Part shown: positions 1 through 64,000 of the stretch, in pieces
How positions within the stretch are numbered: position 1 is the stretch's first letter
Layout: each line of letters begins with the position of its first letter
Assembly: GCA_050084515.1 (NCBI GenBank)
Contig: CM114271.1
Coordinates: forward strand, 44,020,001 to 44,084,000
Direction of reading: 5' to 3'
Source: Blasia pusilla
Lineage: Eukaryota
Length of the DNA stretch: 64,000 nucleotides
Position numbers and translations under genes: made by a program
The notes under the pieces: generated by a model
The model's database searches: none
What the model was told of the DNA's origin: nothing
The model's input: the letters and a program-made list of their open reading frames with translations, nothing else

Positions 1-561
1 TTTTGACGGTATATCCTGAGAGGGCAAAACTAAAGAACTATTTGTGGGGAACCCCTTGCTTGGGAACCCGGCTCAAGTTCAAGTTCAGGACGGGGGCAAT
101 CCCCTTGAACCATAAGAGAAGCTGGATGGGAACACAACTAAACTCTTGCGCCTTGTGGGACGATGGGGACAAAACCTCTAATCATTACTTGGTCTCCTGC
201 GCAAAATTCACAACACACAGAGCAAGAGCATATGCTGATATTGCTAAGCTGGTAGCACCAGAATTCTTCAACACATTCAATAGCCTTGATTCATTGCCCA
301 AAGCTGTTGCACTGGTAAGTAATGTCTATTGGGGATCCCAATCAGGTAAAGTAGATTGTGTGGTGAAGAGTTTCTTGGTTGACACTTGGAAGCTCCGCAC
401 AAACACGTTGTTTGGTCAGCACTTACACTATATGAGAGTGTTTCCCTCCTCTCATATGGTACCTTCTTCACTCTCTCTACACCCATCCCAGTCTCAAGTA
501 CCGTCCAACCAGGGCGCGGGGTCTATGGTCGCAAGGCTACGACATGCACTACTTAATGAGT

Positions 562-767
<206 letters not shown>

Positions 768-865
768 GCTGGAGATGGTCAAGTCATTCTTCTTGTGTTC
801 TTGATAGAGCACAAGGCAACATTGCTACTAGGTTCTTGGCTGTGGGAGGTGGGGGGCACGAGCAT

Positions 866-1023
866 TAGAGAGCTCAAATTCAACCCGAATCAACACTAGC
901 GGGAACTATAAAAGCTCCCCATCGGCGTTGAAGGAATGAATTCTAGAGAGCTCAGATTCAACCAAAAATCAACACTGGCGGGAACTGTAAAAGCTCCCCA
1001 TTGGTGTTGAAGGAATAAGTTCT
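866..1023. repeat. Tandem duplication of a ~78-bp unit
   Basis: tagagagctca.attcaacc...aaaagctcccca...gttgaaggaat occurs at 866-943 and again at 944-1023. Confidence 0.85.
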
Positions 1024-2063
1024 CTTCAAGTGTCATTCTTCCGTGGGAGTGACTTCACATCCGCATAGACGGATGCTGGGAACCCTCAACAGGAGCTACA
1101 AATGGACACCAAATACACTCACTTATTAGAAAATTACCTTCCTGCTGGTAGCTTGGAATTCAGCGTTCATTCACCACATCCTCCTCAGCTAATATTAGCT
1201 CCACCTCGCCCCACCTTCGTCTACGCTGCTGATTTACTCCTTCTCCAGAGTAGGTAAGAGGTTACATTTATATGCAGTAGAGGGGATTAGATGGGCATCT
1301 CATGGCCCTCTCCTTTGATAGTTAGACACTTTCGTATAGAGGGGAGGGATGACTCCATCTATTTCCCTTGTTACAGAAATTTCTTCCTATCTCCCTCCAG
1401 AAATTTTGTGTCACGGGGAAGGGCATTCATCCTTCTTTTGTTCCCTCTCCAACCATTATGGTCTCAAGAGAGGGACACACACTTCCTTCTTCCCACACTA
1501 AATGGATGACGAGGACATTTCCATCCTTTTGTCCCCTTCTCTTGAAATTCTCTTTGTTTTGTTTAATTTTGTTTTGTGTGGATTCAGAGCATAAATTTTT
1601 CTGATGCTTTGAAATGTGATGGTAAAGTAGAAAGTGGCACTTTCATCTCTACTCTCTGAATCTCTATGGACTGGTTTAAGTGGTAATATATCCAAAGGGC
1701 ATACAATACTTCTAATGCCACTTCAATTCACTCCATGCTAGAGGTAGTTGGCATCTATATTAATATGGAAGAGTATCCTCTTAATTTTTGAACACCTCTC
1801 CTTCTAACACGCATTTTCAGCCAACCCGGTTCAACCAACCGGGCAATTGGGTTCAATTTTGGAGGTCAGGTAAGTCAATTAGTCAATTTTGGGCTGACCA
1901 GACAAGTCAATCAGTCCAACAACAATATTCCTAGTACCATCATGGCTTGCTTAATATAAAGATTAGTTAGGATCTCTCCTAATATAAAAACTTGTGTAGA
2001 ACTTCTGATGAAATATATGTAGACTTTCCAAGAACATGCTATCATGCACATCTACATCATTGC

Positions 2064-2392
2064 CAAGGTTGCATGTGGACAAAGTCCGTGTCCGTGGACA
2101 TGTCCATATCCGTGGACTTATGTCCGTCCTATGGAAGGACTTGTCTGTATGGGCCCCACCTTTCCCTTCTTTCTCATTCCCCTTACCTGCCTTCATGTTC
2201 CATATTCCCCCATTTCTTTCTCCCTCCACCTCCATTCCCTCCTCACTCATTGCTCCTCTCATCCTTGCATTGCCTTCCATCATGGACTAAAAAGTGGGTC
2301 CCACCTCTTAAAACCCATGTCCGTGGACATGTCTAGACTTTTCCGTCCATGTCTGTCATAAGGAAGGTCTTGTCCATTTTTGTGTAACCATG
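2064..2392 (+). mobile_element. Non-autonomous hAT-type MITE, copy 1
   Basis: Ends CAAGGTTGCA ... TGTAACCATG (imperfect TIR). Perfect 8-bp TSD ATCATTGC at 2056-2063 and 2393-2400. Homologous to 36000-36295 and 59676-59997. Confidence 0.9.
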
Positions 2393-3109
2393 ATCATTGC
2401 CCAATCTACATTGTTCTTCATATTCATAGAGAAAAAACCATCGATTTTCCCAACATGCGTGAAGATTCATATACTCACAAATACTCTCAAAAATTTTAGT
2501 AACCCCACTCTCAATAATGTATATTATTATCAAGCCATATTTACCTTCTACCATGAGGGGATGTGGACTCTAACACCCTAGCTCCTACTACACCCTAGAA
2601 GGGGGAGTGTTTCCTAAGCTTAACATGGGAACTTGAAAGCCATCTTCTCCCCTCACATACCCTTGTTAGGATCCAAAAGAGCCCTACCCCTAAATATAGT
2701 AAAACATTAGAAACCTATGCAAACATATTCTTGAATGATAGTTGAGTAGATGAAGAAGTCATTTGACCCAATATAGAAAAAGAAGGTTTTTTTTAAGAAA
2801 CATCGATCTTGATGCAATGGATATGTAACTTACCTCATTGGATCACTTGGGACAAAGTTACTACCAAGTATTTCACTAACTCCCTATAGTGTTGGCACAA
2901 TATACCTCTAACTGTTTACTAACTATGCACATACATATTGCTGCACAATCTACATTGCTATTCATATACATGAAAAACACCATGCATCTTCCCAACATGT
3001 GTGAAGTTTTTTCCACAAAAAAAATACAATCACATATGTATATCAAGACCACATAACCGCCCTTGTAACTAGCGATTAGATCTCCTAACTCCAAGTACCA
3101 CTCATTAAA

Positions 3110-4000
3110 TCAAACTGGATATAGTCCAAAACTCTTTATATATATGGGATACATCCATTGGCTTGTTGGAAGTGTATCAAGAGAGGTAATGGGGGGAGGT
3201 GTACTTAGCATGACAAGTTTCAAGCTTGACACACTAAAAAACAATGTGGTGGTTGCACCTCGTACAAATCTATCATCCATATAGCTTATGCTCGTAGGTA
3301 CCATTTTCAAGTTTGGATCTATTTTTCCATCGAAGTTTGATCAGAAGTAGACATGGCGAGAATTGTGCATATGACCCTTCGAAATCATATCATCTTGCCA
3401 CTCCAATATGAAGACTCTAGGTTGGTAACACTTCACAAATATGCAAAATCTAACTTGAAATAAACAAAATTTTTACATATGTTTAGAATATTCTTGTTGT
3501 CTAGTGGGAACCATGTCAAAAGGGTGGGAAGAAGGAGGGGGCATGAGTGGATTGGGATTGGGAGGAGAGGAGGGGGGTTTCAAGAATGACATATACCACT
3601 CGATCTTTGGAACAAAAATCACAAACCAACATGGTGGATGCATCTCTTGTAGATCCACACAACATACAACTCAAGGTTGTAGGTACCACGACCAATCTTG
3701 GATCTACTCTTCTATCCAAGTTTAGAACTTGTTGTAGCGAGAAGCTGCCACAATCCTCGAAACCATATTGTTACCCCCTCTTTAACACCTAGGATCGTCA
3801 ATGCTCTTTGGTGTGAGTACATATAATATCATCTCTAGGATGAAATGAGAACCTCCTCCACAAGGGGATACATCAATTTATCCTTGTGCTAAGTTCTCAT
3901 ATGCCGTGGCCATAACTCTGACAAAACTTCCACCCCTTGAGAACATTCTTGCACCCATATAAAAGGTTCATCAATGTTTAACACCTTCTCCATATCACGT
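3110..4000 (-). pseudogene. Highly decayed integrase C-terminus/PHD relics of the PHD-Gypsy family (two successive fragments)
   Basis: Translations VDPRLVVVPTTLSCMLCGSTRDASTMLVCDFC (3516-3719) and ...RGATTTLF...PPITSLDTLPTSQWMYPIY (3110-3310) align by eye with the PHD at 17396-17534. Confidence 0.7.
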
Positions 4001-5076
4001 TTAGTAGTTGTACGTTAGTCCGGCTCAGACGTTTGTGGTGTAGTGATCTATCATTACACATCAAAAAGTATTTTGGAATTGATGTTTAGGATGCTTGCCA
4101 ACTAAAGCAATATTCCATAGTCGACTATGGTAATTGGAGGCCCTAATCCCTCAAATGTGCTCACTACAAGCCATATTTGGGTAATACCCACTTCACCATT
4201 AATATTTCTTTCTCTACTAAGTGATCCACCTCAAGATGATCCCTAGATGTGGCGTAGTGATCTATCTGTGTTTGATCACACAAGGCCTTAATTTTCTTCT
4301 AGACTTGGTACCTTGGTTGGTTAACAACTCTCATGATAGATTGTGATCTCTTTGAACACGATTAAAAAATGCATAAGTTGCTCTTTCATTCGCCTTGTTT
4401 GGTAATGCCACAAATTTAATTTGAATTAATTCACTAAGAGAAATGATTTACTAAGATCAAGACATACCTATGATCATGCCTTGTCAATAACAAAGGTCCT
4501 AAAATGTATAGCCCCAACCTTATCCTTATAACCTAATCCCAAAATGGGCAAAGGATATAAATGTGGTGTTAGAGCATTGTAAGATGTTCACACTTGATCG
4601 CATACCATGAATTCGACTATAAACCACAAAATACCCTAGATGTCAGATGCCCAATATTGAACATGGAATAAACTATAAGTATGCTTTACTAAAAAAATCC
4701 CAAACTTATGGTACACATGTCACATAACACTTTCTTGCTTAGAAGAATGAGGCACTACTCGCACTCTAGTATTCTACCACCCTCCCACACGAACGAAATG
4801 TGTGACTTATGTGTGTCCCCTTCCACTTCCTTGCACTCAATATGCTCACTATGATATAACCACCATGTAAAACAAAACATCCTCATTGTCATAGACATTA
4901 CTACTACCATTTTCCTTCTCATAGTCCCCTACATGTGAGGACTCACCATCACATTCCCATTCTAAATTTGATGTATGGAATCCAACATGGAGATTTAACG
5001 TATTAATAGGAACTTCAAGATGATGATATACAACCAACACCAAGATGTAAAGTTTTGAAGGCCTTTGCATGCCCAA

Positions 5077-6650
5077 TGTCACATCTGTTAGGATAGATCG
5101 ATGAATTCATGGTAGATTTTCTTTGAGGATATTGGAGGACACTCTGTAGAGATTAAGAATGACATGTTGAGGCCTTGGGTAACTTGAGAGAGAAGATTCT
5201 CCCTTTGTTTTGGCTGATTTAGTGCTATATATATAACCTTATTAGTTCAGGTAATTAATTTTTATAAGTAGAGTTGACTTTCTACTTTGGGAACTGGCCC
5301 TTGACCGCCCCCTCCCTATAGCAGGTCAAGAGTGGCGTGCGGAAGCGTTGCCCGATTTCAGACATAAATTGAGTATGGGGCAAGTTTCTTCATGATAGTG
5401 CTCCCGCCAACACCTTTTAGCTTGCTAGATTTATGTTGCACAAGTTTGGAAATTTTTGTGGAAGAAGTCAATGCGGAAGCATTGCTAGACTCTTTGTAGG
5501 AGTTGAGATCACGTGCTGTAGAACAATCGCTGCCTGTTTGAAATGAAAGGTCAGATGAAGGAGTTGATTTAATGGCATTTTAGATCAAGAAGTCATGTAT
5601 GTTTTCAAAGAAATGATCCAAAATTTTGATGTTGGAGCTCACAGTTGTGGTTATTTTGGTGGGGTTTCCATAGCCAATGTGTGAGGGTAGAAATCCCGAA
5701 ATCTTGTGACTTCCTTTCATGGACTTAGAAAGCAAAAATCCTTTATTTTAGTACATAAGACAAGCAAGGTAAAAGTGATTTGAGGATGACAGTGAGTGAA
5801 AACTTTATTTAGTGGGTGTTGATCCAAGATTTGTGGGGCTTACTAGAGTATGAGCCAAATTTGAGATAATTTTAGTGCGTTGACCCTTTTTTAAAGTGTT
5901 AGTGGAGTGGGAAAGAAAAGATATTGACTTTAGAAGACGGTTAAAATAGAGGCATTTTACTAATGTATGACTTGACACAATTACTATTGATCTTTTTTGA
6001 CCATCAATTGTTCAACCATTATCGCCTCTTTGATGACCGTCAACTCTTTGATGGCTATTGTCAACGGATGGGGTAGAGTTTCGAGGTATGATTTGCCATG
6101 CATGGTGACTTTTAGCCACTTGACATTGATCGAGTATTGTTTTGTGACGCTCGTAGCCAAAATTTATGGTTGATGTATTTCTGTGTTGTGCCGCTCACGA
6201 CCGCACCACACCGTCTCGATCGTAGAGCCGTACCAACAGTGAGGACCGAGGCATGTATTTTAGATAAAAGTGGGGATGCATTTTTTACATGTGTCACATT
6301 CAATCATCGAGTGTCGTGCCTTTTATAACCGTGTTGTGCCGCACCACACCACTGTATCCATAGTGCAGATCGAGGAGGTTTGGGCATCGTCAACATCAAG
6401 GAATACAACTTGCTGAGTGGAGGAATTTCTCTTCGAGACCAAGTTGGGGTTGAGGTTGGCAATTGCAGAGGAGCAACACATACATTGTGTTGCAGAGGAG
6501 CAACACATGGATTTTGGGATATTGGGTAGTTATATGGGATTTTGGGTTTTTGTATATGGATGCTAAGAGCATTGTTGACATATATGGTTAGGGGACATAA
6601 AAATGTGTAGGGTGTCCAAAGTTGAGAATATGTTATGTCGATGAGACAAT
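5077..6650 (+). mobile_element. 5' end of a subfamily-2 DNMT/PHD-Gypsy copy: truncated A repeat plus leader
   Basis: Starts TGTCACATCTGTTAGGATAGAT (the A start). About 5330-6650 matches the reverse complement of the leader at about 60340-62320. Interrupted at 6651 by another copy. Confidence 0.75.
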
Positions 6651-8439
6651 TGTCGTGCGCATACACATCGCTACACAACATAAATTGTTGTCACCAAACA
6701 TACACATAAACACACACGATCCCATGCTAACTCATGGCATCCAAACAACGAGACAAGAAGTACAAAAATATCTCCAATAAATCAATGAAATCTCTCATCA
6801 ATACTCACACCAAACTCTATATGGTGTGCACTCTTGCTCATGCCAAACCAAACTCACTCTCCTAATGAGAGGCTTGGATTACACACACCAGGCCAAGAGG
6901 ACCATAGCTCCGCCGCCTCATGCCAAGAGGTTCAACAAAGAGAGAATCAGCTCTCAAGTTCTCTCTCTTGGAGGTATACCCCCTTCCCTCTCGCAAGCTC
7001 TCTCCTCGGTAATCTACGCTCGTAGGTCATCTCCTTGGTTGTTGACTTGCTGTAGCGGGTCAAGGTCCAATTCCCAAAGTGTAAAGTCAACTATACTCCA
7101 AATGGAAACTTACTTGAAATAGTAAGCTTCTCTAGATGGCTCCGAATGAGCCGGAACGAAGGGAAAACCTGCTCTCTCTGATTACCCGTGGCTTCAGCAG
7201 GTCATCCTCGACCTCTTGAGGCTGTCTTCTAGTATCTCAGAAGGTGCTCTACTAGATCTGACCGATCTATCCTAAAAGACATCACAATTGTTGTGCGTAT
7301 ACACATCGCTACACAACATACATCATTGTCACCGGACATACATATAAAGAGGCACCATCTCATGCTAACTCATGGCATCCAAACAATGAGACAAGAAGTA
7401 CCAAAATATCTCTAATCGCCCTCCTAGTTGGTGGTTAGGTCCCTCTAACTCCAGATAACCATTAATCCCTACCTACCATGACATACATCTCTCGGACGCT
7501 AAGAGCAAGAAGGTCGGGTGCTCATATGGCCCCATCGTTAGTCGCCTTCTTGTCATCCATGTCACAGACACAAGTCGGAATCTAGAACTACCTACTCTAT
7601 ATACATCATGGATACATCCATCGTCCCCAAGGAACCCTAGTGAGAGGTGGCGTCAAACATGCCATATGCTATCCTCTCGAACATCCATCACAGACTAGCA
7701 TAGTGGCTATACCACAGGCAAAACCACACAACATACATCGCAAGCTTGTAGGAATTATTGCTAAACTCAAATCAAATGTATCATCAATGTTCGGAAGATG
7801 ATATGACGCACAGTTACGCACATGGTCCTTCCAAATTATACCATCGCGTCCCTCTAATAAAAGAACACCATATGGAAAAATCTCACGCACTCTCAAGATG
7901 ATGCGTCCTGTAGTCACATCGAACGTTGTGGGTGCCGTCGTTTGTACCCTGGTCTGTCAACACCTCAATTGATGCATTGTAATGCCTCAGCACTCAATCT
8001 AGGAAGGCATACGCTACTCCCTCACTTGCTTTGTCAGGCAATGCAACCAACTCTATCCACTTCGAGAAGTGCTCGACCATCACCAACACATAAGGACTAT
8101 GGCGCTCCGTCAAAGGTAAAGGTCCTCCAAAATCCAAACTCTATCTATAACCTAGAACCATGATCAGAAGTGGATGTAACTGTGGAGTCGGAGCATTGGA
8201 CGATGCTCGGACCCAATCATACACCATGCACTTGGCAATAAACTGTTGGACATCAGTCTGCATGCCTTGCCATCAATATTGTATGTGGAGCAAGCTATAC
8301 GTCCGCTTCACTCCAAAATGACCCAACTCCTCGTGGGCATGACGCAAAAAACGTGCTCTCTGTGAAGGATGAGGTACCTATACGTACTCTACCATCCTCC
8401 CACACTCGTAACACATGTGTCCCCTCCCATCGGAACCCT
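6651..8439 (-). mobile_element. 3' portion of a subfamily-2 copy: integrase/PHD relic, PPT, B1-A2-B2
   Basis: On the minus strand: integrase fragments, PHD (CMLCGFACGIATMLVCDGCSRG), PPT 7416-7427, B1 7289-7415, A2 6778-7286, B2 6651-6777 ending GCGCACGACA. Confidence 0.85.
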
Positions 8440-8596
8440 TGTCGTATAATAAAATCACCCACTATGTAAACTCCTCTATCATTAAGTGTGAGAGAGAGTT
8501 TTATTAGTATTAAGTAAATTAGCCTAGGAAAATGAAATTTCCATGTTTAAACCTCTTTAGGGTGGGTCATTTGTGCAGGCCCAACTTTAGGAAAAG

Positions 8597-9077
8597 TGTC
8601 ACATCTGAGTAGCCGATAGGCCGAGATCTATCGAGGATAGGGCATAAGAGCCAGCGGACTATCTTGAGTGTAACTTTGTCCCACGGTGTCGGATGAGGTT
8701 GATGATAGGTCCATTGTGTCAGGAACGTCGTTCCTGACAACTTTCATGTTGAGGTCTTTTACAGTCAGGTGACTTGTTGACCAGGTCACCCGCCCTTGGT
8801 AACATGTGTGCGCCGGTTACCAAGGGAAGGGCTATTTTTAGGGAAAGAGCCTTTTGGCTCTTCCCAACCCTATATAAGAGAGGAAGATGGCTTTCCTAAG
8901 CCATCTTTCTCATGTTGGGCCGTTGGAGCACATCCCTTGTATGTGTGTGAGCTAGGACTAGGGTGCTAGCGTCCGGATTCCTTGATAGCACAGGGTGGAC
9001 GAGGCTCGATATGCTGATGTAGATTGAGGAGTGGAGTTTTAGGCCGGGTGTGCCGGTTTTACTACTCTTTATTTTTA
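8597..9077 (+). repeat. Terminal repeat A1 of element 1
   Basis: Near-identical to 17754-18231. Starts TGTCAC. Contains TATATAA at 8871-8877. Confidence 0.92.
8871..8877 (+). promoter_or_regulatory. Putative TATA box of the element promoter in repeat A
   Basis: CCCTATATAAGAG is conserved in A1 and A2 (about 18025). TATATA-like runs sit in a similar position in subfamily-2 A repeats. Confidence 0.55.
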
Positions 9078-10480
9078 CATGAGAAAGATGTCAGGGGGCT
9101 AGTGGAAATTCGTTGTTTGCAGGTAGGCAAGCAAGTTGCCTTGGTCAGGAGCCCCTGGAGACGTGTGTGTGACGTTTTATGTGTCATTTTTCTGTTCGGA
9201 AGGCCGTGGGCGGAAGCGCTGTCCGTTTTTCTCAAATTTTGCTGGTGCGGATTGATGGGGGACAGCAGCAGGGTGTAGCGCAGGTTGTGTCGGCAGGAGT
9301 AACGTCGTCTTATAGCTCGTGGAATTTCGGGAGTACCCAGGGAGAAGAGTTAGAGCTTGCAGCCGCCAGGGGGCTGTCAAGTAAAGCGGCCGGTTTAGGG
9401 TTAGGGCGCAGCGGCGACGGGCGACGGACGGGAGCCGACGGGCGGCGACGGGCGTGCACTCCCCCCCTCTCACCTCTCTCCTCCCGCAGGGAGGCCACGG
9501 GCGGACGGCCCCCCCCCCCCGTATTTAGGGCCCAAGGGGCCCGCATAGGGCCGGGGGCCCAAGTTCCCCCCCCTCCAACGTGGTAGCACGGACCATAGTC
9601 GGTCGGGCAGTTGTAGCGAACGTGGTTGGTAGCACGGACGAGGTCGGTCAGGCGAGCGCAATGGCGCATGGGCAACGTGATAGCAGGGAGGACGTCGACG
9701 TGTTGAGTGACCGACAAGTTGAACAGCGGGCGTGACATGATGTTTTTGGGGCGTGACAGGGCGTTGCAAGAGTTTACGATGGAGGGGCTGTGTGCATGAT
9801 GCCGACGGGTTGTCCGCATCTGTTGACGGGAGGATCGACGTGTTGGTCGAGGGGAGTGTTGTGTTGCGGAGATTGTCATCTCATGTGGAGGAGTGCATGT
9901 TGACGGTGTAGCAGGTTGGAGGGCGTGATCAGGTTACCCATTCGAGTCCCTTTTCCCGCACTTGTCGTGTGTGATTGAGAGTGCTGGGTATCAGGTAGTA
10001 GCTGGTGCTAGATGGGTGCAGTGATGGTGACGGGTGTAGATTCTTTTCATGTGTAGCATGTTGGTGGATATACGGCGGTTGCCGAGTAGGGGTCGCGTGT
10101 ATGACCCGAGAGAGTGTCGCTAGGTTAGGTGAGTCAGTTGGGAGGCTCATGGTGAGCCCGAGTGATGAGCGTGCGTGAGGCCGAGTATGTCATCACGGGA
10201 TTGATGTTAGCATAGGTGAGCTAGTGAGGCGTGTGGGAGACTCTCGGTGAGTCTGAGTGCTTGAGCGGGTGAGATAGGGTTTGTCATCACGGCGTTCTTC
10301 CAAGGTTCAGAAGAACGGGGTAGTGCAAGCAGTAGTAGTGGAGTGACACGGAGTGGAGTGAGATACCGAGGGGTTACCAGTGAGGAGCTCCCTCGACATC
10401 TATCTGTGACTGGATCGTCATCACTGGACACTGGGTCTAGTGACGAGATTATCGACAGAGACAGTAGTACTTGGTAGGAG

Positions 10481-12354
10481 ATGGACGACATGGGCCATTG
10501 GGGCATGCGTCTTTTCTCGAGTGCAGTGGGCACCATCGACTTAGATGATTTCATCCAGGAGTTTGACACATGGTGCGACTTCCAGGAGATACGGACCCTG
10601 ACACGGTTCAACCCTTTCATGGCATGGAAGGGGTTGTTCTAGCACTTGGAGGGTCCTCCGATGGATGACTACATGGAGTTTCGATCACTATATTCAGTAG
10701 AGATTGATGCCTGGAGGATGTATTGGGCTCCAGGATATGTGTCCACTAGTGGTCGCGAGGCACATGATGGGATTGTGAGAGGAGAGAGACCCACACCATC
10801 AGCCCGGAGACTAGATGGAGAGGAGGGCAGTGAGATAGGCGATGTGGCAGAGACCTCTGGTGGTAGAGGGCCACCCAGCTTCAGCCCCACAGTGGAGTTC
10901 TTCCGACAGTTGGGGAAGAGCTACCAGGGCGTACGCACCGACAAGCTGAAGAGTCTACAGGATTTTCAGCGAAAATCGGGTGAGAGTCTGAGAGAGGCAT
11001 TCACACACATGAGGAGGCTGATCATGATCATTGCTACGTTTGGAGTGACTGAGGCGCAGTCAGTCCAGTATTGGTATGGGGTTCTGGACCGAGAACTACG
11101 GAGGAGAGTCCGAGATGCGGTGCTGATTCACACACCGAAGCCCACATTGAAGGTGGTCTTTGAGTTGTCTGAGCGTATTGAGCTCAACATGAGTGAGGAG
11201 TAGGTAGTGACCGCTGGATTTTCTCGAGAGTGGACGGGTCCACGAGCGACGGTGACCCCACAGGTGCCACAGCGAGCACCAGTACCACGGGAGTGGGCCA
11301 GTGTGCCTAGAGATCAGGGCGGGTACCATGAGCCTATGAGGCAACGACACACACTTACATATGTTGCCCAGCAGGGAACGATGTGGTCTTGTTGGACGTG
11401 TGGAGGGGCCCATAGGCAGAGAGACTTCCCACAGCATGGGAGAGGACCACCAGCGCCTCCGATTGCTCAGGAGCCATAGAGGATGGCCCCACCACAGCAC
11501 CAGTGTGACCATTGCCATAGATATGGTCACACTAGGGATAGATGTTTTGACCTTCGCCAAGGGGCACGTCCAGGGTAGGCCGAGGGCCTGGGGGCGGTCG
11601 TCTTGGAGGAGGTTGGGGAGTTCTTCCTGGACGTGGTGGTAGAGGACCACCACCAGCCAGAGGAGATGGAGCAGGAGCACCAGAGCCGACACTTCTCTCA
11701 CGCATCGATCAGTTGGAGCAGAGGATTGCTGCCATGACGATGATGCAGCTTAAGGAAGGCACGGAGCTGCGAGCAGCTAGTGTGACTCCAACTTCTACCT
11801 CTTACCCTGACCCGGGTGAGGATCTCGCCAGTATGGGATTCATGTGTAGTGCAGCCCAGGTTGAGGCAGCTGCAGTGGTGACTTGGGGTGCTGCAAGAGG
11901 CACCGAGCCATCGAGAGGTGGAGTTGAGATTGACCCACCAGAGGGGACAGATGGGCGGCAGGCGAGGGTTCCACAGTCGTTCACATTGTCGAAGGCACTA
12001 CACACACCATCGATGGTGCCTCGACGACCAGCGGTGCCTACAGTTCAGGCATCTACGTCGACGTCACGAGGAGTTGGAGTGACAACTCCTATGCCGGCTC
12101 GAGTGGAGTCAGTATCGACTATAGTGTTGGAGGTGGCCACTAGAGTGAGTCAGACTCCGCTATTTTCCGCCATAGAGTTGGCGACGTTGGGAGTTGGACC
12201 AGCTGAGGTGTTTCGGTTGGCCGCCACGTTATGTGAGCGTGGAGAGATGACTGCTTCTTGTTCAGAGGTAGTTGAGGAGGTGGTGGACTTGCCCTCAAAG
12301 AGCGGTCTTTGGGGCGTTCCCACACAGTCATGGCATCTTGGCGGCGGTTGGTAG
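10481..12354 (+). pseudogene. gag: Gag of element 1 (capsid-like region plus two zinc knuckles), disrupted
   Basis: DLDDFIQEFDTWC; LQDFQRKSGESLREAF (retrotransposon gag motif); CWTCGGAHRQRD and CDHCHRYGHTRDRC knuckles. In-frame stops at about 10640 and 11201. The true start may be near 10288. Confidence 0.8.
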
Positions 12355-12860
12355 ATATGCCAGCTCGACCGGCCATAGAGCGAGTAGGGGTGACACCTAG
12401 AGTAGTGTTACTGGATAACAGAGCTGGAGTATTTCGCTTGGTTAGTCCGATGGGGATGGTATACCACCCGAAGCGCATCCTACTTGATTCGAGAGCGCAA
12501 CCCTTGATGTTAGGGAAGGCGGCGTGTTTAGCGTTGGGGTTACGGAAGGCCGACATTGAGCCTTGTCCCTTCCGATCTGAGACCTCGATTGGGGCGTATC
12601 ATTCACTCGAGATATGACTCGACAGAGATTGTTGTCGAGTCCAGCCAGAGCATGCGACGGATAGTGCTATGGTGCGCGACACGTGCGATTACGACACCAC
12701 CGAGTAAATGCGATGTGTTGGTGGGGAGTATAGTGTTATATCCCCTAGGATTCATCCTTGACTTCTGGGAGGAGACCGTTGCTTATCGGCCAGGATGGCG
12801 GTCAGGTGACGGCCGGATGAGTCAGTTACCCGTGCAGTTTGCGGGACGAAGTGGTTGATC
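12355..12860 (+). pseudogene. Aspartic protease domain of element 1
   Basis: ILLDSRAQPLMLG (D-S-G-like active-site position) and the downstream DVLVG motif; frameshifted. Confidence 0.75.
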
Positions 12861-13200
12861 ACGAGGCGAGTCTGTGACCACGTTGGCAGCTTTCACACGT
12901 AGTGTTAGCTGGCCAGGAGAGTTGTTGGAGGGGAACGCACATGCGGAGGATGTCCTAGGAGTGGATAGTCCCACGGAGAGACAGGCCATGGCGGGTGTCT
13001 CTTCCCATGTTGGCGAGGCCTCTTCACCATTATGGGGTACGACTTGGGAGCTACAGAGGAGTGTCGATGACCTCGTGAGGCAGGCGTGGAGTCATGTTTT
13101 TATCCCAGAGCAGCGAGAGTCACGTGGCAATCGGGCTCTTGGAGTGGAGACGATGACCCCACTAGATACCACACCTGTTGTGTGGCAGTGCCCAGAGGAG

Positions 13201-14150
13201 GGTGTTAGGGTGTTAAATCTCTTCGGAGGGATTAGCACCGGATTGGCGGCACTATTGCAGGCGGGCATACGGGTGCATCAGTACCTTTATGTGGAGAGAG
13301 ATGAGACCGCGCGGCGAGTATCATTACGTCACGTGGCGAGATTGATCCAGAGGTATACTGAGTTTTTGTCGGTATCTGCAGTACGGGGATACCAGCATAT
13401 GCTACCCGCCGACATCTCTTTAGTGGGGGCGCAGGATCTGGATAGAGTTGGCACCATTCATTTGGTGATTGCTGGATGGCCATGTCAGGGTCATTCATCA
13501 GCTGGCCGAGGATTTGGATTGCAAGATCCGAGGTCAGGAATGTTTTGGGAGATGCTGCGAGTATTACGACACTTGCAAGAGAGTCAGATATGTTCTCCAG
13601 CGTACATTTTGGAGAACGTGCCGTTGTTAGGAGACACTCGTGCACATGTGATGACGAGTGTACATCATGTGAGGTCCTGGTTGGGACCTGCTGTGTTGTT
13701 AGATGCAGCGAGAGTTGGGGTCACGTGCCCATCGTCCACGACTGTGGTGGGCGAACCTGATACCATCAGAGGTACTGAGTCGAGCATACGGTGGAGTCCA
13801 GAGAGCACCACATCTCACAGTGGATGCTATTTTGGGCTCAGGGCGTCGATCTCAGGTGGTGACACGGGATGATAGACCATCGTTGGCCATGGCCAATAGG
13901 GTGGGGGAGTTGAGGGCAGCCTTACCTATGTTGGTGAGCTTCCCAGCATCCCATGCCTTTCGTCAGGGAGGGCCATGCATGATTTGGGATGAGGTGACCG
14001 GAGCATTGGAGGAGCCTATAGCAGATGAGCACGAGCGCGCCATGGGGTTCACTACCGGTACTACGGTGGTGCGAGGGATGATTGAGGCATCACGGAGACA
14101 GGTGTTGGGGCAAGCGATGGACCTCAACTGTCTCACATGGATAGTACTAG
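13201..14150 (+). pseudogene. DNMT3/DRM-like C5 cytosine DNA methyltransferase domain embedded in pol (one frameshift at about 13718)
   Basis: Motif I VLNLFGGISTG (from 13210), II YLYVERD, IV LVIAGWPCQG (PC at 13480), DPRSGMFWE, VI YILENV (13612), VIII AHRPRLWWAN, IX EHERAMGF, X RRQVLGQAMD. Confidence 0.93.
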
Positions 14151-14452
14151 GTATGGCTGAGCAGAGACGGATGCGAGTGTCATCCATGCCGTCACGTCCA
14201 CGAGTTGGACCACTGCCTACAGGGTCTGTACATGCATTGGTTGGGGGCGAGATGAGGAGAGATAGGCACCCATGGACTTCCTGGGACGTCGTACCAGCAG
14301 AGAGTGCAAAGGCGGCTAGAGTAGCACATGTTCATTTTTCGGATGTGGAGCATGGTGTAGGAGGTCAGAGTGGAGTGGCTGTTGTGGAGGTGGCTAGGGT
14401 TGCTACATAGCAATCAAAGCCGGAGGATGCGTCCTCTCCGAGTGAGGTCACG

Positions 14453-16020
14453 ATGGAGACTTGGGAGCCTGTGATAGGTCTCAAGTTGATAGGAGGAGAG
14501 CGACGGCGAGTTCATAGGTTTTTGAGAGGGCATGTCAGTTGTTTTGCCTCCAGTATGAGAGACTTGGGTACGCTGAAGGGTCCCGGGATACGGATTGAGT
14601 TGGCTAGTGATACGCCGATCTTTCGTCGACCCTATAGGTATTCTGATATGAAGTGAGCCTTGATTCAGAGCGGCAGGGAGAGGACTTGTTGGAGGCAAGA
14701 CTTGTGGAGTTATCACATGGGGAGTATGCATCCGCCACGCAAAGTGATGCGGCGAAGAAGGATATGTATGGAAATTGGACGGATAGGCGGATGTGTGGAG
14801 ATTACCGTCCTATCAACCGCAGCAGACGAGGTCGATTGGTACGCCATGCCTACTCCCGAGGAGATCTTTGATACGGTAGGGCATGCAAAGATCTTCAGAT
14901 ACTTTAGATCTCCGTGTTGGCTATCATCGCCTTCCTATCAAAGGTTGGAGGACAGGAGAAGACAACATTCTAGGGATAGATCGGTTCGGGAGAGATTGCT
15001 TGTATCGGTGGCGGTTCTTACCATTTGGATTGAAGAACGCGCTGCATGGAGTTTCGAGAGAGTGATGCATAGGATTCTGGCTGGCTTGGATTTTGTACGA
15101 TGTTACATAGATGATATTCTTATCTTGATTCCACGGTTGAGGAGCATGAGCGACACTTGGAGGAGGTGTTTGGCGATTGCGTTACATGGACTGAAGTTAC
15201 ATCCGGCAAGTGCAGATTCTTTCAAGAGCAGATTGAGTACTTGGGACACACCATATACCCGAGTGGGTTAGGCGTTCAGACGAAGGTAGAGGCTATTCTT
15301 GCAGATTCCACGCCCTCTGAGATGTGAGTCGAGTCAGAGCATTTCTTGGACTCGAGAACTTCTATCGACGATATGTCAAGGGTTTTAGTGCGATCGCAAA
15401 GTCTTTGACCTTGTTGACAAGACTTGATCAGGTTTGGTTGTAGGGAGATGATCAAGAGCGAGCATTTCAGGAGCTCAAGGATAGGTTGACGTCCTCACCC
15501 ATTTTACAGAGACCGGTTAGGGGTCGCCCATTCCAGTTACATACGGATTGGAGCATGTTGGGTCTAGGAGCAGTGCTTACTCAGAGGGATGACGAGGAGA
15601 GGGAGTTCGTTGTGGCTTACGCGAGCCGATCGAACAACATTGCAGAGGCAAAGTACAGCTCCTACGAGGGAGAGTGCTTGGCTGCAGTGTGGGCCGTGGC
15701 ACATTTTAGGTGCTATTTATTCGGAAACCCTTTCACACTTATCACTGATCATCAGCCGTTGATGTGGTTGATGGAGTCCGACAAGCTTACGGGAAAGCTT
15801 GCCAGGTGGGCTCTATTACTACAGGAGTATGAGTTTGAGGTGGTTCATAGGCGAGGTCGGCTGAACCAGGATGCGGATGGGTTGAGTCGTAACCCATGTC
15901 CGAGTCAGAGAGACGTCAAAGGAGCTCTATGGCACGGAGAGAGTGATGAGGAGATGGTGCCCGGTTGGCATGCATCTGCCTATCTTTGTTGGTTGACTAT
16001 GGTAGGTCAGCCACAGGTGA
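14453..16020 (+). pseudogene. pol: Reverse transcriptase and RNase H of element 1 (frameshifted)
   Basis: RMCGDYRPIN, LDLRVGYH, LPFGLKNA, CYIDDIL. RNase H: LHTDWSMLGLGAVLTQ...VAYASR...YSSYEGECLAAVWAV...TDHQPL. Confidence 0.93.
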
Positions 16021-16159
16021 TGACTCTAGTGGTGGGGTTGGATGATGAGTCTTTGGATCCGGAGGTTAGTGAGGAGGCGGATGGTGTGGTCGTGATATCC
16101 ATGACGACGTGGAGGTTGTGGAGTTCTTGCAAGACCTTTGGCGTCATTAAGAAAGTACA

Positions 16160-17537
16160 GTGAGTGCTAGGGAGCGCGATCAGATCCTACAGAGAGCCAA
16201 GAGGTTCAGGTGGGAGGGGACTCACATTTTGCGGGTATGGGGAGATGGTAGGATACGAGTTGTACCTTATCCTTCCCAACGAGCACGTGTAGTGCGACAT
16301 GCCCATGAGGAGTTGGGACATTTCGGAGTAAAGCGTTGACTTACTCCAGGTTCAATATTGGTGGCGCGGCATGCATACTTTGGGTACAACAGATTTGTGG
16401 CGGATGTATGGTATGTGACATAGTGCGAGCATCCTTCAATGCTCCCACTCATGATTACATCCTTTGCCGATTATGGGTTTAGGTTATCGGTGGAGTTTAG
16501 ACTTTGCGGGACCTTTGCAATTGTGTGAGGCGTCATCATAGGTACGTGTTGGTCATGGTGGAGCATTTCTCCAAGTGGATAGAGTTGGTGGCACTACCAG
16601 ACAAGGCGAGCAAGGGAACAGCTTATGCGTTTCTAGATCGTATGCTTAGTCACCTTGGTGCACCGGCGGAGGTGTTGACTGACCAGGCTACCGAGTTCAG
16701 GGGAGAGTTTCAGGCCTTGTGTGATCAGGCGCTCATAGATCACCGCACCACGTCCAGAGATCATCCTGAGGCGGATGGGTTGGCGGAGAGAGTGGTACAG
16801 ACGGTGAAGAGAGGATTGCGCAAGTATGGCTTGCAGCGGGGATAGTTGAGGGAGTGGGACCTACAGTTGCCATGGTTGGCTATGGATTATCGCTTTAGTC
16901 GGCAGGCATCCTTGGTGTCATTTTCACCGTACTTTTTGCTCTTTGGGAGAGAGCCAAATTTACCTGCAGTGACTCGACGTGACATGGCGGAGGTGTTAGA
17001 TCTTGATGATCCAAATGTGTGGGTACAAGCATGTTCTCAGAGGGCAGAAGTTTTTCATAGAGTTATGCCTATGGCCTTTGAGAACTTAGCTATTGCCCAA
17101 CATAGAGATACATTGAGGTACGCGACCATTCGTGGAGGAGGTTATCATCCAGAATTAGGAGGTTTCATCATGGCGATTACGTGTATTTACAACAGGCAGC
17201 ACCCACGACGCTAGATGTCACTGCAGGGCGCACGATCCTACGTGTGCGCGAGGTATTACCGACCGGAGTCCTCATATTGGAGGGATGGGATGGTATGGTT
17301 TGGAAGGATCATGTGCGCAATTGTGCACCATGTCATCTTCCGAACGTAGATGGGACGGTGGATCCGAGCTTGGCAGTGGTACGTGCATGCTTGAGGTGTA
17401 TGTTGTGCGGATCTGCGAGGGGTGCAGCCACCATGTTGGTATGTGATGGTTGTTCTCGAGGGTGGCATATGTCATGTCTGACCCCCCCTCTTGATGTGGT
17501 TCCCACGGGACAATGGATGTGTCCGAGATGTGTATAG
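16160..17537 (+). pseudogene. pol: DDE integrase with C-terminal PHD finger of element 1
   Basis: HAHEELGHFG (HHCC start), WSLDFAGP, VEHFSKWIE, VLTDQATEF, HPEADGLAERVVQTVK. C4HC3 PHD CMLC...VCDGCSRGWHMSCLTPPLDVVPTGQWMCPRC, then stop. Confidence 0.93.
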
Positions 17538-17603
17538 GGTAGTAGGTCATGTCAGAGAGATGTGATATTTTCTATCTGGAGTTAGGGGGATCCAACTTCC
17601 AGC

Positions 17604-17614
17604 TAGGGGGGCGA
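17604..17614 (+). other. Polypurine tract immediately before repeat B1
   Basis: TAGGGGGGCGA followed by TTG. The same motif precedes B in four other copies (7416-7427 minus, 36521-36531, 47252-47262 minus, 57908-57918). Confidence 0.8.
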
Positions 17615-18368
17615 TTGTGTGATCTCCATGTATATGTATGAGTTGATTTTTGTATATGTGTGGATCGACCCGTGTGTGGGGAAGATCGATGTTGTGTGGT
17701 GTAGATGTGACGAGCGATGTATGTTGTGTAGCGATATGTATCGCACGGCAATTTATCACATCGAGTAGCCGATAGGCCGAGATCTATCGTGGATAGGGCG
17801 TAGGAGCCAGCGGACTATCTTGAGTGTAACTTTGTTCCACGGTGTCGAATGAGGTTGAGGATAGGTCCATTGTGTTAGGAACGTTGTTCTTGACAACTTT
17901 TATGTTGAGGTCTTTTACAATCAGGTGACTTTTTGACCAGGTCACCCGCCCTTGGTAACCTGTGCGCAGGTTACCAAGGGAAGGGCTATTTTTAGGGGAA
18001 GAGCCTTTTGGCTCTTCCCAACCCTATATAAGAGAGGAAGATGGCTTTCCTAAGCCATCTTTCTCATGTTGGGCCGTTGGAGCACCTCCCTTGTATGTGT
18101 GTGAGCTAGGACTAGGGTGCTAGCGTTTGGATTCCTTGATAGCACAGGGTGGGACGAGGCTCGATATGCCGATGTAGATTGAGGAGTGGAGTTTTAGGCC
18201 GGGTGTGCGTTTTTACTACTCTTTATTTTTGTTGTGTGATCTCCATGTATATGTATGAGTTGATTTTTGTACATGTGTGGATCGACCGGTGTGTGGGGAA
18301 GATCGGTGTTGTGTGGTGTAGATGTGACGAGCGATGTATGTTGTGTAGCGATATGTATGCGCACGACA
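17615..18368 (+). repeat. 3' composite repeat B1(17615-17750)-A2(17754-18231)-B2(18232-18368) of element 1
   Basis: ttgtgtgatctccatgtatatgtatgagttg...gcgatatgtat(g)cgcacg(g/a)ca occurs twice, flanking a full copy of A. Confidence 0.92.
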
Positions 18369-19587
18369 AAAGAGAAAATAAATAAAAGATGGATTATAAA
18401 AGTAAAGTAGTGGGATTGCTGCTTTAATAAAAGAAAAACAAAAGTAGTCTTGGTTGGTGGCTAGGATAGTTTGGGTAGTTTGGAAGATATCAAGTGAGTT
18501 AAGGAGGATATTTTTGAAGAGATAAGAGGTAATCTACTTGTGTCAAAATATGATTGACAAAGCCTTGAGAGGAAGCAATGTGGCACAAGATAAGATAAGC
18601 CCTATTTCATACTCTTGTGGATCTCTTGTGAGTATATAAAGACGAGGGACCTTCAAGGGTTCATCACCTTCTACTTCACATCTTGAATTTCTTGCATCAC
18701 TCTTGAGTGGATGGCTTTGGAATTGCTTGATTTTCCAATGAGAGTGGATTATCCTTCTTGGGAGAGTAACTTGGCCATGGTCTATTATTTGAGAGGTTTC
18801 TAGAGTGTGGTATGTGTGGAGATGAGAGACTAGTCACCTTAGAAAAGTTTAGTCATACTAAAGATAATGAATTTTTTGGCTTGATATTTTGCCAATGAGA
18901 GTGGATTATCCCTCTTGGGAGAATTGTTCCGCCAAAATCCAATCTTGAGGAGAGTAGAGAATGTCCGTCAAGTATGGATAGGGATAGACCACGAGTTGTG
19001 CCCTATTTTCCTTTCCTTAACTCGTACCACGTGAAGGTTCTCTTTGTAGATAGGTGTTGGTTTACTCGCTATCTATTTTATCATTTTCGGGAGGTTTTCA
19101 TGAACTAGGTAATGCAATCTCCAACTTCCGTGATTCTTCCTATTGTCAGGTATGGGAGGCCATAGGATTGTATGTTGTATGTTTTTATATAAAAATCCAT
19201 GGATCTTAATAGACCTACTCAAGTAAGGTTTAATACAGTTGTGCAATTTTCCTTGTGTACAAACGTAAAGTACTTTATAGAGACTTCATAGTTAAGAATT
19301 TCGGGGTTCGATGTTATGAAGAAGTGATCGCCTCGGCACTATCATTCGTGATTGCTGTCGTGAGAGAATGGAGGGTTTATATAATAATTTTGTACTGAAA
19401 AAGGAGAACTACTTATAGAGTTTGGCTTGCATTATCCACGCCTATTGCAGCTAGGAGGTCCGCCCTTACTCTTGGAAAAGCTCTCGACACGACAAATGGT
19501 GCTTTTGCTGAGAGCTCTTTGAGGTGGTTGATTTTGTTTACAAGTTGGAGTCTTATCGAGTTGACTACTTTTGGTAGTACTTCATCA

Positions 19588-19935
19588 ATGGGAAGTAAGG
19601 GAGCTGAGCATCCTCTCCGAGCTTTGACAACATTGTTGAGCCAGCAAGGCGGAGTTCATATAGGAGAGCAAAGATCAAGAAGGGCTCTCTAAGCAATTGT
19701 AAAGAAGTTGGGGAGATTTTATGGGAGGAACATCACCAAGTATGTTAGAGAGTACATCTGTGAGATGGAGGTAAACCGTGTACTCGAAGGTGATATGGTG
19801 TCAAGTTTGGAGTTAGCTGTAATACCAGAGATTTGTAGTCAAGTAAAAAAGTTGAGAGCATTCCAAACTCATGGGAGGAGTATGAGTAGTTGCAGAAAGG
19901 ACAATTCTTCGATGGTGATGTGGATCGGGTGATTG
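19588..19935 (+). pseudogene. gag: Gag N-terminal relic of the LTR element that begins at 8440
   Basis: Follows the PBS-like site. MGSKGAEHPL...LGRFYGRNITKYVREYICEMEV resembles Gypsy gag N-termini. Internal stop; truncated. Confidence 0.6.
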
Positions 19936-20900
19936 AGGGGAAAAATATATATAAATCAACATTGGTGACCCAACTTGTTGGAAATCCTATGCTTTAAAAA
20001 GATAGACTATTAAGAGTGAGAAGTTCATTGACATCTAGTATTCCTAAAGTTCGTTTACGACCTTCATATACACCAATTGCGTCATGTACATTAGATATTG
20101 GTAGTACATGTGCTATGTTGTTCAAAGAGGAAGCTTTGCAATCTTCTACCTCGAGGGCTACATCATCTAGACAGAGAGGAAAAAAACTCAAGGAGTCCCT
20201 ACAAATTGCATGGAAAGAGGATATACTTACAAAGCTTGGATAGGTAAAGTTCAGAAGTTGAGGAGAAAAATAGGAAAATATTATAGAAAAATAAGACATG
20301 AAGTATCATTACATGATAGGGGTAGATCTGAACATGTTGGAGAATCCATAACAGAAAACGATGGGATAGAGTGTAAGTTCAATTGGTTCACTCCTGTGAA
20401 TCAATTAGATCCTCATGATAGAAAAGTTGTAGATGCATTCTTAAAAGACAAGAGAACCTTGAGTCTTTAAAATATTTATGACAAAGTATTTACATCAAGC
20501 TTGATGTATATTTCATTGAAATATATTTGTATGATGTCTAAGTGTATTGTATATTCTATTTTTCATTAACATCCAATTGAATCATTGAACTATGCTACTT
20601 TGGTATAAATTGTATATGCATGCAAAAGAGGCCATAGGTTTTTCGAAGATTTTTATAATAGTGAAAGGATTATTAAAATCCATAATTGAAGAAATTATAA
20701 TAGTGATGCCTCAATTAAAAATTGCAAAAAAAAACTAAAGAGGGTCTGATTAATTAAACAAAAATAATAGCGAAGGGTCACTTTAAAGGCCTGCCATCGC
20801 ACATGATGTATTAGACCATCTAGGTGACATCCCCGAGCCTCCAGCTCTGCGTGCAACATGGGACAATGTCATAGATCCAAGCGCTTCGAACTATGCCTCT

Positions 20901-21233
20901 ATGATGTTGGCACCAACATCTCTTAATCCGAGCATACAAGTGCAAGATCTTCCGGATTCGATGAAGGAAATAGCAGTAAGTGAAGGAGGGGCTCTCATGC
21001 CAAACAAGTGGCCCAAATGCATGATCTGCTTCAACCCCATTGTTGGAAAAGATTGCTACGTGACAGGCACATGTAAAGCTTGTTATTGGCATCCATATTG
21101 TCTTCAAAAGGCCATGCTACTATCTCACAAGTGTCCAACTTGTAGGCAAGCTTGGTTAGGAAGACTCTATCACCTTTTTGGCATATCTTTCTTTGCTCGT
21201 GGTGGCAATGCACCACCCACATATCGCAAGTGA
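20901..21233 (+). CDS. Small RING-like zinc-finger ORF, probably transposon-associated
   Basis: C-x2-C-x14-C-x2-C-x2-H-x2-C-x10-C-x2-C: CMIC...CKACYWHPYCLQKAMLLSHKCPTC. Confidence 0.55.
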   Translation: MMLAPTSLNPSIQVQDLPDSMKEIAVSEGGALMPNKWPKCMICFNPIVGKDCYVTGTCKACYWHPYCLQKAMLLSHKCPTCRQAWLGRLYHLFGISFFARGGNAPPTYRK

Positions 21234-21301
21234 ACCCAAGAGCAAGAAAATTTCACTTTCAGTTTGGGACATCGTAGCCCCGATCGAACTATAACCCCGA
21301 A

Positions 21302-21787
21302 GTGAACATAGACGGGGAGGTTCAAACAGAAATCCCTCATCAACATAGGATTGATCCAGCAATGCGAGCGTGGCTAGTCCGCTTCATTGACATGTACGAT
21401 CAAGGAGAGCTCATCCACAGAATAGCCATTGATCTCCAAAATCGAGAGGTAGAAAACTTCTTCTTTGCTGAGGGGTTGAATCCACATGAACTCCGAGACG
21501 CCCTCAACACAGCTCGACAACTTGTGCTAATGCATCATCAAAATCCATTGGTGGATGATCTTATTTTAAGGAGACTAGAATTGATCTTGCCACCTTTCTT
21601 ATGGCAAGATATTCCTCAAAGTACTGAAGGCGGATATCCTCAAACATACTATTACCCTTGTCGAATGCAAGAAGAACTCTTTGGATTCTTCCAGAGAGAG
21701 TGGGAGATATTTCCAACAGAGCCAACACAAGAAGTACGTGATGGTGAAGCCGATGTTGGTGTAATGTATCAGAAGTTTAAGAATTGA
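21302..21787 (+). CDS. Hypothetical protein-like frame downstream of the RING ORF
   Basis: 161 open codons with helical, protein-like composition in an AT-rich context; no recognised domain. Confidence 0.3.
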   Translation: MNIDGEVQTEIPHQHRIDPAMRAWLVRFIDMYDQGELIHRIAIDLQNREVENFFFAEGLNPHELRDALNTARQLVLMHHQNPLVDDLILRRLELILPPFLWQDIPQSTEGGYPQTYYYPCRMQEELFGFFQREWEIFPTEPTQEVRDGEADVGVMYQKFKN

Positions 21788-23944
21788 TCTTTTTACAGTA
21801 ATTGAATGAGTCCGATCCCCAAGAGGATCACGATTATGTGGAAAGAGAGTTCAAGATGGCATTTATCTTGCAATCGTTGTAGTTAAGTGTTTACAATCCG
21901 GATTCAATCATTTGTCAGTGTATTCTTCTCTCTATTAGTACCAATATTTCTTTCCTTGATTCTCTCATGTGGAATTGAATTCACGCTCAGGTAGATCTTC
22001 ACTCAACATCAAAGAACCTCACAGAGACCTCAACAAGAAGCTGGCTTCTCCTACTTTCAAAACTCAATCCGTCTAGGCAGGCTACTCTCTGTCGAACATA
22101 TTTTTTACAACTCCTTGTTGATTATTCTAATGATGGAAGAGTTCTCCTGATTCACTCTTTACTTTGCAGACCCAATAAAAATTCTCAAACATAGGCATCG
22201 CACATCAAAATGAAGAAATGAGTGCTTTACTACATCAAGAATGAGAAAGCTTCAAAGTGTTATACAAGCTCGAGAGGGTAGTACTCCCTTGCTCGGACCA
22301 TTCCTACAACATAAGGACTTCGTGAAAGAATGATGATGATAGCTACTTTCATGCTTCTTAAATATCTTCCGAGGCTGTAGTAGGTCCAAAGATCTGAAGC
22401 GTCTCTTACGAATCTAGTGTCTATTGAGAGTTTGTAACCACCTTAATCCACGGTTCTCTTATCTTTTTCCTATGATCGCTATGAATCCGCTGGGCGTAAC
22501 TGTCCTAACTTCCTTTCTGGTTCAAAAAGTTGCGCCTCTTCCTAATTTAAATGTTCTAATAGTGTGCCGCTTGAAATCACTTCGAGTCTTAGTTTCACTT
22601 CGCTGCAAAGTCTAAACTTCTTCTTCTTCCCTTGAGGACGAAGCGCTGCATTCTTCGCTCTTGTTCTAGGTGCTTCGCTCTTCGTGCTTCGCTGAAGAGC
22701 GAAGTTCTTTATATACTCACAGGATTCTTCCTCTTCGTCTTCATCATGCTTCGTTCAAGAGCGAAGCACTTAATTAACAAGCTCTTAATAAGGCTTGGTT
22801 ACTGCATTTCCATCTCCTCTAAGGCAAATCCTTGATTTTCCACCTCTCTGCTTTGTCCTAGGAGCTTTGTGATCCATTTCAATATTACTCATTCTTCCAA
22901 TTCACAAACATAATATCTAAAACAATCTTATATGTACAATCTTCACTTCATAGAATCTGTATTCCTTGAATCAAAATGTATAAATCTCTAAAAGTACAAA
23001 ATCTCGGGTATCACAATTGAGTTGGAAAGGACTATTCCTCATGGAGGTGGGACGAGCGTGACTAGAGCTAGGGGAAGAGGAGAAAGAGTTGGTGAGATGT
23101 ATGCATTGGTGTTACATATATCTGATCATGAATCAGATTAGATAGAATGAGTTCATATTTATATCTTTGTAATGTATATAAGTATTAGGTTCCTCTCAAT
23201 CCAGATTTTTTGTGGGGTACTCCTCATTTGTTGTAAATACATTTTCAATAAATTTCAAAATATTCCACTGAGGAGACTTGTGAATGTGAGCCGGTCACGA
23301 ATGTTGTTCATTAAGTGAGTTCATGAAATGGATGAAAGTTTTCTCTTGACTTATAAGTGCTTGGATAAGATGGAGGGTACCATAATTGAAATGTTTGTTT
23401 GATATTAATTTAAATATTTTAAATATTTCAAACTCCTCAAAATTTACTAAATCATCAAAATAAATAATTTTATTTTATTTATTGAAAGATGGGGATTGGT
23501 AAAGGGATGTTTTTTTTTCCAAAATTAATGAAGGAAAATATATATTTGAATTGAATTGTAAAGGAAAATTATTTATGAATTGTGTTTAGTGAACAATATT
23601 GCATGGGATAGAATTTGAAAGGGATTTGGATGGAATAGAAAAAAACAATATTTTTTTATTGAATAATATAATAGGTGAATATAAATATTACAAAATTTAT
23701 AAGAAAATGGAAATATTAGATAAAAAAAATTATTTGTGCCTTGATTCATATGTAATGGAAAGGGAAATTGAAGTTTAATGAAGAAGGAAAAGATTTGCTT
23801 TGAATTTTATGGAAGGGTGAATTTACTTATTGGACTAGGATATCAATTACATTTGATTTCAGGACACTAATTACTTACAAGAGTGAAATGTAATAACTCT
23901 TCTAAGATTTTATAGAATAGTGCAGATGGTCTTCAAGTTATATC

Positions 23945-26620
23945 TATCACTCTTGCAAAGTCTCAACCCAAATGAAGTTGTGACCACAACTTTAAAAATG
24001 ACCTTTTAGACCTGCAACACTAAACCTTGAATGAAAAAAAAAATCTTTAATTTTTCATCTTGTCCAACGTTTCCATCTTGAGCTGAAATTTGGCCCACAT
24101 GGTCTCCAAGGTACATGTAGTACTATTGCTAAGCTTCATGCCAAATGGAGTTGGGACCTCAAGCTCAAAAATTTCCAAGTCCTTTTAGGACCTCAACCAT
24201 TAGACCTTCTCTCAAAATAATGTTTTTTATTTTTCATCTTGTCCAACTTTCTCATCTTAAGCTGAAATTTGGCCCACATGGTCCCCAAGGTTCATGTTCC
24301 ACTCTTGAAAAGTTTCAAGCAAAATGGAGTTGGGACTACAAGCTCAAAATTTTCTAAGTGTTTTTAGGACTCGAGCCATCACACATTCTATGAAAATAAG
24401 GTTTTTTTGTTTTCATCATCTCTAACTTTCTCATCTTGAGCTCAAATTTGTCCAACATGATCCCCAAGATTCATGTTCTATTCTTGCCAAGTTTCAAGAA
24501 AAATGGACTTGTGAGAAAACCTCACAAATTAATAACTCCTTTTCGAACCCGAACCACCAGACTTTCTCATTTTTCATCTTGTCCAAATTTTTCATCTTGA
24601 GCTCAAATTTGGCATACATCATCCCCAAGGATCATGTTCTACTCTAGCCAAGTTTGGAGCAAAAATTAACAAATCCTTCTTTGACTCGAACCATGGGACC
24701 TTTTATCAAATTAAGGTTTTTTTCATTTTTCATCTTGTCCAACTTTCCCATCTTGAGCTGCACTTTGGCCCATACAGTCTCCAAGATGCATGTAGCACTC
24801 TTGCCAAGTTTCAAGAAAAATGGAGTTTGGACCTCAAGCTCAAAAATTGGTAAGTACTTTTTTGACCCGAACTATCATATCTTCTATGAAAATAAGGTTT
24901 TTTCATTTTTCATCTTGTCCAACTTTCTCATCTTGATCTCAAATTTGGCCAACATGATTCCCAAGGTTCATGTTATACTCTTGCCAAGTTTTAAGCAAAA
25001 TGAATTTGTGAGAAAAACCTCAAAAATTAATAACTTCTTTTTGGACCCAAACCATCAGACCTTTTATCAAATTAAGGTCTTTTAAATTTTCCTCTTGTCC
25101 AAATTTCCCATCTTGAGCTACAATTTGGCCCACACGGTCTTCAAGGTGCATGTATCATTCTTGCCAAGTTTCCAAAAAAAAAGGAGTTGTGAGCAAAACT
25201 TCACAAATTAATAAGTCCTTTTTTGACCCAAACCATCACACCTTCTATCAAATTAAGGTTTTTCTTCATTTTTCATCTTATTCAATTTTCCCATCTTCAA
25301 CTGAAATTGGGCACACATTTTTCCCAGGGTGCATATTCCACTCTTTCCAAGTTTCAAGAAAAATGGATTTATGAGCAAAACCTCACAAATTCATAACTCC
25401 TCTTTGGACCCAAACCATCAAACCTTTTATCAAAATAAGGATTTTTCTATTTTCATCTTGTCCAAATTTCCCATCTTGAGCTCCATTTTGGCTCATAGGG
25501 TCTCTATGGTGCATGTAGCACTTTTGTCAAGTTTCAAAAAAAATGGAGATGAGACCACAAGCTCAAAAATTTCCAAGTCCTTTGACCCGAACCATAAGAC
25601 CTTCCAAAGGGGTTCATTTTTCATCTTGTCCAACTTTCTCATCTTGAGCTGAAATTTGGCATACATAATCCCCAAGATTCATGTCCTAATTTTTCCAAGT
25701 TCCAAGAAAAATGGAGTTGTAAGCAAAACCTCACAAATTAATAACTCTTTTTTAGACCCGAACCATCAAACCTTCTAATTATAGAAATAATGTTTTCTCA
25801 TTTTTCGTCTTGTCCAAATTTCTTATCTTGAGCTGAAATTTGGCTCACATGGTCTCCAAGGTTCATGTTACACTTTTGCCAAGTTTCAAGCAAAATGGAG
25901 TTGTGACCATAAGTTCAAAAATTGGCAACTCCTTTTTTGACCTGAACCAACAAACCTTGAATAAAAAGAAGATCTTTTTATTTTTCCACTGGTCCAACTT
26001 TCTCATCTTGAGCTGAAATGTGGCCCATATGATCTCCAAGGTGCAAGTAGCACTCTTGCCAAGTTTTAAGCAAAATGGAGCTCGGAGAAAAACCTCAATA
26101 ATTGGTAAGTCCTTTTTGGACCCAAATCATCAATCCTTGAATGAAAATAGGGTTTTTTCATTTTTCATCTTGTCCAGATTTTCCATTTTGAGCAAAAATT
26201 TGTCCCACATGGTCCCCAAGGTGCATGTTCCACTCTTGCCAAGTTTCAAGTAAAATGGAGTTGTGAGAAAAACCTCACAAATTAATAAAGTGTTCACAAA
26301 TTAAGAACTGAAAAACCTCACAAATTAATAACAAATATCATGTTGTCCAAATTTTCTATCTTGAGGTGAAATTTGGCCCACATGGTCTCCCAGATGTATC
26401 TAGTAGTGTTTCCAAGTTTTACCCAAAATGGAGTTGTGACCAAAACCTCAAAAATAGTAAGTACGTAACCCTAAACCATTAAACCTTCAATGCAAATAAG
26501 GTTTTTTCATTTTCCATCATGTCCAACTTTCCCAAGTTGTCTTTGTAGCACTCTTGCAAAGTTTTGAGCAAAATGGAGTTGTGACCATGAGCTCAAAATC
26601 ACACTTGCCAATTGGACCTT
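23945..26620. repeat. Diverged tandem array, ~180-bp monomer, about 15 copies
   Basis: The motif ttttcatcttgtccaa...atcttgagctgaaatttggccca...ctcttgccaagtttcaag recurs at about 24051, 24231, 24411, 24727, 24907, 25088, 25269, 25449, 25801, 25981 and 26161. Confidence 0.92.
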
Positions 26621-28131
26621 CAATGTAAAAACGAATGCTTTATTAGCGAGAAGGTTATAAAAGGAATGTCATAAAAATGACATTCTTACAATAGTCAACA
26701 AAAAATAAGTTTTCTACAACTATCTACTAATCTGTTTGACTAAATTTACTAATTACTCTTCTAGTCTAGGTTGATGGTTGGGTAATTAATATTTTAATTC
26801 TAGTGGATTAAGATGTAAGCGGTAATTTGACGGCTCAATAGTTCGAAGTAAGGTGGATCAGCGACAAGTTCCTATTTCAGTTGTTTCATCGTCGGAGGAA
26901 ATGTATGAAATATCCATGCCATGATTGATTGGTTGAGAATTTGGAACCATAGGTATGAGAACATCATTATTGTTAGGCTCATCAACTAAGTCCACCGTTT
27001 CAACGCTTAAATATTATGGAGGAGTATCCCGCATAGGTTCACTAGACTCGGTGGAACAATTCTGAACTCCTATTGGTGCAAAAATCTGAGGGTCGTAGGT
27101 TGTATTAGGAGAAGTGTTGGGCAGATTGGATTCGCTTGAAGCTCTCCGTTGTTGCTCTTCCTCCTGCTCTCAAATCCAATGTTCCATTTGAATCTTCCAA
27201 GCCTCTCGGAGTCAAAATTTTCAGATTTTCCGATATGAGTATCCTCTCTCCCTTTGATGCCATGAATTCCGCATATCACATCCGCCTCCTTTAGGTCCTC
27301 ATCTTGCAATTCAAGGTTATCTTCATGATTACTATCACGGTTTCTTGCATGCAAGCTAGATTCACTGCCATCTTCTACTACCCTTCTAGCTTGTTCTTGT
27401 CCATCCCTTTCAGAAAAGTATTGCTCATACAAGAGCGCTTCTCTTGATTTTCGAGAAACACCCTTGTCTGCAAATGGTGAGTTTGTGTAGATGTACACCA
27501 AATCCCTGGCATGCTTGTTGGTCAATTTATTCCTGTGCTTGTTGTGGATGAAACCATAACTACTCCAATTTCTCTCTGTTGAAGAAGATGAAACCACTTG
27601 TGCTAATATGGACTTAGCCACAGAGCGCAATGTTGGTGCACCTTGACTGTGCATGCTCCACCAATAAGAGGGGCCAAGTGAATCAACTACTTCCCTACCA
27701 AACTCATCCACAAATAGTTCTTCATGGTTCATAATGTTGCCAAACTCTTGCAAGCAAGTAGCCACATAAAAATTAGCCTTGGTGACATAGAGGTCATGCA
27801 CCCCCTTTGCATAGAGTTTCAGATATTGTTTGAAATCTCTTATGCACTCATCATTTGAAGTGACGTCTTGAACAATATCAAGAAGATTGTAAGGGGCGAG
27901 AATGTAGCCTATTGCATGTAACTTGTTGTGGATAAGTGCCCACCACCTAGAAATAACATCAATCATCTCCGTAGCTCTAGACATTGTGACAAAATAATCG
28001 CGACACCTTCCACCCACACCGGGCCATGGAGTTACAAGAAAAGAACGAGTCTCTTCCATTATCTAAAAAATATGGCGATAAATACATGCCGTCATTGCTT
28101 TATCACCATCACACTCTCTCAATAGAATAAT

Positions 28132-31100
28132 TGTGAGAAAACAGAATGTGATGAAATCGCTCAAATCTATTACAAATCTTGGAGATACAAAGTGGCATAG
28201 TCCGTCCATGCGCTCACAGAAGAGCTTCGATGGAACCTGAACATGGAGATAACTCGACATATGAGAATGCGCTATCGCTGCGACTCTCGGCTATTCCACT
28301 ACTCGAGAAACTAAGGTTTTTAACCTATTTTTCTTTATTTTTATTAATAGAAAAATTTTGCATCAGGATGCAAGGCATCTTGATGCAATATAGGGTTAGA
28401 TAGTCCTAGTAACGCTACTCCAAAAACCACCTACGTCATATTACTATGACTCCTTCGATGTCTAAGTCGGAACCATCAATCTAGGCTTCTCCTCATACAA
28501 GGGGGCCGATCACATTAATGGTGCTCAAAGAAATGGATGTTGAGAATCCAACACCCCCCCTCAATATCCACTCTCATATGGACTATTGTCTTGTACCGAT
28601 GCCAAGACCCATCAAATGTCGTTGAAGCTGATCTCCGCTCAAAGCTTTCGTGAAGATGTCTGCACGGTTATCCTCTGTTGGACAATAGACTAACTTCAAA
28701 ACCTCTCTCTTGATCAACTCACGAACAAAATGAAACGGGATCTCTATGTGTTTTATAGGAGCATGAAACACAGGATTATGTACTATGGCAATTCAACTCT
28801 GATTGTCATACCACATTACCGTAGCACTATCTGGTGCTTCTCCTATGTCCTTATATATCCATCTCAACCATACTGCTTCACAAGAAGCATGACAAGCCGT
28901 CTTGTACTCTGCCTACGTAGAAGAAAGAGCCACTGTAGGTTGCTTCTTGTTGACCCATGACACCACACTTGATCCTACCAAGAAAAAATAACACGAAACT
29001 GATCTTCGAGAATCTAAGTCTCCTGCCCAATCCGAGTCACAAAAGGCACTATTGAGTAAGACATCACCTATGGAGCACAGATCATTTCGGTCCGTGCTCC
29101 ATAGGTGATGTCATACTCGATAGTGCCTTTGATGTACTTCAACACATGAATCTCTGCCTTCCAATGATTCTCACGAGGCTTAGTTGAGAACCTACTCAAC
29201 ACTCCCACAACGGAGTTAATGTCTGGTCTTGTGTTGCACAAAAATATCAAATTTTCCATAAGCTTTCTGTACAACTTTTCATCTACCGATGGTGCAACAT
29301 CCTTCATTGAGAGTTTCAACTCTATCTCCATTGGCGAGACCACTGCCTTACACTCGATCATCCCGAATCCCTTTAAGATTTCTCTAGCACACTTTTGTTG
29401 AGAGAGAAAAATAGAATTGACTGTTGCCAAATCTCGAGCCCTATAAAGTAGTGCAAAAGATCTAAATTTGACATTTCAAACTCAGATTTCAACACATCTT
29501 TCATTTCTCTATTTTCTTACTGTGGTATCTTGTGATGATCAGATCATCCACATACAAGACTATCAACATATACATCCCATCTTTGCAAAATACATACAAA
29601 TTTTCTTCTGATGGACTCTTGATGAGACCCCTCTCTCGTAAGAATGTTTCTATTCGTTGATACCATACCCTTTGGGCTTGCTTCAACCCATACAATTCTC
29701 GATGAAGCAAACACACTTTCTCTTCTGATCCGGGTGTCTCAAAACCAGGTGGTTGACATACATACACCTCCTCCTTGAGACTCCCGTTCAAAAAAGTAGA
29801 CTCCACATCGTATTGGTATACATGCCAACCTCTTGTTCCTGCCACCGCTAGAACAATTTGAATGGTTGTCATCCTTGCATTAGGAGCAAAAGTCTTATAG
29901 TAATCAAAACCTTTGATCTGTGAACATCCTTGTGCAATCAACCTTGCTTTGAGTGTATCCAATGTACCGTCCGCCTTGTACTTGGTCTTGTACACCCACT
30001 TGGTGCGTATTATCTTCTTGTCCTTTGGCTTCTCAACCAAAGTCCAAGTTTCATTTCTTTCAATAGTGTCCATCTCCATCTGTATGACCTTTCTCCATTG
30101 AGGATGAGCAAGAGCTTCATCCAAGCATGATGGCTCCTCCACCTTCAAGACCTCTATCATCAAGGCCATGTTGACGAGATGTGCAGAAGCTCTATCCTCT
30201 AGTCTCTTGGATCTCCTTGGATGTATAACAATCTTCATCAATTGCTGGTGGATCCTTATCATCCAAGAGCTCTTTTATCCACTTAGAGTATGACGACTGT
30301 AGTGGAAGAGCAAAGTGCTCTTTGCAATCATCACCAAATTCTTCTTCTTGATGATCAGGTGTAAATATTGATGGTGTGCTTTGGTGGGTTATCTCTTTAT
30401 TTGATGATAATGTGGACGGACCACGGATATCCGCTACTTGACGAGGCTCTTCTTGGAAGACCACATCACGACTCACAAGCATCTTCTTTGCCTCATGACA
30501 CCATACTTGATAAGCTTTAGACTCATCATTGTATCCTATAAAGATGCACTTCCTACTCTTGGACTCCGGCTTGGTCCTTGATGCTTCACGAATATGTATA
30601 AGCACTCACTACCAAAAGTCCTGAAGCATTGGACTGATGGTACCTTACTTGAGTATGCTTGATGAGGAGTCATGCCTTGCACTGACTTGGTAGCACTTAT
30701 ATTTAGAATATAAACGGTAATATTAAGAGCTTCAGCCCAAAATCCTTCTGTCAAACCTTTTGCTTTCATCATACATCTTGCCATCTCCACCACTGTACGG
30801 TTTCGACGCTCAACAACTCCATTTTGTTATCGTGTATGTGCCATGGTTAACTATCACTTGATTCCATGCTCCCCCAAGTATTTATTGAATTCTGTTGATA
30901 AGAATTCTCCTCCTCGATCAATGCGAAGCTTCTATACCTTCTTTCCTGTCTCATTCTCAACCAACTTGTGCCATACTTAAAATTTTCCAAAAGCACTAGC
31001 CTTAGCACGAAGGAAATACACCCACATCTTCCTACTATAATCGTCGAAAACTAAAAAGAAGTAGGAAGAACCACCTAATGCCAATGTTCTCATTTTACCA

Positions 31101-32933
31101 TACAGGTCAACATGTATCAGCTCTAGAGGAGCCTTTGCTCTATTGCTGGACTCTTGTGGAAATGGTTGTCGGTGTTGCTTGCCCATCATACAAGCTTCAC
31201 ATATATCCGACACTCCAAATTTTTTTGATAAATCAGCAACCATGCGAGATTTCTACATCTGACTTAGTAAAAAGCTTAGGTGATCAAATCTTTCATGCCA
31301 CAACTTACTTCTACTAAGATCTATACCTACACTTTTCGTGAAAGCATAAAACTCATAGATATTTCCACGTTGTATACCTTCACCCACTACTTTCCCATTG
31401 GCATCCTCAATGACTCCTCCAGATTTCTTGAAACGAACGTCTAAGCCGCGATCACATAATACTGCTATTGAAAGAAAATTGCGCTTCAATTCTCGTACGT
31501 ACATTACATCAATTAACTCCTTTTCATCTCCTTTTTGTGAGACTAAAGAAATTATGTCTTTCCCTTCTATAGGGTATTTTGCATTATTCCCAACAATAAC
31601 AACAATGGGCTCCTTTAGAGGCTGTAAGGAGCTATACTAATCCTTATGATTGGTTATATGCCTAGATGCCCCACTATCAAGCATGCATCTTCACTCTTTG
31701 ACTTAGTGGAATATTCTGCCAGTGTGCAAAACTCTTTGATTGCTACCCAAGCATCTATCTCATGTTCTCCCAGTTCTACAAAATTTCCAGACTCCTTCGT
31801 AGGTCTTAAACAACCGTTCTTCTCATCCTGACTCTTCTTTCTACAATTCTTGACATTTGAACTGTAATCCTGATTTTTACCTCTCTGTACGTTGGCAATA
31901 AATGCTGCATCACTTCCCTCTCTTGCTTTGAAGCGTATTTCCTCTTCTACCAACATTGCACTAAATTGTTCAAAAGTAAGTGCCGTGGATCACACTTAGT
32001 ATTCAATGTAGTGACCAAACTGTCATACCTCGGAGAAAAAATCCTTATGCACCGACGTGCCAAATCTTCCCTAGACTTTGAAATTCCTACCGACGCCATC
32101 TCATCTAGAAGATTCTTGATCCTCGTAAAAAATTGCTTCGCGCTTTCTCCTTCTGAAAATTTTTCGGAGGTAAGCTGATTTTCTAAATTTTGAATCCGAG
32201 TCTCATTCCTGGTTTCATACTAATTCTTCAGAATGCTCCACGCCTCAATAGTAGTGAAAAAATCAGTTACATTCCTAACAATCCCATATAGGGCATCAAC
32301 ATTTATGCGTTTCCACGCCAGCAATACAACAGGATCCATATCACCAAATTTTGAACTTTCACAATGTATAGTTAGACCCATCTAACTTCCCTCCACCCAA
32401 CGGAGGAGAGCAAGCACGAACTGGCAAAGAAGTAGCCATCTTTCAAGAGTTTATACAAACAAACTAGATCGCCAAATACAAAATACTAGAAAACGTACTG
32501 CTCTGATACCATGTGTGAAAACAGAATGTGATGAAATCACTGAAATCTATTACAAATCTTGGAGATATAAAGTGGCATCGTCCGTCCGTACGCTCACAGA
32601 AGAGCTTCGATGGAACCTGAACATGAAGATAACTTGACATACGAGAATGCACTACTGTCGCAGCTCCCCACTATTTCACTACTCAAGAAACTAGGGGTTT
32701 TTACCTATTTTTCTTTATTTCTATTAATAGAAAAATTTTGCATCAAGGTGCCTTGCACTCTAATGCAATATAGGATTAGATAATCCTAGTAACGCTAATC
32801 CAAAAACCACCTACGTCATATTACTATGACTCCATCAACGTCTAAGTCTAAACCATCAATCTAGGCTTATCCTCATACAAGGGAGCCGATCGGATTAATG
32901 GTGCTCAAAGAAGTGGAAGTTGAGAATCCAACA
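28132..32933 (-). mobile_element. Complete degenerate Ty1/Copia LTR retrotransposon
   Basis: LTRs 28132-28553 and 32512-32933 (TG...CA, about 422 bp). TSD ATAAT on both sides. tRNA-iMet-type PBS TGGTATCAGAGC (32500-32511 minus). PPT at 28554-28564. Confidence 0.97.
28583..32380 (-). pseudogene. pol: Copia gag-pol (protease, integrase, RT, RNase H) with stops and frameshifts
   Basis: CEACMMGKQHR, LELIHVDL, KWVYKTK...KARLIAQG, LYGLKQA, LYVDDL, TRPDI, KHIEIPFHFVRE, ADIFTKAL; integrase lies before RT. Confidence 0.95.
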
Positions 32934-34989
32934 ATAATAGTTGGTTGAGTTGCAGCAAATAACTCCTCATCCTCAATCCAAAAATCGTGATTGGCCACAG
33001 TAGTCTCAATCTCTCGTGCCTTCTCCCTTTGTCTCACATCCTTGCCATTGAAATACTCCCTAAAAGCATTGGTGGCTCCCTCAATTCTGAGACGCGTCCC
33101 AACATGATAAAATTTGTGGCAAAGCGTGTGTCTGCAGGAAACAACAATCATCTCTTCACCTGATTGGTTTCCATGAATTTGGCCGTCACCCAAGTTCTAG
33201 TCTTTACAAATACTACCATCTCACAAGCTTGTGCAAAAATCTTGTCCACCCAAGGCCATTTACCCCACTCTTCATTGATTCGATCAAGAGAATGTGATAC
33301 GCATCTACCCCAAAGAATATGAGGGAACTTTGCTTTGATAAATTTTCACGTTGCTCACTCATTGCTAGTATTGTTTGTCACAAGTTGCAACACATTCTTT
33401 GGACTATGCGCATGATAGTCCTCTCTATGTGAGCTGCCAACCATTCCGCCATTTCGGATTCTCCCTTGGTGTCTATCGACTCAATCATGACCTTACCTTG
33501 TGGACATGAGACGATTATGTTCACCAAAGAGTCAATCCTCACATTGGTCCAAGAATCCATTACAATCGTGGCCCCCAAACGCAAATTTTCCAATCTGCCA
33601 TCCACCTTTTCCTTCACCTTTTGCATATGTTTCTCAAGTAGGTTGATGCACAACGAATTGTAACTTGGACGTGAGTAACCCTTCACCTTTATTGTTGCTA
33701 ACACTATTTGTTTGAAAGCATCTTGCCGTACAACGTTGAATGGTATTCCACATTTGTAGAAACAGTTCGCCCATATGTCATTCGCAACTTCTATTCCTTA
33801 GATGTTGAAAGAATCCCTCAGATCGGCTTGCTTCTTCCCATAACTACAACTCCCTCGAATGGGCCTTAAAACTCCTCTATATTCCTTGAGACTGTCACTC
33901 GGTGGCATGTCCCCAACCCCATTAACATTTTGCACAACACAAATACTATTTCCTGTTTGTTGCAAACCTATTTGTAATGGATTCATCTCTTCCACTTCAC
34001 TCAAAGGTCTCGCTTTCCTTCTTTGTTCGTTTCCCACTAGTACCCTCTTTCGGAGATTCCGTTGCACGCTAGGAGGGATCTTCACGTATAATTTGGCATG
34101 ATAGATATCGTGATTCCCATCCTTTGTCTTTTGTCTCTCTCGTGTAAAATGCTCCACCATCTGCGTGCTATGATAGGTTTTTATAGAGTAGGAACAATAC
34201 TTGCACAGCCATGTGCTTGATGTTCCACGTGCCATCTGTGCTTCTTCCCAATGTTCCTTCACGATCTGTTGGAGTTCTCTCGCTTTGGTCATGACTATAG
34301 GCAGACACTAACACCACCCAACAATATTTGCATAATTTGCAACAATTTACTATGTCAATAGTAGGATATATCGACAAGTAAAATGTATGCAAATTACACC
34401 AAATATTATCCCTGAATGTTCCAATAACAAAACTTGGAACATTCATTATGAAGAAGAAAGATCAATATGCTAACCTAGATAACCGAGATACCTTAACTAA
34501 TCAGGGTTATCCGGTGGCAAAACACATTCTCACTTATCAAGTTCAACTATCTATGGAGAAAAAAAACTTCAGAGAGAGAGAGAGTTTATAAAAAAATGAG
34601 CAAGTTTATATAGGGGAGGATGGAAGGAAGATAATGAACCCTTCTAACTTCCCAAATCATCTAATCCCACTTACAATTGATTACTAAACCATCTCCACTA
34701 ATTTTCATTTAACAAACCTACTTTTATTCTCCTATTAGATTCCTTCTTGACCTATCCTAACTTCTTGACCAATTCTAAATTTCCAACATACCTATTTTGT
34801 AATTCAACCACCCTATTCAAATCTATTTATATATTGCCCTTCCTTTCTCTACCACTACTATCACATATTCTTCAATTACTCTCATTTCTAACTAACCTAT
34901 CCTCTACTACAACCACCCAATTCCAACCTCTCAAGCCGTCAATCACCCAACCCGTAGACAAATTCATTTAATACCCCACTAATATCACA

Positions 34990-35214
34990 GGGCCCATCCA
35001 CAACCCTCTGGCCTGCACCAAGCCCGCACAACCTGCGCCCTAGCCCGTAGGCGGGCTCCAAAGTGCACAACAAGCCCTCGCGCAGGCTCTAGGGCCCGCA
35101 AGTAGCCCACGCCCTAGCCTGCAGGCGGGCTCCAGATCCCGCAACTAGCCCGTAGGCGGGCTCAAAGGCCCGTAACGAGCCCACACGCGGGCTTGTTGCG
35201 GGCCTTTGCTACTA
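34990..35214 (-). repeat. GC-rich subterminal repeats and probable 5' TIR of the hAT element
   Basis: Clustered GCCCG(C/T)A and GCGGGC motifs ending in TTTGCTACTA (minus strand TAGTAGCAAA), upstream of the transposase. The other end was not found. Confidence 0.6.
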
Positions 35215-35289
35215 CACAAGTAATCCAAGCATACCCCATTCTCATGGATGGGCCCGCAAAGTGGATGCTAGAGAGCGAGATTGGATCCT

Positions 35290-37291
35290 ATAGCAAGCCA
35301 GACGGTTTTGGTAGGAGGGGATGCTTGTGTTACGAGTTTGGAAGGATGGTAGAATATGCGTAGTGCTTCATCCTTAGTAGAGGGCACGTTTGGTGGAACA
35401 TGCCTATGAAGAGTTGGATCACTTTGGAGTGGATACAAATTCAACGAGAAGGCATACTTAGCATCTTTCTCACCTTACCTTTTACTTTATGGTTACGAGC
35501 TTTGATTTACCTGCGATCATTTGTTGTGATGGGGGTGAGGTATTGAACCTCGATGATCTTGATATATGGATGCAAGCATGTTCTGAGAAGTTTAAGAACT
35601 TTGCAATTGCACAACATCAAGATACTTTGAGGTATGTGACTATTCCGGAAGGTCATTGTCAACCGCCGATTCAAATATTTCATCGAGGAGACTATGTCTA
35701 CGTATAGCAGAAGGCATCTACGACGTTGGATGTGACCGTACGGCACACCATCTTAAGAGTGTGTAATGCATTACCATCTAATGTTCTCTTATTGGAGGAA
35801 CATGATATTATGGTTTGGAAGGACCATGTGCCTAACTACGGGCTATATCACCTTTCAAAAATTGATGGTACGGTTGATCCAAGCTTAGCAATAGTTCCTC
35901 CAAACTTGTGTTGTATGTTATATGATTTTTTACATGGTGCACCCACTATGCTAGTCTGCAATATATAAGTATTCGAGAGGGTGGCATATGGCACATGTGC
36001 AAGGTTGCATGTGGAGAAAAAGTCCGTGTTCGTGGACATATCCGTCCTATGGAAAGACTTGTCTATATGAGACCCACCTTTCCCTTCTTTCTCATTCCCC
36101 TTACTTGCCTTGGTGTTCCATATTCCCCCATTTCTTCCTCTCTCCACCTCCACTCCCTCCTCACTCATTGCTCTTCTTCTCCTTGCATTGCCTCCATCAT
36201 GGACTAAAAGTGTGGATTCCACCTCTTGGACATGTCCATATTTTTTCGTCCATGTCCGTTCTAAGGAAGGACTTGTCCGTTTTTGTACAACCATACATAT
36301 ATGATGCCATCTCTCTCTAGGATTCCATGAGGATGATGAATACGCCAAGAGTAGTAATAGATCCAAACTTGTGTTTGTGACAAGAAGGCGACTAACGATG
36401 GTCTTATGGAGCCACATGAGCACGAGACCATTTTTCTCTTAGCGTTTGAGAGATGTGTGTCATAGTGGGTAGGGATAGATGGCTATTAGGACTCCAAGTT
36501 AGAGGGACCTAACCACCAGCTAAGGGGACGATTGGAGATAATTTTGGTACTCAATTGTCTCAATGTTTAGATGGCATGAGTTAGTATGATATCTTGTGTA
36601 TTTGGTGACAACGATGTATGTTGTGTAGCAAAGCACGATAGTTGTCATATTTATTAGTATAGATCGACAAGTTTGGTAGAGCACCTTGGAGGATATTGGA
36701 GGAAAGCCTGAAGAGGTCAAGGATGACCTACTAAGGCCTTGGGTAATTCGAGAGAGTAGGTTTTTCTTTTATTTTGGCTTATGTGGAGCTATATATAGAA
36801 ACTTACTATATTGTGTAATTAATTGTTAGGAGTAGAGTTAACTTTCCATATTGGAAAGTGACCCTTAATCCCCTAAAGTAGGTCAAGAGCCAAGGAGGTG
36901 ATTTGCGAGCATAGGTTATCATGGAAAGAGCTTGGGAGAGGGAAGCACGTATACCCACGGAGAGAGACCTTTGGAGCCCACTCAATCTCTTGAGCTCTTT
37001 GTTGAAACTCTTGGCATGAGGTGGAGGAACTATGGTCCTCCTTGCCTTGTGAGTAACTCAAGCCTCTCATTAGGAGAGTGGGTTTGGTTTGACCTAAGAG
37101 GGAGATGGAGTTTGTGTGCACATTATGAGACATTTGAGTGCTTATTAGGAGAGTGGGTTTGGTTTGATTGGAGATATTTTGGTACTCGATTGTCTCGATG
37201 TTTAGATGTCATCAATTAGTATGGTATCTTGTGTATCTTGTGGTACGATCATAGCGATATATGTTGTGTAGCAATATGTATGTGCATGATA
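35290..37291 (+). mobile_element. Decayed 3' portion of a subfamily-2 copy: integrase/PHD relic, PPT, B1-A2-B2
   Basis: NFAIAQHQDTLRY, VWKDHV, DGTVDPSLAIVP. PPT 36521-36531, B1 36532-36640, A2 36643-37167, B2 37168-37291. Confidence 0.8.
36000..36295 (+). mobile_element. hAT-type MITE, copy 2, inserted in the PHD-coding relic
   Basis: CAAGGTTGCA...TACAACCATA; decayed TSD CACATGTG/CATATATG; homologous to 2064-2392. Confidence 0.85.
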
Positions 37292-38985
37292 CCAATCGTA
37301 TCAAAGATCTCGTCAAGAGTAGCATAACATACCTATCATAGAGTTCCTTGCTAGATCGCAAAGAGACCTTGATCTTGAGTTCTACAAGTAGAAGGCTTGG
37401 GTTGAGTCTTGAATATCCAAGTTGTCATGCATCTCATAGATGAGTTGGCAAAGCCACATAATGCTAATCAGTTTTGAATCTTTTGAGATCCATACCGTCT
37501 TCCTAGGAATCCTCTTAAAAGCCTCGACCAAGATCCCAATTGCTTATCCAAACCAATGTGTGATGGTTGATTCCTCAAGGTGCGTCTTGATAGAATGGTT
37601 CTTTAGCTCTAACTTGAAACATGGCCCTAGTACATAACTTGGTTAAATCATTATTCCAAGACTCGAGTGGACAAGGAGAGAGAGGGTCTCTCCAGACATG
37701 CTTTTTTGAGGTTTCCCGATGCAACCCTAATTTTTTGAACATCCATCTCGAGGCCTTGGATATGGTCCACAACCCAAAGGCACTTTGCATCTCATGAGCC
37801 GGTATTTTGACTAGTTAACTCCCAAGATGACTTGGGGACTCTCCTCCTAGATTTTTCCCATCTTGACTTCCCTAAACTTAGCTTGGAAACCCAAACCCGC
37901 GTTTCAGGCATCTCATGGCTAAGGCCTATCTTGACTCCCGTCATTGGTGTATCATGGTTATCTTACCAACCCTCAAGTAGTCTTATGACCTCCTTGAAAA
38001 AATTGGTTGAAATACACACCAATATACCAATATTTCGAGATAAGTTTGATTTCCTTAGATTGCACTTATTTCTAAAGGATATAAGGTTGAGCTTGAAGGG
38101 TTTTATGGAAATTGGATATATGCTCTAGCAACCTAGCTTAAGATAACTCACATAGTTTAGAATAGTAATATTTAGAATGAAAAGTCATAACATGATATGT
38201 GTAGGGTCTAATAACATGTGTGTCTAGGTCACAATCTAGGATAAGCTAGTTATTAGGATTTTTTAAATACAAACGTACCTGAATCTAGTATTTTGCTTCA
38301 CTCCTTTCGGCACTGCAACATCTCCTTTCTCTCATTCGCCTGATCTCCCTCTCTCAATACATGATTCAACTCCCCGTATGTCACTCTCTCCATAGCACCT
38401 TCAGTGTTAGTTCACAAGCCCACTCAAACCCGTCACAAGGCCTTTCGGAATTTTTGTCTTTTTGGAACATTTATTTTTTTGCGCTAAGAGAACGACTATA
38501 ACATTCCACATTAGAAAATATATGCCACGTCCATGAAGTCTTACCCTATGATTCTCTCCTTTTTTGAGCATTTAGGTTGATGTATTTTTGCAATAAGCTC
38601 TAGATGTTAAAAAAAATCCCAAGTAAATTGATATGAACCAAATGTTCCTACCCTCCTTTGTCACCGGGTAGGTCCATCATCCATGAGAAATACAAAATTG
38701 AAAATACCTGCATACAAAATGATAATAAATGAAAAACACATAACATCTTCACTCTACTTTGCCTATACCTTGTTCTTAATAAATGTTAGACCTCCATACT
38801 CAAATCAAAGGCCTCTAGCTTTTGCTACAAGTAAGATGTAACAAAACACCTCCTCTTCCACGATAAGTCTAGTTATTGGATTTTGGGTCTCTTCCTTCTA
38901 TTTCCCTCTTTTTCTACTCTCTCCCCTTGGAGGGGGGAGAGTTATGGCGAGAGTGTAATAGTGAGACTTATGGCAAGAGTTGTGA

Positions 38986-39502
38986 CAACCCAATCCCACG
39001 AACACAAGGGAAAAAAAATACTTGAAATGACCACTCACACATGAAATTAAAAATCATAAACCCTAAATAAGGTCTTTAGTTTTTGGTATTAGCATGGGGG
39101 CTTAAATGGCATATCTAAACCGTTGAAGGTGGGGAGGGATTTAATTACAAGCCTCTCGCCAAGATTCAACACCATCCAATGGTGGGAAGAAAATTTAACA
39201 CCATGTTTACATGAAAATGCCACAAAGACTCGTAAGAATCATATTCAATTCCCACTTTCTCCTTCTTCACACCTTTTTTTCTACCCTCCACCCTCAACCA
39301 AGGGTCCAAAAATCATGAAGCATGTCCCAAAGAGGCAACCCAACCCCAAGAACACAAGGGAAAAGAAAAAACTTGGAATGACCACTCACACATGGAATTA
39401 AAAATCATAAACCCTAAATAAGGTCTTTCATTTTTGGTATTAGCATGGGGGCGTAAATGGTAGATGTGAACCATTGAAGGTGGGGAGGGATTTAATTACA
39501 AG
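38986..39502. repeat. ~165-bp direct repeat (38986-39151 and 39336-39502)
   Basis: caacccaa...aacacaagggaaaa...aaaccctaaataaggtcttt...ggggagggatttaattacaag is present twice. Confidence 0.85.
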
Positions 39503-42269
39503 TGGATTATGGGGCAAGAAATTCTTGTTCCTAAATTTTTATATAGAGAATGATAAGGGTCTTCCATTATCTTGTACATTTGTACACTTTCTCACTCTTC
39601 TTATTTACGTAAGTTAGTTATCTTCTCTTTATGTGTTTGTATGAGAGTGTAAGACTTGGAGGGTTTGTAGCTTACTATTATGAGACTTGGTTATCAAGAA
39701 CACCTCACTAACATGTGGAAATTTATTCAATCATTTGTAGCGTCAGCTATTCCTCAGGCTCTACTTTTTAGGGATCAATTGACTTAAAAATACCCCTAAT
39801 CCCATGCGGACATTATTACACACAAACTCCACAATGTGGAGATTAGTATTAGACATGAGAAAATTCTTGAGTAATTTGGATTCGAAGTATTGGATGTGTT
39901 TTATATGAAAACATGGATATAATTCTTATTTTAAATGTTGAACCCGGGCCACTCTTTGTACCCATTGAATTGTTATGATATGTGTATAATTTTTCTATCT
40001 ATGGTCTTTGTAGTCAAGCTAGTGTGATTGTAAACTAAGTGACCATTACTTTGATCACATTCTCAACTTATTGGACAACATGTAAGAAGCCTCGTCTTGG
40101 GGAAAAAAACATAATTCGAAGGAGCCCCAAGGACGTGCATTAGCCCGAACTATTTTTCTTCTACTCTAAATTGAAACCCTAATAATAAGGGCACTCTCCA
40201 ATAATAATGTAGATGATTTTTGAAAAATAATATGATAACAAACGACTCAAGAATAAATCAAAAAATGACTAATATTCTAATATTCAACGTCATGGAAAAG
40301 GAGGGAAAAGCAAAAGACCTAATTGGAGGATCCAGTTTTATGTGGATGCTCCTCTTTGGAAGATGCAATTTTCTGTAAATTCTCCTGGTTTCTTTTAAAG
40401 AAGTCACTAGACTTCTTTCAAAAAGAATCTTGATCATTTTAGTAAGGAGAGTTACGTTTAAACATAGCACGGTCTCCTACGTGTCTAGTAATTCTTTCAA
40501 AAACGTGTATTTCTCTACGTATTTAATGCTGTGGAAACGATGAAAGGAAATCCAGTCCAACAAAGTGCATGCCCTTGCTACCTATGAGGTGACAGCGCTT
40601 TGGTGGTGACCGGGTCTGAAGGTGTGAGTCCCCTGCCAGCTAAAATCCATCGTGCTTAAAGTAACCCAAATTCGTAATGACCAATTTTAGTTGATTTATT
40701 AAAAAAATTTGAGTGGATAAGCTTCAACGGACTATGAGGATTTTTAGCAGCTTTTCTAAGTTTGGAACTGCACGACGGTCACCATCTTGTCGATCCGTCT
40801 TATCCGTTTTATTTCCCCCTATTAAGATTATCTATCTAGACTATCCAATGCCTTATTCCCGGCTAGCTTTCCTAATTCCGCTAACTCCACATGCGCACTT
40901 CTCCGGTTATGAATAAGCCACATTGAAGCCGATCTTCGGCCTGCCGGCGCGGCGTGCCGTGTTCCGAACTGGAGTCGACTGCGTTGGTGGCAGCAAGAAG
41001 GTGTAGCCGTGCGGCCGAAGCGGCACAAGGAGCCTGGAGAAGTCTGGCACCCAAGTAGCTCTGCGGTGGCGGAGGTGACGCGGAAGAGCTGGGAGCGTGA
41101 GGCGCAGTCGTGCGTGCAAGATTGGGAAGATTCTCCGCCTGTTCTTTCATGTTTCGACGTCGTAAGGTTGAAACGTGAGAGGACCTGGCTGCTTGTTTCG
41201 TATGCTCGAGCAGGTTTGTGGATGGGGCTGTGGTTTTCGACGGGCATTGGCGGATCGCGATAGCCTGCATCATGAATGCGTGCCCGGGAAGAACTTAGAG
41301 GGAACCTCTTAGTTTGTGACATTGGGCGATAGTTACCCAGCGTAAGTCGAGTCTTTCAGGGAAGCTTGGGTACGAAGGTGTGAGTCCCCTGCCAGCTTGG
41401 TTCACATTGGCTTGAGTCCAACCCGTGGTGCAGGGAGAGTTATGGTCACGGTCACTTAGGACGAGTGTTTTTCCGCGCGAATTGCAGTCCCGCGAACAAG
41501 AGTAGGTAATTCTCCTACCGCTCTGGTACATCTGGTTCTTCGCCAGTTTGCACGTGGATTGAAAGCTTGCAGTAGAACGTGAAGGATCCGTTCCTAGAGA
41601 AAAGATTCTTGGAAATGCAGTTTTTATGTCCCACATTTCGATGATCTAGACTAGGTATCTGGTCCTACGTATAATTTTTCAAATATTCTAGCTCCAGCGA
41701 CAGCAATGTGTCATCCGAGGCCGAAAAGCATGCTTTGTTCTTCTCAGTTGCTCCAATCCGTTGTTTCCTGCTTTTGTCACGCTCGTCGTCTGTAATCATG
41801 TAGTGCCAGTGGGGCCATGTTCGTCCGTCGTTACTTTCTCGCCTCCACAAGATCTGTCTTCTTCCGTGAACTTTACATTCCCGCTTGTCTTGATTGGCAG
41901 AATCGGCATCTTACATTCCGTCGTTAAACGTGCGAGAATGTCATTATTCTCATGATTCTCTCGGCATTCATTCCTCTTCAAATTGGTATAACGTGGCTGT
42001 AGATCTATTGAAGACCTACAATTTTAGGTCGCTAAACGGCCACCCTAAGCCTTTTGTGCGGTCCAACATCGAGTAACTGGAAATGTAGTAGTATTTAGAA
42101 TAGAATCAGCAGCAGGAAATACCCCTACTCCACTTGGAGAGTTGGAAATCAGACTTCTTAGATCCGAAGGGATTTCGGATTTGAAGTGTATTCATCACTA
42201 GGACACGGCTACGTCCACAGGTAGAGCGATCAATTTCTGATTCACATTCGTGGCAATCTTTGCAGCAAC

Positions 42270-42584
42270 ATGGTCAAGGCATCAGTCGGAGCCGGGGCCA
42301 GCTACAGTCCTGCGAGTCTACTCGAGATAGCACCCGCAAGACTAATTACCCTTCATAGGCGAACTGCTTCCGGAAGAAGGTTGGATACAATTGTGGAGGA
42401 CAGATCAGATGGAAACTCAATCTCGACTTCCCAGCAAGAGTTGCAGATAGCACACTACGTGCCAAAGGTGATGGAGACAACTGCTATTATAGCAACGATG
42501 GTCCGTAGCGAAGGAAAAGAACCAAGCACTGAGCAGCATCAACAAGGAGTTCCAGGAATCTTTAGACTAGCTCAAACTCACTGA
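42270..42584 (+). CDS. Probable small host protein of unknown function (104 aa)
   Basis: Good start context (GCAACATGG), intact, in the only non-repetitive island (about 40.5-43.8 kb). LLEIAPARLI...RRLDTIVED resembles, from memory only, a motif in small uncharacterised plant proteins. Confidence 0.5.
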   Translation: MVKASVGAGASYSPASLLEIAPARLITLHRRTASGRRLDTIVEDRSDGNSISTSQQELQIAHYVPKVMETTAIIATMVRSEGKEPSTEQHQQGVPGIFRLAQTH

Positions 42585-45500
42585 AAATTAACCACTTCGT
42601 CTGAAATTTTCAAATGTTCATCGCAGTTACTTGCAAAATGAAATATGACTAGACAGGGTATCTCCTATTTTCATCATGCTGTGCGTGAAGAGGTATCTGG
42701 TCACTTTCACATGGAGACTCAATTAAGTAATTTAGTAGTGTGAAGATCCAAACCTTCATTTTCCATATTTCCGTAGTGATCGTTCTGGCACCTTGGTGGG
42801 TAACAGCTGCATTGTACACAAATACGATACAGCGCTTATCAGTATAGGGAGATAATCGAATCCTGGAAGTCCAACATCCAACATGACTGAGATCTAGATC
42901 ATACGTGAGGTAGTGTCGAGGTATTTCCATCATCGCTTAATTAGAGTCATGAGTAGTTGTGCTTCAAACTTATGCTCTCACTTAACCTTGCGATCCGGCC
43001 ATACTTGACAATGAGCATGAACAGTAGAACCTCTCTTGATTAACGTGCGTGTGGGATTCGGGTGATTATTGGTTCACTCGTACCTGATGTTCAAAGATGT
43101 GGAGAGGTGATCAACAGGTAACAGATAATTGCAGGATAACTGTGTTTTCAGATTGTTAAAGGGTTAACTGGACCAGTTTTGCTTCAGGGAAGATGCTCAC
43201 TGTTCACGTGTGCAATTGCAGCGCGTCCAAGAAGCGGCTTCTCTTAGACAGCGACCAACCATTTCTGCATCTCAACAGGCTCCGCATGCGTGTGTTTTTC
43301 TTGATTTTTCGAAGGAACCGTGGACGTGCTTGCCTCTGCTTAGATTTTCACACATTGCAGTTTAGAGTCACGAGTCCTTGATGTTCCAGTGAGCGTAAGC
43401 GGAGCGGAGTGAATGGCCGGGACGTGAGTATCGTCCACACGCTTTTTCGCGTTAGATGCTGAAGACTGAGGAACTCAATGATTTGACACGGGTTGGTGAG
43501 AGCAGTTCTCTTCGTATGTGCTCCATAAACTTCATCTGCCGCAGTTCTTTTCGAAGAGGTCCTTGTTATACGCGGCGGTTGGAATTCTACATGTATACGT
43601 CCCTCGTTTGGACGCGCGCTGTTGGTTCTTAGAAAATCTCTCCGTGCCGTGCAGCAGGAGTTGTGAACACCTAAAATAGAGGTGGCAAAAGAAGGTAAGC
43701 CCCGAAAAAAGATTCAATGACTGTGAAAGAACGCATCTCCCATTCTTATGGAAAGGGGGAAGAAACCAATTCTGTTCTGTGTTTGAATAAATGTGAAGGT
43801 AATGGGAATTGGCCCTCCATTTTCAAAAATTCACTTCTTTTAGATGTAAATTCTTGAAAATACTAAACTATCCTTCCTCTTGTCATAGCATACAATCATA
43901 AATATATTGTCTAGTAGTAATGCATGTGCTATTACTTCATTCTCCTTCTTGAAACACAATAAACTAGATCCTGTGACGAGCTGGAGTGAAATTAAGGGGT
44001 TATGGTGGGAACCCAAGTTATAGCGATGTTGGTATGTTAGCATGCTGAAGTGAAATTAAGGGGTTATGGTGAGATCCCAACTAATAGCAATGTTGGTGTG
44101 TTGAGGAGCTCCTCAAAAAGGTCATTACTAGTGCCTTTATGAATTGACTTGCCCTACTAAGTCATCTAAAGCCACTGTTTACATTTGTGGTTCAAATTGT
44201 TGACCCTAGTAGAGCCGCTTTCTCTTGAAGCTTCGAAGGCTATAGTAGAAATGCAATTAGGATCATCCTTGTTCAAGATGGTAAATGTGTTATAAAACTT
44301 TAAAGCATGAACATCCATTGTTGTCTCCCCAACCTCAACCAACATCAATTCATCCGAATGAACGTACATGCTAGCAATGACCCACAACGCTTGTCGTGGT
44401 CGCACGTCAAATATATAAGGATCTACCTTATATTTTTCTCCAAGGTGAAATCACCTTGGAGAAATATAGACTAGCTTGTAACACACTAGCGTAAGAGCAA
44501 ATGTCTTGGCTGACGAGCATGTGATTCATGAGAGTCGATGAAATAAGTCAAGAGTATGAGTATGAGCAGAGTGGTCCTCCTAGATGGGAATAGTCAAGAC
44601 AGGGAAGTATCCTCAAGACCAATCTAAGAGACCAAAGAAAAACGTTGCACTTTGGGTTAGGTGAGAAATAGGGGGAGATACATTAAGGGTTAGAAGTTGA
44701 GCCTTTGAAAGGCAATGATATGCAAGACCACATGATCACTTTTCTAACTCTACCTCGCGAACGTTCCAGTCGGTGCGACTAGTTGGGTCTCAAGACTCCG
44801 ACTCAAGTTCGCAAGGCTCAAGGTGGCATGGGAAGACTTTTTATAGAGCTATCAAGGAGGAGTAGAGATTGAATCTACGATTCATGAGGAGTTTTCATTT
44901 TTGGGATACCTAGATCCTCATTTGGGCGGTGCTTTGGGGCCCCTAGTTTTAAAAGCATTAAGTGTGGTTGGAATGGCCATTTGGTTGAAGAGTTGGATTT
45001 CTTTTGGTCAGTGCCACTTGTACATTCTCTTACAATTGGGTTCCAAAATGTGAATGCATTAGCTTTGTTGGGACTCCAATGTATTCTCCAATGGCTATTA
45101 CTTTGGGCTTTATCATCAAGCTTAAGAAGTTCTCCTCATACTTACTTTTCATATGCACATTCTCGATGTTCCTTCTTTTGCAAGCTAGTTCCATGTGTGC
45201 ATGTGTGAGTGTTGACCTTATAAAGTAACATTTATTGATAGCTTGGGTATTCGAGCTTTGAAGAGTGACAAATCCTTTGAATAGTGATACGTTTCCCAAG
45301 GAGAGAAAGTCTAGAGAGGATTTCTCAAATTGGAGAAGAAAATTTGATGAGTTGATGAGAAATATAATGAAAAAACATAAATGGTGTTTTAATTTTGATC
45401 TTAGAAGGCCAAATTACAAGCTATAATCTGCAATTAGCAACTTCATAGTCAATCCATTAAAGTTGTTTATAAATTTATTTTTTTCCTACCTCAATCAAAT

Positions 45501-46412
45501 ATGTAGTCCAAGTGATGTCATCACTAAATGTTGCTAATTTCACCACCTCTCATGGCACCTCTCATGGTTTCCACTTTGTCACACCACTAGTGAACGGTAA
45601 TATTAATGGTAAGGATCTAACTTGTTACTAATTTCACTACCTCTCATGGTTTCCACTTTGTCACACCACTAATGAACAATAATATTAATGGTAATGATCT
45701 AACTTATGAAGTAAACCAAGACCTTACAAAGTGAGGTGGCTTCCAAGTTTGTTGTGGCAATCTCTTGAAAGAACTTCTAGAAAGTAGGAGTTTGATTGTG
45801 CTCCGCAATATCCCAAGATATCTCTTTGTCCACAGATCCAAATCAATCTAACTATACTCCATTCGAGTTCTCTCATGGCAAGTATTATTATTGTCATGAC
45901 CCTCAAAACCAATGACATGTCCACGCACAACATCATAACTCAAGTAGGCTCAAACTAGGATGAAAATGTGTTAGAGTCTCATGAGCAAGATACACATTGC
46001 AAAAGTGAGACGCAAAGCCTTGATGGGTATTGTGCGCATGCACATTGCTACACAACATACATCATTATTACCAAAAAAAAAAAAACACAAGATGTCATAG
46101 TCGCTTGTGGTTGGGAGCAGATTAGCCCCCACCAACAGTTTTCCATGATGATCATTCTTAATCCTATAGCCATATAGGGAATATATGTTTCAACTTACAT
46201 CTTGAGCTATATTCAGATAGAGTGCTAGAAAGGGCATTAGAGTTAGTTGGCAGTCCAAGTGAGGTTAGAGGTTGTCTTGTAGGTGGAAGATGAGGTGGAT
46301 ATACCCATAGGGGAGGTAGATTTTCACATGGAGGGCTTAGAAGTCCACTATCTAGACAAGTCAAGGAAGACCCTAAGTGTAAGGTTGGGATGGCTGCTCA
46401 GAAAGAGCAGTA

Positions 46413-46591
46413 CATCACATATACATCACATCACTACACAACATATATTGTTGTCACCAAATGCACAACATACAAAACACACGAGATCCCATGTCAACTC
46501 ATGGAATCCACACAACGAGATGAGAAGCACCAAAATATCTCCAATAAATCAAGTGGAACTCACTCACAACAAGATCTCACAAATATGCACA

Positions 46592-46682
<91 letters not shown>

Positions 46683-47833
46683 GTCAAACCAAACCCACTC
46701 TCCTAATAAGAGGCTTGGGTTACACACACAAATCAAGGAGGATCATAGCTCCGCCGTCTTATGCCAAGAGGTTCAACAAAGAGAGAATGAGCTCTCAAGC
46801 TCTCTCTCTTGGAGATATACCCCTTTCCCTCTCCCACGCTCTCTCCACGATAACCTATGCTTGCAGGTCACCTCCTTGGCTCTCGATCTGCTGTAGCGGG
46901 TCAAGGGCCACTTCCCAAAGTGGAAATTCAACTATACCAAAAACATAAACCTAAATAGTAAGTTTCTCAATATGGCTCCAAATAAACCGAAACGAAGGGC
47001 AAACATGCTCTCTCAAGTTACCCGTGGCCTCAACATGTCATCCTCAACCTCTTGAGGCTGTCCTCCAGCATCTCCAAAGGTGCTCTACTAGATCTCGTCA
47101 ATCCATCCTAACAGACGTGATAACTATCATGCGCATACACATCGCTACACAACATACATCGTTGTAATCCAATGCACATACAAACACACACGATCCTATG
47201 CTAACTCATGGAATCCACACAATGAGATGAGAAGTACCAAAATATCTCCAATTCCCCCCTAGCTGGTGATTGGGTTCTTCTAACTCCAGATAGCCATCTA
47301 TCCCTACCTACCATGGCATATATCTATGGCACGCTAAGAGCAAAAAGGTCGGGTGCTCATGTGGCCCCATCATTAGTCACCTTCTTATCATCCATATCAT
47401 AGACGCAAGTCGGAATCTATAACTACCTACTCTATGTATATCTGGGACACATCCATTGTCCCCGAGGAATCTTAGTGAGAGGTGGCGTCAGACATACTAT
47501 ATGCCATCCTCTCAAACATCCATCATAGACAAGCATAGTGGTTGCACCACAGGCGGAACCACACAAGATACATCGTAAGCCCGCAGGAACTATTATTTAG
47601 CTCAGATCAACTGTATTGTCAATGTTAGGAAGATGACATGGCCCACAATTACTCACATGGTCCTTCCAAACCCTAAATCGTGTCCCTCCAATAAGAGAAC
47701 ACCTGATGGCAAAATCTCACGCTCTCTCAATGCAAGATGGTGCGCCCTACAGTCAAATCCAACGTTGTGGGTGTCGTCTACTGCAAGTAGGCATAGTCTC
47801 CATGATGAAAACTCCGGATAGTAGGTCGATAAC
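46413..47833 (-). mobile_element. 3' portion of a subfamily-2 copy: integrase/PHD relic, PPT, B1-A2-B2
   Basis: REILPSGVLLLEGHD plus PHD relic. PPT 47252-47262, B1 47125-47251, A2 46545-47122 (with expanded (CT)n at 46597-46680), B2 about 46413-46544. Confidence 0.85.
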
Positions 47834-48560
47834 CAAGGTTGCACGCGGACAAAGTCCTTGTCCGTGGACATTTGTTGGTCCCGAGGATGGATATGTCCGT
47901 GCGGGCCCAAGTGCGGGCTCCATCAGCCCGCGTTGCCCTTTGCTTGCACTCGGGCCCGCGCACACCAATCAATCCGCCCTTTCCCGGCCAGTGTGCATCA
48001 TGCCCAACCCGCATCGCGGAAAAATAGGGCCACGTTGCGCCCTATGATTCATCGCTTTAGGCCTAGTCCGCATCCGGGCTCTAAGACCCGCGTACATCCT
48101 GCGCGCGGGCTTTGTGGCCCGCGACGGAGCCCGCATGCGGGCTTGGGGGGCCGTGTACAACCTTGCGAAGCCCGCCCCTCGGGCCCACGAGCCGCCTCCC
48201 TCCCCGCCCGCGGGCCCACGAGCCCTCCCTTGCCCACGTACAGCCCGCGAGGGGGCTTTGTGGCCCGCAACGAAGCCCGCATGCGGGCCCGCGAGCCTCC
48301 GCCCCCGTGCCTTCATACGGGCTTGTCGTAGCCCGTGAGCCCTGCCCCCTCAGGCCCACCGTAGCCAGCCTTAGCCTGCATACGGGCCCGCCATTCTCGC
48401 AAACTTCATGGGGACACGTGGCGGCCTTGGAGTGGCTAGGGCCAAGTTCGAACTTGGCCCCAACCCCCTCCCCTCCCTTCTCCTTCCCCTTTTTCCCCTT
48501 TTGGGTAAAACCCATAAGGGATGGGCCCACAAAGGGCCCCAAAAATGTACATATGGAGGG
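47834..48560 (+). mobile_element. Left end of a larger hAT-like element related to the MITEs, with GC-rich subterminal repeats
   Basis: Starts CAAGGTTGCACGCGGACAAAGTCC like the MITE left end, followed by dense GCCCGC/GCGGGC repeats. The right end was not identified. Confidence 0.7.
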
Positions 48561-49396
48561 GGGTTAAGGAGTAAATTACCTAATTATCAGTAATTTCTCC
48601 TATTTATCCATTGTTTTAGTGATATTTTGGATTTGGCTCCAAATTTTTATGGTGCCTTGATAGCTAAGGGCTTTCCCTTGGATGCCTTTTGGGAGTACTT
48701 GGATTTTATTTGGGACCAGCTTGGATATTTACGCTCCCTCCAATCGACTCCATATTAGGTGAGTGTTTGTGAGTGTGGAAATCTCTTGTTTCACTAAACT
48801 TGTTTGGTGATTTTGAGATTTCCGATTCATAGACCCAAGTTTTTTTACTTGTTTCATTGGTTCTCCTTAGCACATCAGGGATGTGGAGGTGATCAAGTAA
48901 CCTTGTCTAAACACGCCTATATCTACCTATTCCCTTTGAAAGCCCAACCCTAAACTTCCATCATTCACGCGCTCGTATATTCTGAGCCATTTTTTTAGCA
49001 TCTCACGTCATTCTCTTTTTGGTATTTTCTTATCTCCACCCGTACATTTCTTTCCTTTGTATTTTTTAAGATATTCTTATCTTCTTCATCCGAGGGAAAT
49101 ATCTAGTGGGGCTTGGTCATCGAGAGCGGGAGAGAACCGAAATGAATCCAACATCGGTGCCAAGAGGCAAAAAGCAACTCTGAGGAATGATTTCAACATG
49201 AAGATGAATGGCAACCACCGATTCAAGGCCTGGTCGCAGTTTGCAGCAGAGCGACCAAACTCCCTTGAGGCACACTTGTGCGTGAGGGCGGTGGTCCTCC
49301 ATCCCTACCCGAATCATATGGCCACGGTGGAGATAACCATGTACTCCATGAACACATAAGTATCCTGAAACTTTCTTTCCTGAAAATGAACCGGTT

Positions 49397-50520
49397 TCAA
49401 CTCGTCGGACTCTGACGGGTTGGTTAACCCATGTAAAATCAAGTAATCGTTAACAATAGTTGCAACCCGTCAGAAGTCGACGGGTTGCGAGAGGAAGAAC
49501 TTGGTGCCGTATTTGCAATCCGTCGCAGTGTGACGGATTCCTTTTGCTCTCTATTGAGTTTCTTGGCAGTCCGTCGGAGTCCGACGGGTTGCACAATCTC
49601 AAGTGTAGCCAACCCATTAGGACAAGCCCTGCAACCCATCAAAATCCGACGGGTTGCACATTCAAGAGAAGGTCTGGTTTGAGTGGTCGATCATGCAACC
49701 CGGCTATGGTTGCACATAAACAGAAAAGTCCTTCCTAAGGACGGACATAAGGACGGACATGGATAGACATAAGTCCACGGACACAGACTTTATCCATATG
49801 CAACCTTGAACCCGTCGGACTTTGACGGGTAGCATGATCTTTATGAAATGAGTCTTGCTTGGGGTTTTTGTGCAACCTGTCGGTCTCTGACGGATTGCAA
49901 AGCCATGCAAACCCAGACCTTCCGTAAAGAAAATTCAACTCGTCGGTCCGACGGGTTGCAAAACACTCAAACCAGGCCCTTTCCTACCTCATATGCAACC
50001 CAGCCAACTCTGATGGGTTGCAAACCACTCAAAACAGGGCCTTTACTACCTCATATGTAAGCGGTCGGACTCCGACGGGTTGCAATCCACTCAAACTAGG
50101 GCCTTTCCTACCGCATATGCAACCCGTTGGACTCCAACGGGTTGCAGGGTCAATCAAACTCGGCAACACTACAACAGGATGCAGGGTCAACACTAAAATT
50201 TGTGCAACCCACCGGACTCTGACCGGTTGCAAAATATAAAACTTGCGTTAGAATTTTGAACCCGAATGCAAACATATTACTCGGTGTGGGTGGCTTTGCA
50301 ACCCGTCGGTTTCCGACGGATTGAATTTTTGAATTTACTTGACTCGAGGTGCAACCCGTCGGACTCCTCCGGGTTGCAACCCAACCCGGATGGACTCGAA
50401 TGCAAACCGTCTGTTTCCAACGGATTGCACCGAGGAAGCTCTTGGAGCAACCTGTCGGACTCCGACGGGTTGCCAATAGTTGTTCATGTGCTTCCAACCC
50501 GTCGGAAACCGACGGCTTGC
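49397..50520. repeat. Array of about 17 copies of a 29-bp palindrome separated by variable spacers
   Basis: Consensus TGCAACCCGTCGGACTCCGACGGGTTGCA, for example at 49461, 49566, 49871, 50056, 50118, 50203, 50297, 50350 and 50447. Confidence 0.9.
49705..49808 (-). mobile_element. hAT-type MITE, internally deleted 104-bp copy, inserted in one palindrome
   Basis: TATGGTTGCA...TGCAACCTTG; TSD AACCCGGC/AACCCGTC. Confidence 0.85.
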
Positions 50521-50610
50521 TAGTTGTAAATATTCTTACTTCTCGTTGATGGTTGCCACATTGTGTCTGAAGGGAATGTTACCCATCACTGGATCTAAGA
50601 ATGCGACCTA

Positions 50611-51540
50611 GTGAGGAAGGTTCTTACAACGCACCCATCGCAATACAAAGGATTCCTAGGAGAGGAGTTGGTGGATGAGACGCTCACAAAAGGATCACAA
50701 ATCAAAAAGAAGACTTGGGCCAATACATTCATTTCCCAAGATGCAGCTATTACAATACTTTGCAGGTCGAAAATCCAGGCGGTGAAAAGAAGCGCGACAT
50801 TGGAGCTAGAGCGGAGAGGGAATGTTTTGGCTTTTGAGAGATCCATGCTCATTCAAGTTGTGGTATCGACGGCGACAAGGTACCTTGCGAGCAAGATGCA
50901 GGGGTACATCGTCGTCCTCAACCTCGAGCTCGGGCCCAACTTCTACAAAGAGTTGAAGGCCATAATCAAGCGGCAAAAGAAGAGGGAAGAGGATCCCCAT
51001 ACAAGGAATGTAGAGAAGGTGTCTTTGGATAGAGGTCACCACTTTGCCCTCTCAAGGATTTCAAAATTCAGGCGGATCCGACTCATGAAGATCACTCTAG
51101 AGAGAACGAAGGCAGAGAAAAAATTGGCACATCATCCCTCAAGGGTGTTGGACCCAATCATCTCCTAGTGGCTGCAAGAGTGGTCCTTCTGGGATGCCTT
51201 GTGCTTGGTGGGAAAGTTAGTGATTGAATGCCTTCAAGCCGACCTGCAGAGAATTCAGCCGGTTTGCGGAGGAGGCTAGCCTCAAATTGGCGGAGGAGTT
51301 CAAATTTTGGTTGAATGATATCCAAGATAAGCCAGCAGAGATCCCGGGGTTCAAGATGATGTTCAAGAGCCACAGTCTGCCATAGGGGGATGTCGACGAG
51401 GAGATTGGAGACCCGAAGAAACGAGACTTTGTAAGAAAGCAGAGGAGCTTCAAGATCAAGCTGCCGAATCATTCCGCCATCGAGCTGTGCAAAAGATGGT
51501 GTTCAGATTCTTGACCTCCTATGTGAACGCAAGAACATGA
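50611..51540 (+). pseudogene. Degenerate unknown protein-like frame downstream of the palindrome array
   Basis: 185-codon ORF (50611-51168) continued by a protein-like frame (…FSRFAEEASLKLAEEFKFWLNDIQ…) with stops; no domain recognised. Confidence 0.3.
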
Positions 51541-51559
51541 AGGAAGTTCTCAGCGGCAC

Positions 51560-52828
51560 TCCCGGGCGAATCCTCACCACGACCTCCTGTCGGGTGATAT
51601 ACTGTGTGGTACTCGCTCCACATCGGCTCTCGTCAAGCCCAATCCTCTGAATGACGCTTTCCCCAACATCAAGGGTTGCGCTCTTGAATCCAACAAGACG
51701 CGCTGCGGACTAAAAGCTCTACCTCCATGACTCACCAACTGGAAGACCTCTCCTCGGTTATCCAGCAACACAACACTAGGAGAAGCCATGCCACGCTCTA
51801 TCGCGGGTCTAGCGGGCATCTCCGCCATCCTAGCAGCCGCAGCCTGCCATGAATCTGACGTGGACGGCCCGAGCATCTGCTCCAAGGGCAGGTCCATCAC
51901 CTCCTCTGCAATCACCTCTGAACGTGATGCAAGAACTCCAACTCCGCGCTCACATAGTGAAGCGGCCAGCCGAAAAGCCTCGGCGGGCATACCCCCCAAC
52001 GTCATAACATCGGAAGCAGAAAATAAAGGAGTGCGGTACACAACGATGGCCGCCCCCAACAACATGCTCGACACATGCCCCTCCTGAGCATCAACAATAG
52101 GATTTGTCGCACTTGCTTCTCCCATCGCCCTCCGTGCCTGCACACCAACAACATCACCAACTCTCCAGGAACTTTGATGAGGACCCATCGATGGGGTCCT
52201 CATCGCTTCGGACAACGTGAAAGACTGAGGAAGCCTAGTCTGTCTTCTGGCTTCCCCTTGCTGTGGATCCAACTCTGCGGCGGCCTCCATCTGGGCAACC
52301 CCGCACATCCATCCAGGATCCTCCAGATCTCTGGCTGCTCCATATGATGTCGATGCCACGGATCCGGCATCGGGTAACCTCAATGCCATAGCGGCAATCT
52401 GCTCCTGTAGCTGCTGTATCTGAGTAGCCATCCCAGCCTCACGTCTGACGTCTCCCTCGGCGCGTCTAAGTGGTGGTACTCTACCTCCTCCACGGGCAGC
52501 TCCACCACCCTGTCGGGCAACTCTAGCTCCTCGTCCCCCAACAGGACCACCTGGTGCACGATCTCTAGGCCCACCCAGACCGGCTATTCGCTCTGGTGCC
52601 CTCTGTGGCCCTCGGTCCGGACGTAACTCAAGATGTAAGCTGAAACACCTGGCGCGTGTATGACCATACCTCTCACAATAGTCACACTGATAACCTCCTG
52701 GTGCAGCACCATCTCCTCCTCCATGCTGAGGCACACGTCCATGACCCTGACGAGTGCAATCGCGTTGATGATGGGCTCCACCACATGACCAACAAGGAAT
52801 AGTAGGCGGCTGCTGCTGAGCCGCATAT
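51560..52828 (-). pseudogene. gag: Gag zinc-knuckle region and protease N-half (inverted segment of element 2)
   Basis: CWSCGGAHHQRDC, CDYCERYGHTRARC, RLPQSFTLSEA, VLLDSRAQPLMLG; collinear with element 1 at about 11360-12640. Confidence 0.88.
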
Positions 52829-53372
52829 CCTACAGATGAGTCCGTGGTGCGCGCCAAGGCGATAGTGACTGATGCAGAGTCCTACGACGTCTTGGTTGGT
52901 GGAGCAGTGTTATACCCGATGGGGTTTTCCCTGGATTACTGGGAGGAGTCAGCGTCCTACAGACCAGGATGGCAGTCAGATGATGGGCGCCTTAGCTCAT
53001 TACCCGTTTGATTCACAGGTGCAGTGATCGAGCAACGGCCACGAGAGATGGCGACCTTAGCAGCATTTAGCAGTGCCATCACTTGGCCTAGTGATTTGAT
53101 TGAGGGACATGTCCATGTAGAGGATACTCCCGTTCCTGACATTTCTATGGAGAGGAGTGTTATGGTAGCTGCATCATTCTGTGGAGGAGAGGTTCGGTGT
53201 GGGGCTCAACCGAGGAGCTTCAACGATTGGCGTGATGAGCACGCCAGCATCAAGCGTGGGGAGCGAGGCGTTTGCACCAGAGCGTGACGGGTTTGAGGAA
53301 CCCGAGGTAGCAGGGAGTGCTACAATGACACCCTTGGATACCACACCCATTGTGTGGTGTACCCCGGAGGAG

Positions 53373-54310
53373 GGTATTCGAATGTTAGATCTCTTTGGAG
53401 GGATTAGCACCGGGTTAGCTGTTGTTTTGCAGGCAGGAGTGCGAGTACAGCAGTACCTGTATGTGGAGAGTGATGATGTTGCGAGGCGCGTCTCACTACG
53501 ACATGTGGCACAATTACGCCACGTTTTCCCGACTTATTATCATGCGTCCCGCACAGACACGGTACCGAGTTCCCACCTGAGGATATTTTGTTGTTGGGGG
53601 CGCAGAACTTAGAGCGGGTAGGGACCATTGATTTGGTCATTGCCGGTTGGCCATGTCAGGGCCAATTGAGTGTTGGACGAGGCACCAGGTTGGTTGACAC
53701 TCGGTCCAGGTTGTTTTGGGAGATGTTGAGGGTCTTACGGCAGTTGCAAGAGCACGGCCTCTCGTTCCGTCTACATTCGAGAATGTGCCGATCTTAGGAG
53801 ACTCCAGGTCACGGGTGGTGACGAGTGCTCATCAGGTGCGTGCCTGGATCGGCCCAGCAGTGTTCTTGGATGCGGCGAGTGTAGGTTCTAGAGCCCATCG
53901 CCCTGCGTCTATGGTGGACCAACTTGGTGCCCCATGCGGTGTTATGGAGGGTGTATGCGAGAGTGGAGCGCCCCTCCCATTTGTTAGTGGATTCCATTCT
54001 GGATCCAGGTCGTCGATCATAGGCAGTGAGGCACGATGATCGACCACCGTTGACTGTGGTAAATAGGGTAGGCAGGCCGCGGGCAGCCTTGCCCACGTTT
54101 GTGAGTTTTCCTGCTTCCTATGCATACAAGGAGGCCGGTATTGGCTTGGTTTGGGATGACCAGGTTCAGCGGTTGGTGGAGCCCAACGCCGACGAGAGAG
54201 AGCGAGCAATGGGATTTCCCACAGGAGTGACGGCAGTACCATCAGTGTCAGAGGCATCACTACGCCATGTCTTGGGTCAGCGATGGACCTGAATCGCTTG
54301 ACATGGATCC
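53373..54310 (+). pseudogene. DNMT3/DRM-like C5 methyltransferase domain of element 2 (frameshifted)
   Basis: MLDLFGGISTG, YLYVESD, IDLVIAGWPCQG, DTRSRLFWEMLRVL, FENVP, GSRAHRP, ERERAMGFPTG, RHVLGQ. Confidence 0.92.
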
Positions 54311-54657
54311 TCGCTTGGGAGTGGCCGAGCGGCGTCGTATGAGATCGCGACAGATCCACAGGGTTGCGCAGTGAGCCCCATGCCTACCGAGATGGTGGAG
54401 GTAGTGGCTGGGGGCGAGACCCGAGGAGATCTACGCACCAGGGGAGATCGGGAGAGACACCCTTGGACTTCTTGGGATGTTTTGCAAGTACGCAAGGAGA
54501 TGATAGCCACAAAGATCGGCGTGGTTTGGGCCTTTCGACGTGGAGAAGATCGAGTTTGCGATTGGTCGCAAGAGAGCGGCCGAGTGTTGTTGTTCGAGAC
54601 GGGGTTGCACCATAGCAACCATCGATACCCGCTCTGGAGAGTCCTACCGTAGTCACG

Positions 54658-56205
54658 ATGGAGACTTGGGAGCCAGATATGGGCCCTAAGTTGACAGGAG
54701 GAGAGTGGCGCCGAATACATCAGTTCCCCAGGAGTTATAGGAGCTGTTTTGCGTTTAGCATGGAGGATTTGGGTACGCTCAAGGGACCGGGGATCTGCAT
54801 TGAGTTGTCGAGTGATATGCCGATCTTCCGACGACCCTACAGGCACAGTGATATGGAGAGGGCTCTGATTCAGAGTAGGAGCCAGGACTTGGTCGGAGCA
54901 GGACTAGTGGAGATGTCGCATGGGGAGTATGCATCTGCCACTGTCATGCGCGCCAAGAAGGATGTGCATGGCAATTGGACGGATATGCGGATGTGTGGGG
55001 ATTACCGACCTATCAATCGGCAGACGAAGTCCGATAGGTATGCCATGCCCACCCCTGAGGAGATCTTTGATGCGATTGGTCACGCAAAGGTCTTCAGTTC
55101 ATTGGATTTGCGAGCCGGATACCATCAGTTGCCTATCACATTGGAGGACAGGAAGAAGACGGTATTTTGGGGCATCAATCCTCACGGGAAGGATTGTTTG
55201 TACCAGTGGCGGTTCTTACCATTTGGGTTAAAGAACGCCCCATCTGAGTTTCAGAGGGTCATGGATAGGATCTTGGCTGGTCTGGATTTTGCTAGGTGTT
55301 ATATTGATGACATCATAGTCTTTAGCGCCACGGTTGAGGAGCATGAGCAACATCTAGAGGAGGTGTTTCGACGATTGCAATTACATGGGCTGAAGCTACA
55401 TCCAGGCAAGTGCAAGTTCTTCTACGACCAGATTGAGTACTTGGGTCATACGATATACCCAGGGGGCCTTGGTGTTCAGCAGACGAAGGTAGAGGCTATC
55501 TCACGTATTCCACGCCCTACAGATGTGAGCCGTGTTCGCGCATTCATGGGATTGGCGAACTTCTATCGGCGATACGTTAAGGGATTCAGATTCGATTATG
55601 CGCTGACCTTGCGACCAAGGTGGATCACGAGTGGCACTTTGGGGGGATGAGCAGGAGCGAGCATTTCAGATTGCTCAGGATAGGTTGACGTCCGCACCCA
55701 TCTTGAGGAGACCGATCAGGGGGCGTCCTTTCCAATTGCACACAGATTGGAGCATGTTGGGGCTTGGAGCGGTGCTCACCCAACATGATGATGAGGGTAG
55801 AGAGTTCGTAGTGGCTTACGCTAGCTCCTGAACAACGCTGCAGAGGCAAAGTACAGCTCGTATGAGGGTGAGTGCTTGGCTGCGGTGTGGGCTGTCGTGC
55901 ATTTCAGGTGTTACTTATTCGGAAATCCCTTTACCATCATCACTGATCATCAACCACTGAAGTGGTTGATGGAGTCCGACAAGCTTACAGGGAAGCTTGC
56001 GAGATGGGCTCTGTTGTTGCAGGAGTATGATTTTCAGGTGGTACATAGACCTGGGACGCTCAACCAGGATGCAGATGGGTTGAGTCGTAACCCATGCCCG
56101 AGTCAGCAAGATGCGACTGGAGCTCGATGGCATGGAGAGAGTGATGATGAGTCGGTGCCAGGATGGCACGCGTCAGCCTATTTAGGCATGTTGGCGTATG
56201 GATAG
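54658..56205 (+). pseudogene. pol: Reverse transcriptase and RNase H of element 2
   Basis: The RT core is open for 330 codons: RMCGDYRPIN, SLDLRAGYHQ, LPFGLKNAP, CYIDDIIVFS, YLGH. RNase H: LHTDWS...TDHQPL. Confidence 0.95.
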
Positions 56206-57737
56206 CCAGAGTGTGGAGACTTCGATGGCGAGGTCTAGTGGAGAGTCCTTGGATCCCGAGGCCAGTGAGGATACGACAAGTGGCCGAGATATTCATGATG
56301 ATGGAGTTGTCTTGGAGTACCTTCGTACTGGCAGCGTTGCAAGCACCGTGAATGCTAGAGAGCGAGATCGGATCCTACTGCGGGCCAGACGGTTCCGTTG
56401 GGAGGGGACACATGTTTTGAGGGTTTGGGAGGATGGCAAAGTACGCGTAGTGCCGCATCCTTCGCAGAGAGCACGACTAGTGCAGCATGCCCACGAGGAG
56501 TTGGGTCACTTTGGGGTGAAGCGGACGTACAGCTTGCTCCAGATTCAGTATTGGTGGCGAGGCATGCAGACTGACGTTTAGCAGTTTGTTGCCAGGTGCA
56601 TGGTGCATGGTGTGTGATCGGGTCCGAGCATCGTTCAATGCTCCGACTCCAAAGTTGCATCCATTACCGATCATGGGCTAAGGGTATAGATGGAGTTTGG
56701 ATTTTGCAAGACCTTTGCCCTTGACGGAGCGTCACAGTCGTTATGTGTTGGTGATGGTCGAGCACTTCTCGAAGTGGATCGAGTTGGTTGCATTGCCTGA
56801 CAAAGCGAGTGAGGGAGTAGCTTATGCCTTCCTTGACAGAGTGTTGAGTCATTATGGTGCACCGGCTGAGGTGTTGACAGACCAGGGTACCAAGTTTCGC
56901 GGTGAGTTCCAGACCTTGTGTGATCAGGCGCTGATCGACCACCGCACGACTTCGCGAGATCATCCCGAGGCGGATGGATTAGCGGAGAGAGTTGTGCAGA
57001 CGGTGAAGAGGGGTTTACCCAAGTATGGCTTGTAGAGAGGTCACCTAGGAGATTGGAACCTCCAGTTGCCATGGTTTGCGATGGGATACAGATTCAGCAG
57101 GCAGGTATCCTTAGCGTCTTTTTCACCGTACTTGCTACTTTATGGCCGAGAGCCAGATTTACCTGCGGCCATTCGTCGAGATGCTGGTGAGGTGCTGAAC
57201 CTTGATGACCTAGATGTATGGGTGTGAGCATGTTCTCAGAGGGCTGAGTTATTTCGGAGAGTGATGCCCATGGCGTTCGAGAACTTGGCGATTGCACAGC
57301 ATCGGGATACGTTGAGGTATGCGACTATTCGGGGTGGTGGTTATCGACCAACTATCCGGAGGTTTCATCAAGGAGATTATGTCTACTTGCAGCAGACGGC
57401 ACCGACGACGTTGGATGTGACTGCAGGGCGCACTATCTTGAGAGTGCGTAACATTTTGCCATCGAGTGTTCTCTTGCTGGAGGGACGCGATGGTATGGTA
57501 TGGAAGGACCATGTGCGTAATTGTGCGCCATGTCACCTTCCTAACATTGATAGTACAGTAGATCCGAGCTTAGCAGTAGTTCCTGCAGGCTTGCGTTGTA
57601 TGTTGTGTGGTTCTGCCCGTGGTACGGCCACGATGCTAGTCTGTGATGGGTGTTCGAGAGGATGGCATATGGCATGTTTGACGCCACCTCTCACTAGGGT
57701 TCCTCAGGGACGATGGATGTGTCCCAAATGTACATAG
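56198..57737 (+). pseudogene. pol: DDE integrase plus PHD finger of element 2
   Basis: HAHEELGHFG, LDFARPL, VLTDQGTKF, GLAERVV; CMLCGSARGTATMLVCDGCSRGWHMACLTPPLTRVPQGRWMCPKC. Several TAG/TGA stops. Confidence 0.93.
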
Positions 57738-58045
57738 AGTAGGTAGTTCTACATTCCGACTTGTGTCTGTGACATGGATGACAAGGAGGCGACTAACGAT
57801 GGGGCCACATGAGCACCCGGCCTTCTTGCTCTTAGCGTCCGAGAGATGTATGTCATGGTAGGTAGGTATAGATGGCTATCTGGAGTTAGAGGGACCTAAC
57901 CACCAACTAGGGGGGCGATTGGAGATATTTTGATACTTCTTGTCTCGTTGTTTGGATGCCATGAGTTAGCATGGGATCATGCGTGTTTGTGTGTGTGTTC
58001 GGTGACAGCGATGTATGTTGTGTAGCAATGTGTATGCGCACGATA

Positions 58046-61000
58046 GCATCTACAAAAGTAGTTGTCACACTCACTTCTCCCATCGCCCTACATGCTTGCA
58101 CATCCACAACATAAACCCTCCGGCAACTCTGATCAAGACCTATCGATGGGGTGCTCTTTGCCTTGGACAACGTGAAAGACTGAGGAAGTCGAGTCTGTTT
58201 CCTAGCCTCTCCTCTCTATGGATCGAACTCTACAACTGCTCCACGAGTAACAACTACGACTTCCTCCATCTGTACAATCGCACATCCAACAAGGATCCTC
58301 CATGTCTTTGGCTGCTCCATAAGACGTCGATGCCACTGATCCGGCATCAAGTAACTGCAATGCCATAGCGGCAATCTGTTGCTGCAACTGTTGTATCTGA
58401 GCAGCCATCCCAGCCTCATGCCCGACGTCTCCCTTGATGTGTCTAATTAAGTGACGGACCTCTACCTCCTCCTTGGGCAACTCCACCATCCCTCGGCCAA
58501 ATCCAACTCCTCGTCCCCCAACGGGACCACCTGGTACACAACCTCTAGGTCCACCTGGATCGACAACTCGCTTTGGTGCCCTCTCTGGCCCTCGGTCCGA
58601 GCGTAACTCAGGGTGTAGGTTGAAACACCTTGTGCATGTATAACCATATTGCTGACAATGATCACATTGGTATAATCTTGGTGTGGGCCCATCTCCTCCT
58701 CCATGCTAAGGCACGCGTCCACTACCGTGACGGGTGCAATCGCATTGGTGATGGGCTCCACCGCATGCCCAAAAAATCATCCTTGGCGGCTACTATTGAG
58801 CTGCATATCATGACATGAATCGATGTGGCACAGACTCCTTGTATCCTCCTTGAGCTCGTAATGCCATAGTCCTCTCCCAAAATCCACGTTGCTGCACTGG
58901 TGGTGCAGGCAATCATGAATGCTCCTGCACGGAACCCATGGTTGCTACGCTCTCCTCGGCCATGTTGCGCTCAATATTCTCTATGGTCTCAAAAAAATCT
59001 CTCAACGTAGAGGAGGTGTGCATAAGAAGTACCCCATCCCTCATCCATTTCCCCGGGTCTCCGTCCATCATCGCGTACCATGCTTGGATAGCCTAGGACT
59101 CTGTCACCCCCTAAGTGACACTAATCAAACGACGTAAGCGAGTGAAGACCTCAGGCAAACTCTCACTTGGACGCCTATGGAAGCCGTGGATACTCTGCAA
59201 CTTCTCAGTCGGTACCTCCTCGTAGATCGTCCGCAACTTTGCAAAGAACTCAACTAGGGGGTTGAACCTAAGACGATTCCGATTGGATGATGCAACTGCT
59301 CTAGTTTGAGTTACCCCTCCTAGGCCATTACTTGTGGAAGAGGAAGGAGCCTCTCCTAACTCCTCCTCCTTGTCTACAAATGGCTCAGTTCATGACACAT
59401 AGTGTGGGTCATAGTAGAGTCTCCAGGCCTCAATCTCATAAGCATATCTATGGGAGAACTCATAGTAATTGTCCATAGGCACCCCTCTAAGTGTTGGAAT
59501 ATAGCATTCCATGTTGTGAACGGGTTGAAATCTCTAGAGTTCCTAGCCCGCTAGGAATCACACCAACTCTTAAACTCCGTAATAAAGTCATGCAATTCTA
59601 TCGTGCCTATAGCACCCAAAAACCTATGTGGTCCTTTACCTCAATCGTCCATCTCGTACTCCTAGATGGCATGAGCAAGGTTGCATGTGGACAAAGTCTG
59701 TGTCCGTGGACTTATGTCCGTCCTATGGAAGGACTTGTCCCTATGGGCCCCATCTTTTTCTTTGTTCTCATTCCCCTTACTTGCCTTCGTGTTCCATACT
59801 CCCCCATTTCTTCCTCCCTCCACCTCCACTCCCTCCTTCCTCATTCCTCCTCTTATCCTTGCCTTGCCTTCCATCATGGACTAAAAGTGTGGATCCCACC
59901 TCTTGGAACTTATGTCCATGGACATGTCCAGACTTGTCTGTCCCTGTCCGTCCCTGTCTGTCCTAAGGAAGGACTTTTCCGTTTTTGTGCAACCATGGGC
60001 ATGATCACTCATTGTATGCGGTGATGCACTAACAACCTCCTCTAGGCCCTCCCCCTCATCTAACGATGACATAGAAGGAGGTTGAGGCGGTCCCTCACGT
60101 GGAGACCCTTGAAACCTCGCGCCACTCCGAGTAAAACCTCTAGAGCTACTCTTAGGTCCACCATCTTGCCTCTCAAAGTCTCAAAAGGACATCGTGATGA
60201 GCCTTGTGCCCCTCTCATGCGATCACTCTCAACCTCGCTAGTAATCACTCAGACTAAATATGTGGCACTCAATCTACACTCTCTCTCATTGAGACATGTG
60301 TTATGCAGCAACAAGCGATATGGTGCGACAAATCAACTACTATCCTATTGTCTCATCGACAGAACATACACTCAACTTTGGACTTCCCACACATGTCTAG
60401 GTCCTCTAAACCTCTAAATGATGCTCTCAACTTTTGCACGAAACCCAATATCCCAAAATAACTACCCAATACCTGGAATTCCCTCACACGTGCACGGAAA
60501 AAGACTAGACAAGGTAACTTAAACAATGTCGATGTCGCTCCTCAACAACTGAAACTGCAACTCTCGACCCCAACTCAAGCGTGAAGACAAACTCCTCTAA
60601 TCAGCAAGTCGTACTCATGTGATATTGACGGTACTCAAAACTCCTCGATGTGCGGTACGGGTGTAGTGGTGTAGGTGCGGCACTAATGGCACGGAACAGC
60701 GACAAACAGCACAACACTCAAGAATGGGGTGCGGCACTCAACGGCATACCCTCCTCTATCAGCAACACACCCTCTCCTCCCTAGTGATGGTGGGGCTCCG
60801 CGATTGAGATGGTGCGGCGTGTCACGGTACGGTACCCGATCATCATCAAGCGGCTACCAACCTCAAGACATAGTATAATGGAAAGAGAACTTAGAAGGTA
60901 CTCGTAAATAATCGATGTGCAACGGTTAAGGATGGCACAACTCCACTAGTCTTGCCGACATCAATGGTGTAAAATGATAATCAAAACCTCACTCTCGACC

Positions 61001-63024
61001 CTCGATTGTTGTTGGTAGTACTCAGTGGCCTTAAGTCACAAAAATTGACGGTCTTCAGTGCTTACGGTCCAATCAACAACGATGAAGAACGCGGTCGACG
61101 ACTGCCAACAAACGGAGCAAGGAAGGCTCGAATGGAGGGTGAAAGTCAATAGTGCTTACAATATATTTCATGTGGGTAAATTTTTTATCTATTTTAATCT
61201 TATTCAAAAATTCAAATTTTTTTGTTTTTTCTCACTCCAATGATTCCTTAAACTAAGGGTCAACTCACTAAAATTACTCATATTTTGCCTATATTCCACT
61301 AAGCCCCATAAATATTGGATCAACACCCACTAAATAAAATTTCCACTCAATTTAACCTCAAGATCCTAAGTTTCACTTGTCCTTTCCTCAACAATAAAAT
61401 ATTTTTTAATTTTTTTATCTCAAATAAGAAGTTACCAAGAATTTTTGAAATTTGCTCTTTCCTCACGCAACGGCTTATTGAAGATTGAGTTACAGTCAAG
61501 CTCATGAGACACTTGAACTGCTACATTTGGTACTCATACAAAATAGGGAAGCTTAATCTTGGTTAGTCAGTTAGGCGGGATTATATTAATTAGGGTTAGT
61601 TAATCATAGTTAGTCTAACTCGAGACTATGGTTAAGGTTAGGGTTAGGGTTACTTGTACATTCCCTATATAATTGAGAAGGGGACCAACCTCCACTCATT
61701 CTCTCATTGCAAATTTCGTTCGCCATGGTGGTGTGTGAGTGTGAGAGCCGTTTCCCACCAGTTATGCTTCTTTCGTAGTTTTCCACATGGCTATGGTAGC
61801 CCACAAAAATTGTCACAACTTCGCGCTCAAATTTTGAAATTACACACCGTTTCTCAAGAACGCGCACGGCTTCTTGATCTATAACAGCATCAAATTGGTT
61901 TCTTCTTTTGACCTTTCAAAAAAAATAGACATGGACTGTTGTGCAGCCCATAGTCTCTTCTCATGGTGGATATGGCAGCTCCACGGAAATGGTTATAACT
62001 TTGTGCTTAAATGTTGAACTTGCGCACCATTTCTTCCATAGCGTGAAAAAATTCCTGCTCTATGACAGACTTAAAAAAATTCTTCATTCATCCTTCCATC
62101 AAAAACTGAAAATGATTGTCGTGTAGCTCGTGGTCTCTTTATCCTATAAAACATTTGGCAGCGCTTCTGTCCTGATTACTCCCAAGGAAAACATGAAACC
62201 TGTAAAAACAGCAACTTGAGAGCTACATTGTACTCTCGAGAGCACTAGAATGGAGCAACCCTCTCCCATACTCAATTTTTAACAAAAATTGGGCAGCGCT
62301 TCCGCACGCCACTCTCCCACACGAAAAATCGGTAAAGCAAATCACAAACACAAGCAGCTCTTGCTCCGGTGAGCACTCCTATGAGCACTCCTATGAGCCT
62401 CTAAATAGGAAACACGGTCCCCAACCTACACAACAGCAAATAACCAGTGAGCTCTTCCATAGTAGCTCTCTCAATCACTCTTTCTCTCTTTGTAAATCAA
62501 GTGGAACTCACTCACAACAAGATCTCACAAATGTGCACACTCCATCTCTCTGTCTCTCTCTCATGTCAAACCAAACCCACTCTCCTAATAAGAGGCTTGG
62601 GTTACACACACAAGGCAAGGAGAACCATAGCTCCGCCGCATCATGCCAAGAGGTTCAACAAAGAGAGAACAAGCTCTCAAGCTCTCTCTCTCTCTCTCTC
62701 TCTTGGAGGTATACCCCCTTCCCTCTCCCAAGCTCTCTCCACAATAACTTATGCTCTCAGGTCATCTCGTTGGCTCTTGACCTGCTGTAGCGATTCAAGG
62801 TCTAGTTTCCAAATTAGAAAGACAATTATACAAAAAAATGGTAACTTACCCGAAATAGTAAGTTCCTCAATATGGCTCCAAATGAGCCGAAACGAAGGGG
62901 AAACCTGCTCTCTCAAGTTACCTGTGGCCTCATAAAGGTCTTCCTCGACCTCTTGAGGGTTTTCCTCCAGTATCTCCAAAGGTGATCTACTAAATCTCAT
63001 CAATCTATCCTAACAGACATGATA
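58046..63024 (-). mobile_element. 5' portion of another subfamily-2 copy: A1 (about 62494-63024), ~2.2-kb leader and decayed gag
   Basis: The minus strand starts TATCATGTCTGTTAGGATAG (A start). A is followed directly by the leader, with no B. Gag relic (MAAQIQQLQQQIAAMALQL, knuckles) at 58046 to about 60200. Confidence 0.82.
59676..59997 (+). mobile_element. hAT-type MITE, copy 3
   Basis: CAAGGTTGCA...TGCAACCATG; TSD GGCATGAG/GGCATGAT. Confidence 0.9.
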
Positions 63025-63789
63025 TAGTAGATAACAACGATAGTGAGATTACTTGATGTCGGGCTTGTGGCATCCACTTCATATGGAGTGGCGAGGGATA
63101 TAGAGGATCCCAACTCGACTATTCATCACTCCACTTGCAGTAGTGGTCTCTTTTTAAATCATAAAGCATCAAATCTCTCATACAAATCCATGTCTTTCTC
63201 ATGTCAAACCAAACTCGCTCTCCTAGTGGGAGGCTTGGATTAGTCACAAGGCAAGAAGGACCATAGTTCTGCCACCTCATGAAAGAAGGTTCAAAAAAGA
63301 GAGAACCGTCTCTCAAGCTCACTTTCCTGAGGTATATCCCTTCCCTCCATATCGTGACCCTCATAACCAAATGCACGCCAACGCAAAACATTTGAACGCT
63401 TGTGGGCTCACACTAGGCTGGAAGTGCGTCGGAGTCTTACAAGTGAGACATGAGCCTTGATGGGTGCCTCAAATGATGAATGTCATGATCTACCAAAAAA
63501 AGACCAGACGTAAAACAAGACTTGAGAAAAGCTCAAATCCCGCAAGAGTTGGGTGCCAAGAGGACTGCAACATGGCTTGGAACTTGAGTTTTTGAGGATT
63601 CTCCATGTTTGAAATCATAATGACTAGACCCAAGATGTATTTGGGATGAATAAGGTGGCGTTGGAAAGCTTGTAGGAAAATAATTGTAACGCACTACAAA
63701 TCCAAAAAGAAAATACATAAGTAGAAATCTAGAAACCATCCCAAAGATATCAGAATGATAGTTGGGTTGAGGGTGTGCAGGCTATGAGC

Positions 63790-63916
63790 CTTTTTCTAGC
63801 CCATGGTCGCCCAATGGGAGCCCAGTCCGCCCTCCAGGCTTGCCTCCAGGGTGCGGATCGCGGATTGCGGATACCCGATCTCGCACGGACATAGACTTTG
63901 TCCATGTCCAACCTTG
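63790..63916 (-). mobile_element. Isolated left-end fragment of the same hAT/MITE family
   Basis: The minus strand reads CAAGGTTGGACATGGACAAAGTCTATGTCCGTG, matching the MITE left end. The inner boundary is approximate. Confidence 0.6.
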
Positions 63917-64000
63917 CTAAAAATAGGAAAGGGTTTGGAATCTCTAACACTATATATAAGAATTTAAAGCAAAGCCTCATAATAGAATGATAAATTGTTT

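Follow-up and report, generated by a model that had tools for sequence, protein, structure and literature searches.

KnitGypsy-Dnmt3 from the alga Klebsormidium nitens, described as having 'DIRS-like repeats with Gypsy domains' (de Mendoza et al. 2018, legend to Fig. 4c, PMC5890265) and later named streptophyte 'Gypsy-DNMT3' (bioRxiv 10.64898/2026.05.21.726589), is the described system closest to the element analysed here: by its description it likewise combines Gypsy pol domains with a Dnmt3-type methyltransferase encoded within the Pol ORF, and target duplication, primer sites and mechanism are not given in the text consulted (PMC5890265). PAT-like, Ngaro and TOC1 elements also have their split direct repeats arranged as A1...B1-A2-B2 and are believed to replicate by way of a circle with a B|A junction; however, they use a tyrosine recombinase and lack a DDE integrase, whereas the present family exhibits a DDE integrase, TG...CA ends and 4-bp target duplications. 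Bacterial IS3/IS30-type insertion sequences use as their integrating form a circle in which the inverted repeats abut, a DDE enzyme acting on the circle junction of the two ends with its 2–3 bp spacer, although as DNA transposons without reverse transcription they offer an analogy only. Within Ty3/Gypsy, Tf1/sushi elements prime themselves, the first bases of the Tf1 RNA being complementary to a primer-binding site (PBS) directly after the 5' repeat (PMC7175516). Finally, the DDE integrase of PFV cleaves two-LTR circles at the palindromic junction between their LTRs (PMC1180852) and HIV-1 two-LTR circles are reused for integration (PMC4372172): in these retroviruses the enzyme recognises abutted inverted ends and frees integration-competent ends (PMC1180852, PMC1905944, PMC4372172).

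Within the 64,000 nt stretch of DNA that was analysed (the window), positions 8597–18368 are a decayed, dead Ty3/Gypsy copy of the plant-type streptophyte 'Gypsy-Dnmt3' retrotransposon, here called E1. Instead of two whole LTRs, E1 displays the order A1...PPT-B1-A2-B2, all on the plus strand: A1 (8597–9076; beginning TGTCACATC, with TATATAA at 8871–8877) is the sole repeat at the 5' end, whilst the 3' end consists of a polypurine tract (PPT; cagctaggggggcga, 17600–17614) adjoining B1 (17615–17750, terminating in CGCACGGCA), a spacer of 2–3 nt (ATT, 17751–17753), A2 (17754–18230) and, directly after A2, B2 (18232–18368, terminating in CGCACGACA). A1 and A2 are 94.8% identical over 479 nt and B1 and B2 96.4% over 138 nt. 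The outer termini are TGTC...GACA, and AAAG was read directly on both sides, at 8593–8596 and 18369–18372. This split layout, with its ends and flanks, had been proposed in the original prediction, and the repeats lie within 1–2 bases of where they had been placed. DNA contigs from run X1 join 8595/8596 to 18394/18395 and represent paralogous empty sites; since these contigs stop at 8595/8596, the left boundary of E1 is exactly 8596|8597. The permuted layout itself is not new, given the algal precedent (PMC5890265), and the original statement that the replication mode was not known to be described was too strong in view of the KnitGypsy-Dnmt3 layout (PMC5890265) and of the PFV (PMC1180852) and HIV-1 (PMC4372172) circles.

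Three further PPT-B1-A2-B2 3' ends are present in the window: a family-2 end on the minus strand at 6651–7431 (PPT 7431–7417, B1 7416–7289, A2 7286–6779, B2 6778–6651), a family-2-like end on the plus strand at 36516–37291 (right flank CCAA) and a family-2 end on the minus strand at 46028–47266. All three had been anticipated and are real, with one correction: position 46413, originally taken as an end, is not the true end (46028), because B2 is interrupted here by an insertion of ~350 bp (46076–46426). The anticipated 5' ends with A only were also recovered, at 5077–5332 (plus strand, beginning TGTCACATCTG, left flank CCAA, 3' part of A deleted) and at 62493–63024 (minus strand, family 2), together with a third, partial one from 63347 to 63155 (minus strand) whose A start is missing. 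The window holds a whole nest of copies in rearranged form, and every copy seen, both here and in the metagenome loci, is decayed.

The same layout was found in unrelated metagenome contigs: L019 (A1 5851–6189, B1 14492–14606, A2 14609–14946, B2 14946–15060), L016, L008/L015 (one locus, counted once) and L010; L014 exhibits A1 plus B1-A2, reaching the contig end, and L005 is a unit-length A-internal-B form. Tabulation of end structures and target duplications, as originally suggested, revealed matching 4-bp duplications at the predicted ends in all three testable complete copies (E1, AAAG; L019, CATA; L005, TACA), each of which also has TG...CA ends. Because of these duplications and the recurrence of the layout in independent metagenome contigs, chance is excluded as its origin. 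That a canonical two-LTR element was scrambled after insertion, or wrongly assembled, is barely conceivable: the nested, rearranged state of the window would favour such an event, but at least three sequence families, in the window and in independent contigs, show the same order and junction sequences together with 4-bp duplications, which refutes it.

The domain order of E1 is gag, protease, Dnmt3-like methyltransferase, reverse transcriptase (RT), RNase H, DDE integrase and PHD finger, all encoded on the plus strand. The decayed gag/protease region (10643–12617) gave no Pfam matches itself and was recognised by a tblastn match to a minus-strand ORF (51574–52881) with two CX2CX4HX4C knuckles and an LLDSRAQ protease motif. 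Within pol lies a Dnmt3-like C5 cytosine methyltransferase domain (12859–13869; PF00145, E=6.4e-10), for which DNMT3A/3B/3C, followed by DRM2, are the best relatives of solved structure. RT and RNase H (14435–16160) are frameshifted; RT_RNaseH is matched at 15444–16160 (E=1.5e-35), and the RT portion matches ORF 54616–55647, itself RVT_1 (E=1.6e-32). As predicted, a DDE integrase core is present (16501–16842; Pfam rve, E=5e-13), the D, D and E columns being retained in the consensus of 16 relatives. The integrase C-terminus exhibits a PHD finger (17397–17534; Pfam PHD, E=1.5e-11), and a chromodomain was not found in the family, a difference from Tf1/sushi elements. Three intact relatives (P0015, P0020 and P0156) show the order (CCHC)-PR-DNMT-RT-RH-H2C2-rve-PHD. 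The nearest named proteins come from the liverworts Calypogeia and Marchantia; the host is bryophyte-like, as opposed to the algal host of KnitGypsy-Dnmt3.

These domains bear upon the possibility that the family is of DIRS/Ngaro/PAT type and moved by a tyrosine recombinase encoded elsewhere. The repeat order would fit, as PAT-like and Ngaro elements are depicted with A1...B1-A2-B2 (PMC7192593, legend to Fig. 1), and SymbioDIRS-Dnmt3 with the same order (PMC5890265). Against this, recombinase profiles matched none of the 28 ORFs of at least 90 aa that the E1 internal region contains on its two strands, in agreement with the original prediction, and PF00589 is equally absent from the three intact relatives; H2C2 and an intact-looking DDE integrase are conserved among relatives, the RT is closest to Ty3, and 4-bp duplications and TG...CA ends occur in 3/3 complete copies. 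To our knowledge, insertion by a tyrosine recombinase yields neither 4-bp target duplications nor TG...CA ends. We thus consider this identity largely refuted and very improbable.

Of the junctions between the repeats, B1|A2 takes the form of abutted inverted ends (...GACA-nn-TGTC..., in E1 ...ACA-nn-TGT...), with the spacers AT, GT, GT, GC, AC and TC in the other copies (GC at two loci, L008/L015 and L014), and the final ~37 nt of B are conserved across families far above the remainder of B. A2|B2, in turn, unites the predicted cDNA ends (A end to B start) exactly in all seven joints read, the sole departure being a single ambiguous base in E1 (18231). Across elements, no sites distinguish B1 from B2 copies or A1 from A2 copies. 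In L014 (A1/A2) and L016 (B1/B2) the two repeats are nearest relatives of each other, with element-specific variants common to each pair; this closeness, and the absence of separating sites, is expected if one template yields both copies in each cycle. The A1/A2 pairs of L019 and L016 lack such closeness, each repeat being at least as similar to other copies as to its partner, so that a common origin at insertion is backed by just two of the four within-element pairs.

Four of the 13 3' ends (L003, L005, L011 and window 57918–58045) exhibit only PPT-B followed by flank or unrelated sequence, and L005 has its own TACA duplication. This would suit a scheme in which the integrating form is the unit A-internal-B and the longer form is secondary: if a unit circle and a resident solo A-B crossed over within A, exactly A-internal-B-A-B would result. 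We regard this as decidedly unlikely: it needs earlier solo A-B copies, none of which was seen in the window or loci, it sits poorly with the element-specific variants of L014 and L016, and a unit copy, unable to give its own RNA the 5' part of A, could not found a lineage; recombination between B1 and B2 after insertion would explain the B-only forms equally well.

The priming signals bear directly on where the LTR lies for reverse transcription. A PPT motif (CCAGCTAGGGGGG) immediately precedes B1 in every family (all window copies plus L003, L005, L008, L011, L014, L015, L016 and L019). Directly after A1, the segment ACATGAGAAAGATGTC (9077–9092, plus strand) is predicted to be a Tf1-like self-priming PBS: 15/16 of its positions pair with GCCATCTTTCTCATGT (8900–8915, plus strand), the predicted genomic RNA 5' end and self-primer segment 30 nt past the TATA box, and this pairing appears in the MFE fold (z = -2.86). 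In family 2 the A-only 5' end at 62493–63024 is followed by the PBS CAAAGAGAGAA, with 15/16 positions paired; L014 scores 16/16 and L019 13/16. The partner lies 174–180 nt upstream of the A end in E1, family 2, L014 and L019, and 26–45 nt past a TATA box across copies. Comparison of L016 (CTTCGAAT/ATTCGAAG) with L014 and L019 (CTTTGAGT/ACTCAAAG) reveals two compensatory changes. Since the PPT adjoins B1 and the self-priming PBS adjoins the end of A1, the reverse-transcription LTR should be B+A, a premise of the original prediction that these signals directly support. Integration would then use ends at a B|A junction internal to this LTR, with priming and integration boundaries offset, unlike Tf1 with its two ordinary LTRs. 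RNA reads span the junction of B end and A start (54–95 reads per run), whilst for RNA start and polyadenylation they mark only two weak begin/end places.

It is unlikely that reverse transcription directly makes a linear A-internal-B-A-B cDNA for ordinary integrase insertion. Such a route would dispense with a circle, template the exact A2|B2 joint and account for the single permutation; RNA reads do run from B into A, and the terminal ~37 nt of B, being so conserved, may serve beyond integrase binding. It requires other priming sites, however, such as a plus-strand start from the conserved B end before A2 or a minus-strand start at an RNA 3' end exactly at the B2 end. No priming scheme placing B at the right end could be derived: the sole conserved primer sites indicate LTR = B+A, the B end is not purine-rich, and conserved sequence downstream of B2 is impossible because host flank lies there.

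The best fit to these sequences, and the explanation we tentatively prefer, would be cutting by integrase at B|A within either a two-LTR circle or cDNA whose ends have been joined. Reverse transcription would give a linear B-A-internal-B-A cDNA; its outer ends would become linked, whether in a two-LTR circle or through end-joining once the first cut has been made, creating A|B; and integrase would cut the B|A junction of the PBS-side LTR and insert the DNA as A-internal-B-A-B. The unit form, as in L005, could derive from a cut one-LTR circle or from later B1/B2 recombination. In PFV and HIV-1 the palindrome is the joint of two LTRs, and cutting therefore restores the normal linear genome; in the E1 family it lies inside each LTR, so that cutting would give a circularly permuted provirus. 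Of the original circle interpretation, layout, integrase and absence of a tyrosine recombinase hold and the B+A LTR is supported, whilst a further expectation does not hold: the other B|A site predicts A-B-A-internal-B, which was seen at none of the seven 5' ends keeping the A start (E1, 5077, 63024, L005, L014, L016 and L019; 63347 was left out because its A start is missing), and the choice of a single site is unexplained by the model. Host end-joining should moreover be sloppy, yet A2|B2 is exact in 7/7 joints.

A quite unlikely variant has integrase synapse the abutted B|A ends of the left LTR of linear cDNA and insert both of them into the target, with the host then joining the free A end to the B start. 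The final topology would be the same without a free circle, with the same offset boundaries and with A2|B2 again the joint of the cDNA ends, so that sequence alone does not tell it from the circle model; it would create a transient chromosome break, and it shares the difficulties of junction choice and joint exactness.

What our analysis adds to the known layout is the conserved PPT adjoining B1 and the covarying self-priming site. A possible benefit, on which we can only speculate, is that A2|B2 alone puts the GU-rich B downstream of an A end, so that the signal for the RNA 3' end would be active at the 3' end of the element and silent after A1.

The element at window positions 8597–18368 on the plus strand (E1), a decayed Gypsy-Dnmt3 element, begins with TGTC and ends with GACA, and the sequence on both sides of it reads as a target-site duplication, AAAG (8593–8596 and 18369–18372). 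Its terminal repeats are split into two segments, A and B: A1 (8597–9076) is 94.8% identical to A2 (17754–18230) and B1 (17615–17750) is 96.4% identical to B2 (18232–18368), with the 5' end carrying no B. The left boundary is fixed by paralogous empty sites, as contigs from the DNA sequencing run X1 connect 8595/8596 with 18394/18395. The interior contains many stops and frameshifts, although its domains still score against Pfam, all on the plus strand: a C5 DNA methyltransferase (PF00145, 12859–13869), RNase H (15444–16160), an integrase core (rve, 16501–16842) and a PHD finger (17397–17534). The reverse transcriptase (RT) region matches a further ORF of the window (54616–55647) that is identified as RVT_1. 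In line with the original prediction, in which no tyrosine recombinase was visible, PF00589 was absent from all 28 E1 ORFs of at least 90 aa on both strands in a Pfam scan, as well as from three intact relative proteins (P0015, P0020 and P0156).

Searches with the RT ORF returned liverwort proteins at the top, followed by long metagenome polyproteins; a Calypogeia fissa protein shares 78% identity with the ORF and Marchantia polymorpha proteins 67–76%, some of the latter also containing PF00145. The three intact relatives exhibit the order (CCHC)-protease-DNMT-RT-RNase H-H2C2-rve-PHD, such that the methyltransferase PF00145 sits between protease and RT. The RT is nearest to that of Ty3, the best solved match of P0015 being Ty3 Gag-Pol (7q5b, E=2.2e-94), and the nearest solved structures to the E1 methyltransferase are DNMT3A/B/C and then DRM2. 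The integrase keeps its HHCC and D, D, E columns in a consensus built from 16 relatives.

The A...PPT-B-A-B layout (PPT: polypurine tract) is real and is not confined to E1. Within the window, PPT-B1-A2-B2 ends are also found at 7431→6651 (minus strand), 36516–37291 (plus strand) and 47266→46028 (minus strand), the last with its B2 split by an insertion of ~350 bp, and a fifth 3' end (57903–58045) reads PPT-B1 and then adjoins a minus-strand gag fragment. At 5077 and 63024 the flank is followed by A and then by the leader, the sequence after the 5' A; at 63347 the A start is missing from a partial 5' end, which retains the same A-then-leader order. Scanning metagenome contigs with the alignment of the 16 relatives gave 80 loci, of which ~20 belong to this lineage. 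One of them is L019 (A1 5851–6189, B1 14492–14606, A2 14609–14946, B2 14946–15060), with TGTC...GACA ends and CATA on both sides; L016 has the same order with a truncated B2, L008 and L015 represent one locus with B1-A2-B2, L010 shows A2-B2 preceded by an internal deletion, and L014 has A1 plus a B1-A2 that runs to the contig end. L005 takes an A-internal-B unit form with TACA on both sides, and the 3' ends of L003 and L011 consist of PPT-B and then flank.

Taking window and metagenome loci together, 8 of the 13 3' ends are B-A-B, one is at least B-A and 4 are B-only, with none finishing in A. All 8 5' ends pass directly from A to leader, and the 7 that keep the A start all read flank|A: none of these 7 scorable ends starts with B or reads A-B-A. 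Target duplications placed at the A start and B end are exactly 4 bp and matching in 3/3 complete copies (E1, L019 and L005). No internal repeats were found in L001, L002, L003, L006 and L009, whose contigs are too short or lack the 5' end, and a search for the 5' end of L003 did not find one. The repeats of L038/L037 were dropped because they belong to another LTR element, whose primer-binding site (PBS) is of tRNA type; in L038, the repeats at 11988–12635 and 3215–3723 are 72% similar, with the tRNA-type PBS tggtatcagagc at ~12600. Two ends on the same strand, an A-only 5' end at 5077 and a B2 end at 37291, share the flank CCAA and could tentatively belong to a single very old element that nested insertions, E1 among them, have lengthened to 32 kb; similarity between their A copies is only 74% and, with ~12 pairings possible, such a match would arise by chance at ~1 in 20.

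The window contains further rearranged and unrelated sequence. Copies of this lineage, nested and rearranged, occupy 46028–63347, where a minus-strand gag/protease ORF (51574–52881) lies head to head with a plus-strand DNMT-to-B1 segment (52853–58045), the B1 end of which adjoins a minus-strand gag fragment (58045–58809) that is 77% like 52087–52829; this arrangement may reflect insertions nested in one another, or else an inversion such as self-integration would produce. The ~350-bp insertion in the B2 of the minus-strand copy (46076–46426) ends on the minus strand in a T run, is bracketed by two ATGTTGTGTAG-like stretches and is possibly a small non-autonomous element. Minus-strand integrase/PHD fragments at 3146–4481, with 34–58% protein identity to E1, derive from a more remote lineage member. 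A tandem array at 23923–26534 comprises 10–13 copies of a ~180-bp unit, alternatively scored as 363 bp, with 70–80% matches. By eye, a minus-strand ORF at 27070–28062 resembles a hAT-type transposase (C-terminal part) and the ORF 29501–30274 a Copia-type RT, the latter lying between 422-bp direct repeats (28132–28553 and 32512–32933) that are 88% identical. Finally, a perfect 100-bp direct duplication inside a CT/GA dinucleotide microsatellite (566–765) translates as SLSL... in ORF 3–899.

Three boundary signals recur in the lineage. Firstly, B1 is immediately preceded by the motif CCAGCTAGGGGGG(C/T)GA in all families. Secondly, the last base of A1, together with the 15 nt after it, pairs with a stretch of A located 174–180 nt upstream, which begins 26–45 nt past a TATA-like box: this predicted self-priming involves 15/16 positions in E1 and in family 2 (the second subfamily within the window), 16/16 in L014 and 13/16 in L019. 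The paired sequences are unrelated among the three families and, within one family, CTTCGAAT/ATTCGAAG in L016 versus CTTTGAGT/ACTCAAAG in L014 and L019 amounts to two compensatory changes; the E1 fold includes the PBS/self-primer pairing with z = -2.86. The PBS and its partner are complementary and covary; this would amount to self-priming of the Tf1/sushi type if the RNA begins where the TATA box predicts. Just upstream of the self-primer there is also a direct copy of the PBS that forms a hairpin with it (8878–8915; L019 6005–6030), a feature common to E1, family 2 and the metagenome family. Thirdly, TG/CA ends and the target duplication are found at the A start and B end. At B1|A2 a spacer of 2–3 nt separates the two ends (...GACA-nn-TGTC..., with TATC replacing TGTC in some copies), and conservation of the repeats between families is limited to the final ~37 nt of B and the initial ~11–25 nt of A. 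In the metagenome family the first spacer base is G, G, A and T, and A2 starts vary between TGTC and TATC, variation that may well be random at so few copies; a derivation of the spacer from the parental flank was considered and found no support. At A2|B2, the A end and B start plainly abut in 7/7 joints, that of E1 with one ambiguous base.

A PPT before B1 and a predicted self-priming site after A1 point to a reverse-transcription product of the form B-A-internal-B-A, and so to B+A as the LTR, which supports the premise of the original prediction. Given the TG/CA ends and target duplication at the A start and B end, the integrase would act at B|A inside this LTR. Reverse transcription would yield linear B-A-internal-B-A, the outer ends of the two-LTR form would be joined to give A|B, and opening at the PBS-side B|A site would afford the integrated A-internal-B-A-B. 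Most simply, the integrase would cut a two-LTR circle, or it would cut at the abutted ends and the free cDNA ends would then be joined; the unit form seen in L005 would result if a one-LTR circle were cut likewise, or if B1 and B2 recombined after insertion. Retroviral integrases are described as acting on circle junctions: PFV integrase cuts palindromic two-LTR circle junctions (PMC1180852), and cleavage of these junctions by HIV-1 integrase is likewise described (PMC4372172; see also PMC1905944).

A circle with two LTRs does contain two B|A sites, yet a single type of product is seen, which speaks against the circle model. We conjecture that the other product could be masked if A-B-A collapses quickly, its 480-bp repeats recombining across the 137 bp between them, and that this would also supply the B-only class. 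Were the ends joined by host end-joining, the exact A2|B2 joint would be unexpected. A priming scheme that yields A...B-A-B cDNA directly is conceivable and would dispense with joined ends, but we were unable to construct one. Comparison of the repeat copies, which covers 3 B pairs (two of them from the same locus) and 3 A pairs, revealed no position at which, across elements, the B1 copies consistently differ from the B2 copies or the A1 copies from the A2 copies; A1 and A2 of L014 are each other's nearest relatives, as are B1 and B2 of L016, with the A pairs of L019 and L016 uninformative on this point. This is consistent with both copies stemming from one template per cycle.

RNA reads are sense-stranded and few, give a coverage of 1–25x, stem mostly from copies 90–95% similar and span B into A, as expected of genomic RNA; at this coverage they resolved no transcription start, polyA site or genome-absent joint. 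An RNA joint 17617→18332 is most simply explained by a subfamily with a shorter B. The highest RNA depth in the window (24–62x) falls within 18289–18600, at the conserved final ~37 nt of B, a sequence that draws reads of all subfamilies, their loose ends continuing into family-2 B upstream and family-2 A downstream. The lineage is very abundant, with a summed word depth in the tens of thousands in DNA run X1.

A further reading, which we advance tentatively and with less than even confidence, is of a widespread streptophyte Gypsy lineage with an obligate joined-end (two-LTR circle) intermediate that the DDE integrase opens at a palindromic attachment site inside the LTR: every provirus would be a circular permutation of the cDNA, and B would thereby come to lie downstream of A2, which would restrict the formation of RNA 3' ends to the 3' side of the element. 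It is speculation on our part that B2 supplies a GU-rich element downstream of the A2 end that lets the RNA 3' end form there. The circle step is one that we infer from sequence.

In terms of classification, the lineage agrees with Ty3/Gypsy (Metaviridae) in its pol order PR-RT-RH-IN with a Ty3-like RT, in a DDE integrase with an H2C2 zinc domain (H2C2 in the three intact relatives; rve also in E1) and in TG...CA termini with 4-bp target duplications, but does not possess two complete identical terminal LTRs with a left end directly after the PPT-defined start. With DIRS/Ngaro/PAT elements it shares the split direct repeats A1...B1-A2-B2 and neither the tyrosine recombinase nor insertion free of target duplication: integration of those elements is not known to produce a staggered-cut duplication. 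The repeat order is that given for PAT, Ngaro and DIRS elements in a figure legend of PMC7192593; their enzyme is a different one. Agreement is found with KnitGypsy-Dnmt3, in the Dnmt3-type C5 methyltransferase within a Gypsy Pol and the DIRS-like repeat order with Gypsy domains, by comparison with de Mendoza et al. 2018 (PMC5890265), where the legend to Fig. 4c gives it a DIRS repeat structure and Gypsy domains. A passage of a 2026 preprint (bioRxiv 10.64898/2026.05.21.726589) treats streptophyte 'Gypsy-DNMT3' as known. The interpretation in the original prediction is partly supported, its B+A premise included; the layout is already in print for KnitGypsy-Dnmt3, and E1 is a new bryophyte-like addition to a kind noted before. 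No K. nitens-named protein was among the matches of our protein searches with this lineage, and the literature searched yielded no description of the target duplication, primer sites or layout origin of Gypsy-Dnmt3 elements.

In textbook LTR retrotransposition the integrated ends are those set by PPT and PBS; here they differ from these, in liverwort-like and in other streptophyte-like sequence. The Dnmt3-like methyltransferase and PHD finger that the element carries make its insertion and silencing biology of interest as well. If the joined-end route is true, an LTR retrotransposon would have converged on DIRS-like genome logic whilst keeping a retroviral integrase, and a whole lineage would use circles, usually deemed dead ends for LTR elements, as productive intermediates. 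A split-repeat layout would then no longer mark tyrosine-recombinase elements, and LTR finders that expect equal LTRs with PPT and PBS at their inner edges would mis-delimit or miss the lineage.

Follow-up and report, generated by a model that had tools for sequence, protein, structure and literature searches.

Judged by its motif order and its homologs, the cytosine methyltransferase (MTase) encoded in the DNA analyzed here, a stretch of 64,000 nucleotides (the window), is a DNMT3-type enzyme with unrearranged motifs that is carried by a Gypsy retrotransposon. It occurs in element 1 (copy 1) and, diverged, in copy 2; in both, it forms the last domain of an ORF1 (Gag-CCHC-protease-DNMT3) that ends at an in-frame TAG, at 14408 and 54613, respectively. 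We favor, with slightly better than even confidence, a reading in which packaged DNMT3 would methylate the element's own cDNA or circle before a PHD-bearing integrase inserts it. A wider picture is put forward more tentatively, at clearly less than even confidence. In that picture, an old green-lineage Gypsy class, recently active in Marchantia, would package DNMT3 at capsid stoichiometry by means of a leaky stop, pre-methylate its own cDNA, and integrate from a circle through DDE-integrase cleavage of an LTR-internal att site.

A first, sequence-only reading of the window had described a complete C5-MTase domain of "DNMT3/DRM-like" type. The ORF at 12859-13872 matched PF00145 above the cut-off, as that reading had anticipated (E = 6.4e-10; 39.4 bits, cut-off 22), and motifs I (LFGG), IV (WPCQ), VI (ENV), VIII (AHRPR), IX and X were all found in canonical order. 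The domain is complete in its motifs but not in its frame: mapped on an intact relative, copy 1 runs through two frames with a break near 13716-13720, and no stop was present in 336 of 338 mapped positions. The best solved relatives of a single MTase sequence were DNMT3A/B (E = 3e-6), and a 17-sequence MTase profile matched DNMT3A at E = 7e-27, against 3e-14 with a DRM-type chain and 3e-10 with M.HaeIII. When searched alone against the PDB, the C-terminal half of the MTase gave no match, although the profile search did. The fold comparison was run on the MTase of a stop-free relative (L004) rather than on the broken window copy; its predicted structure had a pLDDT of 89.6, with DNMT3A as the top Foldseek match (E = 1.4e-19; TM 0.70/0.82). 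The DNMT3 part of the original label thus stood, whereas the DRM part was rejected, given that DRM enzymes are circularly permuted and that DRM chains matched profile positions 10-137 only. A phage or bacterial donor was likewise not indicated, with viral contigs giving 3 matches only, at 29-35% identity and far out in the MTase tree. The MTase of copy 2 is 67% identical to that of copy 1 in DNA. It had been described as the same domain with conserved motifs, and the PC, ENV and AHR motifs are indeed present, but they are scattered over all three frames. The terminal repeats of copy 2, described as different, do differ in repeat B, except for its last 43 nt, which are 93% identical; no A repeat belonging to copy 2 was found.

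Element 1 has the Ty3/Gypsy domain order, Gag-PR-RT-RH-INT, with a DDE (rve) integrase (Table 1). Its protease motif, LLDSRAQP, lies at about 12480, upstream of the MTase, with RT starting at 14450. At the protease active site both window copies read DSR, while 23 of the 25 full-length relatives checked read DSG or DTG. Both window copies are dead.

Table 1. Features of the Gypsy-Dnmt3 elements in the window
Feature	Position	Strand	Remarks
Element 1, whole Gypsy-Dnmt3 copy, decayed	8597-18368	+	TGTCAC...CACGACA ends; 4-bp duplication AAAG (8593-8596 / 18369-18372)
Repeat A, element 1	8597-9076	+	TATA-like box 8871-8876; inferred transcript start about 8902
Self-priming-type primer-binding site	9077-9090	+	14 nt; perfect reverse complement of 8902-8915
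gag, CCHC region and aspartic protease, broken	10481-12800	+	active-site motif DSR, against DSG/DTG in intact relatives
DNMT3-type C5 cytosine methyltransferase, element 1 (copy 1)	about 13168-14176	+	canonical motif order; one frameshift near 13716-13720
In-frame stop ending ORF1, element 1	14408-14416	+	readthrough context TAG CAA TCA
ORF2: RT, RNase H, integrase, C-terminal PHD finger (17397-17531)	14450-17537	+	broken by stops and frameshifts
Polypurine tract (PPT), directly 5' of repeat B	17600-17614	+	
3' repeats B (17615-17750), A' (about 17753-18230), B' (18232-18368)	17615-18368	+	att-like CA-NN-TG site, mutated, where B meets A'
Second, diverged DNMT3-type domain (copy 2)	53340-54310	+	several frameshifts and one stop
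In-frame stop, copy 2	54613-54621	+	readthrough context TAG CAA CCA
RT-RNaseH-integrase-PHD and repeat B, copy 2	54655-58045	+	
Inverted gag-protease segment adjoining copy 2	51598-52827	-	
Second inverted gag piece beside copy 2	58045-59637		
3' fragment of copy-2-type element (integrase-PHD-B-A-B)	6646-8440	-	

Element 1 is nested in another repeat (8500-8596 and 18373-18450), of which the form without the insertion is transcribed: RNA reads from an empty site, about 100 and 119 of them, connect 8596 directly with 18394. Integrase-PHD fragments of the Gypsy-Dnmt3 superfamily are frequent in the window, at 6646-8440 (-), 46400-47835 (-), 35250-36000 (+) and 3300-4800 (-), and some of them end in B-A-B. 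At 6646-6651 (-), a terminal B end is followed by ATTGTC; this resembles another att-like junction and is possibly an insertion beside, or in tandem with, another element end. Two metagenome loci (L009:5023-5457 and L011:12687-13121) carry an inverted gag-region segment in place of the integrase part, much like the inversion in copy 2. Other residents of the window include a Copia element at 28132-32811 (-) (LTRs 87% alike; RVT_2, E = 1e-54), lying between hAT transposase pieces at 27070-28062 and 33378-34307, and a satellite-like tandem array of about 14 diverged 180-bp units at 24011-26540. Of two ORFs at 20787-21787 (+), one has a weak RING finger (E = 4e-5, below the cut-off) and the other has no Pfam match.

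The sequence-only reading had placed the enzyme inside pol, to be packaged with Pol. Instead, it lies upstream of a conserved in-frame stop, together with Gag and protease. In full-length relatives ORF1 ends 70-165 residues past the MTase. In all 53 junctions examined (51 loci and the two window copies), a stop closes the RT frame 12-20 codons upstream, and in 45 of them this stop is in the frame of the MTase C-terminal match. CARYY follows the stop in 52 of the 53 and the full CARYYA in 7 (both window copies, L001, L034, L065, L067 and L068), compared with 38 and 10, respectively, among the 1104 stops, junctions included, that terminate long frames in this DNA; most junction rows are close kin from one moss-like family, not independent cases. 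UAG-CARYYA is described as the tobamovirus-type readthrough signal (PMC3542737), and the separation of gag and pol by a stop as rare (PMC3441728). Locus L065 has retained the plan intact, with 1369 codons, TAG CAG TTA and 1047 codons as open ORFs in one frame, and no Met was found between the stop and the RT start in L001, L065, L067 or L068. In the large moss-like family reinitiation would be possible, as the context there is CAACCC and then ATG. We infer from the stop context that ORF2 would be expressed by stop-codon readthrough. The DNMT, lying before a stop in UAG-CARYY(A) context, should therefore be made at Gag levels and, being on the Gag side, should far outnumber RT or integrase.

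In contrast to the two equivalent terminal LTRs of Ty3/Gypsy elements, element 1 is laid out as A-coding-B-A-B, with A at its 5' end and B-A-B at its 3' end; TG...CA ends, a target-site duplication (TSD) and a PPT are nonetheless present. The tyrosine recombinase without TSD that marks DIRS and Ngaro elements was not found, an rve integrase and a 4-bp TSD being present instead. The two A repeats are separated by 21 substitutions over 475 aligned columns (4.4%), and the two B repeats by 2.9%, which at rates usual for plants would correspond to a few million years. Of 7 full-length loci, 6 are bordered by exact 4-bp duplications, as is the window element, and none by 5-bp ones. The internal B/A junction, CACGACA-NN-TGTCA with occasional transitions, recurs in the 7 full-length loci and in L060, L065 and L067, and looks like an integrase attachment site. 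By sequence complementarity, element 1 has a self-priming site: the 14 nt that follow A match, as reverse complement, the sequence 31 nt past the TATA box, a length reached in none of 500 shuffles. The same geometry with a different sequence was seen in 10 of 20 left-end candidates of another family, and no such match was found in L065 or L067.

With PPT-primed and self-primed reverse transcription the working LTR would be B+A, whereas the integrated ends sit at the B/A junction. Cutting this junction in a two-LTR circle would thus yield A-coding-B-A-B, and in a one-LTR circle A-coding-B. There were 8 clear B-A-B cases, and 7 of 29 B ends had the A-coding-B form, which recombination between B and B' would equally give. 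The arrangement implies integration from a circular copy. A two-LTR circle cut at random should, however, also give the mirror form, A-B-A-coding-B, and this was not seen, as none of 21 left ends has a B end within 500 nt upstream; the simple model leaves its absence unexplained.

A search with the N-terminal half of the MTase yielded 68 longer proteins; at the top, with about 65-75% identity, were Calypogeia fissa, Marchantia polymorpha and Sphagnum, and unnamed metagenome proteins followed at 43-50% and Closterium at 41%. Riccia and M. paleacea were also among the protein relatives. Of the 18 proteins in one 90% cluster, 16 are named, and the 15 listed are all from Marchantia; across the cluster look-ups, named members came only from Marchantia, Calypogeia, Closterium and Scenedesmus. 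Five full-length M. polymorpha ORF1s (1278-1281 aa, 95-98% identical) have intact protease and catalytic motifs, which suggests recent activity. No host DNMT3 or DRM sequence was among the matches listed in the MTase protein searches, and no K. nitens-named match among the matches listed (120 of 298) or in the cluster look-ups. In a metagenome scan, 100 matches were confirmed and 80 retained as (L-numbered) loci; all were baited with the MTase, so that the sample consists of MTase-bearing relatives. In the MTase tree, which holds TE and phage enzymes only, without host DNMT3 or K. nitens sequences, both window copies grouped with L001, and this group was nested among Marchantia, Calypogeia and Sphagnum sequences (SH-aLRT 100 for the clade). 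An RT-RNaseH tree placed them with Marchantia and moss-like loci (SH-aLRT 99), the two trees grouping the same rows. On these groupings, the host is most likely a seed-free land plant. The trees were quick and midpoint-rooted, with SH-aLRT support only, and we therefore read neither a donor nor a sequence of events from them.

In relatives farther removed, the same enzyme is encoded either within a single long Gag-Pol ORF or between the RNase H and integrase domains. This second position is seen in a large Gypsy polyprotein clade with a related DNMT3 and a PHD finger (P0087, P0167, P0233, P0238 and kin, including Scenedesmus sp.); set against the ORF1 type, the DNMT3 domain thus occupies two positions in PHD-bearing elements. 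A further group of distant proteins (P0236, P0237, P0239, P0240 and P0280) combines this DNMT3 type with RNase H (PF00075) and PF12237, presumably an adenine-methyltransferase family; these are possibly DIRS-like elements with two methyltransferases. Judged by their names, the Marchantia gene models P0413, P0414, P0415 and P0418 include several copies on the M. polymorpha V (male) chromosome. Dozens of bryophyte gene models annotated as "hypothetical" or "DNA methyltransferase" are probably Gypsy-Dnmt3 elements.

Between the two window copies, dN/dS (Nei-Gojobori) was 0.19 for the MTase (95% CI 0.07-0.27), 0.25 for RT and 0.065 for RNase H, the RT value being inflated by the decay of copy 1. 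Among the intact L065, L067 and L068, it was 0.10-0.13 for the MTase and 0.03-0.05 for RT, such that the MTase value was 2-4 times that of RT. In all, 13 pairs were computed, with many cross-family dS values saturated; values of 0.5-0.6 among decayed moss-like copies are due to neutral decay. The catalytic Cys was kept in 82 of 85 and the Glu in 78 of 82 mapped copies. By these measures, the DNMT is under purifying selection and maintained in the family, though less tightly than RT. The earlier proposal of a maintained family feature is borne out by these values, by the agreement of the two trees and by the named land-plant relatives; in the comparison with RT that it had called for, the MTase lay well below 1, though above RT in intact relatives.

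Two RNA runs from one study contributed 2289 and 2544 reads. Only 11 and 21 of these had at least 99% identity, and the reads therefore come from other copies; the organism of the runs may also differ from that of the window (the best DNA match shares 43% of words, and none of the matches listed is recorded as RNA). Depth over the MTase was 3-10 in one orientation and 0-0.14 in the other, consistent with sense transcription of the MTase of related copies, assuming a standard stranded library. Codon-junction CpG observed/expected ratios were 0.88 and 0.60 in the window copies, 0.49 and 0.40 in the neighbouring Copia and hAT elements, and 0.11 and 0.35 in the intact L001 and L065, in which CHG was not depleted. 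As a sign of self-methylation, CpG depletion is thus mixed and was not used as support.

In the mechanism that we favor, ORF2 (RT-RNaseH-integrase-PHD) would be made by stop-codon readthrough, and DNMT3, produced at about one per Gag, would be freed by the protease and would enter the particle in greater amounts than RT and integrase. Reverse transcription would be self-primed and PPT-primed, with B+A as the working LTR; the cDNA would circularize, and the DDE integrase would cut the internal CA-NN-TG junction to leave recessed CA-3' ends. If packaged DNMT3 methylates its own double-stranded cDNA or circle before integration, a new copy would arrive already marked. In favor of this reading are the DNMT3 identity, purifying selection, stop context, TSDs, junction, self-priming and sense RNA, together with the de novo CG methylation by Symbiodinium retrotransposon Dnmt3s (SymbioDIRS-Dnmt3) reported in yeast (PMC5890265). 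Against it count the window copies being less CpG-depleted than Copia and hAT, the MTase dN/dS exceeding that of RT, and the K. nitens Gypsy Dnmt3 showing no activity in yeast, a result called inconclusive there (PMC5890265).

Other roles for the enzyme can be weighed on the same data. It could act mainly in trans on integrated copies or host chromatin, mostly as an abundant ORF1 product, silencing itself to limit harm or silencing competitors. The ORF1 position does predict far more enzyme than one cDNA needs, the host DNMT3b of Physcomitrium makes heterochromatic CHH and de novo CG/CHH methylation (PMC6453930), and self-limitation to the benefit of the host has been raised as an idea (PMC5890265). 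We nevertheless regard a trans role as unlikely, because Pfam found no chromatin-reader domain alongside the DNMT in ORF1, the PHD finger sitting on the integrase, and because co-inheritance with RT fits a cis-acting role better. The domain might also be cargo whose catalysis is dispensable, or a spacer that binds nucleic acid. This would agree with its dN/dS being above that of RT or RNase H and with the inactivity of the K. nitens homolog in yeast (PMC5890265), but seems improbable when every catalytic and SAM-binding motif is retained, even at about 35% identity and between elements whose synonymous sites are saturated.

With regard to integration, A-coding-B-A-B could instead be copied by a Ngaro/PAT-like template switch or from linear cDNA, with the junction serving only as a template for rebuilding the ends and no circle being cut. 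This is possible but doubtful, and concerns integration only, not the DNMT. The 2-nt junction spacer, which we take to match integrase end-processing geometry, speaks against it, and the PPT before B and the primer site after A predict ordinary LTR-type reverse transcription with B+A ends. In its favor, the mirror form was not seen, recombination between B and B' could account for the 7 A-coding-B copies, and the repeat layout is that of split-direct-repeat tyrosine-recombinase elements (PMC5890265). A speculative variant, to which we give little credence, has methylation of the CpG in the att-like CACGACA shield one of the two junctions from the integrase, which would explain why only A-coding-B-A-B is seen, with 8 clear B-A-B cases and no mirror form among 21 left ends. 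The junction CpG is present in both subfamilies and internal copies often show transitions (CACAACA, CATGACA); terminal B ends, however, have the same transitions, explained by host methylation.

Why retrotransposons keep an enzyme that silences them has been an open question since 2018, with examples only from dinoflagellates and algae. With the five near-identical M. polymorpha ORF1s, this question can be asked in a plant for which genetics and methylation mutants are available; the position before a leaky stop yields the concrete prediction of an abundant, packaged enzyme, and the layout of the repeats suggests that an LTR-type integrase inserts a circular form. As the plant LTR reference set was built from paired-LTR elements (PMC6317226), an A-coding-B-A-B layout would presumably be missed. 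In the wider picture outlined at the start, asymmetric repeats would hide the Gypsy-Dnmt3 class from LTR-finding tools, and its enzymes could be an unrecognized source of bryophyte de novo methylation.

Among known systems, SymbioDIRS-Dnmt3 shares a Dnmt3 in a retrotransposon with A-coding-B-A-B repeats but has a tyrosine recombinase rather than a DDE integrase and an unrelated RT class. The EpiLTRs of Cymbomonas and Euglena also combine a C5 DNMT with a chromatin reader in an LTR element, but theirs is a DNMT4-sister enzyme with DAM and a chromodomain, and they are stated to be distinct from streptophyte Gypsy-DNMT3 (bioRxiv 10.64898/2026.05.21.726589). Tcn1 (Tf1-sushi) chromoviruses of mosses and lycophytes are likewise seed-free-plant Gypsy elements predicted to self-prime; compared by features, they differ in having conventional paired LTRs, no DNMT reported in the accessible text (PMC6317226), and a C-terminal chromodomain where the window element has a PHD finger. 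Host PpDNMT3b has the same DNMT3 catalytic fold and motif order (PMC6453930). The TE enzyme differs from host plant DNMT3 in having no introns, in lacking the companion domains of the host enzyme and in belonging to a polyprotein; host DRM differs in its permuted motifs. In IS3/IS911 circle-junction transposition and in two-LTR-junction cleavage by retroviral integrases, a DDE enzyme acts on abutted ends with a 2-3 nt spacer; here, the junction, known from sequence alone, lies inside each B+A LTR unit of a retrotransposon.

The sequence-only reading had known of no described land-plant family. None was found for land plants, including in the accessible text of PMC11982613, PMC12885004, PMC6453930 and bioRxiv 363937, nor was a leaky stop or att-like junction; supplements, Repbase and most subscription papers were outside the search and could overturn this. 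Gypsy-DNMT3 elements are cited as "streptophytes" in PMC12344493 and bioRxiv 10.64898/2026.05.21.726589, and the "streptophyte" trees of these two and of PMC5890265 may already include bryophyte members. Within these literature searches, the new features are the liverwort and moss relatives, a DNMT ending ORF1 before a readthrough-context stop, and A-coding-B-A-B repeats with a TSD, self-priming site and att-like junction. A Gypsy with an unrearranged Dnmt3 and DIRS-like repeats is, however, known from Klebsormidium nitens (KnitGypsy-Dnmt3), with a Ka/Ks under 0.2, and has been described as an acquisition of that lineage (PMC5890265, de Mendoza et al. 2018). The accessible account makes no mention of a TSD, att-like junction, self-priming site, PHD or Marchantia ("PHD" and "Marchantia" have 0 occurrences). 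Its DNMT is described as lying in the Pol ORF, whereas here it ends ORF1 before a readthrough-type stop. The Gypsy domain set, unrearranged Dnmt3, A-coding-B-A-B repeats and purifying selection on the DNMT are shared, and the window element works like KnitGypsy-Dnmt3 and is probably related to it.

Follow-up and report, generated by a model that had tools for sequence, protein, structure and literature searches.

A candidate internal integrase site in a DNMT3-carrying Ty3/Gypsy-type element whose insertion ends appear to lie joined within the LTR

On balance we lean towards the view that the internal junction at which repeat B1 meets repeat A2 in a DNMT3-carrying element of the Ty3/Gypsy type consists of the integrase-level termini of this element, which would lie abutted inside the LTR made by reverse transcriptase (RT), and that insertion would proceed via joined cDNA ends and a cut at this internal site. 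The elements concerned are one complete copy (E1) and seven partial ones, mostly decayed, all of which are found within a single window, the 64-kb stretch of DNA that was analysed. This window is eukaryotic and rich in repeats, with microsatellites, a satellite of about 180 bp and nested transposons.

E1 (8597-18368, plus strand, 9.8 kb) has the order A1-internal-B1-A2-B2. A1 (480 nt, 8597-9076) starts with TGTCACATCTG at 8597. B1 (17615-17750), whose last 37 nt (17714-17750) form a conserved block, is separated by the spacer ATT (17751-17753) from A2 (17754-18230), which starts TATCAC, the TG having decayed to TA, and a single base, G (18231), leads from A2 into B2 (18232-18368), the joint reading as a T-run followed by G and TTGTGTG. 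B2 ends ...GCGCACGACA at 18368. By self-BLAST the two copies of A are 94.8% identical over 479 nt and those of B 96.4% over 138 nt. The tips of the element, TGTCAC...CGACA, are flanked by the 5-bp target duplication AAAAG (8592-8596 on the left and 18369-18373 on the right). This one complete element hence displays the TG...CA tips and a target duplication in the 4-6 bp range that are characteristic of Ty3/Gypsy elements. It departs from them in that the same repeat is not found at both termini, the left terminus being A and the right terminus B. Its split direct repeats, A1-int-B1-A2-B2, follow instead the DIRS order of the PAT/Ngaro type, from which E1 departs in turn by the 5-bp duplication around it, such elements being defined as lacking one.

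The start of A and the end of B are the ends used for insertion, as a first-pass annotation of this DNA had taken them to be. Besides the duplication around E1 this is established by E3, which is inserted in the internal region of another element, Y. The B2 terminus of E3, GCGCACGACA (6651-6660, minus strand), abuts internal sequence of Y, and since the paralogous element X is uninterrupted at this place (around 60347) the B2 end of E3 is fixed. A likeness to the start of A directly after this end was rejected, as it belongs to the target sequence and is present in the uninterrupted paralogue. The structure int-B1-A2-B2 is retained by E2 (minus strand, B2 ending at 2040), E3 (minus), E4 (plus) and E5 (minus), so that with E1 five of the six visible 3' ends run int-B-A-B and then into unrelated flank. 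The sixth, E6 (plus), retains int-B up to the exact tip of B (GCGCACGATA, 58036-58045) and continues into foreign sequence with no A2-B2. The elements X (minus), Y (plus) and W (minus) are 5' ends, which lead from flank through A1 into internal sequence. X comprises A1 (63024-62494) and a putative PBS, ACAAAGAGAGAA, within 62482-63024; W comprises part of A1 and the putative PBS AAAAAGAGA (63147-63347); and Y starts with TGTCACATCTG at 5077-5092. In all three copies in which the start of A can be read (E1, X and Y) it is preceded by unrelated sequence and never by B.

Read as one nested element, Y (from 5077) and E4 (ending 37291) have the flanks CCCAA and CCAAT, which are offset by one base; this is suggestive only. 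A repeat at E6 that had been considered as a copy of A (52087-52829 and 58045-58809, 77% identical) was identified by tblastn and alignment as antisense gag of neighbouring minus-strand elements and was rejected, as was a short likeness of 52093-52112 to the sense strand of X, which did not extend.

In E1 to E5 repeat B ends ...CGACA and after 2-3 nt repeat A begins TGTCAC..., with the copy in E2 decayed. Four of these junctions had been listed by the first-pass annotation and, when read directly, are as it gave them: CGCACGGCA-ATT-TATCAC in E1 (17742-17759, plus strand), CGCACAACA-AT-TGTGATG in E3 (7297-7280, minus), GCACGATA-GT-TGTCATAT in E4 (36633-36650, plus) and GCATGATA-GT-TATCACG in E5 (47132-47116, minus). 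To these can be added the old, decayed junction of E2, GTGCATA-GT-TAGTAAAC (about 2930-2914, minus), which was not in that list. The spacer, described there as 2-3 nt in length, is 2 nt in three of the four clear copies (AT, GT and GT) and 3 nt (ATT) in E1. According to the undamaged terminal copies, A1 and B2 of E1, the ancestral core is CGACA-(A/G)T-TGTCAC, from which the internal junctions differ by nine transitions, one transversion and one indel (counted by hand). Among the internal junctions only that of E3 has kept both CA and TG; in the others one of the two is lost, and these copies are therefore dead and cannot show activity. The palindrome as such comprises only TGTC/GACA, 4 bp per side, the same as at ordinary LTR tips. 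Not to be expected by chance is the finding that, wherever a copy can be read, two insertion ends that were verified independently lie side by side within the element.

It had further been claimed that the two subfamilies are alike at the end of B and at the start of A. For the end of B this stands: the last 37 nt of B of E1 are 84%, 68% and 84% identical to those of E3, E4 and E5, respectively, as compared to 31%, 38% and 31% for the body of B, and the top-scoring 37-column window of the entire inter-subfamily alignment begins at 17715. On the A side the likeness proves to be short and weaker. The first 11 nt agree completely between A1 of E1 and A1 of Y (11/11) and at 7-9 of 11 positions in the other four copies, and positions 12-40, with 14-22 of 29 matching, lie slightly above the roughly 50-60% of the remaining A in a gapped global alignment. 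Conservation at the junction is thus lopsided: it is strong in B, and in A it covers few bases and is weaker. With no more than two mismatches allowed, 23 occurrences of the anchor ATGTTGTGTAGC were counted where 4.9 are expected; none of 100 shuffles reached 23, and ten of the 23, with no or one mismatch, are B ends. Neither a random spacer nor conservation no higher than in the flanks, the two outcomes named beforehand as speaking against the junction, was found.

The reading frames of E1 are broken. They encode, in this order, a gag-like region, a C5 cytosine methyltransferase (PF00145), RT, RNase H, the core of a DDE integrase and a C-terminal PHD finger. RT and RNase H (14657-16163, plus strand) are marked by YIDD in the ORF at 14657-15271 and by PF17917 and PF17919 in 15444-16163, and the E6 homologue has an RVT_1 match at 54616-55650. 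The integrase core (rve, PF00665, E = 5e-13) and the PHD finger (PF00628, E = 1.5e-11) are located at 16501-17537 (plus). The succession of RT, RNase H and DDE integrase is that of Ty3/Gypsy pol, and the rve match bears out the earlier assignment of the integrase to the DDE type; a match to the tyrosine recombinase family is found in none of the 28 ORFs of at least 90 aa in E1. The C-terminal integrase chromodomain by which Tf1/sushi elements are recognized is absent in E1, its position being taken by the PHD finger. The frame-broken methyltransferase ORF (12859-13872, plus; PF00145, E = 6.4e-10) lies between a protease-like region and RT. All 26 of its structure matches in the PDB are DNMT3A/B/C or plant DNA methyltransferases, with DNMT3A/B/C as the best, and the Gypsy pol of E1 thus includes a C5 methyltransferase of the DNMT3 type, the distinguishing feature of Gypsy-DNMT3. 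The relatives of this ORF comprise 102 of near-equal length and 29 longer ones. The named ones among them belong to Marchantia, Calypogeia and Sphagnum. Some are joined to RT and RNase H, as in Marchantia, where PF00145, RVT_1 and RNase H are fused; no named Klebsormidium protein is among the relatives found.

The landmarks of reverse transcription are best readable in E1. A TATA box (TATATAAG) is located in A1 at 8872-8879 and, judged from TATA spacing only, the transcript would probably begin within A1, some 305 nt from its start, at the CATCTTTC motif. The 14 nt directly after A1, ACATGAGAAAGATG (9077-9090, plus strand), are a putative PBS and form a perfect reverse complement of the motif CATCTTTCTCATGT at 8902-8915, which starts 31 nt past the first T of the TATA box. 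An anchored complement of 14 nt is reached in none of 5000 dinucleotide shuffles of A, and motif and PBS are base-paired in the MFE structure computed for 8902-9095 (z = -4.26). In X, TTCTCTCTTTGT in A pairs with the putative PBS over 12 nt (0 of 5000 shuffles), and in W the motif TCTCTTTTT does so over 9 nt (41 of 5000 shuffles), both candidate primer motifs lying some 30-45 nt past a TATA-like box. Between X and W there is a compensatory change, the primer ...TTTGT and the PBS ACAAAG... of X standing against ...TTTTT and AAAAAG... in W, and in E1, X and W alike the complementarity begins at the first base after A. The fold of X does not choose the PBS pairing; an internal GA repeat takes up its 5' end instead (z = -1.56). 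In E1 the complementarity between PBS and 5' motif suggests self-priming of the Tf1 kind. A PBS of the tRNA type was rejected, as no site initiated by TGG abuts A1 and the first TGG is about 28 nt away.

On the 3' side, a purine-rich block (17585-17614, plus strand) ending AGGGGGGCGA (17605-17614) directly precedes B1 and is a putative PPT. A purine tract is found at this place in all six copies, degenerate in E2, and the block is 70-77% identical between the subfamilies. In silico, E1 thus has a PBS by its 5' repeat and a PPT by its 3' repeat, as do Ty3/Gypsy elements. The A2|B2 joint, finally, consists of a T-run, one A or G and TTG in all four readable copies. The base that immediately precedes the PBS is here joined to the one that immediately follows the purine tract, or the end of U5 to the start of U3.

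But how would an element with these landmarks arrive at its inserted form? When the standard scheme of LTR replication, which is established knowledge, is applied to the landmarks of E1, a PBS after A1 and a PPT before B1 imply that U3 starts at B and that R-U5 occupies the final ~175 nt of A. This predicts a cDNA of the form (B·A)-PBS-int-PPT-(B·A), with two copies of the B|A palindrome. The tips of this cDNA, which would read ATTG... and ...TTT, would be without TG and CA and thus would be no integrase substrates; by the same scheme the TG/CA pair should be found at the B|A junction, which lies within each LTR at a distance of one B (136 bp in E1). Because the landmarks for RT and the insertion ends would in this way be offset by one B, the inserted form would be reachable only via joined cDNA ends and an internal cut. 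This had escaped the first-pass annotation, in which it was not recognized that the putative PBS and PPT would place the LTR of reverse transcription as B·A, with the junction inside each LTR and a joined-end intermediate as a requirement. Its proposal that the junction is stored internally as the template for both ends holds by logic: with RNA starting inside A1, B2 would never be reverse-transcribed, which would leave B1|A2 as the sole heritable template.

The inserted A-int-B-A-B looks like a circular permutation of this predicted cDNA, in which A2|B2 corresponds to the LTR-LTR joint to the base. We suggest that the cDNA ends would be joined, either when host end-joining closes a 2-LTR circle or through a template jump from end to end, and that the A2|B2 joint would preserve this event. 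The integrase would then bind the B|A palindrome of the PBS-proximal LTR and cut 3' of both CAs, with the spacer of 2-3 nt as the overhang, and the permuted linear A-int-B-A-B would be inserted with a 5-bp stagger. Such a cut could be likened to the action of IS3/IS30 transposases on IR-IR circle junctions, or of foamy-virus and HIV-1 integrase on LTR-LTR palindromes. It is thus probably an internal site rather than the cDNA tips that is cut by the integrase, whereas the joining of a tandem-LTR intermediate, circular or end-joined, and its opening at the B|A palindrome are events that we infer from the order of sequence landmarks. On paper, ordinary and modified strand transfers were rejected as sources of A-int-B-A-B, for they give B-A-int-B-A, B-A-int-B or A-int-B; the variants considered were a PBS at the start of A2, a plus-strand primer at the end of B, read-through into B2 and direct cuts at both junctions of the linear cDNA. 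Tentatively, we can imagine a whole lineage of DDE-integrase elements that are unable to insert from linear tips and depend on a joined-end form, a 2-LTR circle or a concatemer, opened at a built-in palindrome; this further step is possible, and we would not as yet call it probable.

Several points do not agree well with this model. As a 2-LTR circle would contain two identical B|A sites, insertions of the form A-B-A-int-B would be expected too, yet this form is found at none of the three visible 5' ends, which speaks against a circle. E6, in which int-B is followed by flank, is the only copy able to fit the form, and recombination between B1 and B2 explains it equally well. In addition, the lopsidedness of the conserved block, 37 nt of B as opposed to about 11 nt of A, counts against the model, since it is not predicted by integrase binding alone, and the end of B may be conserved for some other function. 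The fold of X, in which the PBS pairing is not chosen, likewise speaks against the model, as does the loss of a CA or a TG at the internal junctions other than that of E3.

This asymmetry (68-84% identity on the B side as compared to about 11 nt of A) is what one would expect if the junction were a passive by-product: the integrase would then require no more than 4-6 bases at the tip, and some other task would maintain the conserved 37 nt of B. Candidates would be a GU-rich element for 3'-end formation (B2 lying downstream of R-U5 of A2), a control element in U3 or a packaging signal, and B is indeed GT-rich, the 3' end being the one place in the inserted form where it directly follows R-U5. 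However, the conserved block reaches the terminal CA and stops there, and by itself this explanation leaves the permuted architecture unaccounted for. We consider it unlikely as a full account; it is compatible with, and does not exclude, the joined-end model. Somewhat less credit still is due to the idea that RT builds a closed or bridged cDNA in the style of DIRS, PAT and Ngaro elements, with B1|A2 as the bridging template and a DDE integrase performing the final step, for which those elements use a tyrosine recombinase. Host end-joining would then be dispensable, the repeats are split direct repeats as this route has them, and the single base shared at A2|B2 would be in keeping with a template switch as well. 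Moreover, the sole published remark on such Gypsy elements, in the portion of PMC5890265 at hand, equates their repeat structure with that of a DIRS retrotransposon. Against this stand a PBS after A1 and a PPT before B1, which are ordinary landmarks of the LTR type and yield B·A LTRs without bridging, the presence of a 5-bp duplication and the failure to find a recombinase; nor could a template-switch path from this PBS and PPT to A-int-B-A-B be derived on paper. We therefore regard such a route as improbable.

The integrase might also act directly on linear cDNA, cutting at the start of A on the left and at the end of B on the right to insert A-int-B, to which the tails would later be added by recombination or conversion. 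E6, with int-B ending at the exact tip of B and followed by foreign sequence, has the end that such an insertion would leave. Then again, A2-B2 is present with the same joint, to the base, at five of the six visible 3' ends, A1/A2 (94.8%) and B1/B2 (96.4%) of E1 are equally young, and an A-int-B copy would be without a 3' R and unable to replicate, so that very little can be said for this possibility. That the junction is a chance likeness or an assembly artefact, as might be thought of a palindrome with a core of just 4 bp per side, is hardly credible in view of a layout common to five elements, two subfamilies, both orientations and differing ages, the target duplication at E1 and the empty-site paralogue for E3.

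In the textbook view, LTR retroelements are inserted by way of the tips of a linear cDNA, and joined-LTR circles count as by-products. If the joined-end model is true, the elements described here would be natural retroelements on a junction pathway in the style of IS3/IS30 and a living counter-example to the notion that LTR-LTR circles are dead ends. Its confirmation would explain the coexistence of DIRS-like repeats with a Gypsy integrase, would suggest that split direct repeats arise by circular permutation of tandem LTRs, and would provide, in hosts of the Marchantia type, a natural and genetically tractable system in which to ask, as has long been asked, whether DDE integrases use junction substrates in vivo. 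On the practical side, the boundaries of such elements will be misplaced by standard LTR finders.

Among DNA transposons, the closest analogue of the B1|A2 junction is found in the circle junctions of IS3/IS30, provided that the likeness in arrangement extends to function. In IS3, IS30 and IS911, a DDE transposase, itself akin to the integrases of retroviruses, acts on abutted inverted ends 2-3 bp apart. These are DNA elements, in which the junction is transient and the spacer bases come from the donor flank; in contrast, the spacer of E1-type elements is inherited within the element.

The repeat layout itself is already in print, though unexplained there as far as the accessible text of that paper goes: the legend to its Fig. 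4c gives an A-coding-B-A-B layout for KnitGypsy-Dnmt3, a Gypsy-DNMT3 element of Klebsormidium nitens (de Mendoza et al. 2018, PMC5890265), and the E1 family can be filed as a bryophyte-type member of this kind. Like KnitGypsy-Dnmt3, E1 combines a Gypsy-type pol that has a DNMT3-like domain in its polyprotein with a DIRS-like repeat layout, the two being compared by description (PMC5890265, in the parts at hand). It differs in its host, which is of the bryophyte type, and in the PHD finger after the integrase. Streptophytes (Gypsy-DNMT3) also appear as a listed lineage in the available part of a 2026 preprint (10.64898/2026.05.21.726589). Within the accessible portions of these two sources no account of termini, target duplication, PBS/PPT or mechanism was found for Gypsy-DNMT3, and the literature searched yielded no Gypsy element with DIRS-like repeats beyond PMC5890265 and no proposed mechanism. 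The predicted offset between the LTR of reverse transcription and the integrase ends, together with the putative self-priming, would be new as far as this literature goes.

With the PAT, Toc, Kangaroo and Ngaro elements, which have split direct repeats and a tyrosine recombinase and are described, in the available sections of the respective papers, as being without target duplications (PMC8969392, PMC4157794), E1 shares the order A1-internal-B1-A2-B2 and an internal B1|A2 that represents the joined ends. Two of their defining features fail, as E1 has a DDE integrase and a 5-bp duplication and no recombinase was found in it. In its putative priming pattern, a predicted RNA 5' end complementary to a PBS after the 5' repeat, E1 may be likened to Tf1/sushi and to Ty3/Gypsy elements of the Tcn1 clade, for which self-priming has been predicted and which occurs in mosses (Neumann et al. 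2019, PMC6317226, in the part consulted). Different from these, which are ordinary LTR elements with chromodomains, E1 contains a PHD finger and a DNMT domain, and its termini appear to be offset from the LTR.

Finally, the integrases of PFV (PMC1180852) and HIV-1 (PMC1905944) are reported, in the portions of these papers at hand, to cleave the palindromic LTR-LTR junction specifically. The cut that we propose for the E1 integrase, at an internal ...CA-nn-TG... of abutted ends, would resemble this cleavage of 2-LTR circles and would likewise yield a processed linear DNA. In retroviruses, however, the palindrome exists only after circularisation, between the LTRs, and is used facultatively at best as far as these sources describe it, whereas in E1-type elements it would be built into every LTR. 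Unlike that of retroviruses, the inserted structure of the E1 type seems to need the palindrome.

Directly 3' of the A1 repeat, both in E1, the sole complete element, and in X and W, two 5' ends of subfamily 2, lies a site complementary to the first 9-14 nt of the inferred transcript. The primer motif and this site occupy 8902-8915 and 9077-9090 in E1, about 62669-62658 and 62493-62482 in X, and about 63302-63294 and 63155-63147 in W (the latter two on the minus strand), and the pairing in X versus W differs by a compensatory change. Tf1-type self-priming is thus predicted from sequence for these elements. In the subfamily-2 A repeats, (GA)n also separates the TATA-like box from the primer motif. 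The U3 part of A in E1 contains, in A1 and A2 alike, a 32-nt near-perfect palindrome (17949-17980 in A2). Long (CT)n microsatellites occur at 555-790 and, inside the A repeat of the partial element E5, at 46590-46680.

The 5' end Y (A1 at 5077) and the partial element E4 (B2 end at 37291) have derived bases in common and near-matching flanks (CCCAA and CCAAT, respectively). By sequence, the two may be a single old element (5077-37291) that was later invaded by E3, other transposons and a satellite. E1 directly adjoins the truncated E3. A tandem satellite with a period of about 180 bp (about 14 copies) spans 24011-26539. A hAT dimerisation-domain ORF (27070-28062, minus strand) and a Copia-type RT (RVT_2; 29501-30274, minus strand), the latter bracketed by 87% identical direct repeats (28132-28431 and 32512-32811), belong to unrelated transposons. 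A MITE-like repeat of ~330 bp with inverted ends is found at 2064-2392, 35994-36294, 59670-59996, 47834-47908 and 49705-49808; one copy sits in B2 of the partial element E2 with GGCAATGAT at either side, and a longer copy of ~2 kb interrupts E5.

B2 of E5 is split at 46076-46426 by ~350 bp of gag-sense sequence that comes from the same family and lies in opposite orientation. This fragment terminates in an A13 run, with a ~32-bp stretch of B duplicated on either side of it, and resembles a partial transcript that was polyadenylated and then retroposed. The 5'-truncated E6 (52830-58045) has an exact B tip and lies between antisense gag direct repeats of 77% identity (52087-52829 and 58045-58809). 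This arrangement may stem from a long duplication of the target, from a rearrangement or from insertion in an alternative form.

The pol region encodes a DNMT3-like C5 methyltransferase (12859-13872) and, at the integrase C-terminus, a PHD finger (17397-17531). Relatives are present in Marchantia, Calypogeia and Sphagnum. Different from chromoviruses, whose integrase C-terminus carries a chromodomain, E1 has the PHD finger in that place.
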